64,000 nucleotides of DNA, from the NCBI GenBank assembly GCA_964525955.1, contig CAZGKJ010000001.1, positions 4,069-68,068 of the forward strand, given 5' to 3'. This document shows, piece after piece, positions 1 through 64,000 of the stretch. Below the pieces are notes generated by a model. The model worked only from the letters and a program-made list of their open reading frames with translations. It was not told the origin of the DNA and did not search any database. How positions within the stretch are numbered: position 1 is the first letter of the stretch; every line of letters starts with the position of its first letter. The DNA is from an uncultured Candidatus Bathyarchaeia archaeon (GTDB lineage Archaea > Thermoproteota > Bathyarchaeia > TCS64 > B23). Made by a program: the position numbers and the translations under genes.

Positions 1-1
1 G

Positions 2-637
2 CCGCATCATCCGCTGGATACGCCGGGGAAGGATACTTGGAGGCATAGGGAGGCTGGAGCTGAGGCCTCGGCCATCATAGCCGATGGAAGAGCCGCCATA
101 TTCATCGATCGACCTCTCACACCCGCTGAGGCTCTGGAGGCTCTGGGGCCCCTCGACTTCGTCATCCTCGAAGGCTTCAAATCCATCGAATACATACCAA
201 GAATACTCGTCGTGAGGAAGCCCAGCGAGGTTATGGAGCTCTCCAACGGCTTGGAGATCGCCGTAGTCTCGGGTCAAAGCCTAGAGGGATTGGGGATCGA
301 GGCGCCAACGCTGAGCTTTGATGGGGTTGAGGAGCTCGCCTCCATCGTCGAGGAGAGGGCCATCCCCCTTCTCCCAGGATTGAACTGCGGTGGATGCGGC
401 TATGAGAGCTGCAGGGAGCTCGCCCTCGCAGCCCTCAGGGGTGAGGCCGATCCCTCAAGATGCATTCATTTAAGTGTTGGAGATGTGGTGCTCCGAGTTG
501 ACGGGCGGCGGATACCCCTAAACCCCTATGTGAGGAGGGTCTTCAGAGATGTCCTCAAGGCCCTCGTCGGCACCTTGAGGGGATGCGAGGAGGCTAAGCG
601 GATAGAGGTATCTGTGGAGGCTGAGGGGGATGTCTGA
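2..637 (+). CDS. mobB: Molybdopterin-guanine dinucleotide biosynthesis protein MobB fused to a C-terminal putative Fe-S domain; 5' end lies outside the window
   Basis: Frame 2 is open from the window start. The translation '...PLDFVILEGFKSIEY...' carries the MobB 'EGFK' motif. The C-terminal part has 'LNCGGCGYESC...C', a four-Cys motif typical of the PF04060-type putative Fe-S domain. Confidence 0.6.
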   Translation, partial: PHHPLDTPGKDTWRHREAGAEASAIIADGRAAIFIDRPLTPAEALEALGPLDFVILEGFKSIEYIPRILVVRKPSEVMELSNGLEIAVVSGQSLEGLGIEAPTLSFDGVEELASIVEERAIPLLPGLNCGGCGYESCRELALAALRGEADPSRCIHLSVGDVVLRVDGRRIPLNPYVRRVFRDVLKALVGTLRGCEEAKRIEVSVEAEGDV

Positions 638-1406
638 GGTGCTTTGGATATGCATCGACAGCAACGAGGCCTCCCAGAGGCCTGAGATCGTCAACTATCT
701 CAGGCTTTCGGGATGCGAGGTGGAGATGAGGAGGCTTCCAATCTGCGACTACGTCGTCTCAGATCGCTGCGGAATAGAGCGGAAGGACGCCCATGACCTC
801 GCTAACAGCCTGAAGGATGGAAGACTCTTCAACCAGGCGAGGGAGATCGCAGAGGCCTATGAGAGGCCTATACTGATCCTTGAGGGGAGGCTCACAGCCG
901 TTCTGAGACGTAGCAGGATGAGGCCCTCCTCCCTCTATGGAGCCCTCGCAAGCCTCGCCTTAGACTACGGCTTCTCCATCATACCGACGGCCGACGCCTA
1001 TGCGACGTCGGTTCTACTTCAGAGATTGGCCTATAGGGAGCAGGTGGAGGAGAGGAGGCCGCCGCAGCTTAGAAGCGTGAGTCGACGTATGCCGCTGCAG
1101 GAGCAGCAGCTATTCCTCCTGTCAGGCCTCCCAAACATCGGTCGATCCCTCGCCGAGGATCTCCTAAAACACTTCAACACTCCGATAAGGGTGTTGGAGG
1201 AGCTCGCCTCAGCAGAGATCAAAATCTCGAGAACTGGAAAGACGAGGAGATTGGAGGGCCCTTTAAAGGCGGTGAGGGGGATAGGGCCGAGGATCGTGGA
1301 GGAGGCCAAGAGGCTTTTAACCACACCCTACACTATGAAGGCTGAGGGGGAGGAGGCCCCCGATCTAACCCGATACCTTAAGGGATATGGCTCCCAGGGG
1401 AGTTAA
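630..1406 (+). CDS. XPF/ERCC4-family structure-specific nuclease (short crenarchaeal-type, nuclease + HhH2, no helicase domain)
   Basis: The ERCC4 nuclease signature 'GIERKDAHDL' (ERK motif) is present. The C-terminus has tandem helix-hairpin-helix 'LLSGLPNIGRSLAEDLL'. At 258 aa the length matches crenarchaeal XPF. Confidence 0.75.
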   Translation: MSEVLWICIDSNEASQRPEIVNYLRLSGCEVEMRRLPICDYVVSDRCGIERKDAHDLANSLKDGRLFNQAREIAEAYERPILILEGRLTAVLRRSRMRPSSLYGALASLALDYGFSIIPTADAYATSVLLQRLAYREQVEERRPPQLRSVSRRMPLQEQQLFLLSGLPNIGRSLAEDLLKHFNTPIRVLEELASAEIKISRTGKTRRLEGPLKAVRGIGPRIVEEAKRLLTTPYTMKAEGEEAPDLTRYLKGYGSQGS

Positions 1407-1414
1407 AACTTTAA
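1403..1414 (+). promoter_or_regulatory. TATA-like box (TTAAAACTTTAA) about 25 bp upstream of tRNA-Arg
   Basis: An AT-rich hexamer/octamer sits in an otherwise GC-rich context at the canonical archaeal distance from the tRNA 5' end. Confidence 0.4.
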
Positions 1415-1438
1415 TCACAGCCCTCTCCAAATCTCCGT

Positions 1439-1511
1439 GGGCCCGTAGCCGAGTGGATAAGGCGCCGGCCTTCGGAGCCGGAGAGCAGGGGTTCAAATCC
1501 CCTCGGGCCCG
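1439..1511 (+). tRNA. tRNA-Arg (anticodon TCG)
   Basis: The sequence folds as a cloverleaf by eye. It has a 7-bp acceptor stem GGGCCCG/CGGGCCC, a D-arm GCCG-AGTGGATAA-GGCG, an anticodon stem CCGGC/GCCGG with loop CTTCGGA (anticodon TCG), and a T-arm AGGGG-TTCAAAT-CCCCT. The discriminator is G and no CCA is encoded. Confidence 0.85.
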
Positions 1512-1517
1512 CCTGAG

Positions 1518-3461
1518 GTGGAGGCGATGTCAAATCCGCTGGAATCCCTGAGGGGGGAGTGCCGACGCCTCCTTGAGGGAGGCCTTAGGATGCTCTCCAT
1601 CCCTGAACCCCTTGAGCTTAGCTTCTCCAAGCCCCCAAGCCTTGAGATGGGGGAGATATCAACCTCCATCTGCTTCAGGCTCGCCTCTAAGTTGCATAGG
1701 AGTCCGCAGGAGCTGGCCTCGGAGCTGGCCTCAGCCCTCGATCCATCATCGTCTCAGCTCATCGAGTCCGTTGAGGCTGTTGGAGGCTACATAAACTTCC
1801 ACGCCGATCCAGGTGAGTTCTCGAAGCTGACCCTGGAGACAGCCGTGGAGCTGGATGGGGAGTATGGCTTCCTGAAGGCTGAGAGGGCTGAGAGGGTTAT
1901 GGTGGAGCACACCAGCGCCAACCCGAATGGGCCGATACACATCGGGAACGCCAGGAACTCGATTTTGGGCGACGCCCTTGCGAGGATGCTGAGGAGGCGT
2001 GGACATGAGGTTGCCATACACTTCTACGTCGATGACATGGGTAGGCAGGTGGCCATGGCCACCTATGGGTGGAGACTCCTCGGCAGACCCGAGCCCGAGG
2101 GGCCCCCAGACCTATGGGTTGGCACCATCTACGCCTCCGTGAACGTCATCAAGGAGGTGAAGAGGCTTAAGAGGGAGCTGGAGGAGGCCAAGGCCCTCGA
2201 GGCCTATGCACGGGTCAGCGAGATAAACGCCCAGCTCAGCCACTATGCTGCGGCAGCTCAGGAGCTGAGGGAGAGGGCTCCGCAGATCTTCGATAGCCTC
2301 CTCGAGGCCTTGGAGGATGAGGAGGATCCAGATGGGGAGATTTCGAGGTTGAACGCCGAATATGAGCGTGGCGAATCCGAGGCGAGGAGGGATGTTAGGA
2401 GACTCGTCGAATACTGCTTAGAGGGCTTTAGGGAGGCCCTGGGTGAGATCGGAATCCACTTCGACTCCTGGGACTATGAGAGCGACCTCGTCTGGAGTGG
2501 GGCCGTCGACGAGGTGATAGATAGGCTGAGGAGAACCCCCTACACACGCTTCGAGGATGGGGCTCTAATCCTCGACTGTGAGGCTGTGGCGAGAGATTTG
2601 AAGCTGAAGGAGCGTTGGGGCATAAACCCCCGATACGAGATACCTGAACTCGTCTTGGTGAGGGCTGATGGGACAACCCTCTACACGACGAGGGATATCG
2701 CATATTCACTGTGGAAGTTTGAGAGGGTTGACCGAGTCATCAACGTCATCGGATATGAGCAGAGCACGGCTCAGCTCCAGCTTAGGATAGCCCTCGCAGC
2801 CCTCGGCCATGTTGACATCGCCGATAGACAGCGGCACTACGCCTATAAGTTCGTCATCCTCCCAGGGTTGAAGATGAGCGGCCGATTGGGGCGCTACGTC
2901 ACCCTCAGGGAGGTGGTGGAGAAGGCTGTGGAGCTCGCCTATAGGGAGGTGGATGCGAGGTCGCCTGGGCTTCCGGAGGGTGAGAAGCGTCGCATCGCTG
3001 GGATGGTTGGTCATGGAGCTGTGAAGTATGCCTTGCTGAGCGTCGACCCCATGAAGACCGTAGTCTTCGACTGGGATAGAGTTCTGGACTTCGAGAGGAA
3101 TAGCGCCCCCTTCATCCAATACTCCCACGCCAGGGCCTGCAGCATACTCCGCAAGGCTGGGGATCGACCTAAACCTGACTATGGCCTGCTGAGGGATTTG
3201 AAGGAAAGGGAGCTGGTTCATTTCATAGCCTCCTTCCCCGAAGTCTTCCAGGAGGCCGTTGAGGCCCTCAGCCCCCAGGCCATCGCCTCCTACGCCAACC
3301 AGCTCGCTGATAAGTTCAACAGCTTCTATGCGTCTCATCCCGTCTTGAGGGCTGAGCCTGAGGGCCTGGCTGGGGCGAGGCTGATGCTCGTCGACGCCGT
3401 CAGGGTTGTCCTGAGGAACGCCCTATCGGTTCTTGGCATAGAGGCTCCGGAGCGGATGTAG
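1518..3461 (+). CDS. argS: Arginyl-tRNA synthetase
   Basis: This is a class I aaRS with the HIGH-type motif 'PNGPIHIGNARN'. The 647-aa length and overall similarity fit ArgRS. The start is GTG 1518 or ATG 1527, only 7-16 nt after the tRNA-Arg. Confidence 0.9.
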   Translation: MEAMSNPLESLRGECRRLLEGGLRMLSIPEPLELSFSKPPSLEMGEISTSICFRLASKLHRSPQELASELASALDPSSSQLIESVEAVGGYINFHADPGEFSKLTLETAVELDGEYGFLKAERAERVMVEHTSANPNGPIHIGNARNSILGDALARMLRRRGHEVAIHFYVDDMGRQVAMATYGWRLLGRPEPEGPPDLWVGTIYASVNVIKEVKRLKRELEEAKALEAYARVSEINAQLSHYAAAAQELRERAPQIFDSLLEALEDEEDPDGEISRLNAEYERGESEARRDVRRLVEYCLEGFREALGEIGIHFDSWDYESDLVWSGAVDEVIDRLRRTPYTRFEDGALILDCEAVARDLKLKERWGINPRYEIPELVLVRADGTTLYTTRDIAYSLWKFERVDRVINVIGYEQSTAQLQLRIALAALGHVDIADRQRHYAYKFVILPGLKMSGRLGRYVTLREVVEKAVELAYREVDARSPGLPEGEKRRIAGMVGHGAVKYALLSVDPMKTVVFDWDRVLDFERNSAPFIQYSHARACSILRKAGDRPKPDYGLLRDLKERELVHFIASFPEVFQEAVEALSPQAIASYANQLADKFNSFYASHPVLRAEPEGLAGARLMLVDAVRVVLRNALSVLGIEAPERM

Positions 3462-3472
3462 CTTCGCTCCCT

Positions 3473-3480
3473 TTATATAA
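3473..3480 (+). promoter_or_regulatory. TATA box (TTTATATAA) about 30 bp upstream of the htpX-like start
   Basis: Sequence motif; the spacing is consistent with a leaderless archaeal transcript. Confidence 0.4.
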
Positions 3481-3503
3481 TACCCCTCCACTGAGGCGAT
3501 CTG

Positions 3504-4499
3504 GTGCGCATGAGTCTCTGGAGGCTTAGGCTCTCCATCCTTGGGACCCTCGCCCTCATCATAGGCGTCTCAACCCTCGGCTTCTCCCTACTCCTATGGC
3601 TGCTGGGAGCCTTCAGCCTCCTCACCCTCTGCATATTGACAGCCCTCTTCAACATACTCCAATGGCTGATGGCCCCCTATCTCATCAACGCCATATATGG
3701 GGTGAGGCCTCTCGGGGAGGATGAGCATCCTGAGCTCCATCGGATCGTAGATGAGCTATCTCTGCGTTCAGGTATCGAGAGGCCGAGGTTGATGCTCGCT
3801 GAGATGTCGATTCCCAACGCCTTCGCCTATGGTTCGCCGCTGACCGGTAACATGGTCGCCGTCACCAGGGGCCTATTGAGGCATCTTGAGTTGGAGGAGG
3901 TGGAGGCCGTCATCGGCCATGAGCTTGGTCATATTAGGCATAGGGATGTTCAGGTGATGATGTTCGTCTCCTTCCTCCCCTCCCTCTTCTATCTACTCGC
4001 CAGGTCAACCCTCTACCCCTACTACTATGGCTACTATCCCCGTAGGAGGCGTGGAGACTACTCCGCCCTCGCCCTGGTCGGCGCCATTTCGATGCTCATA
4101 TACTTCATCCTCCTCCTCTTCACCCTCCACCTAAGCAGGCTGAGGGAATACTACGCCGATCAGCATAGCGTCTCCATCGTCGATGATGGGGCGAGGAAGC
4201 TGGCTGAGGCCCTGGCGAAGATATCAACCTCAACCAGCAGGATGGGGCGATCCGAGACGAGGGGACTTGGAAGCTTCAAAACACTCTTCATCTCAGATCC
4301 CGATAGGGCCCTGGCAGATGCGGCTGACCTCCAGAGGCTCCGATATGGTGGAAGAGACGATGAGCTTGTGAGGAGGCTTCTGGAGCGGAAGCTAACCTGG
4401 TTTGATAGATTCATGGAGATCTTCTCTACGCATCCAAATGTAGTTAAGCGGATAAGGGCTCTCCTCGAAGCCTACGGAGGATTCCCCCCAGAATCCTGA
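3504..4499 (+). CDS. htpX: HtpX-like M48 zinc metalloprotease (membrane)
   Basis: An N-terminal hydrophobic region is followed by the HEXXH motif 'GHELGHIRHRD', typical of the M48/HtpX family. The likely true start is ATG 3510. Confidence 0.8.
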   Translation: MRMSLWRLRLSILGTLALIIGVSTLGFSLLLWLLGAFSLLTLCILTALFNILQWLMAPYLINAIYGVRPLGEDEHPELHRIVDELSLRSGIERPRLMLAEMSIPNAFAYGSPLTGNMVAVTRGLLRHLELEEVEAVIGHELGHIRHRDVQVMMFVSFLPSLFYLLARSTLYPYYYGYYPRRRRGDYSALALVGAISMLIYFILLLFTLHLSRLREYYADQHSVSIVDDGARKLAEALAKISTSTSRMGRSETRGLGSFKTLFISDPDRALADAADLQRLRYGGRDDELVRRLLERKLTWFDRFMEIFSTHPNVVKRIRALLEAYGGFPPES

Positions 4500-5052
4500 A
4501 GTCATCCTCCAAAACCCTTAGGAGCTCCTTTGCGTAGAGGGCTGCGGCTGGATGGTAGAGGGGGAAGAGGAGCACCCCTCCCCAGGGGGCCTCAGCCTCG
4601 AAGCATCTGCCGTGAACCCTGCTTATGGAGGGGGCCTCATAGCCGAAGCGTTTCAGGAGGTATCCGGCGGCGGAGTTCCCCATGGGCGCTATCACCCTCG
4701 GCTGGATGATGGCGAGCTGCCTCTCCAGATATGGGGTGCAGGCCTCAACCTCATCAGCCCTCGGCCTCCTATTTCCAGGGGGTCTACACTTCAATATGTT
4801 CCCGATGTAGACATCCTCCCTCCTCAAACCTATATCGGCTAAGAGTCTGTCGAGGAGTCTTCCCGCAGAGCCCACGAAGGGTCTACCCGTCTCATCCTCA
4901 ACCCTTCCAGGGGCCTCCCCCACGAGGAATAGCTCAGCCTCCAGGCTTCCCTCCCCCACGACGGCGTTCTTCCTGAGACTTCCAAGCCTACACTTTCTAC
5001 ATCTCCAAACCTCCTCCGCCAGCTCCCTCATCAACTCCTCCTTCGATGTCAT
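4444..5052 (-). CDS. Uracil-DNA glycosylase, family 4 (thermostable Fe-S UDG)
   Basis: The motifs 'GEAPGRVEDETGRPFVGSAGRLL', N-terminal 'CRKCRL' cysteines and 'HPAAALY' are characteristic of family 4 UDG. The gene is convergent with htpX, overlapping its 3' end by 56 nt. Confidence 0.85.
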   Translation of the reverse strand: MTSKEELMRELAEEVWRCRKCRLGSLRKNAVVGEGSLEAELFLVGEAPGRVEDETGRPFVGSAGRLLDRLLADIGLRREDVYIGNILKCRPPGNRRPRADEVEACTPYLERQLAIIQPRVIAPMGNSAAGYLLKRFGYEAPSISRVHGRCFEAEAPWGGVLLFPLYHPAAALYAKELLRVLEDDFRILGGILRRLRGEPLSA

Positions 5053-5062
5053 CCCCTCACCC

Positions 5063-6245
5063 CTATATGGCTCCCATCTCCCTAAGCCTGCTGATCTCCT
5101 CGAGGCTTAATCCGAGGATCTCCCTTAAAACCCACTCCGTATCCCCACCCAGCCTTGGAGCGGGGCCTCTGGGTCCTGGCCTCGTCTCCGACATCTTAAT
5201 CGGCGATCCCAATAGGTTGACCCTGCCCAATCCAGGCTGGTTTAGTGGGATTATCATCTCCCTCGCCTCAGCTATATGCTCATCCTCAACGATGTCCTTC
5301 ACCGTGTATATTGGAGCCGCTGGAACCCCATGGCCGTTTAGGAGCTCCACGATCTCCTCAACACGCCTCTTAGAAGTCCAGGCCTCTATCTCCCTCCTCA
5401 ACTCCTCATGATGCTCAACCCTATCCGGATTTGTCTTGAATCTCTCATCATCGGCGAGGTCTCTCAGCCCAGTGACCTCTATGAAGCGCCTCCAGATTCG
5501 ATCGTTGGCGACGCCTATGATTACCCATCCGTCCAGCGCCCTGAAGGAGTCGTAGGGGTAGACGAATTCATAGCGGTTGCCGATGCGCCCTGGTATGACG
5601 CCCTCCACGAAGTATCTCTGCGGAATATTCTCAAGGGATGCGAAGACGGAGTCCACCATGGCGACGTCGATGAGCTGCCCCCTGCCGGTTCGCTCTCTCA
5701 TCCATAGGGCCGCCAGTATGCCTATGCAGCAGAAGAGGGCTGCGAGGATGTCGCCGATTGCTGTTCCAACCCTCGTCGGAGGCGAGTCGGGCCAACCCGT
5801 TACGCTGAGGAGGCCTCCCATCGCCTGGGCTATTATGTCGTATGCCGCCCTATGCCTATAGGGCCCCGTCCTCCCGAAGCCTGAGATGGAGGCGTAGATG
5901 ATCCCTGGATTCACCTCCCTGAGGTTTTCGTAGCCGAGGCCTACGCTCCATGGTTCCAGGCCTGAAGTTCTCAAGTAGCACATCGCTCCGCCTCACGAGC
6001 TCCAGGAAGATTCGTCTCCCCTCAGGATGCTTGAGGTTAAGGGTGATGCTCCTCTTCCCCCTGTTGAGATTTATGTAGTATAGGCTCTCCCCATGTAGGA
6101 AGGGTGGGAAGGCCCTTGAGTCGTCTCCCCGACCAGGCGTCTCAACCTTAATCACCTCAGCGCCGAGATCTGCGAGGATCATAGAGCAATAGGGGCCGGC
6201 CAGCACCCTACTTAGATCGAGAACCCTCACGCCGCTTAGATCCAT
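5063..6245 (-). pseudogene. Family III CoA-transferase (CaiB/BaiF-like), split by a frameshift near 5940-5950
   Basis: The N-terminal ORF (6245..5856) reads 'VLDLSRVLAGPYCSMILADLGAEVIKVE...ENFRPGTMER'. The protein then continues in another frame (from ~5945) as 'GLGYENLREVNPGIIYASISGFGRTGP...'. Together these reconstitute the contiguous CaiB-family core, implying a 1-nt indel or a sequencing error. Confidence 0.7.
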
Positions 6246-6295
6246 CCCACCCCATGATGAGATTCCACACTTAAATCGAGGCGGTGAAGATGTAG

Positions 6296-6331
6296 CCTTA
6301 TAAATTTAGGTATCTAATCTATCTAGATAGC
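6296..6331 (+). promoter_or_regulatory. Divergent promoter region with a TATA box (TTATAAA, ~6299-6305) and a perfect 12-bp palindrome CTATCTAGATAG (6319-6330) abutting the PadR start codon
   Basis: Read directly from the sequence. The palindrome lies at the predicted TSS of the PadR-family regulator gene, so it is a plausible autoregulatory operator. Confidence 0.5.
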
Positions 6332-6682
6332 ATGCATCACCCTCATCGCCATCTGAGGTTTCCGATGAGGGGCCTCCTCCACATCACAATCCTCAGCATT
6401 CTAAGGGGTAGGGAGGCTCATGGAGCTGAGATCGGTAGACTCCTCAGAGACCGATATGGCATCACTGTGCCTAAGGCTATGGTCTACGGCCTGTTAAGGC
6501 GTTTGGAGGGGCATGGCCTCGTCTCCTCCCAGTGGAGTGTTGAGGGGAGTGGCCCAGCGAGGAGGATGTATCGGATAACGGAGGAGGGCTTAGACTACCT
6601 CGACGACTCCCTGAATAGGCTTAAGAGGGTTAAGTCCCTCATAGAACTCCTCATATTTGAGGCTGATCCCGGGAGGGTTTAG
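6332..6682 (+). CDS. PadR-family transcriptional regulator
   Basis: The winged-helix signature '...ILSILRGREAHGAEIGRLL...GLLRRLEGHGLVSSQW...RRMYRITEEGLDYL' is present. Confidence 0.85.
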   Translation: MHHPHRHLRFPMRGLLHITILSILRGREAHGAEIGRLLRDRYGITVPKAMVYGLLRRLEGHGLVSSQWSVEGSGPARRMYRITEEGLDYLDDSLNRLKRVKSLIELLIFEADPGRV

Positions 6683-6768
6683 CCCTGACCAAGGGTCGGG
6701 GAAGGAGCTGGAGGGAGACCCTGAGAACGGCGAGGCGTCTACTAAGCTACATCACACCCTACTGGCAG

Positions 6769-8556
6769 TTGAAGGCTATACTGCTGCTCATCGTAGCTAC
6801 GAATATCCTGGAGGTGCTTTCACCCATCATAATCGGCGGCGTCGTCGATCTCGTCGGCACCATCGCAATTGGGAAGCCCCCTGCTGAGAGGGGCGTCGAA
6901 GCCTCCATCTATCGATTGGCTCAGCCCCTATCGCTTTTCATCTCCCATCTCTTCTCCCTCAGCTCTAATCATGCCCTCCTCCTGGTTCTCTCCCTATCCC
7001 TAATCGTCCTCGCAGCCATCACAGGTTTGGGAAACTATCTGAGGCGATATGCCTCAGCCTGGATATCTCAGCGTGGCTCCTTCGAGCTTAGGAGAGACCT
7101 CTACGATGCCCTCCTGAGGCAGTCCTTCCGATTCTATGATCGGCGGAGGACGGGGCAGCTAATAGCGAGGGCGACGGGTGATATAAGGCAGATTGAGCGC
7201 TTCCTCGGCTTCGGCCTCCCAACACTCCTCTCATCGCTCCTCCTCACAATCCTCGTCGTCTCATCCCTCCTCGCCCTCGATTGGAGGCTCACCCTCCTCT
7301 CAGGCGTCGTCCTCCCCTTGATAGCGCTGACGGCTGGTAGATACGCCATGGAGATTGGCCCCCTCTGGTTTGAGGTTCGTGAACGCTTCGGCAGGCTAAC
7401 TTCCATCGTCCAGGAGGTCTTGGCGGCCATCAAGCTGGTGAAGGGCTTCGCCAGGGAGGACTACATGATGGAGCGCTTCTCCAGGGAGTGCGGTGGATAT
7501 CTCAGGGTTCTCATCGACACCGCCAGGGTTAGGGCCATCTATCTCCCACTCTCAACCCTGCTGGCCACCCTTGGGGGAGTCCTCATCATATGGTATGGCG
7601 GCCTGGAGGTCATGCGGGGCATCCTCACCATCGGAGGCCTCGTCGCCTTCTACCTCTACCTAACGAGGCTTCAGTGGCCGATTAGGAGCATAGCCTTCCT
7701 GGTGGGGATGCTTCAGAGGGCTGCCGCCGCAGCTGGGAGGGTCTTTGAGGTTATAGATGCCAGGGAGATGGTGGAGGAGCGGCCAGACGCCGTAGAGCTG
7801 GGCGAGATAAGGGGGGAGGTCGCCCTCAGAGATGTCTGGTTCAGCTACGATGGGGAGCGTATGGTGTTGAAGGGCGTCAGCCTCGAGGTGAAGCCGGGTG
7901 AACGGGTTGCCATCCTCGGCCCTCCGGGTTCTGGGAAGACCTCCATCATAAACCTGATCCCGAGATTCTACGACCCCCAGAGGGGCTCCGTCAAGATAGA
8001 TGGCGTGGATGTCAGGGATGTGAAGCTGAGGTCCCTGAGGCGTCAAATCGGCATCGTGAGGCAGGACCCCTTCATCTTCTCGACGACCATCAGGGAGAAC
8101 ATCTCCTACGGCGCTGAGGGGGCGTCGATGGATGAGATCGTCGAGGCGGCTAAGATGGCGAGGATACACAGCTTCATCGAGGCCCTCCCAGAGGGCTATG
8201 AGACTCGAGTCGGGGAGCGTGGAGTCACCCTCAGCGGGGGTGAGCGTCAGCGCATCGCAATAGCCCGAGTCATCCTGAGGAATCCCAGGATCGTCATCCT
8301 CGACGACTCCACATCGAATATCGACGCCGAGACTGAGGAGGAGATAAGACTCGCCCTCGAGGAGCTCTTCAAGGGTAGAACGGTCATAATCATAACTCAT
8401 AGGGTCTCGATGGCTCGATGGGCCGATCGCATCATCGTTCTGAGGGGTGGCAGGGTCGTGGAGGAGGGCTCCCATGAGGAGCTCCTGATGAGGAGGGGTT
8501 TCTACCATCGCCTATACATGGAGCAGGTGGGTGAGCCAGATGGGTATGGGTCATAG
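6769..8556 (+). CDS. ABC exporter, fused permease/ATPase subunit 1 (MsbA/multidrug type)
   Basis: Six N-terminal TM helices are followed by Walker A 'GPPGSGKTS', the signature 'LSGGERQRIAIARV' and Walker B 'ILDDSTS'. The called TTG start is probably not the true N-terminus. The upstream in-frame peptide '...RETLRTARRLLSYITPYWQL' looks like a native ABC-exporter N-terminus, but no ATG/GTG/TTG exists between the upstream stop (6664) and 6769. Confidence 0.85.
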   Translation: MKAILLLIVATNILEVLSPIIIGGVVDLVGTIAIGKPPAERGVEASIYRLAQPLSLFISHLFSLSSNHALLLVLSLSLIVLAAITGLGNYLRRYASAWISQRGSFELRRDLYDALLRQSFRFYDRRRTGQLIARATGDIRQIERFLGFGLPTLLSSLLLTILVVSSLLALDWRLTLLSGVVLPLIALTAGRYAMEIGPLWFEVRERFGRLTSIVQEVLAAIKLVKGFAREDYMMERFSRECGGYLRVLIDTARVRAIYLPLSTLLATLGGVLIIWYGGLEVMRGILTIGGLVAFYLYLTRLQWPIRSIAFLVGMLQRAAAAAGRVFEVIDAREMVEERPDAVELGEIRGEVALRDVWFSYDGERMVLKGVSLEVKPGERVAILGPPGSGKTSIINLIPRFYDPQRGSVKIDGVDVRDVKLRSLRRQIGIVRQDPFIFSTTIRENISYGAEGASMDEIVEAAKMARIHSFIEALPEGYETRVGERGVTLSGGERQRIAIARVILRNPRIVILDDSTSNIDAETEEEIRLALEELFKGRTVIIITHRVSMARWADRIIVLRGGRVVEEGSHEELLMRRGFYHRLYMEQVGEPDGYGS

Positions 8557-10327
8557 ATGGATTAGGGTGCTGGAGGCTGAGGAGCAGCCGAGACATCTGC
8601 CGGATAGGGTGCTGATAGCGCGGATGCTGAGATATCTCTGGAGTTATAGGGGGAGGATGCTCCTCCTCCTGGGGGCCGTCATCTCAAACACGGCGCTGAG
8701 CCTCATACCGCCTCTACTCCTCGCCTGGGCCATCGACCGATATATCGCAGCCCTCAACCCGAGGGGTCTCACCCTAATCGCCCTCGCCCTCATCGCATTA
8801 GCCCTCGCAAACTACCTATCCCGAATGGCTCAGGGATACCTCATCGGATGGCTGGGTGGGAAGCTCGAATACAACGTCCGAATAGACCTCCTCAGGAGGC
8901 TTCAGAGCCTCTCCCTCGCCTTCTACTCTGATAGGGAGGTTGGAAGCCTCGTCTCAAGGGTTATGAATGATGTCGACAGGATATCGGAGCTCATCACCTC
9001 CGGGGTGGCCAACGCCATCGCCGACGTCGTCACCCTCATCGGCATAGTGGCCATGATGCTCTCGCTTAATCTCCATCTATCGCTGATAACCTTCACGGTT
9101 ATCCCCCTAATCGTCGCCTTCATGCTCCTCTGGGGGCGCAGGGCCAGGGAGGCCTATAGGAGGACGAGGAGAACAATCGCCAGCGTCTCAGCCCTCATAG
9201 AGGAGAGCGTAAGCGGTGTCAGGGAGATAAAGGCCCACACCCATGAGGAGGAGACCAGACGCCGCTTCGACCTCGTCAACATATCGAATCTCGAGGCCAA
9301 CGTCGAGGCCGCGAGGGTTATGGCCGCCTTCTGGCCCATCATCAACGTCTTCGGCGCCCTTGGAAACTGCCTCGTCCTCCTATTCGGAGGAATGGCCGTC
9401 ATGAGGGGCACATTAACCATAGGCATCCTCTTCGCCTTCATGACCTACATCCAGAGATTCTTCCTCCCCATCAGGGATCTAAGCCTCCTCTGGAACAACG
9501 TTCAATCAGCCCTCGCAGCCGCTGAGAGGGTCTTCGACATCCTGGACTCGGAGATGGAGGTGGAGGAGAAGCCGGACGCCGTGGAGCTCCCACCGATCAA
9601 GGGCCTCATAACCTATGAGGATGTGACCTTCGGCTACGACCCCTCTAAACCCGTTTTGAGGGGTGTAAGCCTCACCATAAGGCCTGGCGAGAGGATCGCC
9701 ATCGTAGGCCCAACGGGGGCTGGTAAGACAACCCTCATCAACCTCCTATACCGATTCTATGATCCCCAGAGGGGGAGGATAACAATCGACGGCTACGACC
9801 TGAGGGATGTAACCCTGAGGTCTCTGAGGGGGCAGATGGCCCTCATCCCCCAGGAGCCGATCCTCTTCACCGGAACGGTGATGGAGAATATACGCTTCGG
9901 TAGGCCCGAAGCCTCCGATGAGGAGGTGGTGGAGGCCGCCAGGATGGTGGGCGCCCACAGCTTCATAGAGTCCCTCCCCGAAGGCTATGAGACCGAGGTG
10001 GGTGAGAGGGGTGTGAGGCTGAGCATGGGGGAGAGGCAGCTCCTCTCCCTGGCGAGGGCTGTGCTGGCTGATCCAAGGATCCTGATCCTCGATGAGGCTA
10101 TGTCCAGCGTCGACCCCTACACTGAGGCGGAGGTGAGGAGGGCTTTGAGGCGGATTCTAAGGGGTAGGACGGCCATCATCATTGCCCATAGATTGTCGAT
10201 GGCGAGGGATGCCGATAGGATAATTGTCTTGGATAATGGGCGAGTCGTCGAGGAGGGAACCCATGAGGAGTTGATGAGGCTTGGAGGCCATTATAGGAGG
10301 CTATATGAGAAGCAGTTAGCCCTCTGA
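8531..10327 (+). CDS. ABC exporter, fused permease/ATPase subunit 2 (heterodimer partner)
   Basis: A TM domain is followed by Walker A 'GPTGAGKTT', the signature 'LSMGERQLLSLARA' and Walker B 'ILDEAMS'. The start overlaps the upstream gene, indicating translational coupling. Confidence 0.85.
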   Translation: MSQMGMGHRWIRVLEAEEQPRHLPDRVLIARMLRYLWSYRGRMLLLLGAVISNTALSLIPPLLLAWAIDRYIAALNPRGLTLIALALIALALANYLSRMAQGYLIGWLGGKLEYNVRIDLLRRLQSLSLAFYSDREVGSLVSRVMNDVDRISELITSGVANAIADVVTLIGIVAMMLSLNLHLSLITFTVIPLIVAFMLLWGRRAREAYRRTRRTIASVSALIEESVSGVREIKAHTHEEETRRRFDLVNISNLEANVEAARVMAAFWPIINVFGALGNCLVLLFGGMAVMRGTLTIGILFAFMTYIQRFFLPIRDLSLLWNNVQSALAAAERVFDILDSEMEVEEKPDAVELPPIKGLITYEDVTFGYDPSKPVLRGVSLTIRPGERIAIVGPTGAGKTTLINLLYRFYDPQRGRITIDGYDLRDVTLRSLRGQMALIPQEPILFTGTVMENIRFGRPEASDEEVVEAARMVGAHSFIESLPEGYETEVGERGVRLSMGERQLLSLARAVLADPRILILDEAMSSVDPYTEAEVRRALRRILRGRTAIIIAHRLSMARDADRIIVLDNGRVVEEGTHEELMRLGGHYRRLYEKQLAL

Positions 10328-10645
10328 GGCGGATTTACGTCTGACGATCTCGAGGTATCTCTCATATCTGGGTTTGAGCATCAACCCCTTCTCCGTGATA
10401 TCGTAGTAGCGTCTCCTCTCCCCACCTGGATTGTCGACCTGTCTAACCATCTCGAGGGTGCAGAGCTCCTTCAGATGCCTATAGACGTTTCCGATGTCGT
10501 TGTCTTCGAGGTAGATGTGGAAGTATCTCTTGAGGTCCCTCCAGATTCCATAGCCGTATGAGGGGTCTCCCCTCTCCCGGTTGTGGTGGATGATGGCGAG
10601 TATCTTCATCTTCGTCGATCCCGTGGTCCCCCTCGGCTTCGTCAA
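10316..10645 (-). CDS. PadR-like winged-helix transcriptional regulator
   Basis: The pattern 'GDPSYGYGIWRDL...NVYRHLKELCTLEMVRQ...RRYYDITEKG' matches PadR. The gene is divergent from tfb across an AT-rich promoter region. Confidence 0.6.
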   Translation of the reverse strand: MTKPRGTTGSTKMKILAIIHHNRERGDPSYGYGIWRDLKRYFHIYLEDNDIGNVYRHLKELCTLEMVRQVDNPGGERRRYYDITEKGLMLKPRYERYLEIVRRKSASEG

Positions 10646-10725
10646 GGTGTCTCGGAAACGTTTATAAGAGCGGTGAATATATATAATTTACGAATAGATA
10701 AATTATCCATATACTCCGGCCCGAG

Positions 10726-11664
10726 GTGATGAAGATGAATGAGGAGAGGCTTAGATGCCCCCGCTGCGGGAGCTATGAGTTGATACTCGACCCGGAGGCG
10801 GGGGAGGAGGTCTGCAGTCGATGCGGCCTCGTCGTCAGGGAGGGGATAGTCGACCCAGGGCCGGAGTGGAGGGCCTTCACCGTCGAGGAGAGGGAGGCGA
10901 GGGCGAGGACGGGGCTTGGCTCTTCGTATACGATCTTCGATAAGGGGCTCTCAACCGCCTTCTATGAGGATAGGGATGCAAAGGGTAGGAGGCTCGACTT
11001 CGACACGAGGCTTATGATGAGTAAGCTAAGGCGCTACGACAATAGGTCTAAGATGGATGAGGCTTGGGGTAGGAACCTAAGCATAGCCATGGCCGAGCTG
11101 GATAGATTGGCTGCGAGGCTCCACATACCTGAGGGGGTGAAGGAGGAGGCAGCCCTCATCTATCGCAGGGCCTTGAAGCATGACCTCATCAGGGGCAGAA
11201 GCATCGACGCCTTCGTGGCCGCAAGCCTCTACGCCGCCTGCAGGCTTCAGCGCATACCGAGGTCTCTGAGGAGGATCGCTGAGGAGAGCACCAGGGACTA
11301 CTCCGAGATCGCCAGGACCTATAGGTTGTTGATCAGGGAGCTGAGGCTTAAGATGCCCATCGACGACCCGATGAAGTTTGTCCCAAGCATCGCCTCAAAG
11401 CTGAAGGTGAGGCGGGAGACGGAGCAGTATGCCATAGAGATACTGAGAAAGGCCAGGGAGCGCCATGGACTGGCGGGCAAGGATCCAAGGGGCCTCGCTG
11501 CCGCAGCCCTCTACCTCGCCTGCCTAGAGACCAACGATCGGAGGATCCAGAAGGAGGTGGCGGCGGCCGCCGGGACCACGGAGGTGACGTTGAGGAATCG
11601 GCTTAGGGGGCTGGAGGCCATCCTTGGGGACTCCCTCCCTAATAGGGGTTTAGCCAACCATTAA
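10726..11664 (+). CDS. tfb: Transcription initiation factor TFB (TFIIB homolog)
   Basis: An N-terminal Zn-ribbon 'CPRCGS...CSRCG' is followed by two cyclin-fold repeats, in a ~310-aa protein. Confidence 0.9.
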   Translation: MMKMNEERLRCPRCGSYELILDPEAGEEVCSRCGLVVREGIVDPGPEWRAFTVEEREARARTGLGSSYTIFDKGLSTAFYEDRDAKGRRLDFDTRLMMSKLRRYDNRSKMDEAWGRNLSIAMAELDRLAARLHIPEGVKEEAALIYRRALKHDLIRGRSIDAFVAASLYAACRLQRIPRSLRRIAEESTRDYSEIARTYRLLIRELRLKMPIDDPMKFVPSIASKLKVRRETEQYAIEILRKARERHGLAGKDPRGLAAAALYLACLETNDRRIQKEVAAAAGTTEVTLRNRLRGLEAILGDSLPNRGLANH

Positions 11665-11843
11665 TCCCTTATCAGCTTCCTGATCTCCCCCATGTAGGCC
11701 TGATACTCCCTCTTCCTACAGTCGGAGCATAGATACCTGATCCTCCTCGAGGGGGTGACTATCCGCCGTCTCTCTATGATCCTTACCTCCTCCTCGGTTA
11801 GCTCTCTACCGCAGACTGCGCATCTCTTGGGCATTCTCCTCAC
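11661..11843 (-). CDS. Small zinc-ribbon protein (CxxC...CxxC), hypothetical
   Basis: 60 aa with 'CAVCG...CSDCR'; no further assignment is possible. Confidence 0.35.
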   Translation of the reverse strand: MRRMPKRCAVCGRELTEEEVRIIERRRIVTPSRRIRYLCSDCRKREYQAYMGEIRKLIRD

Positions 11844-12000
11844 CGATAAAGATGGGTTAGCCCTCCTCGGAGGCCTCAGCCTTCAGGAGCTCCTTCAGGG
11901 CTCTCCGCTCCTTTATCTCCTCGTAGACTATGAAGGCTGGCATGAAGACCCATATGGCGACCATGATCCAGAATAGCACCATGTCGATGTCCAAGCCCTC

Positions 12001-13185
12001 TCACCTCCTCCAGAACTTCAGTGAGAATCTCCTCCTCTTCCCCGCGAGCCTCATCTTCGGCGCCGTCCTCCAGTCCACCTTCACCTTCTCCCTCACCAGC
12101 TTTGTGTAGTTGACGCCTGGGATGTATAGCAGCTTCTCGGGGATCAGGCCGTCCGGTCTGAAGATCATGACGACGATCAACAGCACTCCGAGGAGTATCT
12201 GCTCGAAGTAGCTGATGGGGAAGAAGAGTATCTTGTCGAAGAACCACTTGTAGACGATGATGACCCTCCGCATGGCGATGACGAGGGCGCAGCCGAGGAA
12301 GGTTCCAGCGTTGTTCCCCGGGCCTCCTAGGATGAGCATCAGCCATGACCAGTAGGTCCAGTAGGCACGCTGATACATGGCGTCGACGACGTAGGAGTAG
12401 TAGTAGGCCGTCATAACGCCTGGTATGGCTGTGATGGCTGAGGCGAACATGAGGATGTTCCTCCTTATGCCTACGACGTTCTTCCCAACGCTGCTGCAGG
12501 TCACCTCATTCTCCCTTATAGCCCTCATCAGCCTTCCATAGGGGGAGTTTAGCATGGTTCTGAAGATGAAGAAGCAGACGAGTCCTATAGCGAGGGTTAC
12601 GACGGCCGTGATGACCCCCCTATCACCGGGATACCAGGCGAAGACGTTGGGTATCCAGATTCCAAGGGTGCCGCCGCAGATGTAGGGTATGTTCCTGCCG
12701 AAGATCTGTGATGCATCGGCCATGGTGATGAGTGTGATCATCAGGTAGGTGGCCCTCAGCCTTATGGCTGGCACCGAGATCACCCATCCTATAATTGCTC
12801 CGAGAACCATAGCGACGGCTATGGAGAAGAGGAGCAGCGAAACTCCCACTAGGGGATGGTTCTTTAGGAAGTTGTTAACCGTGACGACATTCAACTGGCT
12901 GTTATAGAGCCAGTCGTAGGCTGTCTGGTAGGGGAGGAGCTTTACACCCGCCTTCTGGACCAGCCAGTAGGCCAATCGCAGCGTTATTCCGCTGACGGTG
13001 AAGCCTCCTACGATGACTTGGACGGCGCATCCGAAGTTTGGAATGCCAGCATTTCCATACTGGAAGTTGAGGGCCATGGCGACGATGACGAAGAGGCCGA
13101 AGTACATCGCTATGTCGACGATGAGCCTATTCATTCCGGTGATGGCGGCGACACCTGAGCCAATAACGGCCAACATCTCCATCAC
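12001..13185 (-). CDS. Branched-chain amino acid-type ABC transporter permease (LivM-like)
   Basis: A polytopic membrane protein of the LivM/BPD_transp_2 kind. It is operonic with a LivH-like gene, overlapping it by 4 nt. Confidence 0.75.
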   Translation of the reverse strand: MMEMLAVIGSGVAAITGMNRLIVDIAMYFGLFVIVAMALNFQYGNAGIPNFGCAVQVIVGGFTVSGITLRLAYWLVQKAGVKLLPYQTAYDWLYNSQLNVVTVNNFLKNHPLVGVSLLLFSIAVAMVLGAIIGWVISVPAIRLRATYLMITLITMADASQIFGRNIPYICGGTLGIWIPNVFAWYPGDRGVITAVVTLAIGLVCFFIFRTMLNSPYGRLMRAIRENEVTCSSVGKNVVGIRRNILMFASAITAIPGVMTAYYYSYVVDAMYQRAYWTYWSWLMLILGGPGNNAGTFLGCALVIAMRRVIIVYKWFFDKILFFPISYFEQILLGVLLIVVMIFRPDGLIPEKLLYIPGVNYTKLVREKVKVDWRTAPKMRLAGKRRRFSLKFWRR

Positions 13186-14138
13186 TCCACCTTAATCCCC
13201 AACCTCGATAATAACTCTATCCCCCTCTTACTCTTCGTCAGCCATTCATAGGCTCCCTGTAGGCCTCTGGGCTGGATCAACAGCACGGCGATGAGGAAGA
13301 ACATCGGTATCAATGGCCTATACTCGCCGACCCAGATGCCGAAGATGCCCTGAAGCCACTTCGTCAATAGGATCTCGGAGAGGCCAACGCCGAAGCCTCC
13401 GACTATGGCCCCATAGACGCTCTCCATCCCCCCGAGGAGGCTTCCAGCCATGATGGTGGTGATGATGAGGGCCCCCGAGCCGGGCGTGGCCTGGAACCAC
13501 ATGGGGTACATCGATCCAGCAAGGGCAGCCAACCCGCCGGTGAGGAACCAGGAGTAGAGCTGGGTCCTGTATACGTCGATGCCCAGCACCGAGGCCAGCT
13601 CGGGGTCCTCGGCTACGGCCCTCATGGAGACTCCCAGCCTCGTCTTCGTCAGGAAGGTGTGGAGGAGGATGACGGTGACGATGCAGATGGCGAGGGCGAC
13701 GTAGAAGATGCCCTGCATCCCCCAGAGCCTGAAGTCCCAATCCTTCAGCATGAACTGCATCGTATAGGTGCGATAGATGTCCCTGATCCAGAAGGCGTAG
13801 ATGTAGAGGGTGGCGGTGAGGAATATCTGGATGGCGAGGGTTGAGATGGTGAGGACGATGGCTCCACCCCCCATCTTACCGAGAACCCCGATGACCAGTA
13901 TGTAGACGATGACGCCTATGGCTCCGCCGACGAGGAAGGAGACGGGGAAGGAGAGGTAGGGGTTGAGGCCAAGAATCTTCGTCATGGTGTAGGTGACGTA
14001 GATGCCCCAACCCGCGTAGGTGCCGTGGGCGAAGTTAGGTATCTTGGCCGTCAGGTAGGTCAGCGTGAATCCGATGCTGAGGATGGTGATCTCGCAGGCG
14101 TAGACTATGGCCGCCATCCAGATGGCTGGGAGTATCAT
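13182..14138 (-). CDS. Branched-chain amino acid-type ABC transporter permease (LivH-like)
   Basis: A polytopic membrane protein that precedes the LivM-like gene. Confidence 0.75.
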   Translation of the reverse strand: MILPAIWMAAIVYACEITILSIGFTLTYLTAKIPNFAHGTYAGWGIYVTYTMTKILGLNPYLSFPVSFLVGGAIGVIVYILVIGVLGKMGGGAIVLTISTLAIQIFLTATLYIYAFWIRDIYRTYTMQFMLKDWDFRLWGMQGIFYVALAICIVTVILLHTFLTKTRLGVSMRAVAEDPELASVLGIDVYRTQLYSWFLTGGLAALAGSMYPMWFQATPGSGALIITTIMAGSLLGGMESVYGAIVGGFGVGLSEILLTKWLQGIFGIWVGEYRPLIPMFFLIAVLLIQPRGLQGAYEWLTKSKRGIELLSRLGIKVE

Positions 14139-14294
14139 ACCGCTTCTAAGAAACCCTCAAAGCCCTAAATAAATTTATTTATACCATTCCTCGAAATGTT
14201 AGCGTTAATCAATGTGTAAATAATGGGCCCTTCTAGAAAAAATTATAAAGTTTAATGATGCATATGAATTTGCGAAAAAAGAGGGGATTAGAGC
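14139..14294. promoter_or_regulatory. AT-rich divergent promoter region between the permease operon (-) and the binding-protein/ATPase operon (+)
   Basis: Contains 'AAATTTATTTATA' and 'AAAATTATAAAG' TATA-like elements; it is the only strongly AT-rich stretch locally. Confidence 0.5.
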
Positions 14295-15626
14295 ATGGAG
14301 CGAACTGCGATTGTTCTGGCCGTCGTCCTCCTCATCGTAGGCTTGGGGATCGGCGTAGGCGTCGGGAGATACACCGCTCCAGTGAAGGTGGAGAAGGAGG
14401 TCGTCGAGAAGACCGTCACCGTAGAGGTCAGGCCCCTAGAGGGGAAGACCATCAAATTCGGTGATATCGTGTCCGACACCCCATTGCTGGAGACTTATGA
14501 GCCCTTCCTGAAGGAGGTCGTCCTACGCGATATAAATGAGTATGCGAAGCTCCTTGGCTATGATGTCACCTTCGATGCCCTGTTGGACGACGCTCAGGCG
14601 CAGGCCGCCATCCACCTGGAGAAGGTTCAGAGCTTCAAGGCCATGGGAATCAACTTCCTCGTCTGTGGCCGTTGGTCATCGCAGGCTCAGGCCGCCCTCT
14701 CCTACGTCAACGAAAACGACATGATCATGTTCAGCCCCTCCTCCACCTCCCCGCTGCTCTCCATACCCGATGACAGGCTCTTCAGGATGTGCCCCGACGA
14801 CACGGTTCAGGCCCCAGCCATCGCTGAGATGCTGTGGAGCTGGGGCTGCAAGGCCTGCATCGTCATCCAGCGTGGAGATCCATGGGCCGACGGTATATAC
14901 AACATCTTTGAGAAGGAGTATCCCAAGAGGGGTGGTGTGATCCTCGCTAGGGTGAGGTATGCCGCCGAGGTGACGGAGTTCAGCAGCTACCTCGCCCAGA
15001 TGGAGGAGGTCGCAAAGGAGGCCGTCGAGGAGTATGGCGCCGAGCACGTCGGCATTCTACCCATCTCCTTCGCCGAGATCGCCACCATCGTCACCCAGGC
15101 CGAGGACTACCCGACCATCTACAACCTAATGTGGTTCGGAACCGACGGGACGGCATTCACCATACAGCTCGTTGACGACGCCCCCAGGCAAGCCGACAAG
15201 CTGAAGGTCCTCAGCACCCTGGCGGCCCCGGCGGAGTCTCCTAAGTGGGACTACCTCTTAGAAGAGTACTCTAAACTCGTAGGGAGGCCACCCGACTACT
15301 ATACCGCTTGTGCCTATGACATCTACCTGGCATATGTTCACATAATCCTGGAGGAGCAGACCATCGAGCCCAGTGAGATAGCTGATCACATCATACCCGG
15401 CTGCTATGACCTCTTCGGAACCAGCGGCTGGTGCAGGCTCAACGAGAACGGCGACAGGTATGCGAGTAACTATGACATCTGGGGCTGCGCCTTCATCGGG
15501 GACAAATGCCGCTTCGTCAGGTACGGTCTCTACGATGGCACCACGGGGAAGGTCACCTGGTTCAAGGTTGCCAGAACTCCTGAGGGTCTGGAGACTGAGG
15601 GGCTGACGCCGCCAGGCCACGGTTAA
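14295..15626 (+). CDS. ABC transporter substrate-binding protein (LivK/periplasmic binding protein type I), N-terminally membrane anchored
   Basis: An N-terminal hydrophobic anchor is followed by a large PBP-type domain. It sits in the genomic context of LivHMGF. Confidence 0.7.
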   Translation: MERTAIVLAVVLLIVGLGIGVGVGRYTAPVKVEKEVVEKTVTVEVRPLEGKTIKFGDIVSDTPLLETYEPFLKEVVLRDINEYAKLLGYDVTFDALLDDAQAQAAIHLEKVQSFKAMGINFLVCGRWSSQAQAALSYVNENDMIMFSPSSTSPLLSIPDDRLFRMCPDDTVQAPAIAEMLWSWGCKACIVIQRGDPWADGIYNIFEKEYPKRGGVILARVRYAAEVTEFSSYLAQMEEVAKEAVEEYGAEHVGILPISFAEIATIVTQAEDYPTIYNLMWFGTDGTAFTIQLVDDAPRQADKLKVLSTLAAPAESPKWDYLLEEYSKLVGRPPDYYTACAYDIYLAYVHIILEEQTIEPSEIADHIIPGCYDLFGTSGWCRLNENGDRYASNYDIWGCAFIGDKCRFVRYGLYDGTTGKVTWFKVARTPEGLETEGLTPPGHG

Positions 15627-15632
15627 ACCCAC

Positions 15633-15660
15633 TTTTTTGAGTTTTCCCCTTTATTGGAAT
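15633..15660 (+). terminator. Oligo-T stretch (CTTTTTTGAGTTTTCCCCTTTATT), a likely archaeal intrinsic terminator
   Basis: A T-run immediately after the binding-protein stop. A new TATA-like element (AAAATATTTAAGG) follows before the ATPase gene. Confidence 0.4.
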
Positions 15661-15713
15661 GGGTGAAAAATATTTAAGGTTCTAATTGGGGTTAGTATGG
15701 ATGGTCGAAGGGG

Positions 15714-16475
15714 ATGACTGAGGTTCTCAGGGTTGAGAATGTGAGGAAGTTCTTCGGCAAGTTCGCAGCCGTCGACGGCGTAAGCTTCACCCTCCATGAG
15801 GGGGGGATATACCTCCTCGTCGGCCCAAATGGATGTGGGAAGACGACGCTCGTCAACTGTATCTCAGGCTACTTCAAGCCTGAGGAGGGGCGAATCTACT
15901 ATAGGGGCGTCGACATCACCGATGAGCCGATGTACATCAGGGCCAGGAGGGGATTGGTGAGAACCTTCCAGATCGCATCCCCCTTCATGGCCCTCACAAC
16001 CCTGGAGAATATGCTCGTCGCCCTCCCAGACAACGCCGGTGAGAACATATTCCTCTCCCTCTTCAGACCTACGTGGGTCAACAGCGAGATCAGCGCCGTC
16101 AGGAGGGCCGCGGAGCTCCTGAGGGTTCTCGGCCTGATGCACGTCTGGAATAAGCCAGCTAAAACCCTCAGCGGAGGCGAGCTTAAGCTCCTGGAGATCG
16201 GGAGGGCCCTGATGAGCGGCGGTGAGACCATTCTCCTCGACGAGCCCGTAGGCAGCATCGACCCCAAGCTCTGCCACCAGATCTTCAGCCACATCATAAA
16301 GCTGAGGGATGAGCTCAACATCACCTTCCTCGTCATCGAGCACCGCCTCGAGGTCGCAGCTCAATACGCCGACTGGGTCTTCGCCATGGATAGGGGGAAG
16401 CTCGTCTGCCAGGGTCGAGCTGAGGAGGTCTTCGAGGATCCGAGGGTTATAACCTCATACCTTGGGGAGGAGTGA
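15714..16475 (+). CDS. ABC transporter ATP-binding protein (LivG-like)
   Basis: Walker A 'GPNGCGKTT', signature 'LSGGELKLLEIGRAL' and Walker B 'ILLDEP'. Confidence 0.85.
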   Translation: MTEVLRVENVRKFFGKFAAVDGVSFTLHEGGIYLLVGPNGCGKTTLVNCISGYFKPEEGRIYYRGVDITDEPMYIRARRGLVRTFQIASPFMALTTLENMLVALPDNAGENIFLSLFRPTWVNSEISAVRRAAELLRVLGLMHVWNKPAKTLSGGELKLLEIGRALMSGGETILLDEPVGSIDPKLCHQIFSHIIKLRDELNITFLVIEHRLEVAAQYADWVFAMDRGKLVCQGRAEEVFEDPRVITSYLGEE

Positions 16476-17229
16476 GAATATGGGAAACGTACTTGAGACG
16501 AGGGGTTTAAACGCCGGTTATGGGCCTATCCACGTCCTCTACGACCTCGACTTCGAGGCTCCGGATGAGGCTGTAACCGTCATCGTAGGCCCAAACGGGG
16601 TGGGTAAGACGACGCTGCTGAAGGCCATCATGGGGCTCGTCACCGTATATTCAGGCAAGATCTACTTCCAAGGCCGAGACATAACGAAGATGCCGCCCCA
16701 TGAGAGGACCCGGATCGGCATCGGATACATGCCCCAGGTTGGCAATATCTTCAGCAGATTGACGGTGTGGGAGAACCTGAAGATGGCCGCCTACACGGTG
16801 AGGGATCCAAGCAAGGTTGAGGAGAAGCTGGAGATGATCTTCACGTTGTTCCCGGTGCTGAAGGGCTTCCTACACCGTAAGGCTGGAACCCTCAGCGGAG
16901 GCGAGAGGCAGATGCTCGCTGAGAGCATGGTGCTCATCAGAGATCCGAAGGTGATGCTCGTCGACGAGCCGACGGCGGGATTGATGCCGAAGCTGGTGAC
17001 TGAGGTTATGAAGAAGTTCAAGGAGATGGCTGAGCTGACTGGGCTGCCCGTAATCCTCGTGGAGCAGAGGGCTCGTAGGGCTCTGCAGGTTGGAGACTAT
17101 GCATACATGATGAGGCATGGAAGATTCATCTTCAGGGGAACGGCTCAGGAGCTCCTGAACCATCCGCACCTGACGGAGATGTACCTCGGAGCCATAGAGG
17201 TCAGGGAGCTGAGGTACGTCAAGGAGTAA
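16462..17229 (+). CDS. ABC transporter ATP-binding protein (LivF-like)
   Basis: Walker A 'GPNGVGKTT', signature 'LSGGERQMLAE' and Walker B 'MLVDEP'. Confidence 0.85.
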   Translation: MGRSENMGNVLETRGLNAGYGPIHVLYDLDFEAPDEAVTVIVGPNGVGKTTLLKAIMGLVTVYSGKIYFQGRDITKMPPHERTRIGIGYMPQVGNIFSRLTVWENLKMAAYTVRDPSKVEEKLEMIFTLFPVLKGFLHRKAGTLSGGERQMLAESMVLIRDPKVMLVDEPTAGLMPKLVTEVMKKFKEMAELTGLPVILVEQRARRALQVGDYAYMMRHGRFIFRGTAQELLNHPHLTEMYLGAIEVRELRYVKE

Positions 17230-17234
17230 AGCCC

Positions 17235-17579
17235 CTAATATATCCCTGGTATAAGCCTCCACCTAACCCTCCTCATATATCTCCTATAGGCTTCCCCATA
17301 TCTCCTGAGGAGTTCTCTTTCCTCGCCCCTGATATGTATCGGTATGATGGCGAGGCTCATCAACAGCAGTATCAGGGTCTCGGGAATCGTGATCAGGAGG
17401 GTTAGGCCGACGACGAGGAGGAGGAAGGAGGCGTAGAAGGGGTGGCGGACATAGGCGTAGGGGCCATATGTGATGAGCTCCCCCCTGTAATGGTTTTTCC
17501 AGAATATCCACCATCGGAGGCAGAGGAGGGCGCCTAAGGCTGTGAGGATCGCCCCCATCAGCTGGATCAACGACTGCAT
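17235..17579 (-). CDS. Isoprenylcysteine carboxyl methyltransferase (ICMT)/phospholipid methyltransferase-family membrane protein
   Basis: A membrane protein with the 'YVRHPFY' (RHPxY) motif followed by 'EE..L...G..Y..Y'. Confidence 0.65.
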   Translation of the reverse strand: MQSLIQLMGAILTALGALLCLRWWIFWKNHYRGELITYGPYAYVRHPFYASFLLLVVGLTLLITIPETLILLLMSLAIIPIHIRGEERELLRRYGEAYRRYMRRVRWRLIPGIY

Positions 17580-17753
17580 CGATCAACTTATCCTCCACAT
17601 CTGTAAAATTAGTATGCCCGAGTAGGGCGGGGCAGGTCTACATGATGGACGTATGCCTGAGGTCTTCTCATCTGGGCATGGAACGACATCTACAAGTGTG
17701 ATGATCTGTTGCATCGATGGATTGAGACCTGTGATCTTCGGGGTTGAGAGGGT

Positions 17754-18620
17754 TTAGCTGGATATATGCTCCTCAACCAATCTCTGAAGCGTCTGAGCCC
17801 TCATCTCGGCGAGGGAGAGGAGTTCGCTGAGGGTCTCCGGCGTCGGGTAGGCCGCCTCCAGGGCGACCTTCCTCGCATCCAGGTAGGCCCTTGATAGGAT
17901 CAGTGGAAGCGTCTCAGCAGTCGGGTAGGCCGCCTCAACGGCCACTCGGAGGGCGTCGGAGTAGGCCTTCATCAACTCCTCTCTATAGGCCTCGACATCT
18001 ATCTGGAGCTCCTCCCTTGGGATGACCCTGCCATGGTCGTAGACGGCCTTGATCTCCAATCCCATCTCCGCAACCCTCATCCCAAGTCGGCTGAGAACCT
18101 CTGCGAGGTCTCTGGAGATGATGTCCCCAGGCTTTGCGACGACGGTGTCCCTGGCAACCCAGATGCTTCCACTCTCGATGCGGGTTCTCACCCCGAGGGA
18201 GGCGAGCTGGCTTAGGATCGGCCCTGGGGAGAGACCCGTGTTCCCGGCTGGTATGACTATCTCCTCGGAGGCTACGTCTCCGGGCTTTGCGAAGACCTTC
18301 ACCTTATTCCTGCTGAGGGTCATCGCCAATTCGAAGGGGTTTCCGTTGTAGAAGATGAAGATGTTCTGCCCCTTTATGGCGTTGAAGAACTCTTCGATGT
18401 TAGGCATCTCCAGCTTCTCCATCGCCCGCCTCATCAAGGTGTTCTTGATGACCCTGAAGATCATCCTCCCCCTCAGCTTCTTCCTCAGGTCTTGGAGCAT
18501 CCTGCTCCCTATCTTGTGGAGGTCGGCGGCGCCTATCACCTCATACTCCTTCAGAAGTCTAAGGGCCTCCTCAACGATTCGAGCCTTCCTCTCCCTCGCC
18601 CTCCTACTCATCGCTTCCAC
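17754..18620 (-). CDS. rplP0: Ribosomal protein P0 (uL10)
   Basis: The sequence is similar to uL10/P0 and sits in the conserved L11-L1-P0 order. Confidence 0.85.
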   Translation of the reverse strand: MEAMSRRARERKARIVEEALRLLKEYEVIGAADLHKIGSRMLQDLRKKLRGRMIFRVIKNTLMRRAMEKLEMPNIEEFFNAIKGQNIFIFYNGNPFELAMTLSRNKVKVFAKPGDVASEEIVIPAGNTGLSPGPILSQLASLGVRTRIESGSIWVARDTVVAKPGDIISRDLAEVLSRLGMRVAEMGLEIKAVYDHGRVIPREELQIDVEAYREELMKAYSDALRVAVEAAYPTAETLPLILSRAYLDARKVALEAAYPTPETLSELLSLAEMRAQTLQRLVEEHISS

Positions 18621-18621
18621 C

Positions 18622-19266
18622 TCATATGAGTTTCACAGCCGGCCCCATTGTGAGCTTCAGGTAGGCTGACTTTATGTTTCCCATCCCCTTCTTAAGGGTC
18701 CTCAGGAGGGTTGAGAAGACCGCCTCTATGTTCTCAGCCACCTCCTCATCGCTCATCCCCTCCTTTCCGACGATGCACATCACGTAGGGCTTATCCCTAC
18801 TCCTGAGGACCACCATCCTCCTCTCCCTCTCCATAACCTCCTCCATCGATGCCTGGGGTGGAACCGGTGTGGGCATCTTACCCCTCGGCCCGAGGATTGG
18901 GCCTACGATGCGGCCTATTAGGGGCATGAGCGGAGCCTCTGCGAGGAAGATGTCATAGTCCTTAAGCCTCCTCTTCACCTCCTTCCTGTCCCCAGCTATG
19001 CTCTGGAGCTCATTTGGATCTATAACCTCATCTGCCCCAGCCTCCCTGGCTCTGAGGGCGAGGTCTCCAGAGGCGAAGACGAGGACTCTTCGTTTACCGA
19101 CTCCGTTTGGAAGTCTCACCTTCAGGTTAATCCTATTCTCAGGCCTCTTCAGATCGATGTCCTTCAGGTTGATCATCAACTCTATCGACTGCTCGAATCG
19201 GCGTTTTGGAGCCGTCTTCCTCGCCTCCCTCAAGGCCTCGAGTATTCTCTCCCGTGGAATCGACAT
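18622..19266 (-). CDS. rpl1: Ribosomal protein L1 (uL1)
   Basis: Sequence similarity to uL1 and the conserved neighbourhood. Confidence 0.85.
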   Translation of the reverse strand: MSIPRERILEALREARKTAPKRRFEQSIELMINLKDIDLKRPENRINLKVRLPNGVGKRRVLVFASGDLALRAREAGADEVIDPNELQSIAGDRKEVKRRLKDYDIFLAEAPLMPLIGRIVGPILGPRGKMPTPVPPQASMEEVMERERRMVVLRSRDKPYVMCIVGKEGMSDEEVAENIEAVFSTLLRTLKKGMGNIKSAYLKLTMGPAVKLI

Positions 19267-19300
19267 TCAGCCCCCCTCCTCCGATGCCCGATATAAAGCT

Positions 19301-19786
19301 TTACTCCCCTCCAAGCTTGTCATCGTAGGCCCCTTCATCTATAAGTCTTAAAACCTCCTTCACGGGTTTCCCGTCGACGGTTATCCCCATGCTGAGGCAG
19401 CTTCCCAATATCTCCTTCACAGCCCCCTTAAGGGTGGCGGCGAGGAGGTCATCCCACTTCTTCTTAGCTATCTCCACCACCTGGTCGAAGGTTAGGTTTC
19501 CGACGAACTCCCGTTTAGGGTCTGGGGAGCCCTTCGACAGGCCGAGGATCTGGGTGATATGTGCATAGGTTGAGAGGGAGCCGAGCTTGACGGTGAACTC
19601 CTTCGTGTCGGTGTCGACGGTCACCTCCACCGGGACCTTCACGCCCTTATAGGCTGCTGTGGCCTCGTTGATCTTCTTGACAACCATCATCACATTTATG
19701 CCGAGGGGTCCTATCGCAGGCCCTATCGGGGGTCCCCCCGTCGCCTTCCCGCCTGTGACTATGAATTTGAAGGTCTTCTTCACCAT
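19301..19786 (-). CDS. rpl11: Ribosomal protein L11 (uL11)
   Basis: 'TGGKATGGPPIGPAIGPLGIN' is the canonical L11 N-terminal motif. Confidence 0.9.
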   Translation of the reverse strand: MVKKTFKFIVTGGKATGGPPIGPAIGPLGINVMMVVKKINEATAAYKGVKVPVEVTVDTDTKEFTVKLGSLSTYAHITQILGLSKGSPDPKREFVGNLTFDQVVEIAKKKWDDLLAATLKGAVKEILGSCLSMGITVDGKPVKEVLRLIDEGAYDDKLGGE

Positions 19787-20235
19787 TACCCCTCCCTCAC
19801 CTCCCTCACATAGTCTGCGTGAACCGTTATTGGAAGCGTGTAGCTCGCCTCCAGTAGCTCTATTGTCACCTCCTCCTTAGCCTCATCGATCCTGATGATT
19901 CGGGCCTGCATCCCCTTGAAGGGGCCTGCCACAATCTCCACGATGGCTCCCTCCCTCAACCCCTCAATAGCCGGCTTGGTCTCAAGGTAGTGGTCCACCT
20001 CAGCTGGATTTACGACGCCTGGAACTCGTCCTCTGATGTGTCTCATACCTCTGATGAGTTCATCGACCATGTGGGGCATAGCTGCCTCAACTATGATGTA
20101 GCCTTTAAGCTCGGCTGGGGCGAGGATGGAGGCTATCGGCAGGCCCTCCACCTCAGCCCTGTCGGCGAGCATCATAGCCACGTTTCGCTCCTGGCCAACC
20201 GTAACCTTCACTGCGTAGAGGGGCATCCCATACAC
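19786..20235 (-). CDS. spt5: Transcription elongation factor Spt5 (NusG homolog)
   Basis: The protein has NGN and KOW domains and the conserved position SecE-Spt5-L11. Confidence 0.85.
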   Translation of the reverse strand: MYGMPLYAVKVTVGQERNVAMMLADRAEVEGLPIASILAPAELKGYIIVEAAMPHMVDELIRGMRHIRGRVPGVVNPAEVDHYLETKPAIEGLREGAIVEIVAGPFKGMQARIIRIDEAKEEVTIELLEASYTLPITVHADYVREVREG

Positions 20236-20285
20236 CTTTGAGACGCTAACATACTCTCCAGAGGGGAGAATTAAACCTTATTGGT

Positions 20286-20456
20286 CTATATGCCCTGGAG
20301 GGTTACTGCTAGCAGCCTGATGAGGTAGCCTATTCCGCCGATTAGGGCGACGCCTATTAGGCAGACTTTAACGCTGAGCCAGAAGGTTCTGCGATCAGGC
20401 TTTGAGATGGTTTTAAGCAGTCTTGAGGCTGATGTGAGGAAGTCTCTGAGACCCAT
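20286..20456 (-). CDS. secE: Preprotein translocase subunit SecE (Sec61-gamma)
   Basis: A 56-aa ORF absent from the supplied track. The RC translation is 'MGLRDFLTSASRLLKTISKPDRRTFWLSVKVCLIGVALIGGIGYLIRLLAVTLQGI', a single-TM protein at the conserved position upstream of spt5. Confidence 0.75.
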   Translation of the reverse strand: MGLRDFLTSASRLLKTISKPDRRTFWLSVKVCLIGVALIGGIGYLIRLLAVTLQGI

Positions 20457-20491
20457 CCGACGCTCCTAATCATCGGGGAGCCTTAAAACCT

Positions 20492-21394
20492 TTATGGGAG
20501 CAGCCTATCCAGCAGCCATTCCGGGTTGAAGGGTTGGAGGTCGTCGTATCCCTGACCTGTCCCGAGGTATAGGATGGGCTTACCTGTTGAGTAGGCGACG
20601 CTTAGGCTTGAACCCCCCCTCGCATCGGCGTCCACCTTAGTTATGATAGCTGCATCGAAGCCCACCTCCCTGTCGAAGGTCTCAGCCTGCTCGACGGCGT
20701 CGTTCCCCGTCAAGGCGTCGACGACGAGGATCGTCATGTCGGGCTCTATAACCCTCTTTATCTTCCGTAGCTCCTCCATCAGGTTTCGATTTGTCTGCAT
20801 CCTCCCAGCGGTGTCGATGAGCACTGCATCATAGCCCCTCGCCCTCGCATGCTCCACTGCGTCGTAGCTGACCGCCGCTGGATCAGCTCCATATCGATGT
20901 CTGATCACCCTCAGCCCAAGCCTCCTGGCGTGCTCCTCCAGCTGCTCTATGGCTCCAGCCCTGTAGGTGTCACCTGAGGCGAGGACTCCTCTATAGCCGT
21001 GTCTCATCAGTAGCCGTGCCACCTTCGCTATAGTCGTCGTCTTCCCCGTCCCATTTACGCCTATGAAGAGGAGGATCAACGGCTCATGGCTCCTATGCTT
21101 CTCCTCAGCCAGTTTCAATAGATCCTTAGAGGGGGTCTTCAATATCCCCTTGATGGCCCCTCTCAGGGCGTCTCTAACTATCTCGCCTCGGTCTCCGAAG
21201 CGGGGTGCCTCCAGGCCTTGGAGGCGTCTCCTAAGCTCCGATCCTATATGCTCGGCGACCTTCAGGGCTACGTCGTTCGAGACGAGTTGGAGTTGGAGGT
21301 CCCAGAGGATTTGGTCGAGCTCCTCCTCCGTGAAGCTCTTCTTCGAGAGTTTATCCACTAATCCCCTCAGGCTCTCCCTAAGTCTCTCGAACAC
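20492..21394 (-). CDS. ftsY: Signal recognition particle receptor FtsY
   Basis: An SRP-GTPase NG domain with 'GVNGTGKTTTIAKVA', 'DTAGR' and 'TKVDADARGG'. Confidence 0.9.
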   Translation of the reverse strand: MFERLRESLRGLVDKLSKKSFTEEELDQILWDLQLQLVSNDVALKVAEHIGSELRRRLQGLEAPRFGDRGEIVRDALRGAIKGILKTPSKDLLKLAEEKHRSHEPLILLFIGVNGTGKTTTIAKVARLLMRHGYRGVLASGDTYRAGAIEQLEEHARRLGLRVIRHRYGADPAAVSYDAVEHARARGYDAVLIDTAGRMQTNRNLMEELRKIKRVIEPDMTILVVDALTGNDAVEQAETFDREVGFDAAIITKVDADARGGSSLSVAYSTGKPILYLGTGQGYDDLQPFNPEWLLDRLLP

Positions 21395-21830
21395 CTGCTC
21401 CCCCTCTCAGCTCAGCTGCGAGTCTGCTTATCCCCTCTTGATGTATCTCTATCTGCATTAGTAGTTGCCGTAGCTGTTGCTCCACGGCCTTAGATGTTCT
21501 CTCAACCTCCTCCAATCTATCTGTTATATCCTCCAGAGCCTTCTCAGGTTTCATCTCCACGGAGACGTCGGCCCCTATGCCCACGATCACCCTGCTGACT
21601 TCTCCGAGTCTTGCGTCTATGTAGGTTCCCCCTCCGATGGGTATGAGAATTGGGGTTCCCTCCCTCATCTCCTTCAGCGTCTTCAGGGCTGACTCAGCGA
21701 TCCTCAGTTCAGCCTCCATAGTTTTCAGGAGCTCTAATCGCTGTTGGAGGGTCTCAGCTGAGCTCTGCATCAGTCTCAGCTCCGCTATGAGTCTCCTTAG
21801 GGTCTCCTCCTTCTCAGCTCTCCCGCTCAA
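21378..21830 (-). CDS. pfdA: Prefoldin alpha subunit
   Basis: Coiled-coil/beta-hairpin architecture in the conserved LX-PfdA-FtsY context. Confidence 0.75.
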   Translation of the reverse strand: MSGRAEKEETLRRLIAELRLMQSSAETLQQRLELLKTMEAELRIAESALKTLKEMREGTPILIPIGGGTYIDARLGEVSRVIVGIGADVSVEMKPEKALEDITDRLEEVERTSKAVEQQLRQLLMQIEIHQEGISRLAAELRGGAGVRET

Positions 21831-22017
21831 TCTCCTCCACCTCTAATATCTTGATCTGAAATCTCTTCGCCCTATGTCTGCTTCCCAGCTCGCAGTATAT
21901 CCTCTCCAGGGCGTCTCTGAGCCTCGTAGCCGGTATCTCCTTCTCGAATCTCATCGGCTCCAAGAGCTGAGGCTTCCTGATCTCACCCTTAATCCTGTAT
22001 ATCTTCACCTCTCTCAA
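21814..22017 (-). CDS. rplX: Ribosomal protein LX (L18Ae/eL20-like)
   Basis: A small basic protein at the conserved position between L31e and prefoldin alpha. Confidence 0.6.
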   Translation of the reverse strand: MREVKIYRIKGEIRKPQLLEPMRFEKEIPATRLRDALERIYCELGSRHRAKRFQIKILEVEEIERES

Positions 22018-22294
22018 CTCCCCTCCCCTCGGCGAGGGTGACCCTTACGACGCCTTCCCCATCCCTCGTCATCTTCACCCTTATCCGCCTCGGGGGTCTC
22101 TGTATCCCCCTCCTCCAGATGGCCTCGTTGACCTCTGGATCTATGATTATCTCCGTCGGCTTCATATGCCTCTCAACGAACTCTCGGAGCACCCTCACCG
22201 CCTTCTCAGCCCTCTTCCACCTGGGAGCCGCCCAAGCCTTCTTCAGTGGAACGGTGTATATACGCTCCTCAACAATCTCGGACATCCTCCTCAC
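21989..22294 (-). CDS. rpl31e: Ribosomal protein L31e
   Basis: The pattern '...IIIDPEVNEAIWRRGIQRPPRRIRVK...' is L31e-like. Confidence 0.8.
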   Translation of the reverse strand: MRRMSEIVEERIYTVPLKKAWAAPRWKRAEKAVRVLREFVERHMKPTEIIIDPEVNEAIWRRGIQRPPRRIRVKMTRDGEGVVRVTLAEGRGVERGEDIQD

Positions 22295-22453
22295 CTAATC
22301 CTTCAGCCTGCTCCTCCTCCAGTGTCTACGGCTCTTAGGGCTGGAGCGGACCTCCCCCACGGTTTTTAGAATGATCCAGGCTGGAACCGGTCTATTCTGC
22401 TTCCCAGCCTTAGCCAGCCTTAGCTTATAGGCCAGGGGCTTATATCTACCCAT
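22295..22453 (-). CDS. rpl39e: Ribosomal protein L39e
   Basis: A 52-aa ORF not in the supplied track. The RC translation is '[52 protein letters not shown]', directly upstream of L31e as in other archaea. Confidence 0.8.
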
Positions 22454-22455
22454 AC

Positions 22456-22779
22456 TCAAACCCTCCTAATCCTGATCTCCCTCCTCTGCTGAGCCTGTAT
22501 CTGGGCCAGTAGTCTTCGAAGCATCTCATCGGTTATCGGCAGCTTTATCCTCCCCGTCCTCGCGGCCTGGATGAGTTGGAGCTCCAGCTGCTCCGCGTAG
22601 TCGGGTCTAACCATCCTTATATTCGTCAATCTCTGCCTCGCTTTTGGGGTGAGGATTCTCCAGAGGAGGAGCTGCTTCTGAGCCTCAGCCTCCCTGCGGA
22701 GCTCCTCCTCCCTCTGCTTGGCCTGGAGCTCCATCAGCCTCCTCAACTTAAGCCTCTCAAGCTCCTCATCTGAGGCCAT
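22456..22779 (-). CDS. PDCD5/TFAR19-like DNA-binding protein
   Basis: A charged helical protein conserved downstream of S19e in archaea ('...[23 protein letters not shown]...'). Confidence 0.6.
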
Positions 22780-22788
22780 TCAACCACC

Positions 22789-23244
22789 TCAGTAGGCCTT
22801 AAGCTCCGGTATCTGCCTCTCAAGCTCCCTCTTGATCCTCGCAGCCAGGGCATCGAGAAGGCTTCTACCCTTAGGTGTGAGTATGCGGCCTCTATTCCCA
22901 TCCTTCTCGGCGAGGCCGGCCTCCTCAAGCTGTTGGAGTATATGCCTTATAATCGAGCCGCCAGCCCTCCTGAAGTGAGCTGGCTTGACGCCTCTGCGCT
23001 TACGGCCTCCATAGAGCTTCCTCAGCCTTGAAACCCCTATTGGGCCTTTTATGTAGAGCTTCCTCAGTATGGAGGCCGCTCTCACATACCACCAATCAGG
23101 ATTGTGGGGGGCCCTCTCTACGTGGGAGCCCGTCTTCACATAGGCTGCCCACTCCGGTGGCTTAACCTCCCTCACATTCTCCTTTAGGTATTTAGACAGC
23201 CTATCTATCAATATGTCCGCCGGGACATCGTAGACCGTTGTCAA
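22789..23244 (-). CDS. rps19e: Ribosomal protein S19e
   Basis: '...[34 protein letters not shown]...' is the S19e signature. Confidence 0.85.
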
Positions 23245-23305
23245 CTCTGACCCCTTTCCCCCGAAGCGCTAAAGAATTGGAGATGAACCGACATAAATAT
23301 ATTCC

Positions 23306-24079
23306 CTACCCACCCCTCAGCTTTCTAAGGGTCTCACGGCATCCATAGCTCATCAGGGAGACGTCGCTTCCGATGCCGATGAATCTGAAGCCCATATCGA
23401 TGAGCTCCCTGAGATGTTCAACGCCCAATCCATAGGCGATGCCCGGCGCCACCCCCGCCGCCTCCGAGGCCTCTATGACCTTCCGCATCATCTCCACCAC
23501 CTCGGGGTGGAATGGTTGACCCTTATGCCCCGTCGAGGTGGAGAGGTCTGTTGGCCCTATGAATGTGGCGTCTACACCGTCGACGGAGACGATCTCCTCG
23601 ACGTTCTCAACGGCCCTACCAGTCTCGATCTGGACGGCGACGAACATCTCATCGTTCACATGGTCGAGATACTCCTTTGTTGAGACGCCCCACGCCGACG
23701 CAGGCCGCCCAGGGGCGCATCCCCTAACCCCCTCCGGTGGATAGCGGGTATACCTAACCGCATTCTCAGCCGCCTCACGGGTCTCGACGAGGGGAACGAC
23801 GACGCCGAGGGCTCCCGTATCCAGAGCCCTCTTGATGGCGTTCATATCGTTCCATACGACCCTGATCAGGGGGGTGGCCCCTGAGCCGCAGACCTCCCTC
23901 ACCAATAGGTCGAGGGTCTCAAAGCTGGCGGCTCCATGCTCCATGTCGAAGAGAACCCAGTCGACGCCGCTTCGAGCCAGGCTCCTCACAGAGACTGGAT
24001 GTAGTATATGAACCCATGCTCCGAGGCAGGTCTCACCCCGCTTAAGCCTCCACTTCAACTCATTCCTCAGCCTCGACAT
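23306..24079 (-). CDS. HpcH/HpaI-family aldolase (2-keto-3-deoxy-acid aldolase/citrate-lyase-beta-like)
   Basis: A TIM-barrel aldolase pattern: '...CLGAWV...VDWVLFDMEHG...GVVVPLVET.EAA...'. Confidence 0.65.
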   Translation of the reverse strand: MSRLRNELKWRLKRGETCLGAWVHILHPVSVRSLARSGVDWVLFDMEHGAASFETLDLLVREVCGSGATPLIRVVWNDMNAIKRALDTGALGVVVPLVETREAAENAVRYTRYPPEGVRGCAPGRPASAWGVSTKEYLDHVNDEMFVAVQIETGRAVENVEEIVSVDGVDATFIGPTDLSTSTGHKGQPFHPEVVEMMRKVIEASEAAGVAPGIAYGLGVEHLRELIDMGFRFIGIGSDVSLMSYGCRETLRKLRGG

Positions 24080-24149
24080 GGTGAATCCTAATGGCTCAAG
24101 GGGATTTAACCCTACCCAGAACAGTTAAAATCATCTCCAGCCCATATCC

Positions 24150-24938
24150 TTGGTTCGGATGCTCCGGGAGGTCTTGGAGGTTCTTGAGGAGGAGGCTGAG
24201 CGATGGGGTTTGAGGGGCGTCATCGGCTTCGCCCCCTTCAAAGATGTCTACAAAGCCCTTATGTCGATTCAGAGGAGGAGGCTTGAGGAGCTCTGCGGCG
24301 ATGCGGGGGGCGTCATGCGGAGCGCCATCTCCATTGCCTACGCCTATCCCAGAGATGTCATCGACGCCATACCCATGGAGGGATACCGGGATTCATGGAA
24401 CATCTACGCCAGGGCCTATCATAGATTGAATAGGGCTCTGAACCAGACGGCGGAGAGGGTCGCCGAGTTCGTCGATGGGGTCGCCGTCCCCGCAACCCTC
24501 GAGGGCTTCACGGATAGAGTTGAGCATGTGAGGGACTTCTACGCCGCAACTGTCTCCCATAGGGTGGCAGCGGAGCTGGCTGGCATCGGCTGGAGGGGGA
24601 AGAGCGGATTGATTGTGAATCCCCGATATGCCTCCGCGATAAGATTGGCCACCATCTACACCCCCCTGGAGTTCACATCAACGGGGCCTTCGGAGGGAGA
24701 CTGCGCCGACTGTCGAGCCTGCCTCGAGGCCTGTCCACTGCTAAGGGCTGAGAGGCTCAGCGAGGATTATAGGGAGCTATGTCGACGATATATCATCGCC
24801 CTTGAGAAACGTGGATTGGAGGCCGATGTCTGCGGACGCTGTGTGAGGGCCTGCGTCGAATCCTTCGAATCTGGATATATGAGTCGACACTTAAACCCGG
24901 ATTGGATTAGGAGGCCCTACTACATCGACATAGATTGA
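24150..24938 (+). CDS. QueG/reductive-dehalogenase-like Fe-S protein (DUF1730 + 4Fe-4S ferredoxin motifs)
   Basis: 'AGIGWRGKSGLIVNP.YASAIRLATIYT' resembles the epoxyqueuosine-reductase family core. It is followed by 'CADCRACLEACP' and 'CGRCVRAC' cysteine clusters. Confidence 0.55.
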   Translation: MVRMLREVLEVLEEEAERWGLRGVIGFAPFKDVYKALMSIQRRRLEELCGDAGGVMRSAISIAYAYPRDVIDAIPMEGYRDSWNIYARAYHRLNRALNQTAERVAEFVDGVAVPATLEGFTDRVEHVRDFYAATVSHRVAAELAGIGWRGKSGLIVNPRYASAIRLATIYTPLEFTSTGPSEGDCADCRACLEACPLLRAERLSEDYRELCRRYIIALEKRGLEADVCGRCVRACVESFESGYMSRHLNPDWIRRPYYIDID

Positions 24939-24977
24939 GGCGAGAGCCTTCTTACAGCCGCTGTAATTCCAGGTTTC

Positions 24978-25877
24978 TTAGGGGATTTTGAAGAGGGGGT
25001 GTTCCCTGCTGAGTTTTAGGCCTCCCCTCATCGCTGGGAAGGCGTAGGCGGCGTCCACCATGGCGACGGCTGGATAGACGTAGGGGGCCTCCTCTATCGG
25101 GCCGTAGAGGAGGAAGTCTGCTCCGAGGGCTGCTGCCACGGCGTTGACGGCCGCCACCGCCGGCCTCCTGGCTTTGATCCCCATCTTCTTTTTAAGGCCC
25201 CTCCATAGGCCTATGGCGTTGTGGGGGCCGCATCCGGCTGGTAGTCCCCACTTGGACTTGGCCTCAGGTATGGCTTGGAGGGCTGCTCCGAGGCTTGGTA
25301 TGTCCATCACGAAGGTGTCCAGGATCGGCTTCTCGACGCCGTAATCCTTAATGGTTTCAAGAAGTTTTTGGAGGGCTTTGATCCTGCCGGCTGCGGTGAG
25401 GTCTGAGACGTTGTAGGCGAGGAGGATGGCGCATTCAACCCCCGCATCCCTTATTGCTTCGAGTTCATTCTTCTCACAGCCTGGCAGCAGGGAGTTGTAG
25501 ACGATACGTTTTGTGAGCCCCACCTCCCCAGCCCATTTCAGGGCTTCGATCCTCACCTCCGGCGTTGGCCCGCCGAGGAGTAGGGGCTCATCGGTGACGT
25601 CGGCTGCGAATTCGAGGTATCTCTTCAAGGCCTCGGAGGTTGCTCCCTCCACGTCGAGCATGGAGGGGTTTCCCGTCCGATCTGAGAACTCCTCCTGAAG
25701 CCTTATGAGCTCCTCAGCCTTCTCCTCGTCGAAGACTCCTCGGCGATCATCCTCGACGATCCTATGCTTCTTGTAGAATATTGTGCCTATCAGCACCGTA
25801 GGGTCTCGACCTGGTATCCCACCGACCTTTACTCCTGCGATCTCGAAGATCTTCTGTTCAGCCTCCAGCCTCATCAA
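24978..25877 (-). CDS. MtrH-family methyltransferase (methylcorrinoid:tetrahydromethanopterin/tetrahydrofolate methyltransferase-like)
   Basis: The N-terminal 'FEIAGVKVGGIPGRDPTVLIGTIF' matches the MtrH/pterin-binding methyltransferase signature. It is the last gene of an operon with an MttB-family gene. Confidence 0.7.
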   Translation of the reverse strand: MMRLEAEQKIFEIAGVKVGGIPGRDPTVLIGTIFYKKHRIVEDDRRGVFDEEKAEELIRLQEEFSDRTGNPSMLDVEGATSEALKRYLEFAADVTDEPLLLGGPTPEVRIEALKWAGEVGLTKRIVYNSLLPGCEKNELEAIRDAGVECAILLAYNVSDLTAAGRIKALQKLLETIKDYGVEKPILDTFVMDIPSLGAALQAIPEAKSKWGLPAGCGPHNAIGLWRGLKKKMGIKARRPAVAAVNAVAAALGADFLLYGPIEEAPYVYPAVAMVDAAYAFPAMRGGLKLSREHPLFKIP

Positions 25878-27000
25878 CCTGCTCCACCACCTCGACGCCT
25901 CGCTTATGGAGCTCCATCAGTATCTCCTCGAAGATCCGAGGCTTCAGACCCAGCTTCTCAGGGGGTATCACACCCCTCTCCCCTATTCGCCCCCTCGCCA
26001 ATAGCTGGGCCACTATGGAGGTGGTGTAGCCCGTCGTCCTCGCCATAGCCGTGACGCCTCTCGCCCTGTCGTATCTGTCGAGGAGGTGGAATCTGATGGT
26101 CTTCTCAGCTCCATCCTTCAGACCCTTAACCTCCACCATCATCGCCAGGAGGTCTCCCACCTCCGGCATCCTGAGATGCTTCTCCAGCAGCCTCGCCGTG
26201 AAGCGCTTAGGTGAGACCTTCACCCCCTCAACCTCTATGGGTTCGTCGTCGAAGAGGCCTAGGTCTCTGAGCAGCTTAACCTTCTCCACATGCCCTGGAT
26301 ACCGGAGCGTCTTCTCATACATGCTCTCCACTCCCTTGAAGGTGTCGATGAGGGTTCTCAGGCCATCTGTGTAGAAGGCCTCCAAACGGCCGAGCCCTGG
26401 GAACTCGATCTCCTCGAGGCCGCTGAGAGCTGGAACCTCGACGACTCTGCCTCCCTCGACGATGCGGACGGGCCGCATATACTCGTCGATGAGTCCCTCA
26501 GCAGACCATGTTATCGTATAGCCCAGCGGTGGAACCGGCCTCTCCGGTATGCCTCCGACGAGTATGTGGGCCTCCCTAACCTCGTCGAGCTTCGAGGCCC
26601 CATAGCCCACCAGCATATTCGACAGCCCTGGAGCCACACCGCAGTCGGGGATGAGCGTCATCCCCCTCCGTCGAGCCTCCTCGTCGAGGATCAGCGGATT
26701 CTCAGGTGTGTAGGAGACATCCACCATGTCCACGCCCACCTCGACGGCGGCCTCCATGGCGTTGAAGCCGTAGTCCCCTGGAAGCGCCCCAACGGCGATG
26801 TCGAATCCCCTTAAGGCTTGGGCTATGCTCCCCCTACTTGAGGCGTCGACGGTCATCCACTCCCCGCCGATCTCCCCTGCCACCCGTCGGGCCGCCGTCT
26901 CAAATTTATCTGCGACGGTTATCTCAGCCTCCAGCGACTCGGAGAGGTCTCTGGCGATGGTGGAGCCGATCTTTCCGCAGCCGATGACTATGATTCGCAT
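25858..27000 (-). CDS. Saccharopine-dehydrogenase-family NAD(P)-dependent oxidoreductase
   Basis: An N-terminal Rossmann 'MRIIVIGCGKIGSTIARDL' is followed by a Sacchrp_dh-like C-terminal domain. The likely start is the internal Met at ~27000; the ORF track begins at 27063. Confidence 0.6.
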   Translation of the reverse strand: MRIIVIGCGKIGSTIARDLSESLEAEITVADKFETAARRVAGEIGGEWMTVDASSRGSIAQALRGFDIAVGALPGDYGFNAMEAAVEVGVDMVDVSYTPENPLILDEEARRRGMTLIPDCGVAPGLSNMLVGYGASKLDEVREAHILVGGIPERPVPPLGYTITWSAEGLIDEYMRPVRIVEGGRVVEVPALSGLEEIEFPGLGRLEAFYTDGLRTLIDTFKGVESMYEKTLRYPGHVEKVKLLRDLGLFDDEPIEVEGVKVSPKRFTARLLEKHLRMPEVGDLLAMMVEVKGLKDGAEKTIRFHLLDRYDRARGVTAMARTTGYTTSIVAQLLARGRIGERGVIPPEKLGLKPRIFEEILMELHKRGVEVVEQVDEAGG

Positions 27001-27004
27001 CCCC

Positions 27005-28462
27005 TCACACCTCCGACCTCTCAAGGTTGTATCTTTTGAAGATGGAGTTGAGCACCTCCTCAAGCGCCTGTGCCCTCTCCTCCGGCATCGGCTTGGGCTG
27101 ATGCTCCCTCAGCAGCCTCTCCACCCGTTCCTTGGCCCTGGTGATGATGTCCTTTGATCCGGCTTTCTTCCAGGCGTCTATGGTGAGTCTGCAGACCACA
27201 TCTGAGGGGATATATCTCTCTCTTCTGAAGTGCTTCATCGTATGCCTCTCACCCAGATAGTGGCCTCCTGGGCCCACCTTCTCTATGACGTCCAGAGCCA
27301 GGGTCTCCTCATCGACATCTATGCCCTCTAGGAGCCTATAGGCCATGGCGCACAGCTCGTCGTCGATGACAAGCTTCTCCAGGGACTGACAGTTCTCCTC
27401 AACCAGCATACCTGGGCCTGAGACTACGTTTACTCCCGTCAGCGCAGCCATCAAGATGCCGAGGGCTGACTCAAAGCAGCTCTGCCCGTCGACGACCTTT
27501 GAGTCGCTTAGGCCGAGGTATCCATGGGTTGGGAGTCCATAGTATTTCCCGATCTCGGCTCCTGCGCAGGCCGTCATCATCGCCTCTATGGCTCCAAGCC
27601 TCGCTGTGGCGTATCTCATGTCGAAGAGTGTTGGGGAGCCGCCGTAGACGATGGGTGTCCCAGCCCTCCTGAGCTGGGTGATGACGATGCCGGTGATGAT
27701 CTCAGCGTTCGACTGGACGAGGGTTCCGGCGAGGGTGGCGGGGCTTGTCGCCCCTATCTGAGGCGCCGGAATGATCTCAGCCGGTATCCCCCTGTCGGCG
27801 AGGTCTATGAGGTTTTGAGCCGTTACGTCGCCCCAGATGAGCGGTGATGTGGGGCAGCAGTCGAAGATGGCTCTGGGTCTGCGTCTCAACTCCTCTGGGC
27901 CTCCTACGGCTGCGTTTAGCATCTCAGCCATATCGATGAGGCCTCTCTTCGAGAATGCCCCGGTGATGATGGGCTTATCAGAATTCCTCAAAACGATATA
28001 CAGCCTATAGAGGTCTGCAACCACCTCTGGGACGTCTGAGGGGACGATGGCTGTGCTCTGAGCCTCGATGTGTTCAAGGGCATCGGCCAATCGCACCAGC
28101 TTCTCCAAGTCTCTTGAGGTTCCCCTCCTTATCTCTCCGGTCTCTGAGTCTAAGACGTATATGGCTGCTGAGCCTGGGTTGTAGACGACGTTGTCTCCTC
28201 CGATTAGGAGGGTCTTATCCCCGTCTCTGCTGTATAGCTCGATTTCGGATGGAGCCTTCTTCAGGCATTCAGTCGCCAGCTCCTCGGGTATCTTCACCCG
28301 TCTATCCTCCACTTCGCATCCATTTTCCCCAAGCAGTTTCAGGGCGTTTTCGTTTCTAACCTCTACGCCGACCCTCTCCAGAATCCTCATGGTTGAGGAG
28401 TGTATCTCCTCTATCTCCTCCCTCTCCAGAAGTCTGAATCCCCTAACCATGTCCTTCATCAA
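27005..28462 (-). CDS. MttB-superfamily methyltransferase (non-pyrrolysine quaternary-amine/trimethylamine:corrinoid methyltransferase-like)
   Basis: 485 aa with an MttB-like N-terminus ('...LLEREEIEEIHSSTMRILERVGVEV...') and a TIM-barrel body. The ORF is continuous with no in-frame TAG, so it belongs to the non-Pyl branch (MtgB/MtcB/MtpB-like). Confidence 0.7.
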   Translation of the reverse strand: MMKDMVRGFRLLEREEIEEIHSSTMRILERVGVEVRNENALKLLGENGCEVEDRRVKIPEELATECLKKAPSEIELYSRDGDKTLLIGGDNVVYNPGSAAIYVLDSETGEIRRGTSRDLEKLVRLADALEHIEAQSTAIVPSDVPEVVADLYRLYIVLRNSDKPIITGAFSKRGLIDMAEMLNAAVGGPEELRRRPRAIFDCCPTSPLIWGDVTAQNLIDLADRGIPAEIIPAPQIGATSPATLAGTLVQSNAEIITGIVITQLRRAGTPIVYGGSPTLFDMRYATARLGAIEAMMTACAGAEIGKYYGLPTHGYLGLSDSKVVDGQSCFESALGILMAALTGVNVVSGPGMLVEENCQSLEKLVIDDELCAMAYRLLEGIDVDEETLALDVIEKVGPGGHYLGERHTMKHFRRERYIPSDVVCRLTIDAWKKAGSKDIITRAKERVERLLREHQPKPMPEERAQALEEVLNSIFKRYNLERSEV

Positions 28463-28787
28463 TCTGCTCTCTAATCAATTAAGTTTGACGATAACCTCTC
28501 CAGTTGAGTATGAAGGGGTGGGGTCTCCATCACATCGCCCTGCATAGGCGTGGGATTTAGGGTGACGCTCTGGAAATAACTTTAAGTGTGAAGCTATACT
28601 TCTAGGCACCCACTCCCCTTAATTAGGAGCTGTTGTGAAACGCTTCTAAAAATGGTTGATATGCGAACTCTTAACGAGTTATTCTGGCCCTTTCCGTTCT
28701 GAATCTGACCAACTGGACTAATTCGTGGTAGAGGTTTTTAATGTCACTTGGATTTAACCCTAGAGGTTGAAGTATGTATTTCTCCAT

Positions 28788-31658
28788 CTAATATCTGACG
28801 GGATTTCGGGCTTCATGCTCTATATCCATGGGCCTCATCGAGAGAAGCTTTTCAACGGTCTCTAAGAAGTCTCTCGTTTCTCCTCTTCTATCCAACTCGT
28901 CTCGAAGCCATAGAGGATCTATAACAGGTATGCATTCATAGTCTATTACGTTAACGTCTAGAGCACCTTGACCAAGGTTTGTTCGACCGATAACCTCCAT
29001 ACTAGTGTAGGTGGTTATAGAGTTTAATGTAGCAAAGATGAAGCGTGGGTCTAGACTCTTATACTTATCTTTTAACCTTCCTCCGAAAAATCTCTTGTCT
29101 ATCTGCGCACCAGTAATATTGTTCATGTATATTGCGAAATTCTTGTGAATTGCATTTTTAAATATGAACATCGCTCCAGAGGTATCTGGCAATCTAACCC
29201 ACGTCGGCTCATCTATATATTTGACGATGGTTGGGAACCTCCTATTTGTTTTATGTTCTTCGATCACGAATCTATGGCACCATTCCACATAACGTTTAAT
29301 ACCAGGTGCATCTACATCATTAATATTCCCTACCCATATAACGTAATCATCCCTTCTCCGTCTAGGAAGTCTATCTATCCTATAAGTTGAACCTCGAATA
29401 TGTGCGAGTCTCATAAGAGGTCTTAAATACCGTTTTTCCAGCTTCAAAAGTGTTCTAGATATAACACTTTTAAGCTCTAGATAGTTTTCGTCCTCCCTAT
29501 AATACCTCCAGTACTTCGATGGGAGATAGAATAGTTCATTCGCATTAGTAGTGAGTCCTCGATATATTTCAAGCACATCTTTCAATAACACCATTGGTAT
29601 TTCATCTCTGATAAAACCGAATATAAGATTGAGGTATGTTTTTGATCCTCTGAATATACCCCACTTCCCTAGCCTCTCTTCAATCTCCTGAAGGGCTCTC
29701 TTTCTAACGGCTATAACTCTCATATCCTCATTCTCTAGGATCGAATAATTTTCAGCTTCGAGACTACACGAGTCTGCATAAGAGTAAAGACCCTCTATTC
29801 CCTCATAATACCTCTCGTTAGCTGTATAGTCCACAGATGGAGGTGGATCTCCTATTAAGCTTCGCAGAGGCTTCTTAAGGAAGATGAACCTTAATACATG
29901 ATCTGGACTCCTATCTTTTTCAGCAACTATGATATTAGTTATTATCTCAGCATCTTCAAACCACTTCTCAACAAGTGACTCCACAACATAGTGGATCATG
30001 AAGTTTTCCATAAGCCATCTCTTTAAAGGCGAACCATACTCAGCGTTCATCCAAGAGTTTTCAACTATAAACCCTAGTCTCCCCCCTTCCTCCAGTAGTT
30101 TCCCCCCTCCAACTAGGAAGTAAGCGTATATCGAAGCCTTCTTGCTCCAGCCTGAGATATCTGATACCGCCTTCATGAGATACTCCTTATATCTTCTGTC
30201 GTAAAACGCCATAGCCATCTCCTCTTGTCTGGTATACGGTGGATTGGTGACGACATAACTGTACCCTGGGGGGAGCTCTATTTTGAAGAAGTCGCCGTGA
30301 TGAATCTTAGGAGTATACCTGTACATTTTCTTAATCTCTTCAAGTGCTTGAATGTATAGGTTGATCTTGGAGAGCATGGAAGCTAGCTTATCTATGTCAA
30401 TCCCCTCAACGAACTCGAAGACATCCCTCTCTAAACCATATTTTATTCTCCAGAGGTTTAAAGCTCTGACCAGGAAAGTGCCAGAACCACAGGCTAGATC
30501 TAAAATGCGACCAGGTTTATCTAATGTAGCTGTGAGTATGAGGTCTACGATCTTTGTGTCTGTGTAATGCTGCCCTAAAAGATGTCTCCTCTCTTCATAA
30601 ATCAGCCCCTCGAAAATCCTACCGATCACGTCTACGTTTATCTCGCCCCACCGTATCTGATTAAGATAGGAGAGGAGTTGTTTTATCGATGATAAGGAAG
30701 GCTCTACGATAGGAAGTCTATCCACAACATTTGTGCCAAATATCTCCTCAAAGTCGCCGGTTCTCTCAATCGCATACTCAAATAACATATCGAATATTTT
30801 CTTAAATAGCTGTGCATCCGATATGTCGCCTATGGAGGAAAGGTTTTCACGTAGTTTAGCAGCCATTTCAGCATCTATACTTTGAAGCACCATATAGAAG
30901 AGCATTTTAAGCGATAAAGTGTAAAGCTGTTCCTTCAACATCAACATAAGATAGTTCCGAAGCTCGGAGTCATTTCGAGGGCTTTCAAGCCCCCTTTCCT
31001 TTCGCCAACTCTCAAAGCACTTTCTCACCTCTAATTCGCTTCGATATAAATACTCAAGCCTGGTTAACCCCCGTGATGCTCCCTCCTCAATATACCTTCT
31101 TATAGTATAGATAACCTCCGTGCTTAGATCAAGTGTTTTCCCTTCAAGGATTTCCCTAAACCTAAGTAAGAACATTTCAAGATTCCTTCTGGCTTCTCTA
31201 TTCACAGATATCTGCTTATAATCATTTATTGACCTAACCCATGGCATTATCTGAAATGGAAAATCAGAAACAGGAACCCAAATCCTTGTACGCCTCCCAT
31301 GAATATACTCCAAAAGAGTAGGTTGACGCTTCCTAAAAGTAATATATCTGAAGACTTTCAAATATCGCATGTTATGTGTCGCATAAAACTGTAAACCCAT
31401 GTTCTTCCTATACCATTCAGCATATCTTAAAGCCTGCTCGTTCAACTCAGGATCACTTAGTAGAATTTCCGGTCTCTTAACCTCGATCACAGCCACGGGT
31501 TCACCCTTATAGTAAAGTTTAACGTCAGGCTTACCGGAAGGGGTGCGCCAGTTGGCTTCGGCATCAAAGCCTAAACCTTCTCCTACTTCCTTAATAACAG
31601 AGATGAGTTCCGTTACATAGGTCTCTTCTGTAGGCTCCTCAACCATAATATTCAACAA
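28788..31658 (-). CDS. Type IIG restriction-modification enzyme (fused PD-(D/E)xK endonuclease + gamma-class N6-adenine DNA methyltransferase + TRD; MmeI-like)
   Basis: The N-terminus has 'GKPDVKLYYKGEPVAVIEVKRPE' (PD...EVK nuclease motif). The central MTase has motif I 'LDLACGSGTFL' and motif IV 'VVTNPPYT'. The 956-aa single polypeptide is markedly more AT-rich than its flanks. Confidence 0.75.
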   Translation of the reverse strand: MLNIMVEEPTEETYVTELISVIKEVGEGLGFDAEANWRTPSGKPDVKLYYKGEPVAVIEVKRPEILLSDPELNEQALRYAEWYRKNMGLQFYATHNMRYLKVFRYITFRKRQPTLLEYIHGRRTRIWVPVSDFPFQIMPWVRSINDYKQISVNREARRNLEMFLLRFREILEGKTLDLSTEVIYTIRRYIEEGASRGLTRLEYLYRSELEVRKCFESWRKERGLESPRNDSELRNYLMLMLKEQLYTLSLKMLFYMVLQSIDAEMAAKLRENLSSIGDISDAQLFKKIFDMLFEYAIERTGDFEEIFGTNVVDRLPIVEPSLSSIKQLLSYLNQIRWGEINVDVIGRIFEGLIYEERRHLLGQHYTDTKIVDLILTATLDKPGRILDLACGSGTFLVRALNLWRIKYGLERDVFEFVEGIDIDKLASMLSKINLYIQALEEIKKMYRYTPKIHHGDFFKIELPPGYSYVVTNPPYTRQEEMAMAFYDRRYKEYLMKAVSDISGWSKKASIYAYFLVGGGKLLEEGGRLGFIVENSWMNAEYGSPLKRWLMENFMIHYVVESLVEKWFEDAEIITNIIVAEKDRSPDHVLRFIFLKKPLRSLIGDPPPSVDYTANERYYEGIEGLYSYADSCSLEAENYSILENEDMRVIAVRKRALQEIEERLGKWGIFRGSKTYLNLIFGFIRDEIPMVLLKDVLEIYRGLTTNANELFYLPSKYWRYYREDENYLELKSVISRTLLKLEKRYLRPLMRLAHIRGSTYRIDRLPRRRRDDYVIWVGNINDVDAPGIKRYVEWCHRFVIEEHKTNRRFPTIVKYIDEPTWVRLPDTSGAMFIFKNAIHKNFAIYMNNITGAQIDKRFFGGRLKDKYKSLDPRFIFATLNSITTYTSMEVIGRTNLGQGALDVNVIDYECIPVIDPLWLRDELDRRGETRDFLETVEKLLSMRPMDIEHEARNPVRY

Positions 31659-31753
31659 TCATTAACTAAATACAACTTATAAACTAATCCAAATCGCCCT
31701 CCCTTGCTAAGGGTGTAAAGCCTAGCCTAAATAGAGGGAAAATTCTGGGGCCT

Positions 31754-32500
31754 TCATACTCCTATGCAGGGCGCCAGGTAGTAGATGAGCTTCCCCTTCG
31801 GTATCTCGAAGTTCAGCTTGATGGGCATATCCGTTGAGAGCTCCAGTGTGGCTACCTCGCTGGAGGCTGAGGCCGCATTTATGATGTCTTGGAGGTAGCT
31901 TAGGGTGAAGGTGGCTGAGCTCGGCTCCTCCACCTTCAGCTCCAATAGGTCTTCGGCCTCGAGTGTCCAGACGCTGGAGACGCTTCCGATGTCGCCCTCG
32001 GCGCTGATCTTGAATTCCTCCTCGTTGATCTCCAGCTTCACATGCTCCCCGACGAGGGAGGCATCCTTAATCGCCCTCTTCAGGCTTGGGGTCAGTATCC
32101 TCGCTGAGGCTTTGAAGAATATCTTCGGCGTCGGGGTCTCCTCTTCCAGGGGTTCGAGGAGGGGCATGAGGAATCTCCGCTTGTGGCCTCCCCTCATACA
32201 CTCTATGGAGAGCCTCCCCTCCTGGAGGGTCATCTTAACCTGCTCCCCCCTCTCAACCCTGTCGAGGAATTTCAGGAGCTCCCTTATGTTGACGGTCAGC
32301 CTCGTCTCCTCATCGCAGAGATATTCATCGAAGAAGTCCCTCGGCAATTCGAAGTCCACCATGGCGACGTGGCTTGGATCCATGGCGAGGAGCTTCATCT
32401 CCTCCTCATCGATGTTGAAGCTCCCCTCCTCCACGATGACGGAGAGGGCCTTAACGAGCCTCTTGAAGGCGTCTATGCTGGAGAGCTGAACCTCGAACAA
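31754..32500 (-). CDS. pcna: DNA polymerase sliding clamp PCNA
   Basis: A 248-aa protein with PCNA-like N- and C-terminal domains ('MFEVQLSSIDAFKRLVKALSVIVEEGSFNIDEEEMKL...'). Confidence 0.85.
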   Translation of the reverse strand: MFEVQLSSIDAFKRLVKALSVIVEEGSFNIDEEEMKLLAMDPSHVAMVDFELPRDFFDEYLCDEETRLTVNIRELLKFLDRVERGEQVKMTLQEGRLSIECMRGGHKRRFLMPLLEPLEEETPTPKIFFKASARILTPSLKRAIKDASLVGEHVKLEINEEEFKISAEGDIGSVSSVWTLEAEDLLELKVEEPSSATFTLSYLQDIINAASASSEVATLELSTDMPIKLNFEIPKGKLIYYLAPCIGV

Positions 32501-32560
32501 GGCCTTTCACCCTATTGATTGCGACGCTAAATAATTGGGTGATGATGTTTAAATCCTTTC

Positions 32561-32881
32561 TCAGGTGTATTCACGCCAGGTGTAGCCGCATTTAGTGCAG
32601 CGGTAGAACTGGGTGGTGCTCTCATCGATGCCCCTGGTCTGAACCATCCACCAGTAGGCCTTGTTGTTTCCACATTTGGGGCATTCGACGGTGACCTGAG
32701 GCATGGTTCTGAGGTTCCTCTCCTCCTCTCCAACCATCACGATCTTATCGGTCTCAGGTGTGCTCTTCTGATAGAGGATGTCTGCCTCCATCGATTCCTC
32801 GTATCCGCATCTTGGACATCTATATGCCCTCTCCTTCCTGTCGAATATGAGGGCTGAACCACACTTCGGGCAGAACCTCAT
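32561..32881 (-). CDS. tfs: Transcription factor S (TFS)/RNA polymerase subunit M
   Basis: An N-terminal Zn-ribbon 'CPKCGS...CPRCG' and a C-terminal TFIIS-type ribbon 'CPKCGN...QTRGIDESTTQFYRCTKCGYTW'. Confidence 0.85.
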   Translation of the reverse strand: MRFCPKCGSALIFDRKERAYRCPRCGYEESMEADILYQKSTPETDKIVMVGEEERNLRTMPQVTVECPKCGNNKAYWWMVQTRGIDESTTQFYRCTKCGYTWREYT

Positions 32882-32929
32882 CTCCTTAGAACCTCTCCCA
32901 GCGTTTTCCTTTACGCCTATAACCGCCTT

Positions 32930-33454
32930 TTAAGTCTTTTGATCGAGGGCTGAGGCTATAATCCCCGCAACCCTCAAGGCCTCCGGCATCTCCTCCCCCT
33001 CCCTCGTCGCAACCCTGAGGATCGAGGCGGCCTCCCTGCTTCTGAGACCTATTGAGAGAACCCTTAGCCTTCGACACCCCAGCTTCATCTCGAAGTCTAT
33101 CGAGTATATCCCCTCCGGAGGCTGGGGCCATGAAGAATCTATGGATAAGGCGATGACGGGCCTCTCAGCCTCCCTGCACAGCCTATATGGATTCAGCCTT
33201 AGACCTCCGAGGAGCTCCTGGTGGAGGGTGATAACCCTGATCTGGGGGTGGTGGCTTGACCCCCTGATCATCTCCACAACTCTCTGGGTTGGGTCGGCTT
33301 CTCCTCCCTGGATGTTTGTGGCGATGACTCCGTCAAGCCATAGGGAGCCTCTGTAGATGACTCCCACAACGGTTTGAGGCTCCCCCCTCTTCTTGGAGGC
33401 GATGCCTAAAACCCTTATTTCCCTCTTAACCTTCCTAATCCTCGCTATCTCCAT
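32930..33454 (-). CDS. DUF99/UPF0215-family protein
   Basis: 'VLGIASKKRGEPQTVVGVIYRGSLWLDGV' resembles the DUF99 N-terminal pattern. Confidence 0.45.
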   Translation of the reverse strand: MEIARIRKVKREIRVLGIASKKRGEPQTVVGVIYRGSLWLDGVIATNIQGGEADPTQRVVEMIRGSSHHPQIRVITLHQELLGGLRLNPYRLCREAERPVIALSIDSSWPQPPEGIYSIDFEMKLGCRRLRVLSIGLRSREAASILRVATREGEEMPEALRVAGIIASALDQKT

Positions 33455-33743
33455 CGCCCTTAATTCGCTCCAGCTCCTCTTTGAAGGCTGAGAGGAACTC
33501 CTTAAGCTCCCCCTTAGCCCTCTCAGCTGCGTCGATGATGGCCTGTTCAGGGGTTTTATCCCCCTTCATCTCTATGAAGAGGATGGAGTAGTCCATTAGG
33601 GGGTGGGGCTTGGCGTATCCAGCCATCTTCACCTCCTCATCCCTCAGTAGGGAGCTCTGGAGGAGGTTCAACAGCGTATGCCCCTCCCCTCCCACCGCCA
33701 GCTCGAGGTGGCCTTCCCTACGTTTAAGAACCTTCAATCTCAT
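33435..33743 (-). CDS. rpoL: DNA-directed RNA polymerase subunit L (Rpb11 homolog)
   Basis: '...GHTLLNLLQSSLLRDEEVKMAGYAKPHPL...' is the RpoL signature, and the gene is adjacent to Csl4 as in other archaea. Confidence 0.8.
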   Translation of the reverse strand: MRLKVLKRREGHLELAVGGEGHTLLNLLQSSLLRDEEVKMAGYAKPHPLMDYSILFIEMKGDKTPEQAIIDAAERAKGELKEFLSAFKEELERIKGDGDSED

Positions 33744-34330
33744 GCCAACTCCTCCATCCCATAGGTCTTGGCGATCTTCCTCCTCTCAACCCTGCCGCAT
33801 CGGGGGCAGATAAGTCTCATCCCCCTCTGCTGAAGCAGTGAGCCACACTTTGAGCAGAAGGCGTATATGACGCCGTATCTCGCCCCCTCTATGGAGAGCT
33901 GTATAAACCTATTCCTCGTGTTTATCACCCGTGCCTTCACTATATCACCGCTTCTAAGGGCTAGATTCATATTCTTCACTTCCAGCCCAACGCTGGAGAT
34001 GTGGATCACCCCAGTGAAGGGAGGTGAGACCTCCACACCCCTTATGTAGAATATCTCGACATTCGCCGTCCTCCTCTTCACGGAGCCGACCTCGCCGATG
34101 ACGTCTAAACCCTCCACGGGGAGGATGGGCGTCCTCGTCCTCTTCGAGACCCTAACCTCCCTCCGCTCCAGGTCGAATTTGACGTCTCCAAGCTCAGCTG
34201 AGCGGACGACGCCATCCTCCTCATAGGCCCCAGGGCCATTAAGGAACTCCTCTATCACAGCGAGCTTATCCCCCGGGAAGACGAGTCCGCTTCTCAGCCC
34301 CTTCACACCCCTCGACATGGCGGCCTCCAC
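33740..34330 (-). CDS. csl4: Exosome complex subunit Csl4
   Basis: An S1 domain plus a C-terminal Zn-ribbon 'CSKCGS...CPRCG'. Confidence 0.8.
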   Translation of the reverse strand: MEAAMSRGVKGLRSGLVFPGDKLAVIEEFLNGPGAYEEDGVVRSAELGDVKFDLERREVRVSKRTRTPILPVEGLDVIGEVGSVKRRTANVEIFYIRGVEVSPPFTGVIHISSVGLEVKNMNLALRSGDIVKARVINTRNRFIQLSIEGARYGVIYAFCSKCGSLLQQRGMRLICPRCGRVERRKIAKTYGMEELA

Positions 34331-34362
34331 CGGTCGCCCAACTAATTCTCATCGGCCTCAAT

Positions 34363-35001
34363 TTAAACCCTTAGGCCCTCAACCCTATAGAGATCAACCT
34401 CTACAAGTCTCTTGGATTTACGGTGAAACCTGAACATGTGGGGTATCTCCATCTCCATCTTGAATATGGCTGAGACCCTCCCCCCACTCCGCTCTATATA
34501 TCTCCGTATGAACTCCCTCGTGCTGCTCTTATGTATGCTGTAAATCGCCCTCGCAACTCTCAGAGCCTCTTCGAGGAACTCTACGTCGGCGTGTCGACGC
34601 CTCGTTCCGAAGGGTGGATTCATCACGACGGTGTCGAAGACGGCTCTGAGGGGGGCGATGTCGCCGATGATGAGATGGAGTCGATCAAGGACTCCAGCCC
34701 TTAGAGCGTTCTCCCTCGCTGTGGAGATTGCTGTTGGGTCGATGTCGACTCCTACGACGGCCTCCGCGTCGAGCATCAGGGCCCCTATGCCCAGACGCCC
34801 AGTGCCGCAGCCGAGGTCTGCGATGAGCCTCCCCTTTATGTCATCGTAGATGTATCGGGCTGTGAAGAGGAGTTCGGCTGCCACCTTCGGCGGCGTCGTA
34901 TACTGCTCCAGCCATGGATCTGGATGTGGATGTGGCTTTAGGCTTCTCAGGGCCTCCTCCAGCCTTCTCCTGGGTATGATGCCTTCAGCATCTCCCCCCA
35001 C
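34363..35001 (-). CDS. N6-adenine-type (NPPF) RNA/protein methyltransferase, class I SAM-dependent
   Basis: Motif I 'IADLGCGTGRLG' and motif IV 'VVMNPPFG'. The start is uncertain: GTG ~35001, or the track's ATG 35091, which overlaps dph2 by 144 nt. Confidence 0.65.
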   Translation of the reverse strand: MGGDAEGIIPRRRLEEALRSLKPHPHPDPWLEQYTTPPKVAAELLFTARYIYDDIKGRLIADLGCGTGRLGIGALMLDAEAVVGVDIDPTAISTARENALRAGVLDRLHLIIGDIAPLRAVFDTVVMNPPFGTRRRHADVEFLEEALRVARAIYSIHKSSTREFIRRYIERSGGRVSAIFKMEMEIPHMFRFHRKSKRLVEVDLYRVEGLRV

Positions 35002-35975
35002 CCTATCACCCCCATCATGGCGTAGGCCTCTCTCAGGGTGATCATCGGCCTCCTGAGGTCTGGTAGGCCGTCTATGGCGATTCTTGGGCATGCCGTATCT
35101 ATGAAGGCGTCGAACTCCGTGAAGTCGTTTAGGGTTTCAGCCCTCACGACGTCGAGGGTGATGATGCCTGCTCTATATCCCCTATCCTCCAGCTTCCTCC
35201 TCAGCCTCTCAGCCTCCCTGATTCTATTCTGACCCGGCTTAACGCTGACGATGATCCCTATGCTCCTCGCCCTCCTCACCCCCTCTACGGCGGCCATCCT
35301 CCTCCTCACCATCCTCATCATCTCCTCACGCCCTATCCTGGACACCTCTCCGGTGTAGGGGTCTGCGGCCACAACCTCCCTATCCGTAGCGAGGGCGAGG
35401 CCGAGGGGGTGGAAGCGTCCACCGCCGATGAAGAGGAATCCGTCAACCGCCTCAGCTATGGATTGGGCTGTTGAGTAGTCGCAGCCTAACACCTGTCCAT
35501 CATAGGGAGTCCATCTCCTTCCCCCGCCGATTTTGGGTGTGAATCCCCGACGCCTCAGGTATTCAGCCACCTCCCGTAGTAGGTGGACGTGCTGGATCGT
35601 CGACGCCAGGCCGATTCTCCTCCAGTCTTCGAGTTGATTGATGGCCTTGTTTAGGAGCTCCTCCACGTCGAAGTCGGCTCTCAGCTCCACGTAGACGACT
35701 GGTATCCCCATGTCGGGGAGCATCCTATTATGGCCGTAGTGAACTATGAGGTCTACGCCGAGGCTCTCCGCCTCATGTATGGCGATGTCGCATCCCCCAT
35801 AGCAGGTTCCACCGGAGATGTAGACCGTGGCATCGACCTCGGCCTCTATCTCCCTCGCCAGCCGGAGGGCCCTGGGCCTCAAGCCCTCTGGTAGCTGTAT
35901 CAGAACCCTCTTGGCCCCCCTCTCAGCTATCTCGTCGATGACTCTCCCAATCTCGAAGTTGTAGGAGACCGTCAA
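34947..35975 (-). CDS. dph2: Diphthamide biosynthesis enzyme Dph2 (2-(3-amino-3-carboxypropyl)histidine synthase)
   Basis: Overall similarity plus the conserved cysteines of this radical-SAM-like family ('...VYISGGTCYGGCD...'). Confidence 0.8.
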   Translation of the reverse strand: MTVSYNFEIGRVIDEIAERGAKRVLIQLPEGLRPRALRLAREIEAEVDATVYISGGTCYGGCDIAIHEAESLGVDLIVHYGHNRMLPDMGIPVVYVELRADFDVEELLNKAINQLEDWRRIGLASTIQHVHLLREVAEYLRRRGFTPKIGGGRRWTPYDGQVLGCDYSTAQSIAEAVDGFLFIGGGRFHPLGLALATDREVVAADPYTGEVSRIGREEMMRMVRRRMAAVEGVRRARSIGIIVSVKPGQNRIREAERLRRKLEDRGYRAGIITLDVVRAETLNDFTEFDAFIDTACPRIAIDGLPDLRRPMITLREAYAMMGVIGWGEMLKASYPGEGWRRP

Positions 35976-36016
35976 CCCTATCCAGTTTAGGGGTTTGAGG
36001 CTTATAATCTGCCGTC

Positions 36017-36532
36017 TTAGTGGGCTGTGGAGAGTGGGGTGATCCTGATCCTGCAGGGTATCGGGAATTTGGCTGAGGCCCTCCTCAAGGCCTCCTTGGC
36101 GATGTTCACCGAGTCTCCATCCACCTTTACGATCATAAGTCTCTGTCCACGTCTAACCCTCGCCGCCGTTCCAGCTGGCTTGCCATAGGGTCTTCGCATC
36201 CCATCCTGGAATCTGTCTGCCTGGGCGACGGCGAGCCTCCTCTTCTCCCTCAAAATGTGATGTGGATAGGGGACGATCTGGAGGAGGTAGTTATCCCTCC
36301 CCAGATTCCTCTCCAGATACCTGTTGGCGGCCAGCCTCGCAGCTTCGAGGGCGTTATGCCTTATCTGGGCGTCCTTCAGGTTTAGGAGCTCCACAAGGTA
36401 TTCATACTCCCTGTTTGGGTTTCCCATGGTGAACTTGACTATTCTGAGGCCTGGGACTCCCCCTATATACTCCCTCCTGGTGTAGGGCATCCTCTTTATC
36501 GGCCTATAGTTCCTCGCCCTCAAATCCATCAA
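36017..36532 (-). CDS. rpl10e: Ribosomal protein L10e (uL16)
   Basis: '...NYRPIKRMPYTRREYIGGVPGLRIVKF.MGN...' is L10e-like. Confidence 0.85.
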   Translation of the reverse strand: MMDLRARNYRPIKRMPYTRREYIGGVPGLRIVKFTMGNPNREYEYLVELLNLKDAQIRHNALEAARLAANRYLERNLGRDNYLLQIVPYPHHILREKRRLAVAQADRFQDGMRRPYGKPAGTAARVRRGQRLMIVKVDGDSVNIAKEALRRASAKFPIPCRIRITPLSTAH

Positions 36533-36562
36533 TCCTCCCCTATGGAGATTTAAAAAGCTGAC

Positions 36563-37126
36563 TCATGCAGACCTTGTGAAGAGGAAGTATTTCTCATCCT
36601 CTGAGAGCTCCTTCAGAACCCTCCTCGCCAACAGCTTAACGGGGTCGGGGATGTTCACCCTACTCTGGAGATCCTCGAAGCTCTCGAAGGGTTTGCGCTC
36701 CCGCTCCTCCAGTATCTGCCACATCAACTTCTTCCCTATCCCCGGAATCAGTTCGAGGGCGTGCATCTTCGGGGTTACGGGCTGAGACCTATTGAAGAAC
36801 TCTATAAACCGCTTCTCATTTGATCTGATTATCCTCTCTATTATGCCTGGGAGCTCAGCCTTAGCTGTGGCCGTCAACTCATCGTAGGAGATGCGTCCAA
36901 GGATGTGGTCCACCTTTGTTCTGCCGATCCTGCCGACGTAGAGGCGCTCCCCTATATCGATCTTCGCATCCCTCTTCGGCGTGGCCTCAAGCAGCGTGAA
37001 GTAGGTCTCGCCGACGAGCTGTATTATGCCTCTTCCATAGCCGTATCTAGGGGCGCCTGGCCTACCATGCGGCAATTTATCCAGGACGTATGCATATTCC
37101 TCGTATTTTTTACCCTCTCTCTCCAT
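36563..37126 (-). CDS. DUF655-family protein (conserved archaeal, predicted RNA-binding)
   Basis: It holds the conserved position downstream of RpoF-L21e, and its C-terminal helix-hairpin-helix resembles DUF655. Confidence 0.5.
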   Translation of the reverse strand: MEREGKKYEEYAYVLDKLPHGRPGAPRYGYGRGIIQLVGETYFTLLEATPKRDAKIDIGERLYVGRIGRTKVDHILGRISYDELTATAKAELPGIIERIIRSNEKRFIEFFNRSQPVTPKMHALELIPGIGKKLMWQILEERERKPFESFEDLQSRVNIPDPVKLLARRVLKELSEDEKYFLFTRSA

Positions 37127-37139
37127 CTCTGCCTCCCCG

Positions 37140-37469
37140 CTATTGAGAAGTAGTCTTAGACCTGTATTTCTCTATGATCCTCATCAGATTCTCCATGGTT
37201 TCCTTAGATATTATGCGCTGTCTACCGAGGAAGGTTCTCAGCTCCTCAACGCTTCCTGGGAGGCAGTTGGCTATCTGAACCGCCATGCTCCTCTCCAATC
37301 CGCTCTCCACGAGCTCCTCCACGAGCTTGCCGGCCTCCTCGGCGGGGAGCTTTGAGAACTTCAATGCATAGTCGAGAACCCTCCTCTGGAGTGGGTCGAG
37401 CTCCCCTATGGATTCGAGTATCTTCCTCGCCTCCGGTATGGTGATCTCTCTCCGCTCTATGATGGTCAT
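37140..37469 (-). CDS. rpoF: DNA-directed RNA polymerase subunit F (Rpb4 homolog)
   Basis: Size, a helical HRDC-like sequence and the conserved L21e-RpoF neighbourhood. Confidence 0.7.
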   Translation of the reverse strand: MTIIERREITIPEARKILESIGELDPLQRRVLDYALKFSKLPAEEAGKLVEELVESGLERSMAVQIANCLPGSVEELRTFLGRQRIISKETMENLMRIIEKYRSKTTSQ

Positions 37470-37771
37470 GTCATATGCCTCCTGAGGTGCTCCGGCCTGG
37501 CGATGATGAGCTTCACCCTCTTCCTCTGCGGTATCTCTATGACGTAGGCCTTCCCACGCTTCTCCACTATGGTTCCAACTCTACCCTGGTATCTCCTGTG
37601 GGGCATACCCTTGTGAACCGTTGGGTTGATGTCTATGATGACCCGTTCTCCTATCTCATAGCTCTCCAGAAGCCTGCTGAGGGGTATCTTACCCCTCTCC
37701 CGAATGGGTTTGCGGAGCTTCCTCCTCGTCTTCCTCCTCGGCCCCTTAGAGTGCCTCCCCATCTCCATCAT
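37466..37771 (-). CDS. rpl21e: Ribosomal protein L21e
   Basis: 'MMEMGRHSKGPRRKTRRKL...' is the L21e N-terminus. Confidence 0.85.
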   Translation of the reverse strand: MMEMGRHSKGPRRKTRRKLRKPIRERGKIPLSRLLESYEIGERVIIDINPTVHKGMPHRRYQGRVGTIVEKRGKAYVIEIPQRKRVKLIIARPEHLRRHMT

Positions 37772-39093
37772 CCTAACCTGAATCGTTGAAGCTGTCTGAG
37801 GAGTCTACCCCTACCCCTCAGCTGCTTCAGCATCTTTCTCATGGCGTTATACTGTTTTATAAGTTCTCTCACATCCCTCTCCTCCGTCCCGCTTCCCCTG
37901 GCTATACGCCTGATCCTGGAGGCGTTGAGTATGCGTGGATTCTCCCTCTCCTCAGGGGTCATAGACTGTATTATGACCCTCCACTTATCGAGGCGCTCCT
38001 CGGCTACGTCGAAGACATCGCTGGGGAGCTCGTAGCCGAAGCCTGGGAGCATGGAGATTACCCTCCTCAGGGATCCAAGCTTCCTCATAGCCTCAAGCTG
38101 TCCATATAGGTCTTCGAGGGTGAACTTCCCTGAGAGGATGGCCATCGCATCCCGCTCCGAGACCTCAAGCTCAGCCTCCCTCACCCTCTTAACGAGGCCC
38201 TCTATATCTCCCATGCCGAGGAGGCGCCCTATAAATCTCGGCGGATCAAATGGTTCGAGGTCTTCGACGTCCTCGCCGGTTCCTATGAATTTTATAGGTG
38301 CCCCCGTGACTGCGACGCTTGATAGGGCTCCTCCCCCTCTCGCTGAGCCGTCGAGCTTTGCTACGATTATAGACCCTATATCTGTGGCTTCCTTGAAGGC
38401 CCTCGCCTGGGAGGCCGCCTGCTGCCCTATGGTGGCGTCGATGACGAGGATGACCTCCCTCGGCTTGACTGCCTCAGCCATCCTCCGCATCTCATCGAGG
38501 AGGGGCTTCTCCTCCTTATGCCTCCCAGAGGTGTCGATGATGACCGCTTCATGATCCCTGAAATGCTCCACGCCCCTCCTGGCGATCTCTATGGGGTCTC
38601 GGCATGTTGGGTCTCCGTAGAAGTCGACATTTATCCTCTCGGCGAGCTGTTTGAGCTGCTCGTAGGCTCCAGGTCTGAAGGTGTCTGCGCATATCAGCGC
38701 CGTCTTGAATCCCCTCTTCTGCAGATATCTCGCCAGCTTCGCCGCCGTGGTCGTCTTCCCCGAGCCCTGGATCCCTATGAGCATGTAGATGTTCTGGGCT
38801 CCAGGTTTGAGGTTTAGGGGTTGGGGCTTCTCCCCCACCAATCTCGTCAGCTCGTCGTATATGACTCTGATGAGATGCTCCCTCCGGCTTATTCCTGGGG
38901 GGAGCTCCTCGAAGGCCCTCTCCTCTATCCGCTGGGAGAGCTCGAAGACGAGGCGGACATCGACATCCGCCTGGAGGAGGGCCCGCTGGAAATCCCTTAT
39001 GAGCGCCTTAACTACCTCCCTATCAACCGTTGGAGCTCTAAGCATCCTCTTTATGGCGTCGTAGAGCGATGAACCCAGCTTCTCCAGCACCAT
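37768..39093 (-). CDS. srp54: Signal recognition particle protein SRP54
   Basis: An NG domain with 'GIQGSGKTTTAAKLA' and 'DTSGR', plus a C-terminal M domain. Confidence 0.9.
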   Translation of the reverse strand: MVLEKLGSSLYDAIKRMLRAPTVDREVVKALIRDFQRALLQADVDVRLVFELSQRIEERAFEELPPGISRREHLIRVIYDELTRLVGEKPQPLNLKPGAQNIYMLIGIQGSGKTTTAAKLARYLQKRGFKTALICADTFRPGAYEQLKQLAERINVDFYGDPTCRDPIEIARRGVEHFRDHEAVIIDTSGRHKEEKPLLDEMRRMAEAVKPREVILVIDATIGQQAASQARAFKEATDIGSIIVAKLDGSARGGGALSSVAVTGAPIKFIGTGEDVEDLEPFDPPRFIGRLLGMGDIEGLVKRVREAELEVSERDAMAILSGKFTLEDLYGQLEAMRKLGSLRRVISMLPGFGYELPSDVFDVAEERLDKWRVIIQSMTPEERENPRILNASRIRRIARGSGTEERDVRELIKQYNAMRKMLKQLRGRGRLLRQLQRFRLG

Positions 39094-39108
39094 TCCATTC
39101 TTCCCTAC

Positions 39109-40059
39109 CTAATCTCCCTCACCTTCATGTAAAGGTTGCTCAACCCTCTCCAGGGCGGCCGCAACTATCAGGGGGAAGAGAACAGTCGCATCGCCGTAGA
39201 CGTCGACGATGCATTCTCCCTTAACCTTCCCCCAGCTGATGGCCTCTCTAAGCGGCGCCCCGCTTAGGCTTCCATCCTCAGCCCTGGCGGTTGTGATCTG
39301 AACCGCCGCGTCGAGGCCTCCCCTCAGCGTATTCATGTATAGGGTGTGATGCTTTGGGACGCCCCCGCCGAGGATGATTGCCCCCGCCTTCCTGGCGTCG
39401 TAGACCAGCTCTGCGAAGTGCTCGAAGTCCTTGAGGGGGTTTATTCTGAGCGTCCTCCGCTGGGAGTACACCCATAGGGGTATCCCAATCATGGAGTCTA
39501 ATAGGGCTGGGCTGAAGATTGGGACATCCCTCAGGGCGGCGCATCTCAGAATAGAGTCCTCATCCCTCAGCCTCAACCCGATCTCATGTAGAAGACCCCA
39601 TATCGAGGTCTCTCTACGCTTCTCCTCGGGTATTTCGTCGAGGATTTCATAGAGGAAGCGTTCAAGCTCCTGGAAGATCTTAACCTCTATGTAGATGTCG
39701 TAGGCCCTTGAGATCCCCCTCTCCCTAAGCCTCTCATCGTCGGCCTCTGGGCTTCCGGATCGATGTTCACCTCCCATCGCCTCTATCAGGTCGTGGACCA
39801 GGTTTGCCCCGCTGGTTACGACGGCGTCTATGTAGCCTCCCCTTATCAGGTCTGAGATGATTAGGCGTAGTCCAGCTGGGACGAGGGGGCCTGATAGGGA
39901 GAGGAAGGTGGTGTAGTCCTCGTCGCTGAACATCTCAGCCACTATCTCCACGGCCCTCGCAACCCTTCCAGCCCCTATTACCCCCGCCCTTCCGAGCTCC
40001 TCAGCTAATCTACCCACGGTCATTCCAGCTCTGAGGCGTATTGGTTGGATCCTCCTCAT
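39109..40059 (-). CDS. dys: Deoxyhypusine synthase
   Basis: Overall similarity ('...YIDAVVTSGANLVHDLIEAMG...GGGVPKHH...'), and the gene lies directly upstream of its substrate aIF5A. Confidence 0.8.
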   Translation of the reverse strand: MRRIQPIRLRAGMTVGRLAEELGRAGVIGAGRVARAVEIVAEMFSDEDYTTFLSLSGPLVPAGLRLIISDLIRGGYIDAVVTSGANLVHDLIEAMGGEHRSGSPEADDERLRERGISRAYDIYIEVKIFQELERFLYEILDEIPEEKRRETSIWGLLHEIGLRLRDEDSILRCAALRDVPIFSPALLDSMIGIPLWVYSQRRTLRINPLKDFEHFAELVYDARKAGAIILGGGVPKHHTLYMNTLRGGLDAAVQITTARAEDGSLSGAPLREAISWGKVKGECIVDVYGDATVLFPLIVAAALERVEQPLHEGEGD

Positions 40060-40063
40060 CCCC

Positions 40064-40462
40064 TCAGCCCTTCACCCTCACCAGCTTCCTATGCCCCATT
40101 ATATTCCAGTATTCAACCTCCCTCCCAACTTCGAGCCTCGACTTCAACTCCTCATCCGATGGCTGTGGAACCTCGAAGACCTCATAGGTCTCGAGATCCA
40201 TCAGCTGGACGTAGTCGGGGGTGATGGAGACTATCTGGCCTCGCCGCTTGTCGACGATCGGTATCTCTATGGTGGCGTCGACGGGGCTTACGAAGCTCTT
40301 CTTACTGCCGTCGAGGAGGCTGACGGCTATACATCTGAACTTGGCGCTCCCATGCTTCCCAGGCTTGCTCTTCTGGATCGAGAGTATCTGACATGGCTCT
40401 CCGTCGATGACTGCGTAGGAGCCAACCTTCAACTCCCCAACCCTACCGATCCTATATGCCAT
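40064..40462 (-). CDS. Translation initiation factor 5A (aIF5A)
   Basis: 'MAYRIGRVGELKVGSYAVIDGEPCQI...KSKPGKHGSAK' includes the hypusine-site lysine motif. The start is taken at the internal Met rather than the track's upstream ATG. Confidence 0.85.
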   Translation of the reverse strand: MAYRIGRVGELKVGSYAVIDGEPCQILSIQKSKPGKHGSAKFRCIAVSLLDGSKKSFVSPVDATIEIPIVDKRRGQIVSITPDYVQLMDLETYEVFEVPQPSDEELKSRLEVGREVEYWNIMGHRKLVRVKG

Positions 40463-40519
40463 GGAGAGTCCACCAGCCCATGAGAGAGTATATGAGGGGA
40501 GATAAATCATTTCCGTGGT

Positions 40520-40915
40520 TTAAACCCTTATAACCTCAACCCCCTCCTCTGAGGCGGCCCTCGACTGCCTCTCATCGGATGTTAGGAGGGGAACATCCAT
40601 CTCCCTTGCTAAGGCTATGAAGAGCGAGTCGTAGAGGGTTATCCTCCTCCTGATGGCTATCTTGAAGGCCTCCCCGATCAGCTCTCTCTGGTCGGCGAGC
40701 CTCAATATCTCCCATCTCATAAGCTCCTCCACCACCCTTGAAGCCATCTCCTCATCGACTTCTCCCCTCATAACTCTCTTCCATAGGGCGTTACACGCCT
40801 CCTTCAACGCCATCTCGAGGGATATTCCCCCCTCCTCAAGCCTTCTCCTAACCCCCTCCCATCCCTCCTCTCTAAGTAGATATTTGGATAGGGCTGAGGA
40901 GTCAACGGCTATCAC
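40520..40915 (-). CDS. vapC: PIN-domain ribonuclease toxin VapC
   Basis: The PIN acidic residues start with 'MIAVDSSAL' and continue through '...YDSLFIALAREMDVPLLTSDE'. Confidence 0.75.
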   Translation of the reverse strand: MIAVDSSALSKYLLREEGWEGVRRRLEEGGISLEMALKEACNALWKRVMRGEVDEEMASRVVEELMRWEILRLADQRELIGEAFKIAIRRRITLYDSLFIALAREMDVPLLTSDERQSRAASEEGVEVIRV

Positions 40916-41129
40916 GGTCCTCCCTCACACTCCTCGCCGAGAATCCCCTCGATGCCGGCGGCATCTCCCTGAGCAGCTCATCAAGCCTCTCCAGCCCCCT
41001 CCTAACCTTGATCCTCCAGGCCATCTCCTCCAGATAGTTTCTGACAGCGGCGCCTATGTCAATCCCCTCCCTCTCCAATAGCTCCTTCACCTCCCTCTTC
41101 ACCCTCACGCTCACAACCTCGGACATCAT
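40902..41129 (-). CDS. vapB: VapB-type antitoxin (75 aa)
   Basis: 'MMSEVVSVRVKREVKELLEREGIDIGAAVRNYLEEMAW...' is a typical DNA-binding antitoxin N-terminus. Its stop overlaps the vapC start. Confidence 0.65.
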   Translation of the reverse strand: MMSEVVSVRVKREVKELLEREGIDIGAAVRNYLEEMAWRIKVRRGLERLDELLREMPPASRGFSARSVREDRDSR

Positions 41130-41189
41130 ATACGGAATCGTATACGTAGATATAAACATGGTGTATACAAATCGGGGCGGAAGGGTTTT

Positions 41190-41573
41190 ATGTCGGTATG
41201 CGGATTGGATGTCGCTGTTGGCTGGGTGGAGGCTGTGGGTGAGAGGTGGATTAGGGAGTGTGAGGAGTTTCTCAGGCAGATAAGGGAGAATAGGATGGCT
41301 GAGAATCCAGATCGCCTCGACCTGGTGAGGTCGATGCATGTCGCCCTCCTGGCCCTGAATCACAGCGTGATTGGATGGCTCCAATATGTGAACAACCCCG
41401 ACATCATGGGTAAATTCACCCTCGAGGAGCTTAGGGAGATGTCTCAGTATCTAAACAAGTTCGCCGAGGACTTCATCGAGTATGACATCAAGGTGACGAA
41501 GGCGGGGATGGAGAAGGGGCTTAGGGAGCTGGAGGAGGAGAGGGGGGAGGAGGATCAGCCCTTCTACATATAG
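41190..41573 (+). CDS. Hypothetical protein (127 aa, helical, acidic C-terminus)
   Basis: ORF only; no recognisable motif. Confidence 0.3.
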   Translation: MSVCGLDVAVGWVEAVGERWIRECEEFLRQIRENRMAENPDRLDLVRSMHVALLALNHSVIGWLQYVNNPDIMGKFTLEELREMSQYLNKFAEDFIEYDIKVTKAGMEKGLRELEEERGEEDQPFYI

Positions 41574-41584
41574 CGCCTCCACGC

Positions 41585-43576
41585 TCAGTATTTGATTTTG
41601 TATATGAGGACGAAGTGATGCTCCGATGCGAAGACGAGTTCGAAGTGATCCGGGTTTGCAGTTATCGTCATCAGCTTGTAGAGGGTTGAGTTATAGAATC
41701 TCTCCGTGTATCTCCTATTGCTGTAGTAGTCTGTGAGGTTTAGACCCGCTATCTGAACCATCCAGCTCCACTTCACATTGTCGCCGAAGGGCCACTGCTC
41801 CCTCGGATTGTTGGGGTTGAAGGTGGCGAAGACGAGGATGTGCGTCGCCCCATATCGTTTGAGTATCTCGAGGGATGTGGGTTCATCCATCATCATTATG
41901 AGGGCGATCTGGGCGATCTGGCGTTGAATCCTCGTCGATCCATCGGCGAGGGTTCGCTTACCAGCGACGGTCTCTATCCAGTATCCGTAGTCCCACCAGG
42001 AGACGACTATGGCGTCCTCAGGTAGGTTATCCCTCATCCACGTCAAGGCTTGAATCCAATCTTGTGGGTATTCCCCCCCGATCTTGACGGGGACGGCTGA
42101 GGAGGCGAAGGTTCCAGGCCTATAGGAGGTGGAGGCGGCCCTCCAGATGATTGGGAGGGTCGCCATGAGGAGGATGATTATGAAGAGTGTGGAGGCCTCA
42201 CGGCTAACTCCCATAACCCTCCTCCGCCGTTCCCTCCCCCATCCGGCGGCGAGCTGTAGATGGGATGAGAGGAGCTCAACGAGGCCGTAGGAGGCCATGA
42301 GGGAGGCTGGAACCGAGAGGATGAGGGTCAACCTGATCATGGAGCCAGCGAAGTAGAGGGCTGAGATGTAGAAGAGGAGCATGTAGAGTTTGCGCTCATC
42401 GAGATTTCTCAACGCAATGTAGCAGCCGAAGATGGAGAGGGGGAGGAGGAAGCCGAAGTCGAGGAAGAAGCTGGTCCAGACAGCCCTCTTATGCTCAGCC
42501 ACCGACTCCAATAGGGGGCTCTGAGGCCTCTTGGAGGGGTTTATGACGCTGAGGAACTTACCCGTCAAAGGCCTGGCGACTCCGAGGTATTGGAGCAGGG
42601 ATGCAACCCCTATGACGGCGACCACGAGGATGAGGGAGGGGATGATGAGGCGCCTCAAGGCTATCCTCCGCCTTATCGCCTCATAGGCTACGAGTGTGAG
42701 GACGAGGAAGAGGACCGTGATGTTCTCCACGCTGAGGAGGAATCTCGGCCCCAGCTTTGGGACGAAGATGGCGAAGAGGTAGCCCACAAACATCGTTAGG
42801 CAGTAGGAGGTGAGGATGCGTCTATCATAATGCCCAGTGAAGAGGGTTGAGAGGACGTAGAGGGCGAGGAGCCCTGTCACATACTTTGAGGCGCCCCAGG
42901 AGGCGTAGAGATAGGCCAGGGATAGCCCAGCGAGAATAGAGTATAGAAGCCTCCAACCCAGAGGGCGGTTGCGGTCTATGGAGCGGAGGAATAGCAGCGG
43001 CGTGAGGGCCATGCCGAAGATGCCTATGTTCTCGGTGTCGAAGAAGCCGAGGCTTGTTCTGCTTATGAAGGCTGGACTTACGGCGACGAAGAGGGAGGCG
43101 AAGATGCCTATGGTTCCAACTCCAAGGTCTCGGCCGAGGAGATAGACAACTATGCAGGTGATGGCGGCCATCAGTATTGGGAAGTGGATGCAGACATCTC
43201 GAAGGGAGACATCTACACCGAGGGCTCTTAGAGCCATGTAGAGGGCTGCGGCTGAGAAGGGGAGGCCTGGGAAGGAGCTGTGGGGGATATCCCTCCCTAT
43301 GGGATACCAGCTGAGGCTGTCATGCCAGCTGAACCAGGCCTTGAAGCCGTTTTCAACGACGTATTCGGCCACCCTATACTGGAAGAAGGGGTCGTAGGCT
43401 GTGAGGTAGGCGCCCCATCGGAGGGGGAGCTCCCTCAACGCTACGGCGACGAAGAGTATGAGGATGAGAGCTGAGAATTCAACGAGTCTGCGTCTATCGA
43501 TCTCTAATCTCAACCCTGCGAGGGTCTTAAGCGATCCAAGGCGTCCAAGGGATTCCTTAAGGCCGCTTATAGGCAT
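41585..43576 (-). CDS. aglB: Dolichyl-phosphooligosaccharide-protein glycosyltransferase AglB (STT3-family oligosaccharyltransferase)
   Basis: A polytopic N-terminal domain and the hallmark 'WWDYGYWI' motif in the C-terminal domain. The start is placed at Met59 of the track ORF (MPISGLKE...) to avoid overlap with the divergent neighbour. Confidence 0.8.
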   Translation of the reverse strand: MPISGLKESLGRLGSLKTLAGLRLEIDRRRLVEFSALILILFVAVALRELPLRWGAYLTAYDPFFQYRVAEYVVENGFKAWFSWHDSLSWYPIGRDIPHSSFPGLPFSAAALYMALRALGVDVSLRDVCIHFPILMAAITCIVVYLLGRDLGVGTIGIFASLFVAVSPAFISRTSLGFFDTENIGIFGMALTPLLFLRSIDRNRPLGWRLLYSILAGLSLAYLYASWGASKYVTGLLALYVLSTLFTGHYDRRILTSYCLTMFVGYLFAIFVPKLGPRFLLSVENITVLFLVLTLVAYEAIRRRIALRRLIIPSLILVVAVIGVASLLQYLGVARPLTGKFLSVINPSKRPQSPLLESVAEHKRAVWTSFFLDFGFLLPLSIFGCYIALRNLDERKLYMLLFYISALYFAGSMIRLTLILSVPASLMASYGLVELLSSHLQLAAGWGRERRRRVMGVSREASTLFIIILLMATLPIIWRAASTSYRPGTFASSAVPVKIGGEYPQDWIQALTWMRDNLPEDAIVVSWWDYGYWIETVAGKRTLADGSTRIQRQIAQIALIMMMDEPTSLEILKRYGATHILVFATFNPNNPREQWPFGDNVKWSWMVQIAGLNLTDYYSNRRYTERFYNSTLYKLMTITANPDHFELVFASEHHFVLIYKIKY

Positions 43577-43622
43577 CCGCCCCTGATAGCTTTTAGAATA
43601 GTTGGGGAGACTTTTATTTAAC

Positions 43623-44726
43623 TTGCCATCCCTCGGCTTCATCGTAAACCCGATCGCTGGAATGGGTGGGAGAGTCGGATTAAAGGGGACGGACGGAGAG
43701 GAGGCTCTGAGAGAGGCTCTGAGGCGGGGGGCTAAGCCCTGGTCCCCCATCAGGGCGAGGGAGTTCCTGAGACATTTAGGTGAGGAAGGTCGATCAGCGA
43801 GATGGCTGACATGGAGCGGTGAGATGGGGGAGGAGCTCCTCAGAGAGGTGGGCTACAGCTTTGAGGTTGTTGGATACGCCTCGAAGCCGACGACGGCTGA
43901 GGATACGAAGAGGGCGGCGAGGAGGATGGCTGAGATGGGCGTCAGCCTCATCGTCTTCGCAGGGGGCGATGGAACCGCCTGCGACATAGTTGAGGCCATA
44001 GATATGGAGACCCCAATCCTCGGGATACCCGCTGGGGTTAAGATGTTCAGCGCCGTCTTCCCCCCAACGCCGAGGGCTGCAGCTCAGCTCCTCATCAAAT
44101 ACCTAAATGGCGAGACCCGGATCGTTGAGAGGGAGGTTATGGATGTCGATGAGGAGGCCTATAGGGCTGGGAGATTGACAGCCGTCCTAAAGGGCTGCGC
44201 CAAAACCCCATACGCCCCAAATCTACTGCTTGGAGGTAAGGAGACGGTGGTGGCCGTGGATGAGGAGTTGATGAAGGAATCCATAGCTGCGAGGGTTGTG
44301 GAGATGATGAGGCCTGGGGTCAACTACATATTGGGTCCAGGGTCGACGGTGGCGAAGGTGGCGGAGCTCCTCGGCGTTGATAAGACCCTGCTTGGCATAG
44401 ACGTTGTCAGGGATGGGAGGCTTATCGTGCGGGATGCCTCGGAGGAAGACCTATTGAGGGTTGTTGAGGAGGCTGAGACCTGGATAATAATCTCACCCCT
44501 CGGAGGCCAGGGCTCCCTGCTGGGGAGGGGGAATCAGCCGATAAGTCCGAGAATCCTACGCAGAGTCGGCTTGGATCACATCATCGTCATCGCCACCCCG
44601 AATAAGTTGAGGGGTCTCAAAGCCCTAACCGTCGATACGGGTGACCCAGGTCTCGATGAGGCTCTAAGGGGTTATCGCCGCGTCATCACCGGCTACCATG
44701 AGGAGAGGGTGATGAGGATTCGATAG
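43623..44726 (+). CDS. ATP-NAD kinase-family protein (COG3199-like)
   Basis: 'GFIVNPIAGMGG' at the N-terminus and the 'GGDGT' motif ('LIVFAGGDGTACD'). The probable start is TTG 43623. Confidence 0.55.
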   Translation: MPSLGFIVNPIAGMGGRVGLKGTDGEEALREALRRGAKPWSPIRAREFLRHLGEEGRSARWLTWSGEMGEELLREVGYSFEVVGYASKPTTAEDTKRAARRMAEMGVSLIVFAGGDGTACDIVEAIDMETPILGIPAGVKMFSAVFPPTPRAAAQLLIKYLNGETRIVEREVMDVDEEAYRAGRLTAVLKGCAKTPYAPNLLLGGKETVVAVDEELMKESIAARVVEMMRPGVNYILGPGSTVAKVAELLGVDKTLLGIDVVRDGRLIVRDASEEDLLRVVEEAETWIIISPLGGQGSLLGRGNQPISPRILRRVGLDHIIVIATPNKLRGLKALTVDTGDPGLDEALRGYRRVITGYHEERVMRIR

Positions 44727-44818
44727 GCTGAGCTATTCGTCGAGGATTTCGAAGCTTATCTCCAGAAGCTCTCTCGATGGTCGATATGTGTTGATCAACC
44801 CTCTAGAAGGATTGGTCT

Positions 44819-45508
44819 CTAATAGCCGTAGTAGAGTCTGGAGGCGAGGAACTCCGGAAGCCCAAGCCGTCTCATCCTCTCAGCCACCTCATCGATGTCG
44901 TATTCAACTCTTCTATGATGAATGGAGACTTCACCCCCATCGACCTCGATGAGCATGTAGCTCGCCCTCGGATCGCCATCCCTCGGCTGGCCAACCGAGC
45001 CGGGATTCGCCAGCCGTCGATCATCCACCTCGATGAGGTAGGGGACATGGGTATGCCCGAGGAGAAGCAGATCAGCTCCAGCCATCTCCAGAAGCCTATC
45101 GGCATAGATGTAGGCCTCATGGGGGAAGATATACTCATTTAAGGGGTCTCTTGGGCTGCCATGATATAATGCGATGCGGACGCCCTCAACCTCCAGGCTG
45201 AGGCTTTGGGGTAGCCCTCCCAGCCATCTGATGGCGTCTAAGCTGAGGAGTCTGCGATTGATGTGGACGGCCTCCGCTGCGTAGGGGTTGAAGCCCCATG
45301 TCTCACCGGAGACCACCGCTGCGTCGTGATTTCCGGCTATGCATCGGAAGCCATGCATCCTCACCCTTGAGATGCACTCACCTGGATTTGGGCCGTAGCC
45401 CACTATGTCTCCGAGGCAGAGGGCCATATCCCAGCTCCCCGCATCCCTCAACACCTCGTCGAGGGCTGTGAGGTTGCTGTGGATGTCGCCCAGCGCCAAC
45501 AGCTTCAA
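44819..45508 (-). CDS. Calcineurin-like metallophosphoesterase (MJ0936/YfcE-like)
   Basis: Motifs 'GDIHSN', 'GDIVGYGP' and 'GNHD' are present. Confidence 0.8.
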   Translation of the reverse strand: MKLLALGDIHSNLTALDEVLRDAGSWDMALCLGDIVGYGPNPGECISRVRMHGFRCIAGNHDAAVVSGETWGFNPYAAEAVHINRRLLSLDAIRWLGGLPQSLSLEVEGVRIALYHGSPRDPLNEYIFPHEAYIYADRLLEMAGADLLLLGHTHVPYLIEVDDRRLANPGSVGQPRDGDPRASYMLIEVDGGEVSIHHRRVEYDIDEVAERMRRLGLPEFLASRLYYGY

Positions 45509-45572
45509 GTCGACACCCTCTAATAGTTGGAGGGGGAATGCTTAACATCTCCCCTCGCCTAAACTCTATCAA

Positions 45573-45899
45573 ATGGGTTTGGAGCTATCGACGGCGGAGG
45601 CCCTCCTAGAGGATCGCCCCCTCAAGGCCGCCCTACTGGAGTTGGGGAACGCAGTCATCGCCCTCTTCTGGCTTGGAGATGAGCCGAGGCTGGGAACGCT
45701 CACCATCTCCATGCCTGGAGGCGTCTCATCACCCCTCCTCGGCGATCGAGACCGAGTTCTCAGTCAGGTCATCGCTGAGCGCCTCGCCCACCTCTATGGG
45801 AAGATGGCCCTCGTCTCCATAAATCTCCCCCCAGACCTCGAGGTCTCCGCCGGTAGGGTGCTGCTTAAGCTGGTTGGGGAGCTGGTGAGGGAGCGTTGA
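45573..45899 (+). CDS. Hypothetical protein (108 aa), first gene of the mevalonate-pathway operon
   Basis: ORF whose stop overlaps the UbiD-like start; no motif was recognised. Confidence 0.3.
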   Translation: MGLELSTAEALLEDRPLKAALLELGNAVIALFWLGDEPRLGTLTISMPGGVSSPLLGDRDRVLSQVIAERLAHLYGKMALVSINLPPDLEVSAGRVLLKLVGELVRER

Positions 45900-47239
45900 G
45901 CGATCTAAGGGGCTTCCTCAGGGAGCTTGACTCGAGGGGGGAGCTCCTCCACATAGATGAGGAGCTATCAACCCGATTCGAGGTCGCCGCCGTTATGAAG
46001 CATCTCGACGGCAGACCCCTCCTATTCACGAGGATCGAGGGCTATGAGAGCAGAATCGCTGCGGGTCTCTGCTCCAATAGGCGTCTAATCCAAGAGGCCT
46101 TAGGCGTTGAGGGCCTGGAGCTCTATGAGAGACTCCTCTCAGCCGTGAGGAATCCGAGGAGATGCGAAGTCGGCGACGGCCCCGTGAAGGAGAGAGCGGT
46201 GGATAGGCCAAGGCTGAGCCAATTCCCCATCCTCACCCACTTCGAGGGGGATCCAGGCCCCTACATCACATCGGCAGCCCTCTACGCCAGGACTCCCGAC
46301 GGCGAGATAGAAAACGTCTCCATACATCGCCTCCTCGTCCTCGACGACCATAGATTGACCCTCAGGATAGTTCCAAGACATCTCTATCGAATCGTTGAGG
46401 CGGCGAGGGAGGGCGGCGTAGAGAGCATAGATGTCAGCATCTCCATAGGGCTTCACCCAGCCATTCTCCTCGCAGCGTCGACGCCCGCCCCCTACGGAGT
46501 CTCGGAGTTCGATGTGGCCAACGCCCTCCTGGATGGAGGCCTCAAACTGACGGAGTGTGAGCATATCGACGCCCTGGCTCCGGCTGACGCAGAGCTGGTT
46601 TTAGAGGGGCGTTTGAAGGTGGATGAGACTGCTGTTGAGGGGCCCTTCGTCGATTTGACTGGAACCTACGACGTTGAGCGGAGTCAGCCGGTCATCGAGG
46701 TTGTCGGAGCCATGTATAGGGCTGACTACATCTATCAGGCACTCCTCCCCTCCGGGATGGAGCATCGCCTATTGATGGGCCTCCCCAGGGAGGCTAAGAT
46801 ATGGGACTACGTCCGAGGTGTGACGCCTCATGTCAGGGGTGTAAACCTCACATCTGGGGGATGTGGATGGCTCCACTGCGTCGTCAGCATCCGGAAGGTT
46901 CGGGAGGGAGACCCTAAGAATGTTTTGATGGCCGTCTTCGCAGCCCATCCAAGCCTTAAGCACGCCGTCGTCGTCGATGAGGACATCGACCCCTACAACC
47001 CTGAGGAGGTTGAGTGGGCCATAGCGACGAGATTCAGGGGTGATGAGGATCTGTTGATCATACCTCATGTCAGGGTTTCAAGCCTCGATCCGGCTTCGGA
47101 TCAGAGGCTTGAGCTCGGCTGTAAGGTGGGCGTCGACGCCACGAGGCCGCTGTCTAAGCCTGAACGCCACTTTAAGAGGGCTGAGATACCTGTTTCGGAG
47201 CGTGTTAGACGGCTTTTGGGGAGGCTGGGATGTATCTAA
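45896..47239 (+). CDS. UbiD-family decarboxylase, probable trans-anhydromevalonate-5-phosphate decarboxylase of the archaeal mevalonate pathway
   Basis: It has a UbiD-family N-terminus ('...LLHIDEELSTRFEVAAVMKHLDGRPLLFTRIEGY...'). It lies immediately upstream of the AcnX large and small subunits, the pairing described for the archaeal-type mevalonate pathway. Confidence 0.65.
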   Translation: MSDLRGFLRELDSRGELLHIDEELSTRFEVAAVMKHLDGRPLLFTRIEGYESRIAAGLCSNRRLIQEALGVEGLELYERLLSAVRNPRRCEVGDGPVKERAVDRPRLSQFPILTHFEGDPGPYITSAALYARTPDGEIENVSIHRLLVLDDHRLTLRIVPRHLYRIVEAAREGGVESIDVSISIGLHPAILLAASTPAPYGVSEFDVANALLDGGLKLTECEHIDALAPADAELVLEGRLKVDETAVEGPFVDLTGTYDVERSQPVIEVVGAMYRADYIYQALLPSGMEHRLLMGLPREAKIWDYVRGVTPHVRGVNLTSGGCGWLHCVVSIRKVREGDPKNVLMAVFAAHPSLKHAVVVDEDIDPYNPEEVEWAIATRFRGDEDLLIIPHVRVSSLDPASDQRLELGCKVGVDATRPLSKPERHFKRAEIPVSERVRRLLGRLGCI

Positions 47240-48420
47240 CCCGACTTGAGGAGGAGATGCTTGAAGGCGAGATGGGGGAGGCCGTGGCGAGGGCCATGAG
47301 CCTCCTCGTCGCCCTCGGGGAGGTCTTCGAGGCTGAGAGGCTAATCGAAGTGGAGAGCGCCCACATCTCAGGAGTCTCCTATAAGAATCTCGGCGAAGCT
47401 GGATTGGAGTATCTCGAGGAGCAGGCTGAGCTGGGGGCCCATGTGCGTATAAGGGCGACGCTCAACCCAGCTGGAATGGACTTGGAGCGGTGGGGGGAGA
47501 TGGGTGTCTCCCCTGAATTCGCTGAGGGTCAGCTTAGGGTGATCGAGGCCTATAGGCGTATGGGCGTTGAGGCCACCTGCACCTGTACACCCTATCTCAT
47601 AGGTCATAGGCCGAGGGCTGGAAGCCAGGTCGCCTGGGCTGAGTCCTCAGCCGTCGCCTACGCCAACTCCGTTCTCGGCGCCAGAACTAATAGGGAGACT
47701 GGGCCTACAGCCCTCGCCTCAGCTATCACGGGTAGGGCTCCTCTACACGGATATCGATTGGAGGAGAATAGGAGGCCGAGCATCATCATCGATGTGAAGG
47801 CCCACCTCAGCTCCAAATTCGATTATGGAGCCCTCGGCTACCTCATCGGAGAGATCGCAGGTCGAAGCGTCCCCTACATCAGGGGTTTGAGGGGTGCAAG
47901 CATAGAGCAGCTTAAAGCCCTCTCAGCGGCCATAGCCACCTCAGGTGGTGTGGCCCTCTACCACATCGAGGGCTTAACCCCCGAGGCCAGGAGGATGACT
48001 CGACACCTTGGGGATTTGGAGCATATACCAATAAAGCCCGACGGCCTGAGGGAGGTGGCTGAACGCTTCCAGGGGGCTGGGGAGGAGGCCATAATCTGCG
48101 TCGGCTGCCCCCACTGCAGCCTCAGGGAGCTGATGGAGGTCGCCATGCTGCTGGAGCGTCGAAGCTGTGAGAGGTTATGGGTCTTCACAAGCAGGGATGT
48201 CTACATGAAGGCTGAGCGGCTGGGCATAGTCAGGGCCATCGAGGAGGCTGGGGGCAGGGTCTACCGGGATACCTGCATGGTGGTTGCGCCTCTTAGGGAG
48301 ATGGGGTGGAGGGAGGTGGCGACGAACAGCTTTAAGGCGGCCCACTACCTCTCCTCCATGGGCCTCACGGTTCAGGTTGCGCCTCTAAGGGAGCTTCTGG
48401 GGAGGGGTCATGAGGATTAG
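47230..48420 (+). CDS. Aconitase X catalytic (large) subunit, probable phosphomevalonate dehydratase large subunit
   Basis: AcnX/DUF521-like sequence ('...AHISGVSYKNLGEAGLEYLEE...CTCTPYL...'). Confidence 0.65.
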   Translation: MYLTRLEEEMLEGEMGEAVARAMSLLVALGEVFEAERLIEVESAHISGVSYKNLGEAGLEYLEEQAELGAHVRIRATLNPAGMDLERWGEMGVSPEFAEGQLRVIEAYRRMGVEATCTCTPYLIGHRPRAGSQVAWAESSAVAYANSVLGARTNRETGPTALASAITGRAPLHGYRLEENRRPSIIIDVKAHLSSKFDYGALGYLIGEIAGRSVPYIRGLRGASIEQLKALSAAIATSGGVALYHIEGLTPEARRMTRHLGDLEHIPIKPDGLREVAERFQGAGEEAIICVGCPHCSLRELMEVAMLLERRSCERLWVFTSRDVYMKAERLGIVRAIEEAGGRVYRDTCMVVAPLREMGWREVATNSFKAAHYLSSMGLTVQVAPLRELLGRGHED

Positions 48421-48805
48421 GGGTAGAAGGATAGTCGGCGGATACGCTGAGGGGGAGGCCATAATAAGCGGCGCACCCTTCAGCTTCTACGGCGGCGTAG
48501 ACCCCGACACAGGTGTCATAACTGAGCCTGGCCATCCCCTTGAGGGTGAGAGCATAGCTGGAAAGGTCTTCATCTTCCCCCATGGGAGGGGAAGCACCGT
48601 TGGCTGCTACATAATCTATCGTATGCATCGTCGGGGGACGGCTCCGGCGGCCATCATAAACCTGGAGACGGAGACGATCATCGCCACGGGATGCGCCATG
48701 GCTGGAATCCCACTTATGGATCGCCTTGAGGAGAATCCGTTGAGGCTGCTTAGGAACGGTGATCTCGTCGCCGTCAACGCCGATGAGGGATATATAGAGA
48801 TTTAG
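48410..48805 (+). CDS. Aconitase X swivel (small) subunit, probable phosphomevalonate dehydratase small subunit
   Basis: DUF126-like sequence ('...GEAIISGAPFSFYGGVDPDTGVI...GKVFIFPHGRGSTVG...'). Confidence 0.65.
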   Translation: MRIRGRRIVGGYAEGEAIISGAPFSFYGGVDPDTGVITEPGHPLEGESIAGKVFIFPHGRGSTVGCYIIYRMHRRGTAPAAIINLETETIIATGCAMAGIPLMDRLEENPLRLLRNGDLVAVNADEGYIEI

Positions 48806-50055
48806 CCAAAGGCCTCGAGGAGTTTTCCCGCTTCTCTCCTGACCTTATCCAAGTCCTCAGCCCTACAATAGACCCTGAGGATGTTTATATATCCCAGTAG
48901 GATGGGGGCGAGGGGTGAGACATCGCTGAAGTTTACACATCTCTTCGAGCCGTCGGGTTCCCTGATGAACAGCCTGATCTCCTCCGGCCTACTGCTTCCA
49001 GGGTTGTAGGGGACTGATGGGGCTGTTGAGACGTCGATGATGAGGAAGCGGCAATCGGCTCCAGCCTCCTCAGCCAGTCTCTCCTCAAGCTCCTTCCTCG
49101 TCTCCCCTCTCAGCCTAAGGCTTTGGATCTCCTCCTCCCCGAGGAAGCGTTCATAGGCGCATTTCAGCAGCCTCCTCCCCCTCAGCATCTCAGCCATCCT
49201 CCTCGCCGTCTCCAGCTCCTCATCGCCTCTCAGGCTTAGGAGCATGGATAGAACCCCCTCATCGTCGAGTTTGAGGTAGTCGTCGAGGGATTTGAATTCG
49301 GTTAGGCTGAGGGCTTCATCAGCCAGCTCCAACGCCCTGATAAGCATCACCGATGCAGATCTAACCGTTCTGTGGAAGTAGACGGCCTTGAACATCTCAT
49401 ATCTTGCGATGAGGAAGGCTTCAAGGGCGTAGAGGGCCGCTATATCCATGGAGAGAACTCCGTCTAAGACGTCGACCGAGTCTATAAGCCTACGGACGTC
49501 AACCCTTCCATACTCGACGCCGGTGTAGTAGCTGTCCCTGACGAGGTAGTCAAGTGTATCGGCGCTGAACTGACCGGCCACAACCTGATTGAGGAAGCCC
49601 CTGCCAGGGAGCTGGCCAACCGAGAGCTCCGAGACCTCGGAGGGTTTGAAGCCATAGTCTTTGAGGACGTCGGCGATCATCGTCTCCCCTATGATTCTAC
49701 GCCCCATACCCTCGTGGCTCAGCCCCTTTTTCTCGAGGAGCTCCTCGAAGAGGTGGCTGAAGGGGCCGTGTCCGACGTCGTGGAGCAATCCAGCCAATCT
49801 GAGAAGCCTCACATCATCTTCCTCTATGAGGCCGAGGTCTCTGAGCCGTTCGCCGAAGAGTCCTGATAGATGCATGACTCCAAGGCTGTGCTGAAACCTG
49901 CTATGCTCAGCCCCCGGATAGGTTAGATAGGCCACCCCAAGCTGCCTTATACGCCTCAACCTCTGAACCGGCCAGGTATCGAGAACCCCCCTCTCAGCCT
50001 CCGATAGCTCTATGTAGCCGTGTATGGGGTCTTTGATTTCCCCCCACTTCATCAC
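48802..50055 (-). CDS. HD-domain phosphohydrolase (dNTP triphosphohydrolase-like)
   Basis: HD motif 'FQHSLGV...LHDVGHGPFSH'. Confidence 0.7.
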   Translation of the reverse strand: MMKWGEIKDPIHGYIELSEAERGVLDTWPVQRLRRIRQLGVAYLTYPGAEHSRFQHSLGVMHLSGLFGERLRDLGLIEEDDVRLLRLAGLLHDVGHGPFSHLFEELLEKKGLSHEGMGRRIIGETMIADVLKDYGFKPSEVSELSVGQLPGRGFLNQVVAGQFSADTLDYLVRDSYYTGVEYGRVDVRRLIDSVDVLDGVLSMDIAALYALEAFLIARYEMFKAVYFHRTVRSASVMLIRALELADEALSLTEFKSLDDYLKLDDEGVLSMLLSLRGDEELETARRMAEMLRGRRLLKCAYERFLGEEEIQSLRLRGETRKELEERLAEEAGADCRFLIIDVSTAPSVPYNPGSSRPEEIRLFIREPDGSKRCVNFSDVSPLAPILLGYINILRVYCRAEDLDKVRREAGKLLEAFG

Positions 50056-50093
50056 TCACCTTTACCCTCCGAGACCTTTAAAGCTGCTCAAAG

Positions 50094-50726
50094 ATGTTTT
50101 ATCCATCTCCGTCGACTCCCTATGGGATGACCCCTCGACGTGGACTCTTCATCGTCCTCGAGGGAGTAGATGGCTGCGGCAAATCTACTCAGGGGAGACT
50201 TCTCGCCGAGAGGTTGAGGGGGCTGGGCTACGAGGTGGTGGAGACCCATGAACCCAGCGACGGCCCAATCGGCCGTCTGCTCAGGGAGAGGAGTGAGGAG
50301 GGCCTCCGATTCCCTCCATTGGTGGAGGCGCTTCTATACGCCGCCGATAGGCTCCACCACGTTGAGGAGGTTGTCAAGCCAGCTTTGAGGGCTGGATGTA
50401 TAGTGGTCTCTGAACGCTATTTCCACTCCTCCATCGCATATCAGGGTGCTGGAGGCGTCGATGTCGATTGGATTAGGATGCTGAACCGCTATGCGCTGAG
50501 GCCTGATCTCGTCGTTTTCCTCGATGTGGAGCCTGAGACGGCTCTTGAGAGGTTGAGGGATAGGCGTCTAACGGCCTATGAGGACTATGAGACCCAGAGG
50601 AGGGTGAGGGAGATATATCTAAGGCTTGTTGAGGCTGGGGAGCTGGTTAGGGTTGATGCGGAGAGGCCTGTTGAGGAGGTTCATGAGGAGCTCTTCAAAC
50701 TCGTTATGGAGCTGATGAGACGTTGA
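50094..50726 (+). CDS. tmk: Thymidylate kinase
   Basis: P-loop 'LEGVDGCGKSTQ' and a DRY-like motif ('ADRLHH'). The likely start is the internal Met ~50127. Confidence 0.8.
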   Translation: MFYPSPSTPYGMTPRRGLFIVLEGVDGCGKSTQGRLLAERLRGLGYEVVETHEPSDGPIGRLLRERSEEGLRFPPLVEALLYAADRLHHVEEVVKPALRAGCIVVSERYFHSSIAYQGAGGVDVDWIRMLNRYALRPDLVVFLDVEPETALERLRDRRLTAYEDYETQRRVREIYLRLVEAGELVRVDAERPVEEVHEELFKLVMELMRR

Positions 50727-50730
50727 GATT

Positions 50731-51081
50731 CTACTTCTTCAGCCTCCTAAGCCTCTGGAGCGATGTCAGGAGCGTTGAGATGGATTCAGCTATCTCCCTG
50801 ATCCTCTCCGGCTCTTCTTCCTCTGATAGGAGGCCGCTCAGCCTCGACAGCTTCCTGAGGATGGCTCCCTCAAGGTTCTCCCATAGGAGCTCCCGTTGGA
50901 CGACGGCTGTCTCATCTTCACCTTCCCTCAATATGATGACTCGCTTCTGGCATCTGGCGCACCATATCTCACCGCTCTTCAACCTGAATAGGGGCGATCC
51001 GCATTCTGGGCAGTTGTAGCTGAGCATCGTCGCCCCTGAGCGTAGGAGTTTAGCCATCTCCCTTGCCCAGTCGGATGACAA
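50731..51081 (-). CDS. Zn-ribbon protein of the autoantigen-p27/UPF0148 family
   Basis: 'YNCPECGSPLFRLKSGEIWCARCQ' ribbon followed by a helical tail. Confidence 0.45.
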   Translation of the reverse strand: MSSDWAREMAKLLRSGATMLSYNCPECGSPLFRLKSGEIWCARCQKRVIILREGEDETAVVQRELLWENLEGAILRKLSRLSGLLSEEEEPERIREIAESISTLLTSLQRLRRLKK

Positions 51082-51140
51082 CTCTAGCCAACTCGATATG
51101 GTCTGAGACCCTTTATAGGTTTAGGGTTTGGAAAAAGGGG

Positions 51141-52307
51141 TTAGGCCTTAAGGGCCTTCACGTAGTCCTCTATCCTATTGGCCGCCTCCTCCAACACCTC
51201 TATCGGCTTGACGAGGGGTATTCGGACATGCCCCTCACCGTGGGGGCCGAAGGCGGCTCCTGGGACTATGGCCACCCTCTTCTTCTCCATCAAGTCCTCG
51301 CAGAACTTGAAGCTGGACTTTGAGACCTCTGAGATGTCTGGGAAGAGGTAGAAGGCCCCCTCAGGCTTTGGGCAGTTGATTCCCTCTATCTCGTTTAGGC
51401 GTTTAACGAGATACTCCCTCCGCCTATTATACTCCTCAGCCATCTTCTCTATCGGCTCCCATGGCCCAGTTAGGGCTGCCACCCCTGCGACCTGGACGTG
51501 GGCCGCTGGGCATAGAACCATGTTTCCCTGTATCTTCAGCATCTGCTCTACGAGGCCTCCAGGGGCGATGAGGTAGCCGAGCCTCCAACCCGTCATGGCG
51601 AAGGTCTTTGAGAAGCTTACAACCACGACCGTCCTCTCCTTCATCCCAGGTATGGAGGCTATGCTCACAAATCTTCGACCATCCCAGATGAATTCGCTGT
51701 ATATCTCATCTGAGATGATGAGGAGGTCATGCTCCTCGGCTAGGTCTGCCACCCCTTTAAGCTCCTCCTCCGTGAAGACCGTCCCCGTCGGGTTGTTTGG
51801 GGAGCAGAGGATGATTATCTTCGTCTTATCCGTTATCCTGGCCTTAATCTCCTCGAGGTCGAGGTGGAAGCCCTCCGCCTTGAGGGGGAATCTCACCGGC
51901 TTTCCACCAAGGAATCTCACCGTTGGGACGTAAATCAGATAGCTTGGATCGGGGATGAGAGCCTCATCTCCAGGCTCAACGGTGGAGGCGAGGGTGAGAT
52001 ACAGCGCCTGCTGGCTTCCAGGGGTGACTATAACCTCCCTCTCCGGATCGACCTCTACGCTGAACTTCTTATAGTAGGCCGCTATGGCCTCCCTGAGTTG
52101 GGGTATGCCCTGAGTCGGCGTGTAGTGGGTCATCCCCTCCCTCAGAGCCTTGACGGCCGCCTCGACGATGTGGCTGGGCGTCGGGAAGTCTGGGTCTCCA
52201 CCTGCGAGGACGACGACATCCTTCAGCATCATGAGGGCCGCTGCAAGCCTCCTAATCAGCGATGGCTCCATCTCCCTTAGAACCTTCACCGCCCACCGCT
52301 CACTCAT
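51141..52307 (-). CDS. Class I/II PLP-dependent aminotransferase (aspartate aminotransferase-like)
   Basis: '...CSPNNPTG...' and 'SFSKTFAMTGWRLGY', the PLP-lysine motif region. Confidence 0.8.
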   Translation of the reverse strand: MSERWAVKVLREMEPSLIRRLAAALMMLKDVVVLAGGDPDFPTPSHIVEAAVKALREGMTHYTPTQGIPQLREAIAAYYKKFSVEVDPEREVIVTPGSQQALYLTLASTVEPGDEALIPDPSYLIYVPTVRFLGGKPVRFPLKAEGFHLDLEEIKARITDKTKIIILCSPNNPTGTVFTEEELKGVADLAEEHDLLIISDEIYSEFIWDGRRFVSIASIPGMKERTVVVVSFSKTFAMTGWRLGYLIAPGGLVEQMLKIQGNMVLCPAAHVQVAGVAALTGPWEPIEKMAEEYNRRREYLVKRLNEIEGINCPKPEGAFYLFPDISEVSKSSFKFCEDLMEKKRVAIVPGAAFGPHGEGHVRIPLVKPIEVLEEAANRIEDYVKALKA

Positions 52308-52340
52308 GGGGCTCCCTCAGATGGAGTCCTCGAGGCCCTA

Positions 52341-53216
52341 TTAAAGCTGTCGAGTTCTACTCCTCCAGAGGCTTAGCCTCCTCTCAGCCTCTGCTCTATG
52401 CTCCCTTATGAGGTTTGGAAGCCTCCTCACCAGGTTGAGGTTCTCCTCCAACCTCCCCCGGTATAGCTCACCGAGCCTTGGGTGGAGCTCCTCCAGCAGC
52501 CTGAGGCATCTCCGACCCATGGAGACGGCCTCCGGGCAGCTTGGGCTGCAGGGGAAGAAGTAGGAGACGAAGTAGGCCATGGCATTCGCTTCGCCCTCCT
52601 CCAGCTGTCTATAGGCTCTCTCCTCAACCTCTAAGCCCATGGATCTCTCCCTGGCGTATCGCTCCACGCAGCATTGAGGGTATCCGAGGAGTCTCCCCAT
52701 CTCAGCAACCCAATCGGCCTCAAGCTCCTCTGGATATGCCAGATATATGCCGAGGCCTCTCGGCCTCTTCATGGCCTCTCTCCTCAGCCTCTCCCTCCTA
52801 TCCATAAGCCTCCTCAGCCTCTTCTCGACGCCTCTCTCCCTGTATAGGTAGAGCTCCCTAACCGTCGGCCTCACCTCGTCTACCCGCCATCTGAGGCCGA
52901 GGCGCTCAGCCCATCCTATATGGGCCTTATACTCCTCCGAGGCCTCAACAACCTCTCTGTATGCCCTCCGCATGGCCCTCTTCACATCCCTGATGGCTCC
53001 TCTATCACCCCTCCTAATCCTTAGGAGGGTTGGATAGATCCTCTCGTCGATTATTCTCCCCATCTCCCCTCCGCTTGGGAGCTCGGCGGGTATGGTTATC
53101 TGGGAGCAGGGTCTGACGCCGAGGTAGACGAGTAGATAGTCCTCCAGCTTCACGCCGAGCCTCAGCCTACCGTCTTCGAGGAGCTCCTCCACGTCTCCCT
53201 CATCTAATCTCTTCAC
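52341..53216 (-). CDS. DUF483-family protein
   Basis: Conserved 'GYPQCCVERY' plus additional Cys ('FFPCSPSCPEA'). Confidence 0.4.
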   Translation of the reverse strand: MKRLDEGDVEELLEDGRLRLGVKLEDYLLVYLGVRPCSQITIPAELPSGGEMGRIIDERIYPTLLRIRRGDRGAIRDVKRAMRRAYREVVEASEEYKAHIGWAERLGLRWRVDEVRPTVRELYLYRERGVEKRLRRLMDRRERLRREAMKRPRGLGIYLAYPEELEADWVAEMGRLLGYPQCCVERYARERSMGLEVEERAYRQLEEGEANAMAYFVSYFFPCSPSCPEAVSMGRRCLRLLEELHPRLGELYRGRLEENLNLVRRLPNLIREHRAEAERRLSLWRSRTRQL

Positions 53217-53279
53217 ATCTGGAATGTCATCTAACTCCTTAATAGTTGATGTGAAAACAAAGGGGGTTTTTCAGGCCCT

Positions 53280-53930
53280 TTACATGGGTGCTATCTTCAG
53301 GACTTGGAGGAAGAACTGCGCCCTGCCGGAGAGCATCGCCATCCTGAAGAGGACGGTGTTGCCGAAGTATGCTCCAAGGCCGATCATGATGATCCAGCGT
53401 CCAAGCCTCGTCGCATAGCCCATTCCACCCCTATGCTCCCATGTCAGGACGAAGTACATGACGGCGCAGATGGTTCCTATCGCTATGTAGATGTAGTTCC
53501 ACCAGTCAACAGCCCCCGCCCCAGTGGCCGGCGGGGTGATCGTCGAGATCACCTGGTTTGTGATGTTGGGTATGAGGACTCCCCTCATACCGAGTCCGAA
53601 GCCGGCTCCTACGAGGATGGCGATTGGATATCGGCTTATCCACCTATACTTCGGCGTCAATAGGAAGAACATCATGAAGCCGAGGATGATGGGTATGACG
53701 TACCAGACCTTCCCCTGCATTAGAGGCGGCCCAACCATCCTTATCGTCGTCGTAATCGTCGTCCTCACGAGCATGATGGCCAGCATCAATCCGACGTAGG
53801 TGTGCTCCGCGAACCTGAAGGCAGGATTCTCCTTATACAGCGGGTAGCTGTAGATCATCAGCATCAGCAGCCATGCAATCCACAGGCCAGCGATTCCAGC
53901 TGGATCGGTTGGGTAGGGCATCCACCTCAC
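53280..53930 (-). CDS. Uncharacterized polytopic membrane protein, cassette A subunit 4/4 (paralog of 61190..61816)
   Basis: About 6 hydrophobic helices. The motifs 'FRFAEHTY', 'PKYRWISRYPIAILVGAGFGLGMRG' and 'GRWIIM...YFGNT' are shared with the cassette-B protein. Its stop overlaps the upstream gene. Confidence 0.5.
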   Translation of the reverse strand: MRWMPYPTDPAGIAGLWIAWLLMLMIYSYPLYKENPAFRFAEHTYVGLMLAIMLVRTTITTTIRMVGPPLMQGKVWYVIPIILGFMMFFLLTPKYRWISRYPIAILVGAGFGLGMRGVLIPNITNQVISTITPPATGAGAVDWWNYIYIAIGTICAVMYFVLTWEHRGGMGYATRLGRWIIMIGLGAYFGNTVLFRMAMLSGRAQFFLQVLKIAPM

Positions 53931-54766
53931 CTCCTCCTACCCCTGCTGGCGAAGTAGCCGATGTTCGCCAGCACTACGGCTATGATGACGAGGATGTGGG
54001 AGATGTTTATGGCTCCCATCCTGATGGTTGCCTCACCAGGCTCTCCGATGAGCTTCTCCAATTCAGCTCCTCCCCTGACTCCGACGCTCATACCGAAGAG
54101 GACTCCGGACTTGTAGAAGGGCATGTAGCTGGAGCCCAGCATCGCGATCCCTATCTCGGCGACGGGTACACCATAGGGGATGCGCCACTGCCTGATGTAG
54201 TAGTCGCAGACGTCGCCGGTGTCTCCGGAGAGAACCAGCTTGATATCCGTCGCCTTGTCGACGTTCTTCATCATCGGAATCTCGTCGAGGGGCGTCCCAT
54301 AGTTATCCGTCTCGAATATGCTTCTAATCGAGGAGGCGAGCTGGGCTACGGCCGCCTCCTGGTAGGGGTAGTATCCAAGGTAGACGTAGTCCTCTCCATA
54401 CTTTAGGTCCTTGAAGTAGTCCTCGCACCTCCTCAGAACCTCCTCATAGCTCAGGTCGACGTCGTAGTAGGCTCCCCAGAAGATGATCTTGGCGCCCTCC
54501 TTTATCAGGAGCTTTGTGCAGGCGGCGAAGGCTGGCATACACTCAGGCCAGGCGCTCACTCCGAAGGCTATATTCATCACGACTACGTCTCCAGGCTCCA
54601 CCATCTCTATTATGCCCTCATAGAGGTCTCTGGTGGATGGGCTGATGCTGATGGGGAACATGATGGGCCTGATGAAGGGTATCATGAGGCCGATGAACAG
54701 TATCCAGTAGAAGACTCGGCGATCAATCCTCGCCAGCTTCTCCCAGAAGGTGAGCTCCTCACTCAT
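53927..54766 (-). CDS. Uncharacterized bitopic membrane protein (N- and C-terminal TM, central soluble domain), cassette A subunit 3/4 (paralog of 61813..62655)
   Basis: Hydrophobic N-terminus 'VFYWILFIGLMIPFI' and C-terminus 'ILVIIAVVLANIGYF'. The central domain aligns along its length with the cassette-B protein. Confidence 0.5.
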   Translation of the reverse strand: MSEELTFWEKLARIDRRVFYWILFIGLMIPFIRPIMFPISISPSTRDLYEGIIEMVEPGDVVVMNIAFGVSAWPECMPAFAACTKLLIKEGAKIIFWGAYYDVDLSYEEVLRRCEDYFKDLKYGEDYVYLGYYPYQEAAVAQLASSIRSIFETDNYGTPLDEIPMMKNVDKATDIKLVLSGDTGDVCDYYIRQWRIPYGVPVAEIGIAMLGSSYMPFYKSGVLFGMSVGVRGGAELEKLIGEPGEATIRMGAINISHILVIIAVVLANIGYFASRGRRR

Positions 54767-55425
54767 TCACCAGCCACCTCCCCATAGAATCCTCTCTCCC
54801 TGCCCAGCAGCGCCCTGAATCCGTAGGCGAGCATGCCGAAGGCTGCGACGATTAGGAAGCATCTCATCCCAGGCACCTGACCATAGTCGAGGAACCATCG
54901 CCCTATCACCGGTATGCCGCTCCAGATGACTCCCCCTATCGGGGCGTTGGTTAGGATGACGAAGCAGCCTGCGATGAGCAGCAGGGCCGCATCTATGTTC
55001 CTCGCCCTGAAGGCCCTGTAGGCGGCTGAGAAGATGTAGAATCCCGTGATGGCGTATAGAGTTTGGCCCAGGCTTGTGTAAGGCCACGTGAAGAGCCAGT
55101 TGTAGAGGAGGTTAGTCATGGCATCCTGCTTTGTGACATAGCCCGCGAGGCCACTGAAGAGAGTGATGAGGAAGATGATCCATAGCCAGATACTGAAGGG
55201 CCATAGTCCAGCCCTCCTCTTCTGGATGTTCTTGGCATGCTCAGACAGCAGCCTTATGGCTCCCAATGCGATGGAGATGTTCGCGATGATGGTGGCCCAG
55301 GTTCGAAGCTCCTCAGCGACGTTCCAGGTGCCTATGAAGAAGAACTCTATGAACATCAGTATGGTGACTATGGCGGTTATGAGGTAGACAACCTCCCTCC
55401 TCAAAACCTCAGCCATATTCACCAC
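54763..55425 (-). CDS. Uncharacterized polytopic membrane protein, cassette A subunit 2/4 (paralog of 62658..63293)
   Basis: About 6 hydrophobic helices. 'AYRAFRARNIDAALLL' is matched by 'AYKALRIRNIDSLFLF' in cassette B. Confidence 0.5.
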   Translation of the reverse strand: MVNMAEVLRREVVYLITAIVTILMFIEFFFIGTWNVAEELRTWATIIANISIALGAIRLLSEHAKNIQKRRAGLWPFSIWLWIIFLITLFSGLAGYVTKQDAMTNLLYNWLFTWPYTSLGQTLYAITGFYIFSAAYRAFRARNIDAALLLIAGCFVILTNAPIGGVIWSGIPVIGRWFLDYGQVPGMRCFLIVAAFGMLAYGFRALLGRERGFYGEVAGE

Positions 55426-56231
55426 CTCAAAACGTTTATCAGCGCTGGATTCCTGGCGAAGCCGAGTATGAAGCCGATGATCATCAAGGCGATCAATATG
55501 AACTTCATTATGTCCTCACCTCTAAGGCAGCCGAGGATGTCTGGATCCTTGCTGATGGAGGCTCCGGCGGCGTATAGCTCCTCGGCCAGCAGGACGTAGT
55601 CGCAGGTGGCGACGAGGAAGGGCATCTGGTGGGTGTTGGCGGTTCCACCGATCTGGAAGGCTCCGATGGTGTTGCCGCCCTCACCCATTACGACGGACTC
55701 GTAGTAGAAGCCTCCTATCAGGAAGTTTGTTGCAGGCCTCTCCCTCTGGAAGTAGCCGAGGACGGCCGTCAGGTATGGTGACTGACCGGCGATGAAGTGT
55801 ATCATGTCTGGGGAGAACTCCTCAGGCTTCCCCTCAGCCATGTAGGCTGTTCGGAGAGTCTCCTCTGTGAGGGGGAGCGCCGTCGGGATGGGCATGAAGA
55901 CGTCGAGCTTCACACCCGTCCTGGCGCACTCCCTCGCTATGTAGCCGAGGATGCTTATAGCAGCCAGAACCTGTGGACCCTGCGTGGGGTCGTTCAGGTC
56001 TCCGGCGATGCCGGGTGTGAACATCACCGGCCTACCCATCTCAGCGGCCCTGCCGATCCCCTCAGGTATGGCGGCCATGGGTGGAAGCGTTCTGACCGGG
56101 ATCTCCCTTCCCTTCCTGCCGAGATACATGAATATGTAGAAGAGGATGTAGGAGAGCACCAGTATTACGAGGGCCATCCCTCTCCCTGAGACGATGATGG
56201 CCATATCCTCTTCCTCCCTTTTCCCCACCAT
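55419..56231 (-). CDS. Uncharacterized bitopic membrane protein, cassette A subunit 1/4 (paralog of 63303..>64000)
   Basis: N-terminal TM, then a soluble domain ('...GRAAEMGRPVMFTPGIAG...IGGTANTHQMPFLVATCDYVLLAEE...'), then a C-terminal TM. It aligns with the cassette-B protein ('GRAVEMGRPVFDIIGMG...IGGTARLYQIPFFAAVCDYVLIGEE'). Confidence 0.5.
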   Translation of the reverse strand: MVGKREEEDMAIIVSGRGMALVILVLSYILFYIFMYLGRKGREIPVRTLPPMAAIPEGIGRAAEMGRPVMFTPGIAGDLNDPTQGPQVLAAISILGYIARECARTGVKLDVFMPIPTALPLTEETLRTAYMAEGKPEEFSPDMIHFIAGQSPYLTAVLGYFQRERPATNFLIGGFYYESVVMGEGGNTIGAFQIGGTANTHQMPFLVATCDYVLLAEELYAAGASISKDPDILGCLRGEDIMKFILIALMIIGFILGFARNPALINVLRW

Positions 56232-56339
56232 CCAGAGCCTTTAGACCCTGGACAGCTAATAGAGATGAATAATTCATTTTATATAAGTTTTCATGGGTCC
56301 CTCTTCACTTATAAAATCAAGTTAATAATGAGGGGATAG

Positions 56340-57497
56340 TCACTCCTCGATGATCTCAACATTCGCCCTCGGCACCGTAACTATTCTGCCATCCTCAAGT
56401 TCGACCTCTAAGACCCTCACGTAGGATTCGGTCTCCACCTGCTGCAGGTCTATCGGCAGGCTGTGCACTCGGCCTATAGCTCCGAAGTAGGGAGCCCTGA
56501 TGATGCGTACAGGGGTTCCAGGAACCATTCCAGCCGCCAACTCGTCGCCGCTCTTCTCCTCGTAGAACTCGCTGTGGGGTATGATGACCTCAGGCCTCAT
56601 GACGCCGGCCCTGATCTGGGTGGCGCCGTTTGCTGCTGCCTTATAGCCGTCGAAGCTCTTGAAGAGGTTAAAGGCCCTACGGCTCATGCGTAGCCTGCCG
56701 AAGCCCTCGGTGATGATGAGCGTGAGCCCCACCTCCTCATGTCCCGTGATGGCGACTCCGATCTCCTCCCCCATGAACTCCGTTAGGTCTCTATGCCTAA
56801 TGCCTCCGGCGACGATGCAGGAGACTCCAACCTCCACACCCTTCCTCAGGGCGTCGAGGGTGACGAGGGAGCCCCCTACGAGGATCGCCCCCTTGTCATC
56901 ATCCGATATATGGTCTGCGGTGAGCTCCTCATCAGGTGAGTCGACGGCCATCTTTATGACTCCATGGGTCTCGCCGCCGATGCCGAAGATTCCCTGCACG
57001 AAGGCTGCGTTCGTCTCTATGACCGCACCCTCATTTGGGAGCACCTCGACGACCTTTCCAGGTATATAGGCATCGACCTCCAGGGGGACTGGAGGCTTCC
57101 TTATGACCACCTGACCCGTGATGTCGGAGATGGACTCTATGACTCCGTCGACTGGTGAGACGACGTCTCGCTTTATGAGGCCGAAGAAGGCTCTGTAGTG
57201 GGCGATTATATCCCCCTCCTTCACCTCATCCCCCACCTTCTTCATCATGTATCTCGGCACATCCTCGGGTTCGATGCCGAGTAGTAGTGCGACCTTGACG
57301 ATCTCGGGTTCACCGGCCAGCTCCGTTCTCGCTACGATTGTTTTGAAGTCTACCTCATCCCCCTCCTCGACGAGGACCTTTCCAGGTATTGGAAGCCTCC
57401 TCATCTTCCTGACGAGCATCGCCCTCTTAACCTTCAGACCTGGGGTGTAGGCGTATGCCTCCCTTGAAACCCTCCTCTTCCCCTTGGCCTTAGGCAT
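56340..57497 (-). CDS. Uncharacterized 385-aa soluble protein with repeated beta-rich (barrel-sandwich/biotinyl-lipoyl-like) segments
   Basis: Patterns such as 'KVGDEVKEGDIIA' and 'VDGVIESISDITGQVV' are repeated. No catalytic motif was recognised. Its start abuts the ASKHA ATPase gene's stop (1-nt gap). Confidence 0.35.
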   Translation of the reverse strand: MPKAKGKRRVSREAYAYTPGLKVKRAMLVRKMRRLPIPGKVLVEEGDEVDFKTIVARTELAGEPEIVKVALLLGIEPEDVPRYMMKKVGDEVKEGDIIAHYRAFFGLIKRDVVSPVDGVIESISDITGQVVIRKPPVPLEVDAYIPGKVVEVLPNEGAVIETNAAFVQGIFGIGGETHGVIKMAVDSPDEELTADHISDDDKGAILVGGSLVTLDALRKGVEVGVSCIVAGGIRHRDLTEFMGEEIGVAITGHEEVGLTLIITEGFGRLRMSRRAFNLFKSFDGYKAAANGATQIRAGVMRPEVIIPHSEFYEEKSGDELAAGMVPGTPVRIIRAPYFGAIGRVHSLPIDLQQVETESYVRVLEVELEDGRIVTVPRANVEIIEE

Positions 57498-57498
57498 C

Positions 57499-59334
57499 TC
57501 ACACCAACTCCCTCAGCTTATCCTCCGGGTACATATCGATGTCGAGGAACCATTTAAGCAGAGTCTCCCTCCGCTCTTTATCGTTCTCCGGAAGCTGTAG
57601 GGGTCTACCCCTTGCGTCGAGGAGTATGCCTACGACGCCTCCCATGGCTGTTCCCTCCACCCTCTTTCCAGGCCCCCTCCCAACGTCGAAGCCCCTCCTC
57701 GGCGATATGGTCACCTTCGCCTCCTCCCTCTCCGGCAGCTCTATACGCTTAATCTCTCCGAAGTGCATCTCCTCCGTCAGGGTCTCCCCATTCGGCATCT
57801 CGATCTCAACCGTCATGACTGGGTCACCCTTATTCGCAACGCCTCTCGGCGCGATGACTGTTCCAAGTCTGACGAGGCAGTCCTTGTCGAAGATCTGCCA
57901 GGCCGCCTCCCAGTATACGGTTGATAGGACTCCGAGGTGGGGCATCATGAAGACGCTGTCCTGGAACATCCATGTTATGCCCTCAGGTTGGAAGGCGTCT
58001 GTGAGGATGAGCATCGACTGGACTCTGCGTGGGGCGTGGCTCAGCAGTCCTCCGGTTCCGGCGATTATGTCGATCTTCATGAGGTCTATGTAGGTCTCGG
58101 CCAGCGCCTGCTCGAACATGTCGCTTATCGTCCTCTCTATCTTTGCGCCCTTCAGCCTCGTCGCTATGGTCTTGTGATGCTCCAATCCGAGTCTCAGGGC
58201 TTCACGGGCGACGGAGTGCTCGACGATGAGGTCGTCGAGGGTCTGTGGGATGGTTGTCGGCCTAATCATCTTATTCATCAGTCTGCTCGCCACCTCCTCC
58301 TCATCCATTTCGAAGGGGAGCCATCGCATTATGTTCTCGATGCCAGCCGTCTTCATCACGTTGCAGATGCTGTAGCTCATACCCAGGTTGGCGCTTACGC
58401 TCCTGACGAACTTGCCCTCGAAGACGGAGTAGACATTCGTCGTAGCCCCTCCGAGGCCGACGCCGAGGACGTTCTTCTCGAAGACCTTGGCGATGAGCTG
58501 CATCGCCATCCCCTCACCGGCTGGCGTAGGCATTATGTCGATGTCAGTCCACTTCATCAGCTTCAGATAGCCAGGTGCATGGCTCATCACGTGCTCCATG
58601 AAGAGCTCATGGATCGCCCTACGGGCGGGCTCAGTGTTCTCCACCTCTAGGACTGGTCTGATGTTGTCGACGATGGTGAGCGCGAATACTTCGCCGAGCA
58701 GCTTCTTTATCTGAGGCCTCAGATCCCTGTTTCCGGCGTAGACTATTGGGAGCTTATAGCCGAGGCCGAGCCTGGGCTTAGGCTCAGCCGCCTTTAGCAT
58801 CTCGGCGATCTCCATCACGTGGGTTGTGGCTCCCCCATCGGTTCCTCCGGCGAGTAGGATCATGTCGGGTCTGAGGCTTCTAATCCTCTGAATCTTCTTG
58901 TAGACCGGTCTCCCATCGTCTTGGGCGATGACGTCCATAACTATGGCTCCTGCTCCGAGGGCAGCCCTGTTGGCGCTCTCAGCCGTCATGGTCTTTATGA
59001 GGCCTGCCACCATCATCTGTAGGCCTCCACCAGCGCTGCTGGTTGTGCAGTATAGGTCGACGCCTCTCTCACCGTCGAAGGGGACGACTATGCCGCTTCC
59101 ATCCTCAGCCAGTATCTTATGTCCCGTGAGCTCCTCCACCTCCCTGACGGCGTTCCTGACGCCGAGGGTGACATCCTCATAGGGGGCCTCAACCGTCGTG
59201 GGTGCTTCACCTGCTATGACGAATCTCCATCCCTCCGGCTTGCGCTCGAAGAATCTCGCCTTAGTTGTGGTGCTGCCTACATCTGTGGCGAGGATATACT
59301 TCATCTCCTCCTTCGGCTTCCTAAGCCTCGCCAT
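57499..59334 (-). CDS. MutL/EutA-like ASKHA-superfamily ATPase (611 aa)
   Basis: The N-terminal 'ILATDVGSTTTKARF' matches the glutamate-mutase MutL / EutA-reactivase / BadF-BcrA-type phosphate-1 motif. The length is consistent with a duplicated actin-like fold. Confidence 0.55.
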   Translation of the reverse strand: MARLRKPKEEMKYILATDVGSTTTKARFFERKPEGWRFVIAGEAPTTVEAPYEDVTLGVRNAVREVEELTGHKILAEDGSGIVVPFDGERGVDLYCTTSSAGGGLQMMVAGLIKTMTAESANRAALGAGAIVMDVIAQDDGRPVYKKIQRIRSLRPDMILLAGGTDGGATTHVMEIAEMLKAAEPKPRLGLGYKLPIVYAGNRDLRPQIKKLLGEVFALTIVDNIRPVLEVENTEPARRAIHELFMEHVMSHAPGYLKLMKWTDIDIMPTPAGEGMAMQLIAKVFEKNVLGVGLGGATTNVYSVFEGKFVRSVSANLGMSYSICNVMKTAGIENIMRWLPFEMDEEEVASRLMNKMIRPTTIPQTLDDLIVEHSVAREALRLGLEHHKTIATRLKGAKIERTISDMFEQALAETYIDLMKIDIIAGTGGLLSHAPRRVQSMLILTDAFQPEGITWMFQDSVFMMPHLGVLSTVYWEAAWQIFDKDCLVRLGTVIAPRGVANKGDPVMTVEIEMPNGETLTEEMHFGEIKRIELPEREEAKVTISPRRGFDVGRGPGKRVEGTAMGGVVGILLDARGRPLQLPENDKERRETLLKWFLDIDMYPEDKLRELV

Positions 59335-59394
59335 GGCACTCCTATATTAACCGAAGGGTCTTCCTTAAATCTTTAGTGAGAGGATCATCCTGTA

Positions 59395-60735
59395 ATGGGC
59401 GTAGAGGAGCTCTGGAGATTTAAGGCTCCGAGGATAGTTGTGGAGCCTCCAGGCCCCAGGGTGAGGGAGATACTCAAGGCCGTCGGTCTCCCACCCTCAG
59501 CCTATAGGCATCCCCTCGTCGAGGAGGCTGGAGGCGTCTGGATCAGGGATCCGGATGGAAATGTCTTCCTCGACTTCATCTCAAGCCGATGCGTCGTCAA
59601 CGTCGGCCATAGGCATCCGAGGGTGCTGGAGGCCATCGGACGTCAGATGGAGGCGGCAACCCATGGCTGGGTGGAGGCGAGGCATAGGCTGGATAGGGAG
59701 CTGGCGAGGATCACCCCAGGCAGCTTTGAGAAGAGAGTCTACTACGCCCTAACTGGCTCCGCCGCTAATGACTGCGCCCTCAAGCTTGCGAGGTGGGCGA
59801 CGGGTCGGCCCTACATCATCGCCTTCGCAGGAGCCTTCCACGGCATGACCTATGGAGCCCTCAGCCTAAGCTCCTATAAGACCTGGATGATCAGGGGCTT
59901 CGGCCCAAATCTCCCAGGCGTCTATCACATGCCCTATCCCAACTGCTATAGATGCCCCTTTGGCCTTCAATATCCAGACTGCGATCTAAGATGCCTCCAC
60001 TACATAGAGGACTACGCCTTCAAGAGCTATCTCCCACCAGATGAGGTGGCAGCAGTCTTCATAGAGCCGATAGCTGGAGACGCCGGCTGGATCGTCCCAC
60101 CGGAGGGCTATCTACAGGGCCTGAAGGAGCTCTGTGAGAGGTATGGAATCCTCCTCGTCGATGAGGAGGTTCAGACTGGCTTCGGCAGGACTGGACGATG
60201 GTTCGCCTGCGAGCATTGGAGTGTGGAGCCCGACATCATCATCCTGGGTAAAGCCCTTGGAGGTGGTGTTCCCCTAAGCGCCGTCGTCGCCAGGGCGGAG
60301 CTCCATATCCATGGCGGAGAGCATTTCAGGCATGGCCACACCTTCGATGCCTTCCCCCTCGGCTGTGCGGCCGCCCTGGCCAACATCGAGGTGATAGAGG
60401 AGGAGGGCCTCATCGAGAGGGCTGAGAGGCTTGGAGCCTATCTCATGGATAGGCTTAGGGAGATGATGGGGAGGCATAGCATCGTCGGCGATGTGAGGGG
60501 TAGGGGACTCCTCATCGGCGTTGAGATCGTCGGCGATAAGGCCTCCAAGAGGCCTGATGCCGAGGCCGCTGACCGGATATGCGTCGAGGCCTTCAAGAGG
60601 GGTCTATACATCATAAGGATGGGCTCCTTTGGAACAGGCGTTCTCAGGGTGGCTCCGCCGCTGGTCATAACGAGGGAGCAGCTCGATGAGGCCCTCAGAA
60701 TCCTCGACGAGTCTATAGGGGCGGTGGAGGCTTAG
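59395..60735 (+). CDS. Class III PLP-dependent aminotransferase (GABA/acetylornithine aminotransferase family)
   Basis: '...YALTGSAANDCALKLAR...' and 'LLVDEEVQTGFGRTGRWFA', with '...IIILGKALGGG' as the PLP-lysine region. Confidence 0.8.
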   Translation: MGVEELWRFKAPRIVVEPPGPRVREILKAVGLPPSAYRHPLVEEAGGVWIRDPDGNVFLDFISSRCVVNVGHRHPRVLEAIGRQMEAATHGWVEARHRLDRELARITPGSFEKRVYYALTGSAANDCALKLARWATGRPYIIAFAGAFHGMTYGALSLSSYKTWMIRGFGPNLPGVYHMPYPNCYRCPFGLQYPDCDLRCLHYIEDYAFKSYLPPDEVAAVFIEPIAGDAGWIVPPEGYLQGLKELCERYGILLVDEEVQTGFGRTGRWFACEHWSVEPDIIILGKALGGGVPLSAVVARAELHIHGGEHFRHGHTFDAFPLGCAAALANIEVIEEEGLIERAERLGAYLMDRLREMMGRHSIVGDVRGRGLLIGVEIVGDKASKRPDAEAADRICVEAFKRGLYIIRMGSFGTGVLRVAPPLVITREQLDEALRILDESIGAVEA

Positions 60736-61112
60736 AGGAAGGGGATTAGACGCCTCCAACCCTTCTTTTTCCCAGCTTCTCCAGATTGGGTGGTCTCCTC
60801 AGTCTCCGCCGCCTCAACCTCCTCCGCCGACATCTCCTCGAGGATCGTTATTAGACGCTCTATGTTCTCCCTCTTCTCGAATATCCTGAAGAACTTCTCC
60901 CCGCTTATGCTGATCTCCTCTCCGAGGGCTGGTAGGAATGGTGAGATGAAGAACTTTCCGAGCTCCCCTCCAATATATACGAGGGGTTTGAAGCTCTCGA
61001 GGAACAGTATGGCTGCAGCGTCCATCCCATATTTATGGATGACGCTCGCCACCTTTCTGATAACCCTCTCCTCCTCCTCGGGGGTGATCTCGAGTCGATC
61101 CCACCAGAACAA
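60732..61112 (-). CDS. Hypothetical protein (126 aa, acidic C-terminal tail)
   Basis: ORF only. It has its own TATA-like element (TTATAAAG, read on the minus strand) ~61125-61135. Confidence 0.3.
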   Translation of the reverse strand: MFWWDRLEITPEEEERVIRKVASVIHKYGMDAAAILFLESFKPLVYIGGELGKFFISPFLPALGEEISISGEKFFRIFEKRENIERLITILEEMSAEEVEAAETEETTQSGEAGKKKGWRRLIPFL

Positions 61113-61189
61113 CTCTTCCAGAATCTCCTCCCCAACGATATGTTATAAAGTTAACCACCTCTGGATTTGAGAAAAAGGTTGGCCCTCAG

Positions 61190-61816
61190 TTAGTGGATGA
61201 TTCCCAGCCAGTCCCTCAGCAGGAATATGATTCTCCCCTGATACATCGAGAACCTCGTCATTATCGTGTTTCCGAAGGCTCCTCCGAAGGCGGCGAGCAT
61301 CATCCATCTCCCTATCTTCGGAATCCAGCCTGCAGCCCCCTTGTGTATCCCCTCGTATGTGAAGATGAAGTGCGTTAGAGCCGTGACTGTTCCAACGAAG
61401 ACTATTATGTTGTTGAGTGTTCCGAGGGGCGTCGTCGCTATTAGGGGCTTGGCCGTAGCTGCGATCTGCTTGATGAAGTCTGCGTGGATGGCTCCCCTAA
61501 TCGATATGCCGACTCCTATCCCGACGAGGAAGGCGATGGGGTAGCGGTATATCCAGTAGTATTTGGGGTGATATCTGGTGTAGATGAGGATGCCGAGGAT
61601 TATCGGAATCCAGTAGCTCGGCTCCCCACCGGCTATATGAGTCCATCCATATAGGATGACGTTCTTAACACCCATCACTATGGCGTGGCCGGCCGCTGCT
61701 CCTATGAAGGTGTACTCGGCGAATCTGAAGAATATGTTGTCCCTGAAGGCGTAGCTTGTCGCCACTATTGTGAAGAAGGCTGCGATCCAGACGCCAACAT
61801 CCGTTGAGACCATCAC
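61190..61816 (-). CDS. Uncharacterized polytopic membrane protein, cassette B subunit 4/4 (paralog of 53280..53930)
   Basis: Shares 'FRFAEYTF', 'PKYYWIYRYPIAFLVGIGVGISIRG' and 'GRWMML...AFGNT' with its cassette-A partner. Confidence 0.5.
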   Translation of the reverse strand: MMVSTDVGVWIAAFFTIVATSYAFRDNIFFRFAEYTFIGAAAGHAIVMGVKNVILYGWTHIAGGEPSYWIPIILGILIYTRYHPKYYWIYRYPIAFLVGIGVGISIRGAIHADFIKQIAATAKPLIATTPLGTLNNIIVFVGTVTALTHFIFTYEGIHKGAAGWIPKIGRWMMLAAFGGAFGNTIMTRFSMYQGRIIFLLRDWLGIIH

Positions 61817-62655
61817 TTCTCACCCTCCCTCTTAGATAATCTGGAGCCCCAGTAGGAGATGTTGCCGATGATGATGAAGATGAGGACGATGGTTTGAGTT
61901 GCGCTCAGGATGTCCGTCGCCCTCATGGCGTCCCCTGGGTGGTGGGTCATATACTCCATGTCCGCAGCCCCCTTGATGCCGTCGAGGATGCCCTTGAGGG
62001 CTCCGGCGTCGTAGTATGGCTTTAGGGATGGGGTCATCATGCTTAGGAATCCGCCGACGACTGGGAGCTTGTATCGGCTGTAGGCCTGGTAGACCCATCC
62101 CTCGGCTATCCCCCCGCTCGTCGTTAAGTAGGCCACCAGGGCGAAGCTCTCCGGGCCGGTTATCTCCTGGAGTAGCGGTATCTGCTCGATGGATGTTCCA
62201 TAGTAGTCCTCCTTCACCGCCGTGTGTATGTCGCCGAGGACGGCTGCCATAGCCGTCTGCTCCCCGGCTATGTATCCGAGGAATACATAGTCCCTCCCAT
62301 ACTCTGCTCCATAGTTCTTCTCAGGCTTCACCTTCTCCATGATCAATGGATACATCATCGATCCCTCCAGCGCCGTCGCCATGATGACGATCTTCAGATG
62401 CTTCTCGAACATCTGGTGGAGGGCTGCGATGGCGCATGGGCCGAGGGTTGGATAGCCCCCTGAGCCGAATCCTATGTCGAAGAGGACTATTGAGCCCTCT
62501 GGTAGGGAGTCGACGGTGTTATACCAGTCCTTAGACATCTTCCCAACCATTATTGGCAGTCCGAAGGGTCTGATCGCTGGAACTATCATCGCTATCAGAA
62601 CGATCGTCAGAACTATCTCCCTTGGGATAGCCGCTAACTTCTCCCACATGGACAT
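61813..62655 (-). CDS. Uncharacterized bitopic membrane protein, cassette B subunit 3/4 (paralog of 53927..54766)
   Basis: Same N-TM / soluble / C-TM architecture as its cassette-A partner, and it aligns along its full length. Confidence 0.5.
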   Translation of the reverse strand: MSMWEKLAAIPREIVLTIVLIAMIVPAIRPFGLPIMVGKMSKDWYNTVDSLPEGSIVLFDIGFGSGGYPTLGPCAIAALHQMFEKHLKIVIMATALEGSMMYPLIMEKVKPEKNYGAEYGRDYVFLGYIAGEQTAMAAVLGDIHTAVKEDYYGTSIEQIPLLQEITGPESFALVAYLTTSGGIAEGWVYQAYSRYKLPVVGGFLSMMTPSLKPYYDAGALKGILDGIKGAADMEYMTHHPGDAMRATDILSATQTIVLIFIIIGNISYWGSRLSKREGEK

Positions 62656-62657
62656 CT

Positions 62658-63293
62658 CTACGCCCTCCCCAAATATCCCCTCTCCAATCCCAGGATGGTT
62701 CTGATGCCTAGAACTACTGCGCCTATGCCGACTCCGATCCTTATGCCCCTATAGGCTCCGCTTATAATCGTCTTGAATATCCACTCCCTGGTGTAGAAGA
62801 ATCCTGGGAGGGCGGCTGGGAACATCGGGGTGTTTCCGAGGACGACGAAGATGGCTGTTAGGAATAGGAATAGGGAGTCGATGTTCCTTATCCTCAAGGC
62901 CTTGTAGGCTCCTATAGCCATGTAGAAGCATAGGGATGAATACATCGTTGCGCCGAGGGGTAGCATTATGGCGTTGTATATCCACTTATACTGCCAGCTT
63001 GCATCGAACTTCCCAGTTGATAGGCCGACTACGACGAATACTATCAGCATGAATAGGAGCCATCCACTTAGGGGCCATAGCTCCCCCCTCTCAGCTATAC
63101 GCTTCCCATGAACTCTGAATAGGTTGACGGCTCCAACTCCCAGGGCGAAGGCGGTGACGACGATCCCCCAATTCTTCAGAACCGTGAATGTCCCCCTTAT
63201 GGCTGGGACGGTTGTGTAGAAGTCGAGCACCGCTATCACGCCAACTATGAAGGTTATTAGAAGGGGGATATACTTCCTAACAACCTCCGACAT
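62658..63293 (-). CDS. Uncharacterized polytopic membrane protein, cassette B subunit 2/4 (paralog of 54763..55425)
   Basis: Hydrophobic profile and shared motifs with its cassette-A partner. Confidence 0.5.
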   Translation of the reverse strand: MSEVVRKYIPLLITFIVGVIAVLDFYTTVPAIRGTFTVLKNWGIVVTAFALGVGAVNLFRVHGKRIAERGELWPLSGWLLFMLIVFVVVGLSTGKFDASWQYKWIYNAIMLPLGATMYSSLCFYMAIGAYKALRIRNIDSLFLFLTAIFVVLGNTPMFPAALPGFFYTREWIFKTIISGAYRGIRIGVGIGAVVLGIRTILGLERGYLGRA

Positions 63294-63302
63294 ATTCCCA
63301 CC

Positions 63303-64000
63303 TCATATACTCATAAGCTGTGAGACCCATGGGAGACCTGCCGTAGCCAGTATCGCGCCGATGACCCCGAGGATGATGGCGGCTATCTTATACCAGTCCT
63401 GGCAGGCTATTGAACCTGTTTGGAGGGGGTCTCCAGATAGGTAGGCTCCAGCTGCGAATGTCTCCTCACCTATTAGGACGTAGTCGCAGACGGCTGCGAA
63501 GAAGGGTATCTGATATAGCCTCGCCGTCCCCCCGATCTCTAAGGCCCCCAATCTATCGAAGGTCTCGGCGAACATCATTGACTCAGCCCAGAAGGGGCCG
63601 ACCATTATCACGGAGGCGGGCTTCAGCCTCGAAGCCATGCCGAGTATTCCGCTGGCCCAGGCGAATTGGGTTCCTGAGAGGTAGGGGAGCTGCTCATCCA
63701 CATTTAGCTCCTCTATCTTACCCTCAGCTAGGTATCCCTCCCTAACCATCTCTATGGCCACGGGCATCACGTCGACCGATGCCTGTGGGGCGTATAGCTT
63801 CGCCCCAAGCCTTGCACATAGGTGGGCGACGTAGTTTAGAACCGATAGTCCAGCGACTGTTTGGGTTGCATATATGTCGGTGAATGTCCCCATCCCTATT
63901 ATGTCGAATACGGGCCTCCCCATCTCAACGGCTCTTCCAACCGCCTCCTCCATGGCGTCTAAGGCTGGCAGCCGCCTGATCCTCACCTTACCCCTCTTCC
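63303..64000 (-). CDS. Uncharacterized bitopic membrane protein, cassette B subunit 1/4 (paralog of 55419..56231); N-terminus lies beyond the window end
   Basis: The reading frame stays open to position 64000 ('...KRGKGVRIRRLPALD...'). It aligns with the cassette-A protein starting from that protein's residue ~45, so about 40+ residues and any upstream genes are outside the window. Confidence 0.5.
   Translation of the reverse strand, partial: KRGKVRIRRLPALDAMEEAVGRAVEMGRPVFDIIGMGTFTDIYATQTVAGLSVLNYVAHLCARLGAKLYAPQASVDVMPVAIEMVREGYLAEGKIEELNVDEQLPYLSGTQFAWASGILGMASRLKPASVIMVGPFWAESMMFAETFDRLGALEIGGTARLYQIPFFAAVCDYVLIGEETFAAGAYLSGDPLQTGSIACQDWYKIAAIILGVIGAILATAGLPWVSQLMSI

Follow-up and report, generated by a model that had tools for sequence, protein, structure and literature searches.

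On a 64-kb stretch of DNA from an uncultured Bathyarchaeia archaeon (hereafter the window), a tRNA-Arg gene stands directly ahead of argS, the gene of arginyl-tRNA synthetase (ArgRS). This raises the question of whether the tRNA and the mRNA of its own synthetase are made as one transcript. The features of the locus are given in Table 1. For comparison, the best 80 of 409 loci from a scan of genome contigs were used; all of them are Bathyarchaeia-like, and as GTDB loci they were counted at the species level (n = 80). JGI contigs served as the metagenome comparison set.

Table 1. Features of the tRNA-Arg/argS locus (positions in the window)
Feature	Position	Strand	Basis or remark
ERCC4-domain (XPF/Hef-like) nuclease gene	630-1406	+	Pfam ERCC4, E = 1.7e-29
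Archaeal promoter-like element: A-rich BRE-like stretch and TATA-like box AAAACTTTAAT	1405-1415	+	Sequence, rarity, relatives
tRNA-Arg, anticodon UCG (T34 at 1472)	1439-1511	+	No intron; ARAGORN, Rfam, cloverleaf fold
15-nt spacer CCTGAGGTGGAGGCG	1512-1526	+	Shine-Dalgarno-like GAGGTGGAGG at 1515-1524; no T-run
argS, arginyl-tRNA synthetase, 644 aa	1527-3461	+	Pfam domains, homologues
Hairpin over the argS stop codon (3449-3470), then CTTTATATAA	3449-3479	+	Terminator-like match; sequence

The original prediction of a tRNA-Arg(TCG) came with the suggestion that it be checked by ARAGORN. In this program, tRNA-Arg(TCG) is the only tRNA called in the 64-kb window (1439-1513, + strand). The Rfam model RF00005 also matches 1439-1511 over its full length (1-71 of the model), scoring 73.1 bits where the gathering threshold is 29 (E = 4.5e-14). 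The predicted 3' end at 1511 was confirmed, the discriminator base being G1511. It is followed by CCT, so that CCA is incompletely encoded. Including the 3' flank in the folding left the cloverleaf intact. The fold z-score of the isolated tRNA was unremarkable, as is normal for GC-rich tRNAs. The anticodon loop, CUUCGGA, provides U34, C35, and G36. In the D-loop, AGUGGAUAA, an A comes right after G18 and G19, and this A was read by eye as position 20. It is known that C35, G36, and A20 of the D-loop are the major identity elements for ArgRS in tRNA-Arg. With C35 and G36 in the anticodon and A20 in the D-loop, the tRNA of the window is a canonical arginine acceptor.

The downstream gene encodes a complete class I arginyl-tRNA synthetase. 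Its product contains the N-terminal domain (Arg_tRNA_synt_N), the class I (R) catalytic domain (tRNA-synt_1d), and the C-terminal DALR anticodon-binding domain (DALR_1), with Pfam E values of 1.5e-14, 5.4e-27, and 1.6e-33, respectively. The HIGH motif is present as PIHIGN and is invariant across 18 homologues. Homologues of ArgRS number in the thousands; those from Bathyarchaeia are 96-57% identical, have 643-648 aa, and start with the same N-terminus. Within this N-terminus, M-S-N-P-L, the residues M1, P4, and L5 are invariant in 18 sequences. Because the homologues share it, ATG 1527 is taken as the start codon: of the two starts proposed earlier, GTG 1518 and ATG 1527, the former is not supported and the latter stands.

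The gap between the discriminator base and ATG 1527 is 15 nt, and both genes are on the same strand, in agreement with the near-contiguity that had been claimed. A survey of relatives, also called for by the original prediction, revealed the same tight layout, with gaps of 11-19 nt, at 15 loci among the best 80 of 409 (GTDB species: L001-L004, L007, L009, L015, L017, L022, L025, L027, L029, L032, L036, L050) and in 37 further JGI metagenome contigs. Sites with these genomes are also represented by the metagenome sequences Ga0209410_1002073, which is 95% identical to the window, and Ga0190363. The recurrence of the tight layout indicates that the adjacency of tRNA and argS is not due to chance. 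The layout is probably ancestral to this large Bathyarchaeia clade, since six distinct subclades in the ArgRS tree contain tight loci. In addition, the block FeS-ERCC4-tRNA-argS-M48-UDG is syntenic, and much of the conservation of the adjacency could be simple vertical inheritance. The arrangement had been regarded as uncommon. This holds in general but not within Bathyarchaeia, where it is common, and a cognate pair, pylT-pylS, is known (PMC12626013).

ARAGORN called 40 tRNAs in the neighbourhood of argS at the best 80 of 409 loci; 39 of them are tRNA-Arg, two of which were initially mis-called owing to introns. The identities Ser-AGA, Phe-AAA, Val-TAC, and Trp, given by the intron mode of ARAGORN, were rejected as implausible. 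Intron-containing tRNA-Arg was recognized by eye and with nhmmer (full-length profile match) at L034, L041, L048, L053, L061, and L063. L052 and L060 have weak "Trp" calls in intron mode.

The promoter-like element has its TATA centre about 26 nt upstream of position +1 of the tRNA. Its sequence, AAAACTTTAA (pattern AAAAYTTTAW), occurs once in 64 kb, compared with an expected 0.01 occurrences. In 14 relatives, the tRNA is preceded by an equivalent box, gaaaNgCTTTAAT, at a distance of 23-28 nt. The block AAAACTTTA...CTCCAAATCTCC is kept in L002, L004, and L152, and the sequence farther upstream diverges. The claim that the only promoter-like element precedes the tRNA is thus upheld: the element is present, unique in the window, and conserved in relatives. 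A sigma-70 promoter scan of the window, a type of scan that is not applicable to archaeal promoters, found no promoter. It was also considered that conservation might start abruptly at the promoter because of a break in synteny. This was rejected, since ERCC4 is syntenic upstream in most relatives (tblastn). The exception is L001, where a true inversion has occurred. The breakpoints of this inversion are inside the tRNA; it swapped the promoter and kept the order promoter-tRNA-argS. It should be mentioned that, in close relatives, recombination takes place between inverted tRNA-Arg paralogues (CCG/UCG) of nearly identical sequence.

The stop codon of the ERCC4 gene, TAA 1404-1406, overlaps the beginning of the promoter element, and read-through from this gene into the tRNA is possible. 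The order ERCC4, tRNA-Arg, argS is kept in 12 related loci (tblastn). Transcription might even proceed mainly from the genes of the FeS protein and ERCC4 through the tRNA into argS, in which case the AAAACTTTAAT box would be unimportant. The four genes are indeed on one strand and syntenic in 9-12 loci, and in the window the tRNA follows the ERCC4 stop after only 32 nt, which contain no T-run. Nevertheless, this larger unit seems rather unlikely. The TATA/BRE-like box keeps a constant distance to the tRNA even at loci with ERCC4 80-730 nt away (L004, L015), and L001, which lacks ERCC4 upstream, has a different TATA box, CCTATATG, at the same position. Transcription from farther upstream would be compatible with a unit beginning at the tRNA promoter and does not exclude it.

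It is likely that tRNA-Arg(UCG) and argS are transcribed as one archaeal unit from the promoter at 1405-1415. The genes are on the same strand, the promoter is 5' of the tRNA, and neither a terminator nor an independent promoter is found between them. Co-transcription of the tRNA and the mRNA, as first proposed, appears to be the best inference, because there is no T-run terminator, because an independent TATA box would not fit in, and because the layout is conserved. A T-run of at least four was found after the tRNA at 0 of 16 tight loci versus 10 of 27 separated loci, a comparison confounded by the fact that the 50 nt examined at the tight loci are mostly coding sequence. Loci in which the tRNA is missing or at least 75 nt from argS have a separate conserved TATA-like box 45-60 nt upstream of argS, accompanied by a GGAG motif. 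These boxes read CTTATAA, CTCTTTAA, or ATTAAAATATAA. At the separated loci, the tRNA and argS are parted by genes on the opposite strand. At the tight loci, the tRNA itself fills the 60-80 nt preceding argS.

Based on this anatomy, the following course of expression is proposed. The single archaeal RNA polymerase would start at, or a few nucleotides from, the 5' end of the tRNA. It would transcribe the tRNA and continue straight into argS, since there is no oligo-T terminator and no second promoter between them. The tRNA would be excised, with RNase P acting given a short leader and RNase Z or an equivalent enzyme cutting past G1511. CCA would then be added enzymatically, because it is not encoded at the locus. 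The remaining argS mRNA, with its 15-nt leader, would be translated through the Shine-Dalgarno sequence GAGGUGGAGG; alternatively, argS might be translated directly from the unprocessed precursor. As a consequence, ArgRS would be coupled at the promoter level with one minor arginine isoacceptor, which might bring a physiological benefit.

Processing had been thought to generate a leaderless argS message. This part of the original prediction is not supported. A cut at the discriminator would leave a 15-nt leader containing GAGGTGGAGG, which begins 4 nt past the discriminator base. At the tight loci, the Shine-Dalgarno core (GGTGA/GTGATC) is conserved 6-12 nt ahead of the start codon. The 30 distinct spacers of relatives have the consensus R-A-G-G/T-T-G-A at -12 to -6, and the GTG(A) core is kept at -9/-10 in 26 of the 30. 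The canonical archaeal Shine-Dalgarno sequence, GGAGGUGAUC, is the complement of the 3' end of 16S rRNA, and the spacer consensus matches it. In the window, GAGGTGGAGG is statistically ordinary: there are 9 exact copies in 64 kb, mostly intragenic GAG-GTG-GAG, and the genome is purine-rich. Since GAGGTGGAGG is not rare there, the Shine-Dalgarno argument rests on conservation across species and not on the window by itself. With this leader and the conserved GTG(A) core, argS looks like a Shine-Dalgarno-led cistron of the operon-internal type. If the single unit is confirmed, annotation would be guided to ATG 1527 instead of GTG 1518 and to a message that is Shine-Dalgarno-led, not leaderless.

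A leaderless message could have been explained by an argS promoter within the tRNA, where the T-loop TTCAAAT (1492-1498) might act as a weak TATA box, so that the tRNA and argS would be independent, abutting transcripts. This box is centred about 26 nt before 1521, which is the correct spacing for an archaeal TATA box, and the message would start at about 1519-1523 and be leaderless or nearly so, as assumed earlier. Such an internal promoter is highly improbable, and a message starting at these positions is very doubtful. The motif is the sole AT-rich stretch at about 26 nt, but it is a generic T-loop and reads TTCGAGT or TTCGAAT, not TATA-like, in most tight relatives. The sequence GTTCAAATC is found as the generic T-loop of many archaeal tRNA genes. 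Furthermore, a start at about 1521 would delete the Shine-Dalgarno core conserved at -12 to -6, and the tRNA transcript would still have no terminator.

If the tRNA and argS share a transcript, the tRNA might also take part in regulation. Free ArgRS, when in excess, could bind the functional tRNA-Arg while it is still joined to the argS mRNA, as a cis-operator; this seems quite unlikely. The bound ArgRS would block 30S binding and ribosome loading, or cleavage by RNase Z, because the Shine-Dalgarno sequence starts 4 nt past the acceptor end; this effect is likewise improbable. All tight loci have a spacer of 11-19 nt and a cognate tRNA, and in none of them is the Shine-Dalgarno sequence more than a few nucleotides from the acceptor end, as would be expected of an operator. 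However, minimal Shine-Dalgarno spacing and genome compaction would equally give a short spacer. Folding detected no extra conserved structure in the spacer or the early coding region, and the fold of 1436-1590 contained no structure sequestering the Shine-Dalgarno sequence (z = -1.8, unremarkable). In addition, the same clade includes 11 species with the tRNA and argS apart and an ordinary promoter for argS, and 11 more species that show no tRNA, although for 3 of these the upstream sequence is too short for certainty. Since argS simply acquired a promoter of its own in the relatives in which the two genes came apart, the coupling seems to be dispensable, not essential. In several lineages, no obvious cost accompanied the loss or breakage of the linkage.

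In E. coli, ThrRS autoregulates its translation through a tRNA mimic in its own mRNA leader, the thrS operator. Control of aminoacyl-tRNA synthetases (aaRS) by tRNA-like mRNA elements is thus established elsewhere (E. coli thrS; also yeast HisRS, according to an excerpt of PMC6542539). The T-box leaders of Gram-positive aaRS genes are described as tRNA-binding riboswitches in a portion of another source (PMC2879506). What these systems share with the argS locus is a synthetase mRNA whose 5' leader contains a tRNA, or imitates one, beside the ribosome-binding site. They are mimics or tRNA-binding riboswitches, whereas a real tRNA gene is present at argS. A scan of the whole window at Rfam gathering thresholds found no T-box or other known aaRS leader family, the tRNA being the sole match. 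Autoregulation, if true, would tie the output of the synthetase to the ratio of ArgRS to tRNA-Arg, and it would represent an archaeal aaRS feedback loop with a real tRNA, not a mimic. The current view of aaRS regulation is unchanged unless that reading holds.

Precedents exist both for tRNA-mRNA co-transcripts and for cognate tRNA-synthetase modules (pylTS). The literature searched contained no description of a tRNA-Arg-argS unit, and one apparent match (PMC12513839) proved to be irrelevant. In the thrU-tyrU-glyT-thrT-tufB operon of E. coli, tRNAs share a promoter with the mRNA of a translation factor, from which they are cut by RNase P and 3' processing. The use of one promoter for tRNA and mRNA is also proposed for tRNA-Arg/argS, but the E. 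coli operon is bacterial, its tRNAs are non-cognate to the product, and its processing enzymes and promoter type are different. In Thermococcus kodakarensis, dRNA-seq placed tRNA-Lys (TKt3) inside the 5'-UTR of TK0306, and release by RNase Z from archaeal co-transcripts, including tRNA-snoRNA, is discussed as a proposal, as given in extracts of that study (PMC4247193). By the same extracts, this is an archaeal tRNA within the 5' leader of a protein-coding transcript, an arrangement that is predicted for argS. In T. kodakarensis, the UTR measures 159 nt and leads into a DEAD-box helicase gene instead of one for the cognate synthetase, and the extracts mention no conservation across species. In Methanosarcina and other archaea, the tRNA-Pyl gene directly precedes the gene of pyrrolysyl-tRNA synthetase, and pylTS is regarded and regulated as one "incorporation module" (PMC12626013). 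As with tRNA-Arg/argS, an archaeal tRNA gene adjoins the gene of its own synthetase. However, pylTS is a specialized, horizontally mobile code-expansion cassette with pylBCD, whereas in the Bathyarchaeia pair a Shine-Dalgarno spacer of 11-19 nt links an ordinary elongator tRNA to a canonical housekeeping synthetase. The two have no sequence relationship.

If transcript data confirm the single unit, it would be a clear case, conserved across the phylogeny, of a housekeeping aaRS that is expressed with one of its own tRNAs on one primary transcript, in an uncultured archaeal class. The locus would then be a model in which archaeal tRNA 3' processing also makes the 5' end of an mRNA. Sister species in which the linkage is tight, separated, or lost would provide a natural comparison set for any fitness or regulatory value of tRNA-synthetase co-expression.

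At the other end, the unit probably terminates at the hairpin and the sequence that follows it (Table 1). The hairpin at the argS stop codon was the sole match of a terminator scan (sigma-70 type tool). The CTTTATATAA that follows doubles as a canonical TATA box, at a distance of about 25-30 nt from the next gene, which encodes an M48 protease (Pfam Peptidase_M48; GTG 3504 / ATG 3510).

The only tRNA that ARAGORN finds in the 64 kb window is a tRNA-Arg with the anticodon TCG, and the Rfam tRNA model covers it in full length with a score of 73.1 bits (threshold, 29); both predictors therefore bear out the tRNA-Arg(TCG) of the original prediction. The Rfam scan of the whole window gave nothing else above threshold, including no T-box or other described leader at the tRNA-Arg-argS locus. 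The anticodon loop, CUUCGGA, provides U34-C35-G36. The acceptor stem closes with the discriminator G1511, which is followed by CCT; therefore, the CCA is incompletely encoded. In most relatives (loci or contigs denoted by L-numbers), the argS-linked tRNA encodes the 3' CCA (…GGGCCCGCCA), for example in L015, L017, L027, and similar loci. In the thermophilic B23-like clade of the window, the encoded CCA is lost and CCT, CTT, CTG, or GTG is present instead (window 1512-1514), which implies a need for the CCA-adding enzyme. Arg codon usage in the window ORFs of at least 150 aa is extremely skewed (AGG 59%, AGA 19%). The argS-linked tRNA serves only CGA and CGG, together 12.5% of the Arg codons in the window; this means that the coupling involves a minor isoacceptor.

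The ORF after the tRNA encodes a complete class I ArgRS with N-terminal, catalytic, and DALR domains. Its nearest relatives are from Bathyarchaeia (96-57% identity), and the top named match is from "Candidatus Bathyarchaeota archaeon B23" (85%). The homologues are 643-648 aa long and share the N-terminus MSNPL, in which M1, P4, and L5 are invariant. Because of this conserved length and N-terminus, ATG 1527 is taken as the start of argS, and GTG 1518, previously left as an alternative, is rejected. The spacer between the discriminator and the start is 15 nt (CCTGAGGTGGAGGCG), so the two genes are indeed almost contiguous, as had been claimed. A comparison of 30 distinct spacers gives R-A-G-G/T-T-G-A as the consensus for positions -12 to -6, and 26 of the spacers have GTG at -9/-10. 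Judged from the sequence, this conserved GTG-containing motif is the predicted core of the archaeal Shine-Dalgarno sequence GGAGGUGAUC. The window version, GAGGTGGAGG, is not a rare string in a genome this rich in purines; therefore, the argument depends on conservation and not on the window alone. The leaderless argS message proposed earlier is not supported: a 15-nt leader with a conserved Shine-Dalgarno core is predicted.

A single primary transcript across tRNA-Arg and argS seems to be the best-supported arrangement. The TATA centre of AAAACTTTAAT is located about 26 nt before G1439, which is the canonical archaeal spacing. The pattern AAAAYTTTAW has a single match in the window (0.01 expected), and a counterpart, "gaaaNgCTTTAAT", is found 23-28 nt 5' of the tRNA in 14 relatives. 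In the closest relatives, conservation starts at the promoter-like element, and the sequence further upstream is divergent. In the tight loci, where the tRNA-Arg is 11-19 nt before the argS start, the tRNA itself takes up the 60-80 nt that precede argS, leaving no room for a second promoter. At loci in which the tRNA is far away or missing, argS is preceded, at 45-60 nt, by a conserved TATA-like box of its own, which differs by clade (gtaacaaaCTTATAA, cgtaactctCTTTAA, or ATTAAAATATAA), and a GGAG motif comes after this box; at such loci with a distant tRNA, opposite-strand genes come after the tRNA. In the next gene of the window, which encodes an M48 protease, the start codon is preceded at 25-30 nt by a textbook TTTATATAA box, whereas argS has nothing comparable. 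It is known that archaeal termination relies on oligo-T tracts. A T-run of at least 4 within 50 nt past the tRNA was found in 0 of 16 tight loci versus 10 of 27 separated loci, the stretch in the tight loci being mostly coding.

It should be mentioned that in window 3449-3510 a hairpin lies across the argS stop codon. Past it comes CTTTATATAA, which is a textbook TATA box for the M48 protease gene, whose start (GTG 3504 or ATG 3510) is 25-30 nt further on. Because of this distance, the M48 protease gene is likely to be leaderless, unlike argS.

Transcription would start at the 5' end of the tRNA or a few nucleotides before it; the TATA spacing suggests a leader of 0-5 nt. The tRNA would be excised by the standard enzymes of archaea: RNase P would cut at its 5' end and RNase Z after the discriminator, and the CCA-adding enzyme would act last. 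At L007, L009, and similar loci, a further step by the splicing endonuclease is predicted. Shine-Dalgarno-led translation of argS might proceed from the released mRNA or from the precursor. The co-transcription and RNase P/Z processing of the original prediction thus remain the best inference from the promoter, the lack of a terminator, and conservation. Co-transcription requires nothing unusual, since tRNA and mRNA are made by the same RNA polymerase in archaea. ArgRS is among the few synthetases whose amino-acid activation needs tRNA; this dependence lends co-expression a thematic appeal without being evidence for it. Autoregulation of ArgRS via the linked tRNA might be hypothesized and would be geometrically plausible, because the Shine-Dalgarno sequence begins 4 nt past the acceptor end. 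However, this idea is weakened by the many relatives in which the genes are separated and argS has a normal promoter.

GTDB species-representative loci encoding ArgRS relatives (the best 80 of 409, Bathyarchaeia-like) were scanned for tRNAs. With ARAGORN in default mode, 39 of the 40 tRNAs near argS in these loci were tRNA-Arg; two of these, first called Pro and Gly, are tRNA-Arg(CCG) with an intron (94-95 nt). The tight layout was found in 15 loci among the best 80 of 409. In a quick neighbour-joining tree of ArgRS only, they belong to the upper major clade and are spread over six separate subclades of it. Therefore, the tight layout is most simply considered ancestral to this clade. Eleven species of the same clade have the tRNA separated, 75-1411 nt upstream of argS, and eleven show no tRNA, the upstream sequence being too short for certainty in three of the latter. 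In the other major clade, a tRNA-Arg (GCG, intron-containing CCG, or one TCT) is 0.25-3.9 kb upstream of argS and separated from it by genes on the opposite strand; alternatively, a TCG tRNA is downstream and convergent. A pattern scan of JGI metagenomes (tRNA 3' end, then 10-30 nt, then AAYCCNCT) matched 85 stretches, 37 of which encode ArgRS 14-17 nt past tRNA-Arg. The pairing pointed out in the window thus recurs among relatives in both surveys.

Positions of features (window coordinates unless a relative's locus is named)
Feature	Position	Strand	Remark
Promoter-like element AAAACTTTAAT	1405-1415		upstream of tRNA
tRNA-Arg(TCG)	1439-1511 (Rfam); 1439-1513 (ARAGORN)	+	Rfam and ARAGORN
Eco57I-like / N6 DNA methylase protein, 956 aa	ORF 28788-31658	-	in low-GC island
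Tight loci	L001-L004, L007, L009, L015, L017, L022, L025, L027, L029, L032, L036, L050		
Intron-containing tRNA-Arg	L007 3893-3986		
Intron-containing tRNA-Arg	L009 3182-3276		
Intron-containing tRNA-Arg	L034 1478-1591		
Intron-containing tRNA-Arg	L048 1471-1592		
Intron-containing tRNA-Arg	L053 98-202		
Intron-containing tRNA-Arg	L061 592-702		
Intron-containing tRNA-Arg	L041 1895-2003		
Intron-containing tRNA-Arg	L063 1082-1188		
tRNA-Arg of L152	3677-3750		CCG
tRNA-Arg genes of L083	1506-1579; 7761-7834		inverted

Many tRNA-Arg genes near argS in Bathyarchaeia contain one intron or apparently two, and the positions of some introns are non-canonical. ARAGORN wrongly calls these genes Pro, Gly, Val, Ser, Phe, or Cys, whereas inspection by eye identifies Arg(CCG), Arg(GCG), and one Arg(TCT). 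The gene order is kept in much of the clade (window 212-5983; L002-L075): FeS-domain protein, ERCC4 nuclease, tRNA-Arg, argS, M48 protease, and two (-) genes, putatively uracil-DNA-glycosylase-like and then CoA-transferase-like, names guessed from the sequence. L022 (DATKWN010000081.1) and L030 (DATLAV010000026.1) have bacterial GTDB titles (Krumholzibacteriaceae and Patescibacteria) and a Bathyarchaeia-type argS, and L022 also carries the tRNA-Arg-argS unit; bin contamination or mislabelling is probable.

The metagenome contig L152 is 95% identical to window 1-7500, and its tRNA differs from that of the window only at base 34, with C34 for T34 (window 1472). In the argS-linked tRNA, this base is T (UCG) in the window, L001-L003, and L106, and C (CCG) in L152 and L004. 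The two inverted tRNA-Arg genes of L083, about 6.2 kb apart, are identical across 73 nt and a 6-nt trailer except at base 34: UCG beside argS and CCG in the far copy. In L001, a stretch of about 4 kb upstream of the tRNA (4-3992), which corresponds to the segment between the two copies, is inverted relative to L083. Its promoter was exchanged for that of the paralogous tRNA-Arg copy, and the order of promoter, tRNA, spacer, and argS was kept. This pattern suggests that inverted tRNA paralogues have recombined or undergone gene conversion, which would account for the inversion as well as for the CCG/UCG flips at the argS-linked position. A second tRNA-Arg copy would be expected beyond the window, about 4.8 kb upstream of its first base.

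The E. coli tufB operon is a tRNA-mRNA co-transcript and, as such, a functional analogue of tRNA-Arg-argS. The same applies to TKt3-TK0306 of Thermococcus kodakarensis; dRNA-seq in this archaeon placed a tRNA-Lys within the 5' untranslated region of the mRNA for a helicase, and the same report discusses RNase Z release from co-transcripts (PMC4247193). The methanogen pylT-pylS pair is an analogue as a cognate tRNA-synthetase module (PMC12626013). A full-text literature search found no published tRNA-Arg-argS unit, an absence that is no proof of novelty. The unit in Bathyarchaeia would be a conserved, cognate, housekeeping example.

A low-GC island is present at window 28001-32000 (GC 0.44 versus about 0.57 elsewhere). 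The Eco57I-like protein encoded there is probably a type IIG restriction-modification enzyme obtained by horizontal transfer.

Follow-up and report, generated by a model that had tools for sequence, protein, structure and literature searches.

A lysine-dehydrogenase-like gene in a Bathyarchaeia operon, recurrently found beside genes of non-pyrrolysine MttB-family methyltransferases

Background

Why does a gene for a dehydrogenase-like protein lie between two methyltransferase genes in an archaeon? The question is raised by a locus of a hydrothermal member of the Bathyarchaeia, whose proteins are 87% identical to their counterparts in 'Candidatus Bathyarchaeota archaeon B23'. In this locus a gene encoding a saccharopine-dehydrogenase-like oxidoreductase (SDH) is wedged between the genes of an MttB-family and an MtrH-like methyltransferase.

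Non-pyrrolysine enzymes of the MttB superfamily are present in this locus as they are in the MtgB/MtgC/MtgA system of Desulfitobacterium hafniense and in the MtpB, MtcB, MtyB and MthB systems of Eubacterium limosum. The bacterial quaternary-amine:tetrahydrofolate systems also share with it a second methyltransferase of the MtrH/MtgA family, but they differ in that the locus is devoid of corrinoid and activase genes and in that its host is an archaeon. In MtgB, the residues Y97, R312, H348 and F356 bind glycine betaine (PMC13080624). Some clusters encode additional proteins; for instance, one MttB-family cluster also contains the gene of MthK, a choline kinase that works on the substrate as an accessory enzyme (PMC12155760). 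For archaea, three reports predict a stand-alone MtrH together with a corrinoid protein, with or without an MttB-like protein, in Bathyarchaeia, Brockarchaeia, Culexarchaeia and Asgard archaea (PMC7886697, PMC11291895, PMC10321748).

In this work we analyzed the 64-kb stretch of DNA that carries the locus (hereafter the window), along with related loci that are designated here by L numbers.

Results

Organization of the operon

ORF calling in the window revealed three minus-strand ORFs for MttB, SDH and MtrH (Table 1), that of SDH extending as called from 25858 to 27063. The start of SDH is most likely the ATG at 27000 (MRIIVIG), which would give a protein of 380 aa like all its homologues; that of MttB is most likely the ATG at 28450 (MVRGF), for a protein of 481 aa like its relatives (485 aa in the longest ORF), and that of MtrH is most likely the ATG at 25874. 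Four nucleotides separate the MttB stop codon from the SDH start, and the 3' end of SDH overlaps MtrH by 17-20 nt. Purifying selection acts on all three (dN/dS 0.08-0.15 overall), with values of 0.08-0.11 for MttB against close relatives, 0.10-0.15 for SDH and about 0.11 for MtrH. The identities proposed for them in the first-pass annotation (MttB family, SDH-like and MtrH-like) were borne out by the Pfam and PDB matches described below.

A TATA-like element, AAACTTAATTGATTAG, precedes the probable start of MttB by 21-36 nt and is a candidate archaeal promoter of the operon. The approximately 45 nt just upstream of MttB are kept in L001, L005 and L090, and a 3.26-kb insertion starts directly beyond them. 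In the clade of the window, the operon is embedded among genes for ribosomal proteins and information processing.

Table 1. Features of the locus, in window coordinates
Feature	Position	Strand	Evidence
MttB-superfamily methyltransferase, non-pyrrolysine (substrate:corrinoid methyltransferase)	27005..28462	-	PF06253, PDB matches, dN/dS
SDH, saccharopine-reductase/L-lysine-6-dehydrogenase-family NAD(P) oxidoreductase, 380 aa	25858..27000	-	PF03435 + PF16653, 3abi
MtrH/MtgA-like stand-alone methylcorrinoid:pterin methyltransferase, 298-299 aa	24978..25877	-	PF02007, PDB matches, dN/dS
A/T-rich TATA-like element AAACTTAATTGATTAG	28471..28486	-	Conservation upstream of MttB
QueG/RdhA-like protein, 262 aa	24150..24938	+	Weak TIGR00276 match, PDB matches, Cys pattern

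The two methyltransferases

Residues 6-470 of MttB match positions 28-491 of the 500 of the profile PF06253 (MTTB) with 361 bits (cutoff 25, E 7e-108), which places the protein well inside the MttB superfamily (PF06253/COG5598), where it had been assigned before. The closest PDB matches are MtgB of D. hafniense (9yce/2qne, E 5e-85) and MttB of Methanosarcina barkeri (7xcl, E 2e-67), and the protein aligns with both over its whole length. The absence of an amber codon was also confirmed, given that the ORF has no internal stop and that Leu318, in the motif HGYLGLSDSK, lies opposite the pyrrolysine X of 7xcl; MtgB likewise has Leu at this position. With Leu318, no UAG codon and a score of 449.7 bits against the cutoff of 525 of the equivalog TIGR02369, the identity of a true trimethylamine methyltransferase was rejected.

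In the alignment, the glycine-betaine residues Y97, R312, H348 and F356 of MtgB correspond to S98, H313, S348 and E356, and the identity of MtgB was discarded as well. At the position of R312, a residue shared by all the characterised members that act on acidic quaternary amines, the protein has H (Q or N in relatives), and F356 is replaced by Glu. The signature S98/H313/L318/S348/E356, equivalent to Y/R/L/H/F in MtgB, is kept in 105 of the 134 members of the subfamily. Since all four betaine residues are replaced, the predicted substrate is neither glycine betaine nor trimethylamine activated via pyrrolysine.

The MtrH-like protein, whose gene is flanked by those of SDH and a QueG-like protein, matches PF02007 (317 bits, E 2e-94) and belongs to the MtrH family as judged from NF002142 (329.8 bits, cutoff 287) and TIGR01114 (275.1 bits, cutoff 271.4). 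In the PDB it matches 8z9u_B (E 2e-94) and the D. hafniense MtgA 6sj8 (E 4e-65); the MtgA equivalog NF047990 was rejected (259 bits, cutoff 550). No Mtr-family match indicating the membrane complex MtrA-H was found among the window genes scanned or in the related loci. Part of the methanogen complex was rejected as an identity for this protein, because its gene is not accompanied by mtrA-G among the genes scanned.

SDH is related to L-lysine 6-dehydrogenase

SDH contains, in this order, the NADP-binding domain (PF03435, 59 bits, E 6e-16) and the C-terminal domain (PF16653, 177 bits, E 1e-51) of saccharopine dehydrogenases. With both domains and the GxGxxG motif, it belongs to the family of saccharopine reductase, L-lysine 6-dehydrogenase and carboxyspermidine dehydrogenase. 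In its Rossmann motif, GCGKIGS...VAD, the residues G7, G9 and G12 are invariant, as is Asp31 after strand beta-2, which suggests the use of NAD rather than NADPH. The top PDB match is 3abi, the protein PH1688 of P. horikoshii (E 2.7e-71, full length), and both proteins have the same two-domain architecture, a similar length and the Asp after the Rossmann beta-2 strand. Enzymes of the PH1688 type oxidatively deaminate L-lysine at its epsilon-amino group, with NAD as the acceptor. To our knowledge, PH1688 has not been reported in a methyltransferase context. PH1688 has been described as an L-lysine 6-dehydrogenase (LysDH; PMC10413350), and judging from its sequence SDH is a close homologue of this NAD-dependent enzyme. 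The match to 8deb, used for comparison with carboxy(nor)spermidine dehydrogenases, is distant (E 1.6e-12, versus 2.7e-71 for the LysDH-type 3abi); in the Bacteroides fragilis enzyme BfCASDH the catalytic triad is His228/Glu229/Glu230 (PMC10413350).

SDH is recurrently linked to MttB

Of the 64 metagenome loci that are informative for this MttB subfamily, 20 (31%) have SDH immediately downstream of MttB in the same orientation, and these 20 are spread over three separate clades in both the MttB and the SDH trees, which were obtained by neighbour-joining without support values. The order MttB-SDH-MtrH is kept in L001, L002, L005, L007 and L085, whose MttB proteins are 80-90% identical, so the synteny reported in the first-pass annotation is unbroken in relatives. 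A full cluster occurs in L084 (SDH 69% identical), where FolC, the corrinoid protein (Cor), MttB, SDH, MtrH, RACo and an M20 deacylase are encoded. Other layouts include SDH-MttB in L027 and divergent MtrH and SDH genes in L057 and L067, and in L105, L128 and L134 a divergent paralogue of SDH adjoins MttB.

The SDH orthologue is near-universal in Bathyarchaeia, with 527 matching stretches in GTDB species-representative genomes. Most of the 80 genome loci examined have no methyltransferase neighbour, and in one large SDH clade among them the gene is beside TFIIB/SUI1-like genes, as identified from their sequence. Conversely, MttB genes that share the active-site signature described above are in most cases not accompanied by an adjacent SDH. 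No residue was found that separates linked from unlinked copies of SDH, or SDH-adjacent from non-adjacent copies of MttB. Given the absence of distinguishing residues and the predominance of unlinked copies, the coupling is optional as far as gene order is concerned. The presence of SDH as a wedge is real and recurrent. A literature search revealed nothing that connects SDH or LysDH with MttB, in agreement with the previous claim that the quaternary-amine systems described to date contain no equivalent of this gene; SDH is apparently an undescribed partner of MttB-family systems.

Corrinoid protein, activase and the QueG-like neighbour

In complete systems a corrinoid protein with the DxHxxG motif and a RACo/RamA activase are encoded with the methyltransferases, and both are absent from this locus. 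HMMs built from bathyarchaeal MttC-like corrinoid proteins and RACo activases were used to search all six-frame fragments of at least 40 aa from the window, and no significant match was obtained for the corrinoid protein in any frame (best E 0.31) or for RACo (best E 1.5). The earlier statement that the 64 kb lacks both a corrinoid protein and a RACo/RamA-type activase was in this way corroborated; the corrinoid-less system that it implied was not, because L084 has Cor-MttB-SDH-MtrH and RACo, and a close relative of the window (MttB 89% identical) keeps an orphan gene of the MttC type. The product of this gene, P0359, carries the motif DIHSIG and shares 78% identity with the Cor encoded next to MttB in L084 and L008, versus 42% with another type of corrinoid protein; the gene lies about 458 kb from the operon of the relative on the same 574-kb contig. 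The missing corrinoid gene is a trait of this locus, and since the close relative has an unlinked copy, the gene for the cognate protein probably lies in another part of the genome here too. RACo is also present in L143, L160, L057 and L067. In general, MttB genes linked to SDH tend to have no Cor gene right beside them (odds ratio 0.10, Fisher p about 0.001, uncorrected for phylogeny), and in many SDH-linked loci of other clades Cor and RACo are one or two genes off.

The QueG-like gene is convergent to MtrH and occupies the slot that corresponds to RACo in L084; it is found at this position only in the clade of the window. Its product matches TIGR00276 with 60 bits (cutoff 200), and in the PDB the epoxyqueuosine reductase 5d08 (E 2e-9) and PceA (8q4h, E 2e-4). 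It has eight Cys in the arrangement CxxCxxCxxxC ... C...CxxCxxxC, a pattern for two [4Fe-4S] clusters. The participation of this gene in the system is uncertain.

Discussion

The reading that we favor, with somewhat more confidence than doubt, is that the operon encodes two catalytic parts of a corrinoid-dependent methyl-transfer relay and a coupled amine dehydrogenase. The MttB-family enzyme would transfer a methyl group from an N-methylated amine to Co(I) in a small corrinoid protein of the MttC type, which would be supplied from a gene outside the locus, as in the close relative; a RACo-type activase is presumed to be encoded elsewhere. From its family and published models, the MtrH/MtgA-like enzyme would then transfer the methyl group of methyl-Co(III) onto a reduced pterin, either H4MPT or H4-folate, and the methyl-pterin would feed the Wood-Ljungdahl/C1 pool. 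SDH would most likely oxidise an omega C-N bond in the skeleton of this amine, probably after its demethylation, and this oxidation would pull demethylation forward and direct the carbon skeleton to amino-acid catabolism. The Mth system, with the kinase MthK in its cluster, is a precedent for an additional substrate-acting enzyme, although the accessory enzyme here is an NAD-type amine dehydrogenase. As in the bacterial systems, L084 combines the methyltransferases with a corrinoid protein of the MttC type and an activase of the RACo/RamA type. The Methanosarcina MttB belongs to the same superfamily, but its chain leads to CoM via MtbA, whereas here the methyl group would reach a pterin via MtrH.

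The archaeal methylotrophy modules already predicted share with this operon the protein families and the logic of transferring methyl groups to H4MPT or H4-folate without Mcr (PMC7886697, PMC11291895, PMC10321748). The descriptions consulted do not mention a saccharopine-dehydrogenase or LysDH-like component, unlike the operon described here, in which the SDH gene is enclosed by those of MttB and MtrH; it turns up again in about 31% of the subfamily loci. The first-pass annotation had proposed a methylated-amine pathway with an unusual third component; the third component stands, and the role suggested for it, oxidation of the amine left after demethylation, is plausible for a close homologue of an L-lysine 6-dehydrogenase. 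The pathway itself is not new, since methylated-amine demethylation in non-methanogens has already been predicted from genomes of Bathyarchaeia, of Asgard archaea and of other members of TACK (PMC7886697, PMC11291895).

It could be argued that SDH is a housekeeping gene that merely shares the transcript and has no functional tie to methyl transfer. Its occurrence without a methyltransferase neighbour at most of the 80 genome loci, the TFIIB/SUI1-like neighbours in one large clade, the lack of specificity-determining positions between linked and unlinked copies, and the ribosomal-protein and information-processing genes that surround the operon in the window clade agree with this idea. Nonetheless, we regard it as unlikely, because same-strand adjacency to MttB occurs in 31% of the informative loci and in three clades, three loci show further layouts, a second SDH paralogue adjoins MttB in three others, and SDH is wedged between the methyltransferase genes, 4 nt away from one and overlapping the other by 17 nt. 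The two genes would lie within 3.5 kb of each other by chance in a few percent of cases at most, by a rough estimate for a 2-Mb genome assumed to hold about five copies of MttB. A biosynthetic direction, in which SDH makes an amine by reductive amination and the methyl group travels from methyl-pterin through MtrH and the corrinoid protein to MttB, which N-methylates the amine, for example into a compatible solute, is quite improbable: enzymes of the saccharopine-reductase family are often reductive and condensing, such as LYS9 and carboxyspermidine dehydrogenase (PMC10413350), and Loh et al. left open an anabolic role of the CoP-MtrH couples in Bathyarchaeia (PMC7886697), but all the characterised members of the MttB superfamily are demethylases (PMC13080624, PMC12155760), the nearest characterised homologue of SDH deaminates oxidatively, and the invariant Asp after beta-2 suggests NAD, typical of catabolic dehydrogenases.

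The remaining alternatives concern the carriers of the methyl group. QueG and RdhA are cobalamin enzymes, and the neighbouring QueG/RdhA-like protein, as a putative cobalamin/Fe-S protein, or a free cobamide, might have replaced the corrinoid protein and RACo in this clade and carry methyl groups between MttB and MtrH. This proposal would explain the absence of both genes from the 64 kb, the conservation of the QueG-like gene in the RACo slot only in the clade without Cor and RACo at the locus, and the tendency of SDH-linked MttB to lack an adjacent Cor; in addition, the region of the QueG-like protein matched in the PDB spans the cobalamin/first Fe-S core. We give it very little credence, given that a close relative in the same clade keeps an intact gene of the MttC type, whose product resembles the MttB-adjacent corrinoid proteins far more than the other type, that the QueG match is weak, and that in other clades the SDH-linked loci often have Cor and RACo nearby. 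Finally, SDH could act on the pterin and oxidise methyl-H4MPT to methylene-H4MPT with NAD(P)+, in place of Mer or MetF. The chemistry of the saccharopine-reductase family is a hydride abstraction from an N-bound carbon, the redox potential of the methyl-/methylene-H4MPT couple is sufficiently low for electrons to be passed on to NAD(P)+, and the gene is placed between those of the two methyltransferases; however, we know of no member of the family that uses pterins. Even though some lineages of Bathyarchaeia have no Mer (PMC7886697), the full-length match of SDH to an enzyme for a small substrate, L-lysine 6-dehydrogenase, and its near-universal distribution in Bathyarchaeia whatever the context make this role extremely improbable.

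Under the relay with a coupled amine dehydrogenase, a recurrent LysDH-like gene in a methyl-transfer operon may point to the substrate. An ArgE/DapE-family deacylase is encoded near MttB in six loci, and a class-I aminotransferase related to enzymes for arginine derivatives adjoins SDH in L143, L159 and L164, following it on the same strand in L143. Together with the LysDH-like enzyme, the deacylase and the aminotransferase of these other lineages weakly hint at a methylated basic amino acid, for example N-epsilon-methylated lysine.

Organization of the operon

The first-pass annotation had described a three-gene operon on the minus strand at 24978-28462, and the reading frames bear this out: they encode an MttB-family methyltransferase (MttB), a saccharopine dehydrogenase-like oxidoreductase (SDH) and an MtrH-like methyltransferase (MtrH) (see the table). 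With start codons set by comparison with relatives, 4 nt separate the MttB stop from the SDH start, and a 17-nt overlap joins SDH to MtrH; the operon is tightly packed and its genes are probably translationally coupled. About 45 nt 5' of MttB are shared with the relatives, and dN/dS values of 0.08-0.15 (measured against relatives at dS 0.3-1.2) indicate purifying selection on each of the three genes. The order MttB-SDH-MtrH, whose conservation in related genomes the annotation had raised as a test, is kept in every close relative with enough sequence (loci L001, L002, L005, L007 and L085).

Coordinates of the operon and of other features of the window (start codons set by comparison with relatives)
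Feature	Coordinates	Strand	Start and length	Assignment
MttB	27005-28462	minus	28450; 481 aa	PF06253, full length, E 7e-108
SDH	25858-27000	minus	27000; 380 aa	PF03435 and PF16653
MtrH	24978-25877	minus	25874	PF02007, E 2e-94
QueG/RdhA-like gene	24150-24938	plus	262 aa	TIGR00276, 60 bits; PDB 5d08, E 2e-9; PceA, E 2e-4
Candidate TATA-like element, upstream of MttB	28471-28486			conserved with relatives
Insert	28493-31755		3.26 kb	
Gene of the insert	28788-31658	minus	956 aa	N6-adenine DNA methylase/Eco57I-type
UbiD-family decarboxylase, then AcnX large and small subunits	45896-48805	plus		
First membrane-protein cluster	53280-56231	minus	four genes	first gene DUF6754
Protein without family match	56340-57497		385 aa	
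Glutamate-mutase-type MutL	57499-59334			PF13941
Second membrane-protein cluster	61190-63986	minus	four genes	

By protein similarity the window is closest to Bathyarchaeia MAGs of hydrothermal origin; its proteins are 87% identical to those of "Bathyarchaeota archaeon B23", and further relatives come, going by isolate names, from vent-type and thermal samples. Ribosomal and information-processing genes are present in the window as well. Directly upstream of the operon is an insert with 41% G+C, against mostly 54-59% in the window, which leaves only ~45 nt of the native region upstream of MttB. Its gene carries an N-terminal nuclease-like "D...EVK" motif and thus resembles type IIG restriction-modification enzymes. 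The syntenic loci L090, L001 and L005, where PCNA is directly 5' of MttB, lack the insert, which seems to have been acquired recently by horizontal transfer.

MttB lacks pyrrolysine and the betaine-binding residues

The description of MttB as a non-pyrrolysine enzyme proved correct. The open reading frame has no internal stop, the pyrrolysine of Methanosarcina barkeri MttB (7xcl) aligns with Leu318 in the motif HGYLGLSDSK, and with the equivalog model of the pyrrolysine MttB the score is 450 bits, under the cutoff of 525. A leucine occupies the same position in Desulfitobacterium hafniense MtgB, whose structure is the closest to the window protein (E 5e-85), followed by that of M. barkeri MttB. 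In MtgB, Y97 and F356 make cation-pi contacts, whereas R312 and H348 bind the carboxylate, and R312 is kept in every characterised member with an acidic quaternary amine as its substrate (PMC13080624). In the window MttB these four residues are replaced by S98, H313, S348 and E356, respectively; therefore, glycine betaine was rejected as the substrate, and an acidic betaine held as in MtgB is probably not the substrate either. Together with Leu318, these residues form a signature (S-H-L-S-E, the histidine sometimes being Q or N) found in 105 of the 134 subfamily sequences, linked to SDH or not. The conserved glutamate of the predicted pocket would fit a substrate that has to be protonated or that bears an extra cationic group.

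A hydrothermal metagenome yielded a second copy of MttB (L091, 581-2041) that has 86% identity with the one in the window. Its normally invariant core motifs are changed (HGYLSPSDSK; IYSPSTALLDMRY), neither SDH nor MtrH is found downstream, and the DNA that follows is A+T-rich by eye and apparently foreign; this copy may be a paralogue in decay or one that has taken on a new function.

SDH and MtrH resemble a lysine dehydrogenase and a methylcorrinoid:pterin methyltransferase

Enzymes of the SDH family carry out NAD(P)-linked redox chemistry on C-N bonds of terminal carbons. In SDH, the residue after the Rossmann beta-2 strand is an invariant Asp, which suggests the use of NAD and hence a catabolic direction. 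The best solved structure is Pyrococcus horikoshii PH1688 (3abi; full-length match, E 2.7e-71), cited as an NAD-dependent L-lysine 6-dehydrogenase (PMC10413350); matches to saccharopine reductases and carboxyspermidine dehydrogenase are far weaker (E 1e-19 to 1e-12).

MtrH reaches the cutoff of the NCBIfam "MtrH family" model NF002142 (330 bits, cutoff 287) and narrowly that of the mtrH equivalog TIGR01114 (275 bits, cutoff 271), and stays well under that of the MtgA equivalog (259 bits, cutoff 550). Its best structure is 8z9u_B (E 2e-94), followed by D. hafniense MtgA (E 4e-65), a methylcorrinoid:tetrahydrofolate methyltransferase, and the MtrH of the Mtr complex. Membership in an Mtr complex was rejected given that no mtrA-G genes appear among the window genes scanned or in the related loci. 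The gene encoding FolC (TIGR01499; 369 bits, cutoff 163) lies directly 5' of the cluster in L084, L008 and L118, which hints at a folate-type acceptor in the lineage of these loci.

The corrinoid protein is probably encoded away from the operon

Profile models were built from seven MttC-like corrinoid proteins of Bathyarchaeia, each carrying the DxHxxG motif, and from four reductive activases of corrinoid proteins (RACo) of related loci. Neither set gave a significant match among all six-frame fragments of the 64-kb window. In view of the MutL-type gene, we considered whether the window encodes a B12 mutase and its B12-binding domain; the corrinoid model found no such domain. The reported lack of corrinoid and activase genes thus stands for the window; for the corrinoid gene it is a trait of the locus and not of the system, since such genes were found in two relatives. 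The metagenome contig L084, with an SDH 69% and an MttB 64% identical to those of the window, carries in a row FolC, a B12-binding corrinoid protein, MttB, SDH and MtrH, along with a convergent RACo and an adjoining ArgE/DapE-type M20 deacylase. The second relative is the MAG GCA_054042865.1, in which MttB-SDH-MtrH is found in exactly the same context as in the window (L001; MttB 89% identical). This MAG also encodes an orphan MttC-type corrinoid protein of 217 aa with the motif DIHSIG (P0359, locus L087), ~458 kb from the operon on the same 574-kb contig. P0359 shares 78% identity with the corrinoid proteins next to MttB in L084 and L008 and 76% with that directly upstream of MttB in L003, but only 42% with a different corrinoid type, found in the RACo-corrinoid-URO-D row that adjoins MtrH in L003. 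Because of the complete L084 cluster and this orphan gene, the cognate corrinoid protein of the window clade is most likely unlinked to the operon, and the lack of an adjoining corrinoid gene should not be taken as a corrinoid-independent mechanism.

The QueG/RdhA-like gene convergent to MtrH offers another way to account for the missing genes, in which its product would take part in corrinoid handling. It occupies the slot of RACo in L084, its conservation is limited to the clade without corrinoid protein and RACo at the locus, and its eight cysteines follow a pattern that fits two [4Fe-4S] clusters. An archaeon of this kind is not expected to make queuosine. However, the orphan MttC-type gene of the relative argues against the need for such a protein, and we give this explanation a low probability. 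The single-sequence AlphaFold2 model (mean pLDDT 43.7) was too poor for use.

Across the subfamily, a corrinoid gene directly upstream is rarer where MttB is linked to SDH (3 loci with both neighbors, 26 with the corrinoid gene only, 14 with SDH only and 12 with neither; Fisher p ~0.001, uncorrected for phylogeny); nonetheless, many SDH-linked loci have the corrinoid protein and RACo one or two genes off. In the MAG carrying the orphan corrinoid gene, a 149-aa PNPOx-like FMN-binding protein (PF12900) is encoded immediately 5' of it on the same strand (L087, 9504-10654; JBPKUH010000004.1). The pair recurs in L088, and this protein is a possible redox partner of the orphan corrinoid protein.

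SDH is a recurrent but optional neighbor of MttB

Scanning metagenome contigs with the MttB-subfamily alignment yielded 80 loci, 64 of them with enough downstream sequence. Directly downstream of MttB, SDH was found on the same strand in 20 of these 64, MtrH in 3 and something else in 41. The SDH-linked MttB proteins fall in at least three clades, and the MttB-linked SDH proteins in three matching clades with unlinked ones interleaved (neighbor-joining trees without support values). Variants of the arrangement include the reversed order SDH-MttB (L027), a divergent MtrH and SDH within a full cluster of MttB, RACo and corrinoid protein (L057, L067), and a divergent SDH paralogue of ~35% identity beside MttB (L105, L128, L134). 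This recurrence is far above chance proximity. SDH orthologues are also near-universal in Bathyarchaeia, with relatives in 527 stretches of GTDB species-representative genomes; most of the 80 genome loci fetched have no methyltransferase neighbor, and in one large SDH clade the neighbors were read from sequence as TFIIB and SUI1. No specificity-determining position separates MttB-linked from unlinked SDH, or SDH-linked from unlinked MttB. Given that SDH is near-universal, mostly unlinked and without distinguishing residues, neither enzyme appears to differ between lineages, and their physical linkage is optional.

In one bathyarchaeal clade (L013, L094, L096, L097, L099, L109), one to three MtmB-family genes precede MttB-SDH, and these loci are multi-methyltransferase islands; the family was assigned by a match to PF05369 for the L013 copy and by clustering for the others. 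The L013 copy (3225-4643; 472 aa) has no internal stop and hence appears not to use pyrrolysine.

A proposed methyl relay coupled to an amine dehydrogenase

The earlier reading of the operon as a methylated-amine demethylation system with an unusual third component is supported in part. Judging from the family assignments, a corrinoid-dependent relay from MttB through the corrinoid protein to MtrH and a pterin is probable: MttB would take a methyl group from an N-methyl amine by means of a corrinoid protein encoded elsewhere. That SDH is functionally coupled to this system, acting as a lysine dehydrogenase-type enzyme on the amine skeleton, is somewhat favored.

The relay itself is of a known, though only predicted, kind, because such modules are already published. 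A stand-alone MtrH beside a corrinoid protein has been described in Bathyarchaeia, with a proposed role as methyl-corrinoid:H4MPT transferase serving substrate-specific methyltransferases yet to be identified (PMC7886697); clusters of non-pyrrolysine MttB, MtbC-like protein and MtrH in Asgard and TACK archaea were placed in an "uncharacterized group" and related to non-methanogenic methylotrophy (PMC11291895); and mttB genes have been catalogued in seven Bathyarchaeia orders (PMC10321748). The publications consulted make no mention of the lysine dehydrogenase-like gene, of its recurrence or of the non-betaine signature. The claim that SDH lacks a counterpart in described quaternary-amine systems also held, as our literature search found no paper linking saccharopine dehydrogenase with MttB or corrinoid methyltransferases in archaea. 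The embedded dehydrogenase gene, its recurrence and the conserved, predicted non-betaine active site would then be what is new beyond the known module. The closest precedent for a cluster-encoded enzyme acting on the substrate is the choline kinase MthK, an accessory enzyme inside the MttB-family cluster of the Mth system of Eubacterium limosum (PMC12155760).

The neighbors found in particular lineages bear on the substrate. A class-I aminotransferase adjoins SDH in L143, L159 and L164 (in L143 after SDH on the same strand), and the named enzymes closest to it, GntC and VioD, have arginine derivatives as substrates. Six loci have an ArgE/DapE-family deacylase near MttB, MtmB-like genes are 5' of MttB-SDH in one clade, and an MFS transporter occurs in three loci. 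An SDH neighbor that looked amidinotransferase-like by eye (L016, 689-1771) had no Pfam or NCBIfam match and was not used as evidence. Together with the lysine dehydrogenase-like enzyme, these neighbors point weakly towards a methylated basic amino acid, for example lysine methylated at N-epsilon; even so, we regard a methyl-lysine-type substrate for MttB as unlikely. The corresponding anaerobic methyl-lysine catabolic pathway, also a long shot, would run as follows. The large bathyarchaeal MttB clade with the S-H-L-S-E signature, its conserved Glu in place of the aromatic/Arg pocket of the betaine enzymes, would demethylate N-omega-methylated basic amino acids set free by protein breakdown (such as lysine with one, two or three methyl groups at N-epsilon), SDH would oxidatively strip the (de)methylated side chain of its epsilon-nitrogen, and the aminotransferase and the ArgE/DapE-type deacylase would finish the route. 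If true, this would be a previously unknown route, supplying the C1 pool and amino-acid fermentation in an archaeal group that ranks among the most abundant in sediments.

Bathyarchaeia are among the most abundant archaea of anoxic sediments, and their numerous MttB-family genes are routinely labelled "trimethylamine methyltransferase" despite having no pyrrolysine. A dehydrogenase gene that recurs at a fixed place beside one MttB subfamily offers a practical clue to the substrate, as it narrows the candidates to amines with a skeleton oxidisable by a lysine-6-dehydrogenase-type enzyme, and MttB and SDH are two named proteins for joint expression and assay.

Other genes of the window

The genes encoding the UbiD-family decarboxylase and the two subunits of aconitase-X (AcnX) form what we take to be the set for the modified mevalonate pathway of archaea. 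Further along, the two membrane-protein clusters are colinear and paralogous (27-40% pairwise identity); apart from the DUF6754 gene, their genes have no Pfam match, and between them lie, among others, the MutL-type gene and that of the 385-aa protein.

What the first reader, a model, noticed from the sequence alone, without database searches (positions are those of the whole stretch)
28463..31753. AT-rich single-gene island carrying an MmeI-like Type IIG restriction-modification enzyme, inserted between the MttB operon and PCNA
The 2.9-kb gene and both flanking spacers are visibly AT-rich relative to the ~60% GC background (runs such as 'AAATATGAACATCGC', 'TTTTTAATGTCACTT'). The protein fuses a PD-(D/E)xK nuclease, an NPPY gamma-class adenine methyltransferase and a C-terminal TRD. 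This combination indicates horizontally acquired defence. The 325-bp upstream and 95-bp downstream spacers are non-coding and could hold integration scars.
Basis: seen in the sequence. Interest (0 to 1): 0.55.

Follow-up and report, generated by a model that had tools for sequence, protein, structure and literature searches.

The report
Acquired restriction-methylase gene, recently truncated
A Bathyarchaeia archaeon picked up a single foreign gene for a combined DNA-cutting and DNA-methylating defence enzyme between its PCNA and MttB genes, and a one-base change has since cut off the enzyme's conserved tail; this is an ordinary, well-understood kind of event.

Summary
Window 28463-31753 is 41.3% GC against 56.7% for the rest (z about -15), the only such dip in 64 kb. 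The gene's GC3 is 0.42 against 0.60-0.84 for every host gene.

Three related Bathyarchaeota genomes (flanks 86-88% identical in DNA) have PCNA directly next to MttB. So the roughly 3.2-kb segment (about 28510-31693) is a lineage-specific insertion.

It carries one minus-strand gene for a Type IIG restriction-modification fusion:
- an N-terminal PD-x13-ExK nuclease (D41/E55/K57)
- a helical connector
- a gamma-class N6-adenine methyltransferase (DLACGSGTF, then NPPY)
- a C-terminal target-recognition domain

It is not an MmeI-family member. No MmeI_N, hel, TRD or C Pfam domain matches in 45 relatives, and the best structural match is BpuSI. It belongs to a large, uncharacterised, mostly archaeal family of about 990 aa from 40-46% GC hosts, with no conserved partner gene.

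- The gene has an in-frame TAG (28788-28790) where the closest relative has GAG. The conserved last 38 codons (28674-28787) lie in the "non-coding" spacer.
- TAG is a normal stop in this host, so this is a recent nonsense mutation that probably impairs the enzyme.
- A 16-nt inverted copy of the PCNA 3' end marks the far junction.

No integrase or tRNA is present.

The parts
28510..31693 (-). Inserted low-GC segment (the island). Each boundary is good to about 20 bp.
   Evidence: blastn of the relatives L003-L005 against the window breaks at 31756 and resumes at 28494-28509. Spacer alignments carry ancestral similarity to about 31694 and from about 28509. GC is 41% against 57%.
28791..31646 (-). 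Open part of the Type IIG restriction-modification gene: 952 codons from the ATG at 31644-31646, ending before the TAG.
   Evidence: ORF list and translation. It is identical to P0001, 952 aa. Pfam finds N6_Mtase and Eco57I. PADLOC REase_MTase_IIG scores 1.4e-32.
31242..31646 (-). N-terminal PD-(D/E)xK nuclease domain (about aa 1-135). The catalytic motif P40-D41...E55-V-K57 lies at 31476-31529.
   Evidence: D41, E55 and K57 are invariant in 45 family members. The family profile aligns 'aD...EvK' to BpuSI residues 51-126, where D60 and E76 were the sites mutated to verify catalysis (PMC3185434). HSDR_N or HSDR_N_2 Pfam hits occur in 13-15 of the 45 members.
30648..31229 (-). All-helical connector between nuclease and methyltransferase (about aa 140-333).
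   Evidence: The AlphaFold model of the 78%-identical P0002 shows helices 144-330. The same arrangement occurs in BpuSI, residues 175-289.
29847..30641 (-). Gamma-class N6-adenine DNA methyltransferase domain (about aa 336-600). Motif I LDLACGSGTF is at 30474-30503. Motif IV TNPPYTRQ is at 30225-30248.
   Evidence: Pfam N6_Mtase 2.4e-21 and Eco57I 5.2e-20. PDB profile hits are M.BseCI 4.4e-21 and StySJI HsdM 2e-15. Motif I precedes NPPY.
28791..29846 (-). C-terminal target-recognition region (about aa 601-952).
   Evidence: Foldseek aligns the methyltransferase plus C-terminal domain to CamA and M.BseCI (TM-score 0.69-0.76 on the target for the DNA-bound entries) and to BpuSI over the full length. 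The profile aligns positions 744-937 to the M.BseCI C-terminal domain.
28788..28790 (-). In-frame TAG (codon 953), a nonsense mutation. The closest relative's gene has GAG here.
   Evidence: The same TAG is present in two other assemblies, L001 and L002. TAG ends 12 of 59 host ORFs. One of these separates deoxyhypusine synthase from the in-frame SRP54 gene.
28674..28787 (-). Orphaned tail of 38 codons: MEKYILQPLGLNPSDIKNLYHELVQLVRFRTERARITR. The original TAA stop is at 28671-28673.
   Evidence: The tail is present in 42 of 44 homologues down to 26% identity. In the model it forms two confident helices, 947-960 and 964-986. Its dN against the L010 gene is 0.129, against 0.131 for the body.
31676..31683 (-). 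Candidate TATA box TTTATAAG of the incoming gene, about 30 nt upstream of the ATG.
   Evidence: DNA similarity to the relative's contig L010 begins here (window 31685) and ends at the stop codon. Its promoter role is inferred.
28552..28670 (-). 3' flank of unknown origin that came in with the gene. It contains a T5 run (28649-28653), a candidate archaeal terminator, about 20 nt after the original stop.
   Evidence: Sequence. No similarity was found to L010, to host relatives, or elsewhere in the window.
28536..28551 (+). 16-nt copy of the PCNA 3' end (CGCCCTGCATAGGCGT), inverted relative to the PCNA gene, at the distal junction. Its partner is at 31758-31773.
   Evidence: the repeat finder pair I2, 15 of 16 complementary. 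It matches the PCNA end of relative L003 at 16 of 16. The 13-mer core occurs only at these two places in 64 kb, against 0.14 expected.
28463..28509 (-). Retained ancestral PCNA-MttB spacer with the conserved MttB promoter region (ATCGTCAAACTTAATTGATTAGAGAG...).
   Evidence: Positions 28463-28493 are 31 of 31 identical to L005, and the alignment is conserved across L003-L005.

Best explanation
A cassette of about 3.2 kb was inserted between PCNA and the MttB promoter in one Bathyarchaeia lineage. It runs from a TATA box to the stop codon plus about 120 bp of 3' flank, and it came from a lower-GC archaeon. It carries no mobility gene.

The cassette encodes a solitary Type IIG restriction-modification enzyme. 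The mechanism below is inferred from characterised relatives:
- The C-terminal TRD reads a short, probably asymmetric site.
- The NPPY domain uses SAM to make N6-methyladenine on host DNA.
- The N-terminal PD-ExK domain cuts unmethylated incoming DNA at a fixed distance from the site.

The architecture is that of BpuSI. The lone-gene lifestyle is that of MmeI and TkoI/TkoII.

After arrival, a single G-to-T change (GAG to TAG) removed the last 38 residues, a two-helix element conserved across the family. The copy is therefore probably impaired or inactive and at the start of decay.

Shown: the insertion, its foreign origin, the domain content, the nonsense codon and its recency.
Inferred: enzymatic activity, loss of function, and the insertion mechanism.
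For: - Composition.
- Empty sites: PCNA is followed directly by MttB across an 80-90 bp spacer in L003, L004 and L005. Flanking proteins are mostly 90-94% identical (the MttB fragment in L005 86%, Endo_dU about 74%), and flanking DNA is 86-88% identical.
- Donor-like GC: the family gene is 36-43% GC, in contigs whose flanks are mostly 40-46% GC. DNA homology to L010 runs only from 31685 to 28682.
- Domains: Pfam, PADLOC IIG 1.4e-32, profile against PDB, AlphaFold model with pLDDT 87 and pTM 0.80. Foldseek ranks BpuSI first at 1.2e-23 and full length, then CamA and M.BseCI.
- Conservation: all 57 invariant family residues are kept.
- Solitary: six homologue contexts show no shared partner methyltransferase or S gene.
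- Nonsense codon. The tail is present in 42 of 44 relatives. Tail dN equals body dN. TAG is a normal stop in this host.
- Not an assembly error: the same allele occurs in a second strain that differs by 16 SNPs over 17.3 kb, none of them in the island.
- Precedents: lone archaeal Type IIG/IIL enzymes TkoI and TkoII (PMC8172983). RM genes flanked by repeats and inserting without mobility genes (PMC2853133).
Against: - No enzymatic or methylome data exist, and no characterised member of this exact family was found, so both specificity and activity are inferred.
- The truncated protein keeps every catalytic motif and might still work.
- The insertion mechanism is unknown. There is no integrase, transposase, tRNA or clear direct repeat.
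- Only three empty-site genomes were available, and all are MAGs.
Confidence: 0.8

Rival explanations
1. The gene is a fully working lone restriction-modification system. The last 38 residues are dispensable, so the TAG is just a new, harmless stop.
For: All 57 invariant residues and all catalytic motifs are intact. The allele is shared by two strains. The residue at the mutated position varies across the family.
Against: The tail is retained in 42 of 44 relatives down to 26% identity, with near-invariant G and R positions. It is modelled as two confident helices. Its dN equals that of the body, so it was under the same constraint until very recently.
Confidence: 0.25
2. The TAG is decoded, either as pyrrolysine (the gene sits next to an MttB-family gene) or by read-through. 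Alternatively, the tail is made separately from the ATG that directly follows the TAG. Either way the cell still gets a complete enzyme.
For: The frame stays open for exactly the 38 conserved codons, and TAG is followed immediately by ATG. The neighbouring gene belongs to the family that is famous for pyrrolysine.
Against: TAG terminates 12 of 59 long ORFs here (20%). One of these lies between deoxyhypusine synthase and the in-frame SRP54 gene, which must be separate proteins. The host MttB is a full-length ORF with no internal TAG, so it is a non-Pyl type. The closest relative has plain GAG.
Confidence: 0.04
3. The gene is ancestral at this site and was deleted independently, or once, in the relatives. 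It is not an acquisition.
For: Only three empty-site genomes were available, and they could share one deletion.
Against: GC is 41% and GC3 0.42 in a 57% GC, GC3 about 0.7 genome, with no amelioration. The nearest homologues are in unrelated low-GC archaea. An extra 3' flank and an inverted copy of the target are present at the junction. The island shows no SNPs between the two strains.
Confidence: 0.03
4. It is not a restriction enzyme. It would instead be an orphan or regulatory methyltransferase, or a stray component of a multi-gene system (BREX PglX, MADS Mad2, Type I HsdM), as public annotation ('HsdM family methyltransferase') suggests.
For: There are weak NCBIfam and PADLOC hits to MAD2 and PglX, confined to the methyltransferase core. 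Sources name the homologues HsdM or N-6 DNA methylase.
Against: All those hits score far below the curated cut-offs, for example 35.9 bits against 720 for MAD2. An invariant PD-ExK nuclease motif aligns to the BpuSI catalytic site. No BREX, MADS, HsdS or HsdR neighbours appear here or in six other loci.
Confidence: 0.05

Closest known systems
RM.BpuSI (Bacillus pumilus; PDB 3S1S), a Type IIS/C/G enzyme
   Same: - It is the best full-length structural match (Foldseek E 1.2e-23).
- It has the same domain order: PD-x(n)-ExK nuclease, helical connector, M.TaqI-like gamma N6A methyltransferase, and a TRD with an inserted domain.
- The nuclease motif aligns by profile.
   Different: - Sequence identity is only about 14%.
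- BpuSI works alongside two separate methyltransferases, M1 and M2 (PMC3185434). This gene is solitary here and in six other loci.
- This family is about 110 aa longer and mostly archaeal.
MmeI family (Type IIL; PDB 5HR4)
   Same: - Single-polypeptide nuclease, methyltransferase and TRD.
- A solitary gene with no partner methyltransferase.
- A PD-ExK motif near the N-terminus and an NPPY motif.
   Different: - Pfam MmeI_N, MmeI_hel, MmeI_TRD and MmeI_C are absent in all 45 family members. MmeI_Mtase matches only weakly: 23.8 bits against a cut-off of 27 for P0002.
- Foldseek E is 3e-14, rank 41.
- The PDB profile hit covers the methyltransferase core only.
TkoI / TkoII of Thermococcus kodakarensis (characterised archaeal Type IIG/IIL)
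   Same: Archaeal, solitary fused PD-ExK, FxGxG and NPPY enzymes that methylate one strand and restrict DNA (PMC8172983). They are the best functional precedent.
   Different: They are 1282 and 1125 aa, against about 990 aa here.
Mobile RM gene units described by Furuta, Abe and Kobayashi 2010
   Same: An RM gene inserted into a conserved gene neighbourhood, with an empty site in relatives and flanking repeats, including inverted ones (PMC2853133).
   Different: Here the repeat is short (16 nt) and is an inverted copy of the host target (the PCNA 3' end), not a terminal repeat of the element. No clear target duplication was found.

Membership tests
Type IIG restriction-modification enzyme (nuclease-methyltransferase fusion) | PD-(D/E)xK nuclease domain in the same polypeptide | tested here: met
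   P40-D41-x13-E55-V-K57 is invariant in 45 relatives. The profile aligns it to the BpuSI nuclease. BpuSI is the top full-length Foldseek hit.
Type IIG restriction-modification enzyme (nuclease-methyltransferase fusion) | Gamma-class N6-adenine methyltransferase (motif I before NPPY) | tested here: met
   DLACGSGTF lies at aa 382-391 and TNPPY at 467-471. Pfam N6_Mtase and Eco57I match above their cut-offs.
Type IIG restriction-modification enzyme (nuclease-methyltransferase fusion) | Own target-recognition domain C-terminal of the methyltransferase | tested here: met
   Foldseek aligns the methyltransferase plus C-terminal domain to CamA and M.BseCI, with target TM-score 0.69-0.76 for the DNA-bound entries. 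The profile also hits the M.BseCI C-terminal domain. In the window copy, the terminal two helices are cut off.
Type IIG restriction-modification enzyme (nuclease-methyltransferase fusion) | SAM-dependent or SAM-stimulated cleavage at a fixed distance from the site, and methylation of the same site | not testable with these tools
   This needs purified protein or methylome data.
MmeI family (Type IIL) | MmeI-specific N-terminal, helical, TRD and C-terminal domains (Pfam MmeI_N, MmeI_hel, MmeI_TRD, MmeI_C) | tested here: not met
   No hit in the window protein or in any of the 45 family members at E up to 0.01.
MmeI family (Type IIL) | MmeI-type methyltransferase domain (PF20473) above the curated threshold | tested here: inconclusive
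   There is no hit for the window protein. P0002 scores 23.8 bits against a cut-off of 27. All 45 members match weakly, with a best E of 7.9e-12.
MmeI family (Type IIL) | Solitary gene with no companion methyltransferase | tested here: met
   It is a single-gene insertion here. No conserved neighbour appears in L010-L015.
MmeI family (Type IIL) | Lone-strand methylation for host protection | not testable with these tools
   This needs SMRT or Nanopore methylome data.
BpuSI-like Type IIG system | Five-domain BpuSI architecture | tested here: met
   Foldseek ranks it first, with 1048 aligned columns. The model's domain order matches the published BpuSI domains.
BpuSI-like Type IIG system | Companion methyltransferases (M1, M2) in the locus | tested here: not met
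   No methyltransferase gene lies next to it here or in six homologue loci.
BREX (PglX) / MADS (Mad2) / Type I (HsdM) component | Score above the family's curated cut-off, plus the partner genes of the system nearby | tested here: not met
   Scores are far below cut-off: MAD2 35.9 against 720 bits, PglX 31 against 500, hsdM 17 against 242.75. The neighbours are PCNA, TFS, MttB, a saccharopine-dehydrogenase-like gene and MtrH.
Horizontally acquired genomic island | Composition and codon usage deviate from the host | tested here: met
   z = -15 and GC3 0.42 against 0.60-0.84.
Horizontally acquired genomic island | Empty site in close relatives | tested here: met
   L003, L004 and L005 have PCNA and MttB adjacent.
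Horizontally acquired genomic island | Mobility gene, tRNA target or flanking direct repeats | tested here: not met
   There is no integrase or transposase ORF. The only tRNA in the window is at 1439-1513. No significant direct repeat flanks the island; only a 16-nt inverted repeat does. Integrases do sit near homologues in L012 and L015.

The most novel reading that the evidence does not exclude
A bare 'promoter-to-stop' Type IIG cassette entered a housekeeping spacer without any recombinase. It left an inverted 16-nt copy of the adjacent PCNA gene end, a fold-back or template-switch repair signature. This would point to a break-repair, homing-like route by which single-gene restriction-modification enzymes spread between distant archaeal phyla. 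Alternatively, the TAG-ATG junction could yield a working two-piece enzyme.
Probability: 0.08. Interest if true: 0.5.

Novelty: new member of a known kind. Interest (0 to 1): 0.22.

Why it matters
This is a clean, datable example of inter-lineage transfer of a defence gene into an uncultured Bathyarchaeia genome. It has base-level junctions, an empty site in relatives, and the first step of gene decay caught in the act.

It also corrects likely annotation. Sources call the family 'HsdM family methyltransferase', but it has an invariant nuclease motif.

The family has more than 700 detectable relatives, mostly archaeal, including Saccharolobus, Staphylothermus and Thermococcus, and this search found no characterised member. 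It could therefore be a source of new, possibly thermostable Type IIG specificities.

None of this challenges current understanding.

Tried and rejected
- **Pyrrolysine or read-through at the TAG.** Rejected on stop-codon usage (12 of 59 ORFs end in TAG) and on the TAG between the DS and SRP54 genes.
- **Intact (GAG) alleles or more island carriers.** An exact-pattern scan of JGI metagenomes across the TAG site found nothing. A protein-based metagenome scan found only relatives at 61% identity or less. The question of polymorphism remains open.
- **Viral carriage.** No relative was found in IMG/VR.
- **Context of the Saccharolobus islandicus homologue P0078.** Not on record.
- **Target-site duplication.** Both junction spacers resemble the ancestral spacer around 'ACTCAACGAGGGATGGGAT', but the two copies are too diverged to support a direct duplication. 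Left as unproven.
- **Other short inverted matches.** The 11-nt pair at 28506 / 31751 and the 12-nt pair at 28389 / 31635 are within chance expectation for a 3.6-kb region.
- **Flanking repeats at another single-gene insertion of the family (L013).** None comparable.
- **Rfam and tRNA scans of the spacers.** Nothing found.
- **Specificity prediction.** Not possible without REBASE.
Full report

Yes. Window 28463-31753 has 41.3% GC against 56.7% for the rest of the 64 kb. No other window of the same length falls below 54.0%, which gives z = -15.

The region holds one long ORF on the minus strand, 28788..31658. Its real ATG is at 31644-31646, giving 952 aa identical to database protein P0001. Its third-position GC is 0.423, while the other 58 long ORFs of the window range from 0.596 to 0.843.

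- MttB-family methyltransferase at 27005-28462, followed by a saccharopine-dehydrogenase-like gene and an MtrH-like gene.
- PCNA at 31754-32500, preceded by TFS, an Endo_dU protein, RpoL and an exosome subunit.

Both quoted AT-rich strings are present.

**2. Is it an insertion?**

Yes. The host is a Bathyarchaeia MAG. A genome-collection scan with PCNA returned three close relatives: L003 (JAGHBJ010000045), L004 (CALEIY010000017) and L005 (JAPDJB010000016). Their flanking proteins are mostly 90-94% identical and their flanking DNA is 86-88% identical. In all three, PCNA is followed directly by MttB across an 80-90 bp spacer.

The breakpoints were located as follows:
- blastn against these genomes stops at window 31756 and resumes at 28494-28509.
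- Spacer alignments carry recognisable ancestral sequence to about 31694 on the PCNA side and from about 28509 on the MttB side.
- The MttB promoter-proximal sequence is intact: 28463-28493 is 31 of 31 identical to L005.

The inserted piece is therefore about 28510-31693.

Its nearest relative at the DNA level is contig L010, which encodes P0002 (78% amino-acid identity). It matches only from window 31685, just upstream of a shared TTTATAAG box, to 28682, just before the original stop. What moved is essentially a promoter-to-stop cassette plus about 120 bp of unrelated 3' flank.

Family members sit in contigs whose flanks are mostly 40-46% GC, and are themselves 36-43% GC. The island therefore still has the composition of its donors.

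A second assembly of the same organism (L001) differs from the window at 16 positions in 17.3 kb. None of them lies in the island.

**3. What is the gene?**

Sequence evidence:
- Pfam finds only N6_Mtase and Eco57I, at aa 342-588 of the 956-aa ORF.
- PADLOC's best model is a Type IIG REase-MTase, at 1.4e-32.
- NCBIfam hits to MAD2, PglX and HsdM fall far below their cut-offs.

A database search gave 724 relatives, mostly archaeal where a source names the organism. Named sources include Bathyarchaeota, Thermoprotei, Heimdallarchaeaceae, Nanopusillaceae, Staphylothermus, Conexivisphaera, Thermococcus and Saccharolobus islandicus. Most are 986-1005 aa, and their sources label them HsdM or N-6 methylase.

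In a 45-sequence alignment (A3), the invariant columns include D41, E55 and K57 (motif PD-x13-ExK), the motif I residues, and N-P-P-Y. The window protein keeps all 57 invariant residues.

A profile of A3 against the PDB hits M.BseCI, Type I HsdM proteins, RM.BsaXI, PglX, BpuSI, DrdV and MmeI. The BpuSI hit includes the nuclease segment 'aD...EvK'. That segment holds D60 and E76, the residues mutated to verify catalysis in BpuSI (PMC3185434).

An AlphaFold model of P0002 built from A3 is confident, with pLDDT 87 and pTM 0.80. Foldseek against the PDB gives this ranking:
- BpuSI first, over the whole length, at E 1.2e-23.
- CamA and M.BseCI next, matching the methyltransferase plus recognition domain (TM-score about 0.7 on the target for the DNA-bound entries).
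- BrxX, MmeI and PglX near 1e-14.

The protein is therefore a Type IIG fusion: nuclease, helical connector, gamma N6-adenine methyltransferase and TRD.

**4. Is it 'MmeI-like'?**

In lifestyle, yes. In membership, no. None of MmeI_N, MmeI_hel, MmeI_TRD or MmeI_C matches the window protein or any of the 45 relatives, and MmeI_Mtase matches only weakly. The fold is closest to BpuSI.

BpuSI, however, comes with two separate methyltransferases. This gene is alone here and has no conserved neighbour in six other loci.

The contexts of the homologues vary:
- L012 and L015 place it near tyrosine integrases.
- L013 shows another single-gene placement among pterin-biosynthesis genes.

Solitary archaeal fusions of this kind have been shown experimentally to methylate one strand and to restrict DNA (TkoI and TkoII, PMC8172983). 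Type IIG genes occur at nearly one per archaeal genome (PMC10609329).

**5.

Relatives continue about 38-50 residues past the window protein's end, with a conserved motif (xMEExxLxxLGLSxxDIxxLYxELxxLVxxRxERA) present in 42 of 44 sequences.

In the window, the stop at 28788-28790 is TAG where L010 has GAG. The next 38 codons (28674-28787) read MEKYILQPLGLNPSDIKNLYHELVQLVRFRTERARITR in frame, ending at TAA 28671-28673. A T5 run follows about 20 nt later.

So 114 bp of the '325-bp non-coding spacer' is displaced coding sequence.

The same TAG is present in L001 and in an independent Logan assembly, L002, so it is not an assembly error.

Recoding is unlikely, for three reasons:
- TAG ends 12 of 59 long ORFs.
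- One TAG separates the deoxyhypusine synthase gene from the in-frame SRP54 gene.
- The neighbouring MttB has no internal TAG.

The tail's nonsynonymous divergence from L010 (0.129) equals that of the body (0.131, with dN/dS about 0.06). The mutation is therefore recent relative to the split from L010's gene.

In the model the tail forms two confident helices, 947-960 and 964-986. I infer, but could not verify on coordinates, that they complete the helical frame holding the TRD against the methyltransferase, and that their loss impairs the enzyme. Because the nuclease and methyltransferase sit in one chain, a single mutation can inactivate both without killing the host.

**6. Junction scar.**

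The 16-mer CGCCCTGCATAGGCGT at 28536-28551 on the plus strand is the exact 3' end of PCNA as found in L003 (16 of 16). It is 15 of 16 complementary to the window's own PCNA end at 31758-31773, so it is an inverted copy of the target. Its 13-nt core occurs only at these two places in the window, against 0.14 expected.

No tRNA, Rfam family, integrase or convincing direct repeat is present. RM genes flanked by direct or inverted repeats, inserted without mobility genes, have been catalogued before (PMC2853133). The mechanism here is unknown. Fold-back or template-switch repair of a break is my guess.

**7. Verdict.**

This is a real, recently acquired, single-gene Type IIG restriction-modification island. 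Its architecture is BpuSI-like and its organisation is solitary like MmeI and TkoI/TkoII. It is not an MmeI-family member, and it carries a fresh nonsense mutation that probably cripples it.

It is a new member of a known kind, useful mainly as a tidy example and as an annotation correction. Interest is low (0.22).

Noticed in passing
window 28536-28551 (+) and 31758-31773: A 16-nt inverted copy of the PCNA 3' coding end lies at the far junction of the island. It matches the relatives' PCNA end (GGCGT) better than the window's own (GGAGT). The mechanism is unknown.
   Followed up: partly
window 24978-28462 (-); L004 8869-12343: A conserved three-gene cluster: an MttB-family methyltransferase with no internal TAG (non-pyrrolysine type), a saccharopine-dehydrogenase-like protein and an MtrH-like methyltransferase. 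It could be a quaternary-amine or methylamine demethylation module in Bathyarchaeia.
   Followed up: no
window 32930-33454 (-); L003 8741-9220, L004 7083-7604: The Endo_dU-family protein is only about 74% identical to its orthologues in the two close relatives that hold the gene in full (L003, L004). Its neighbours (ECR1, RpoL, TFS, PCNA) are 91-94% identical. It is a locally fast-evolving gene.
   Followed up: no
window 39109-40059 and 37768-39093 (-): Deoxyhypusine synthase ends in TAG and is in frame with the downstream SRP54 gene, 15 nt away. This was used only as evidence that TAG is a genuine stop in this host.
   Followed up: yes
L012 4582-5898, L015 1183-2316, L013 9183-9876: Homologues of the RM gene sit near tyrosine integrases in two loci. 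In a third locus the homologue is a lone gene next to a PIN/MazE toxin-antitoxin pair among pterin-biosynthesis genes. The family appears to travel both on integrative elements and as a bare gene.
   Followed up: partly
window 28389-28400 (+) and 31635-31646: A 12-nt perfect inverted match (ATGGTTGAGGAG) links the RM gene's start codon region and the antisense strand of the MttB 5' coding region. It is within chance expectation for the region (about 0.4 expected).
   Followed up: partly
window 37885-38068 (-), from L001 against the window: 10 of the 16 SNPs between the two assemblies of this organism cluster within about 180 bp inside the SRP54 gene. This may be a small recombination tract or a mis-assembly.
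   Followed up: no
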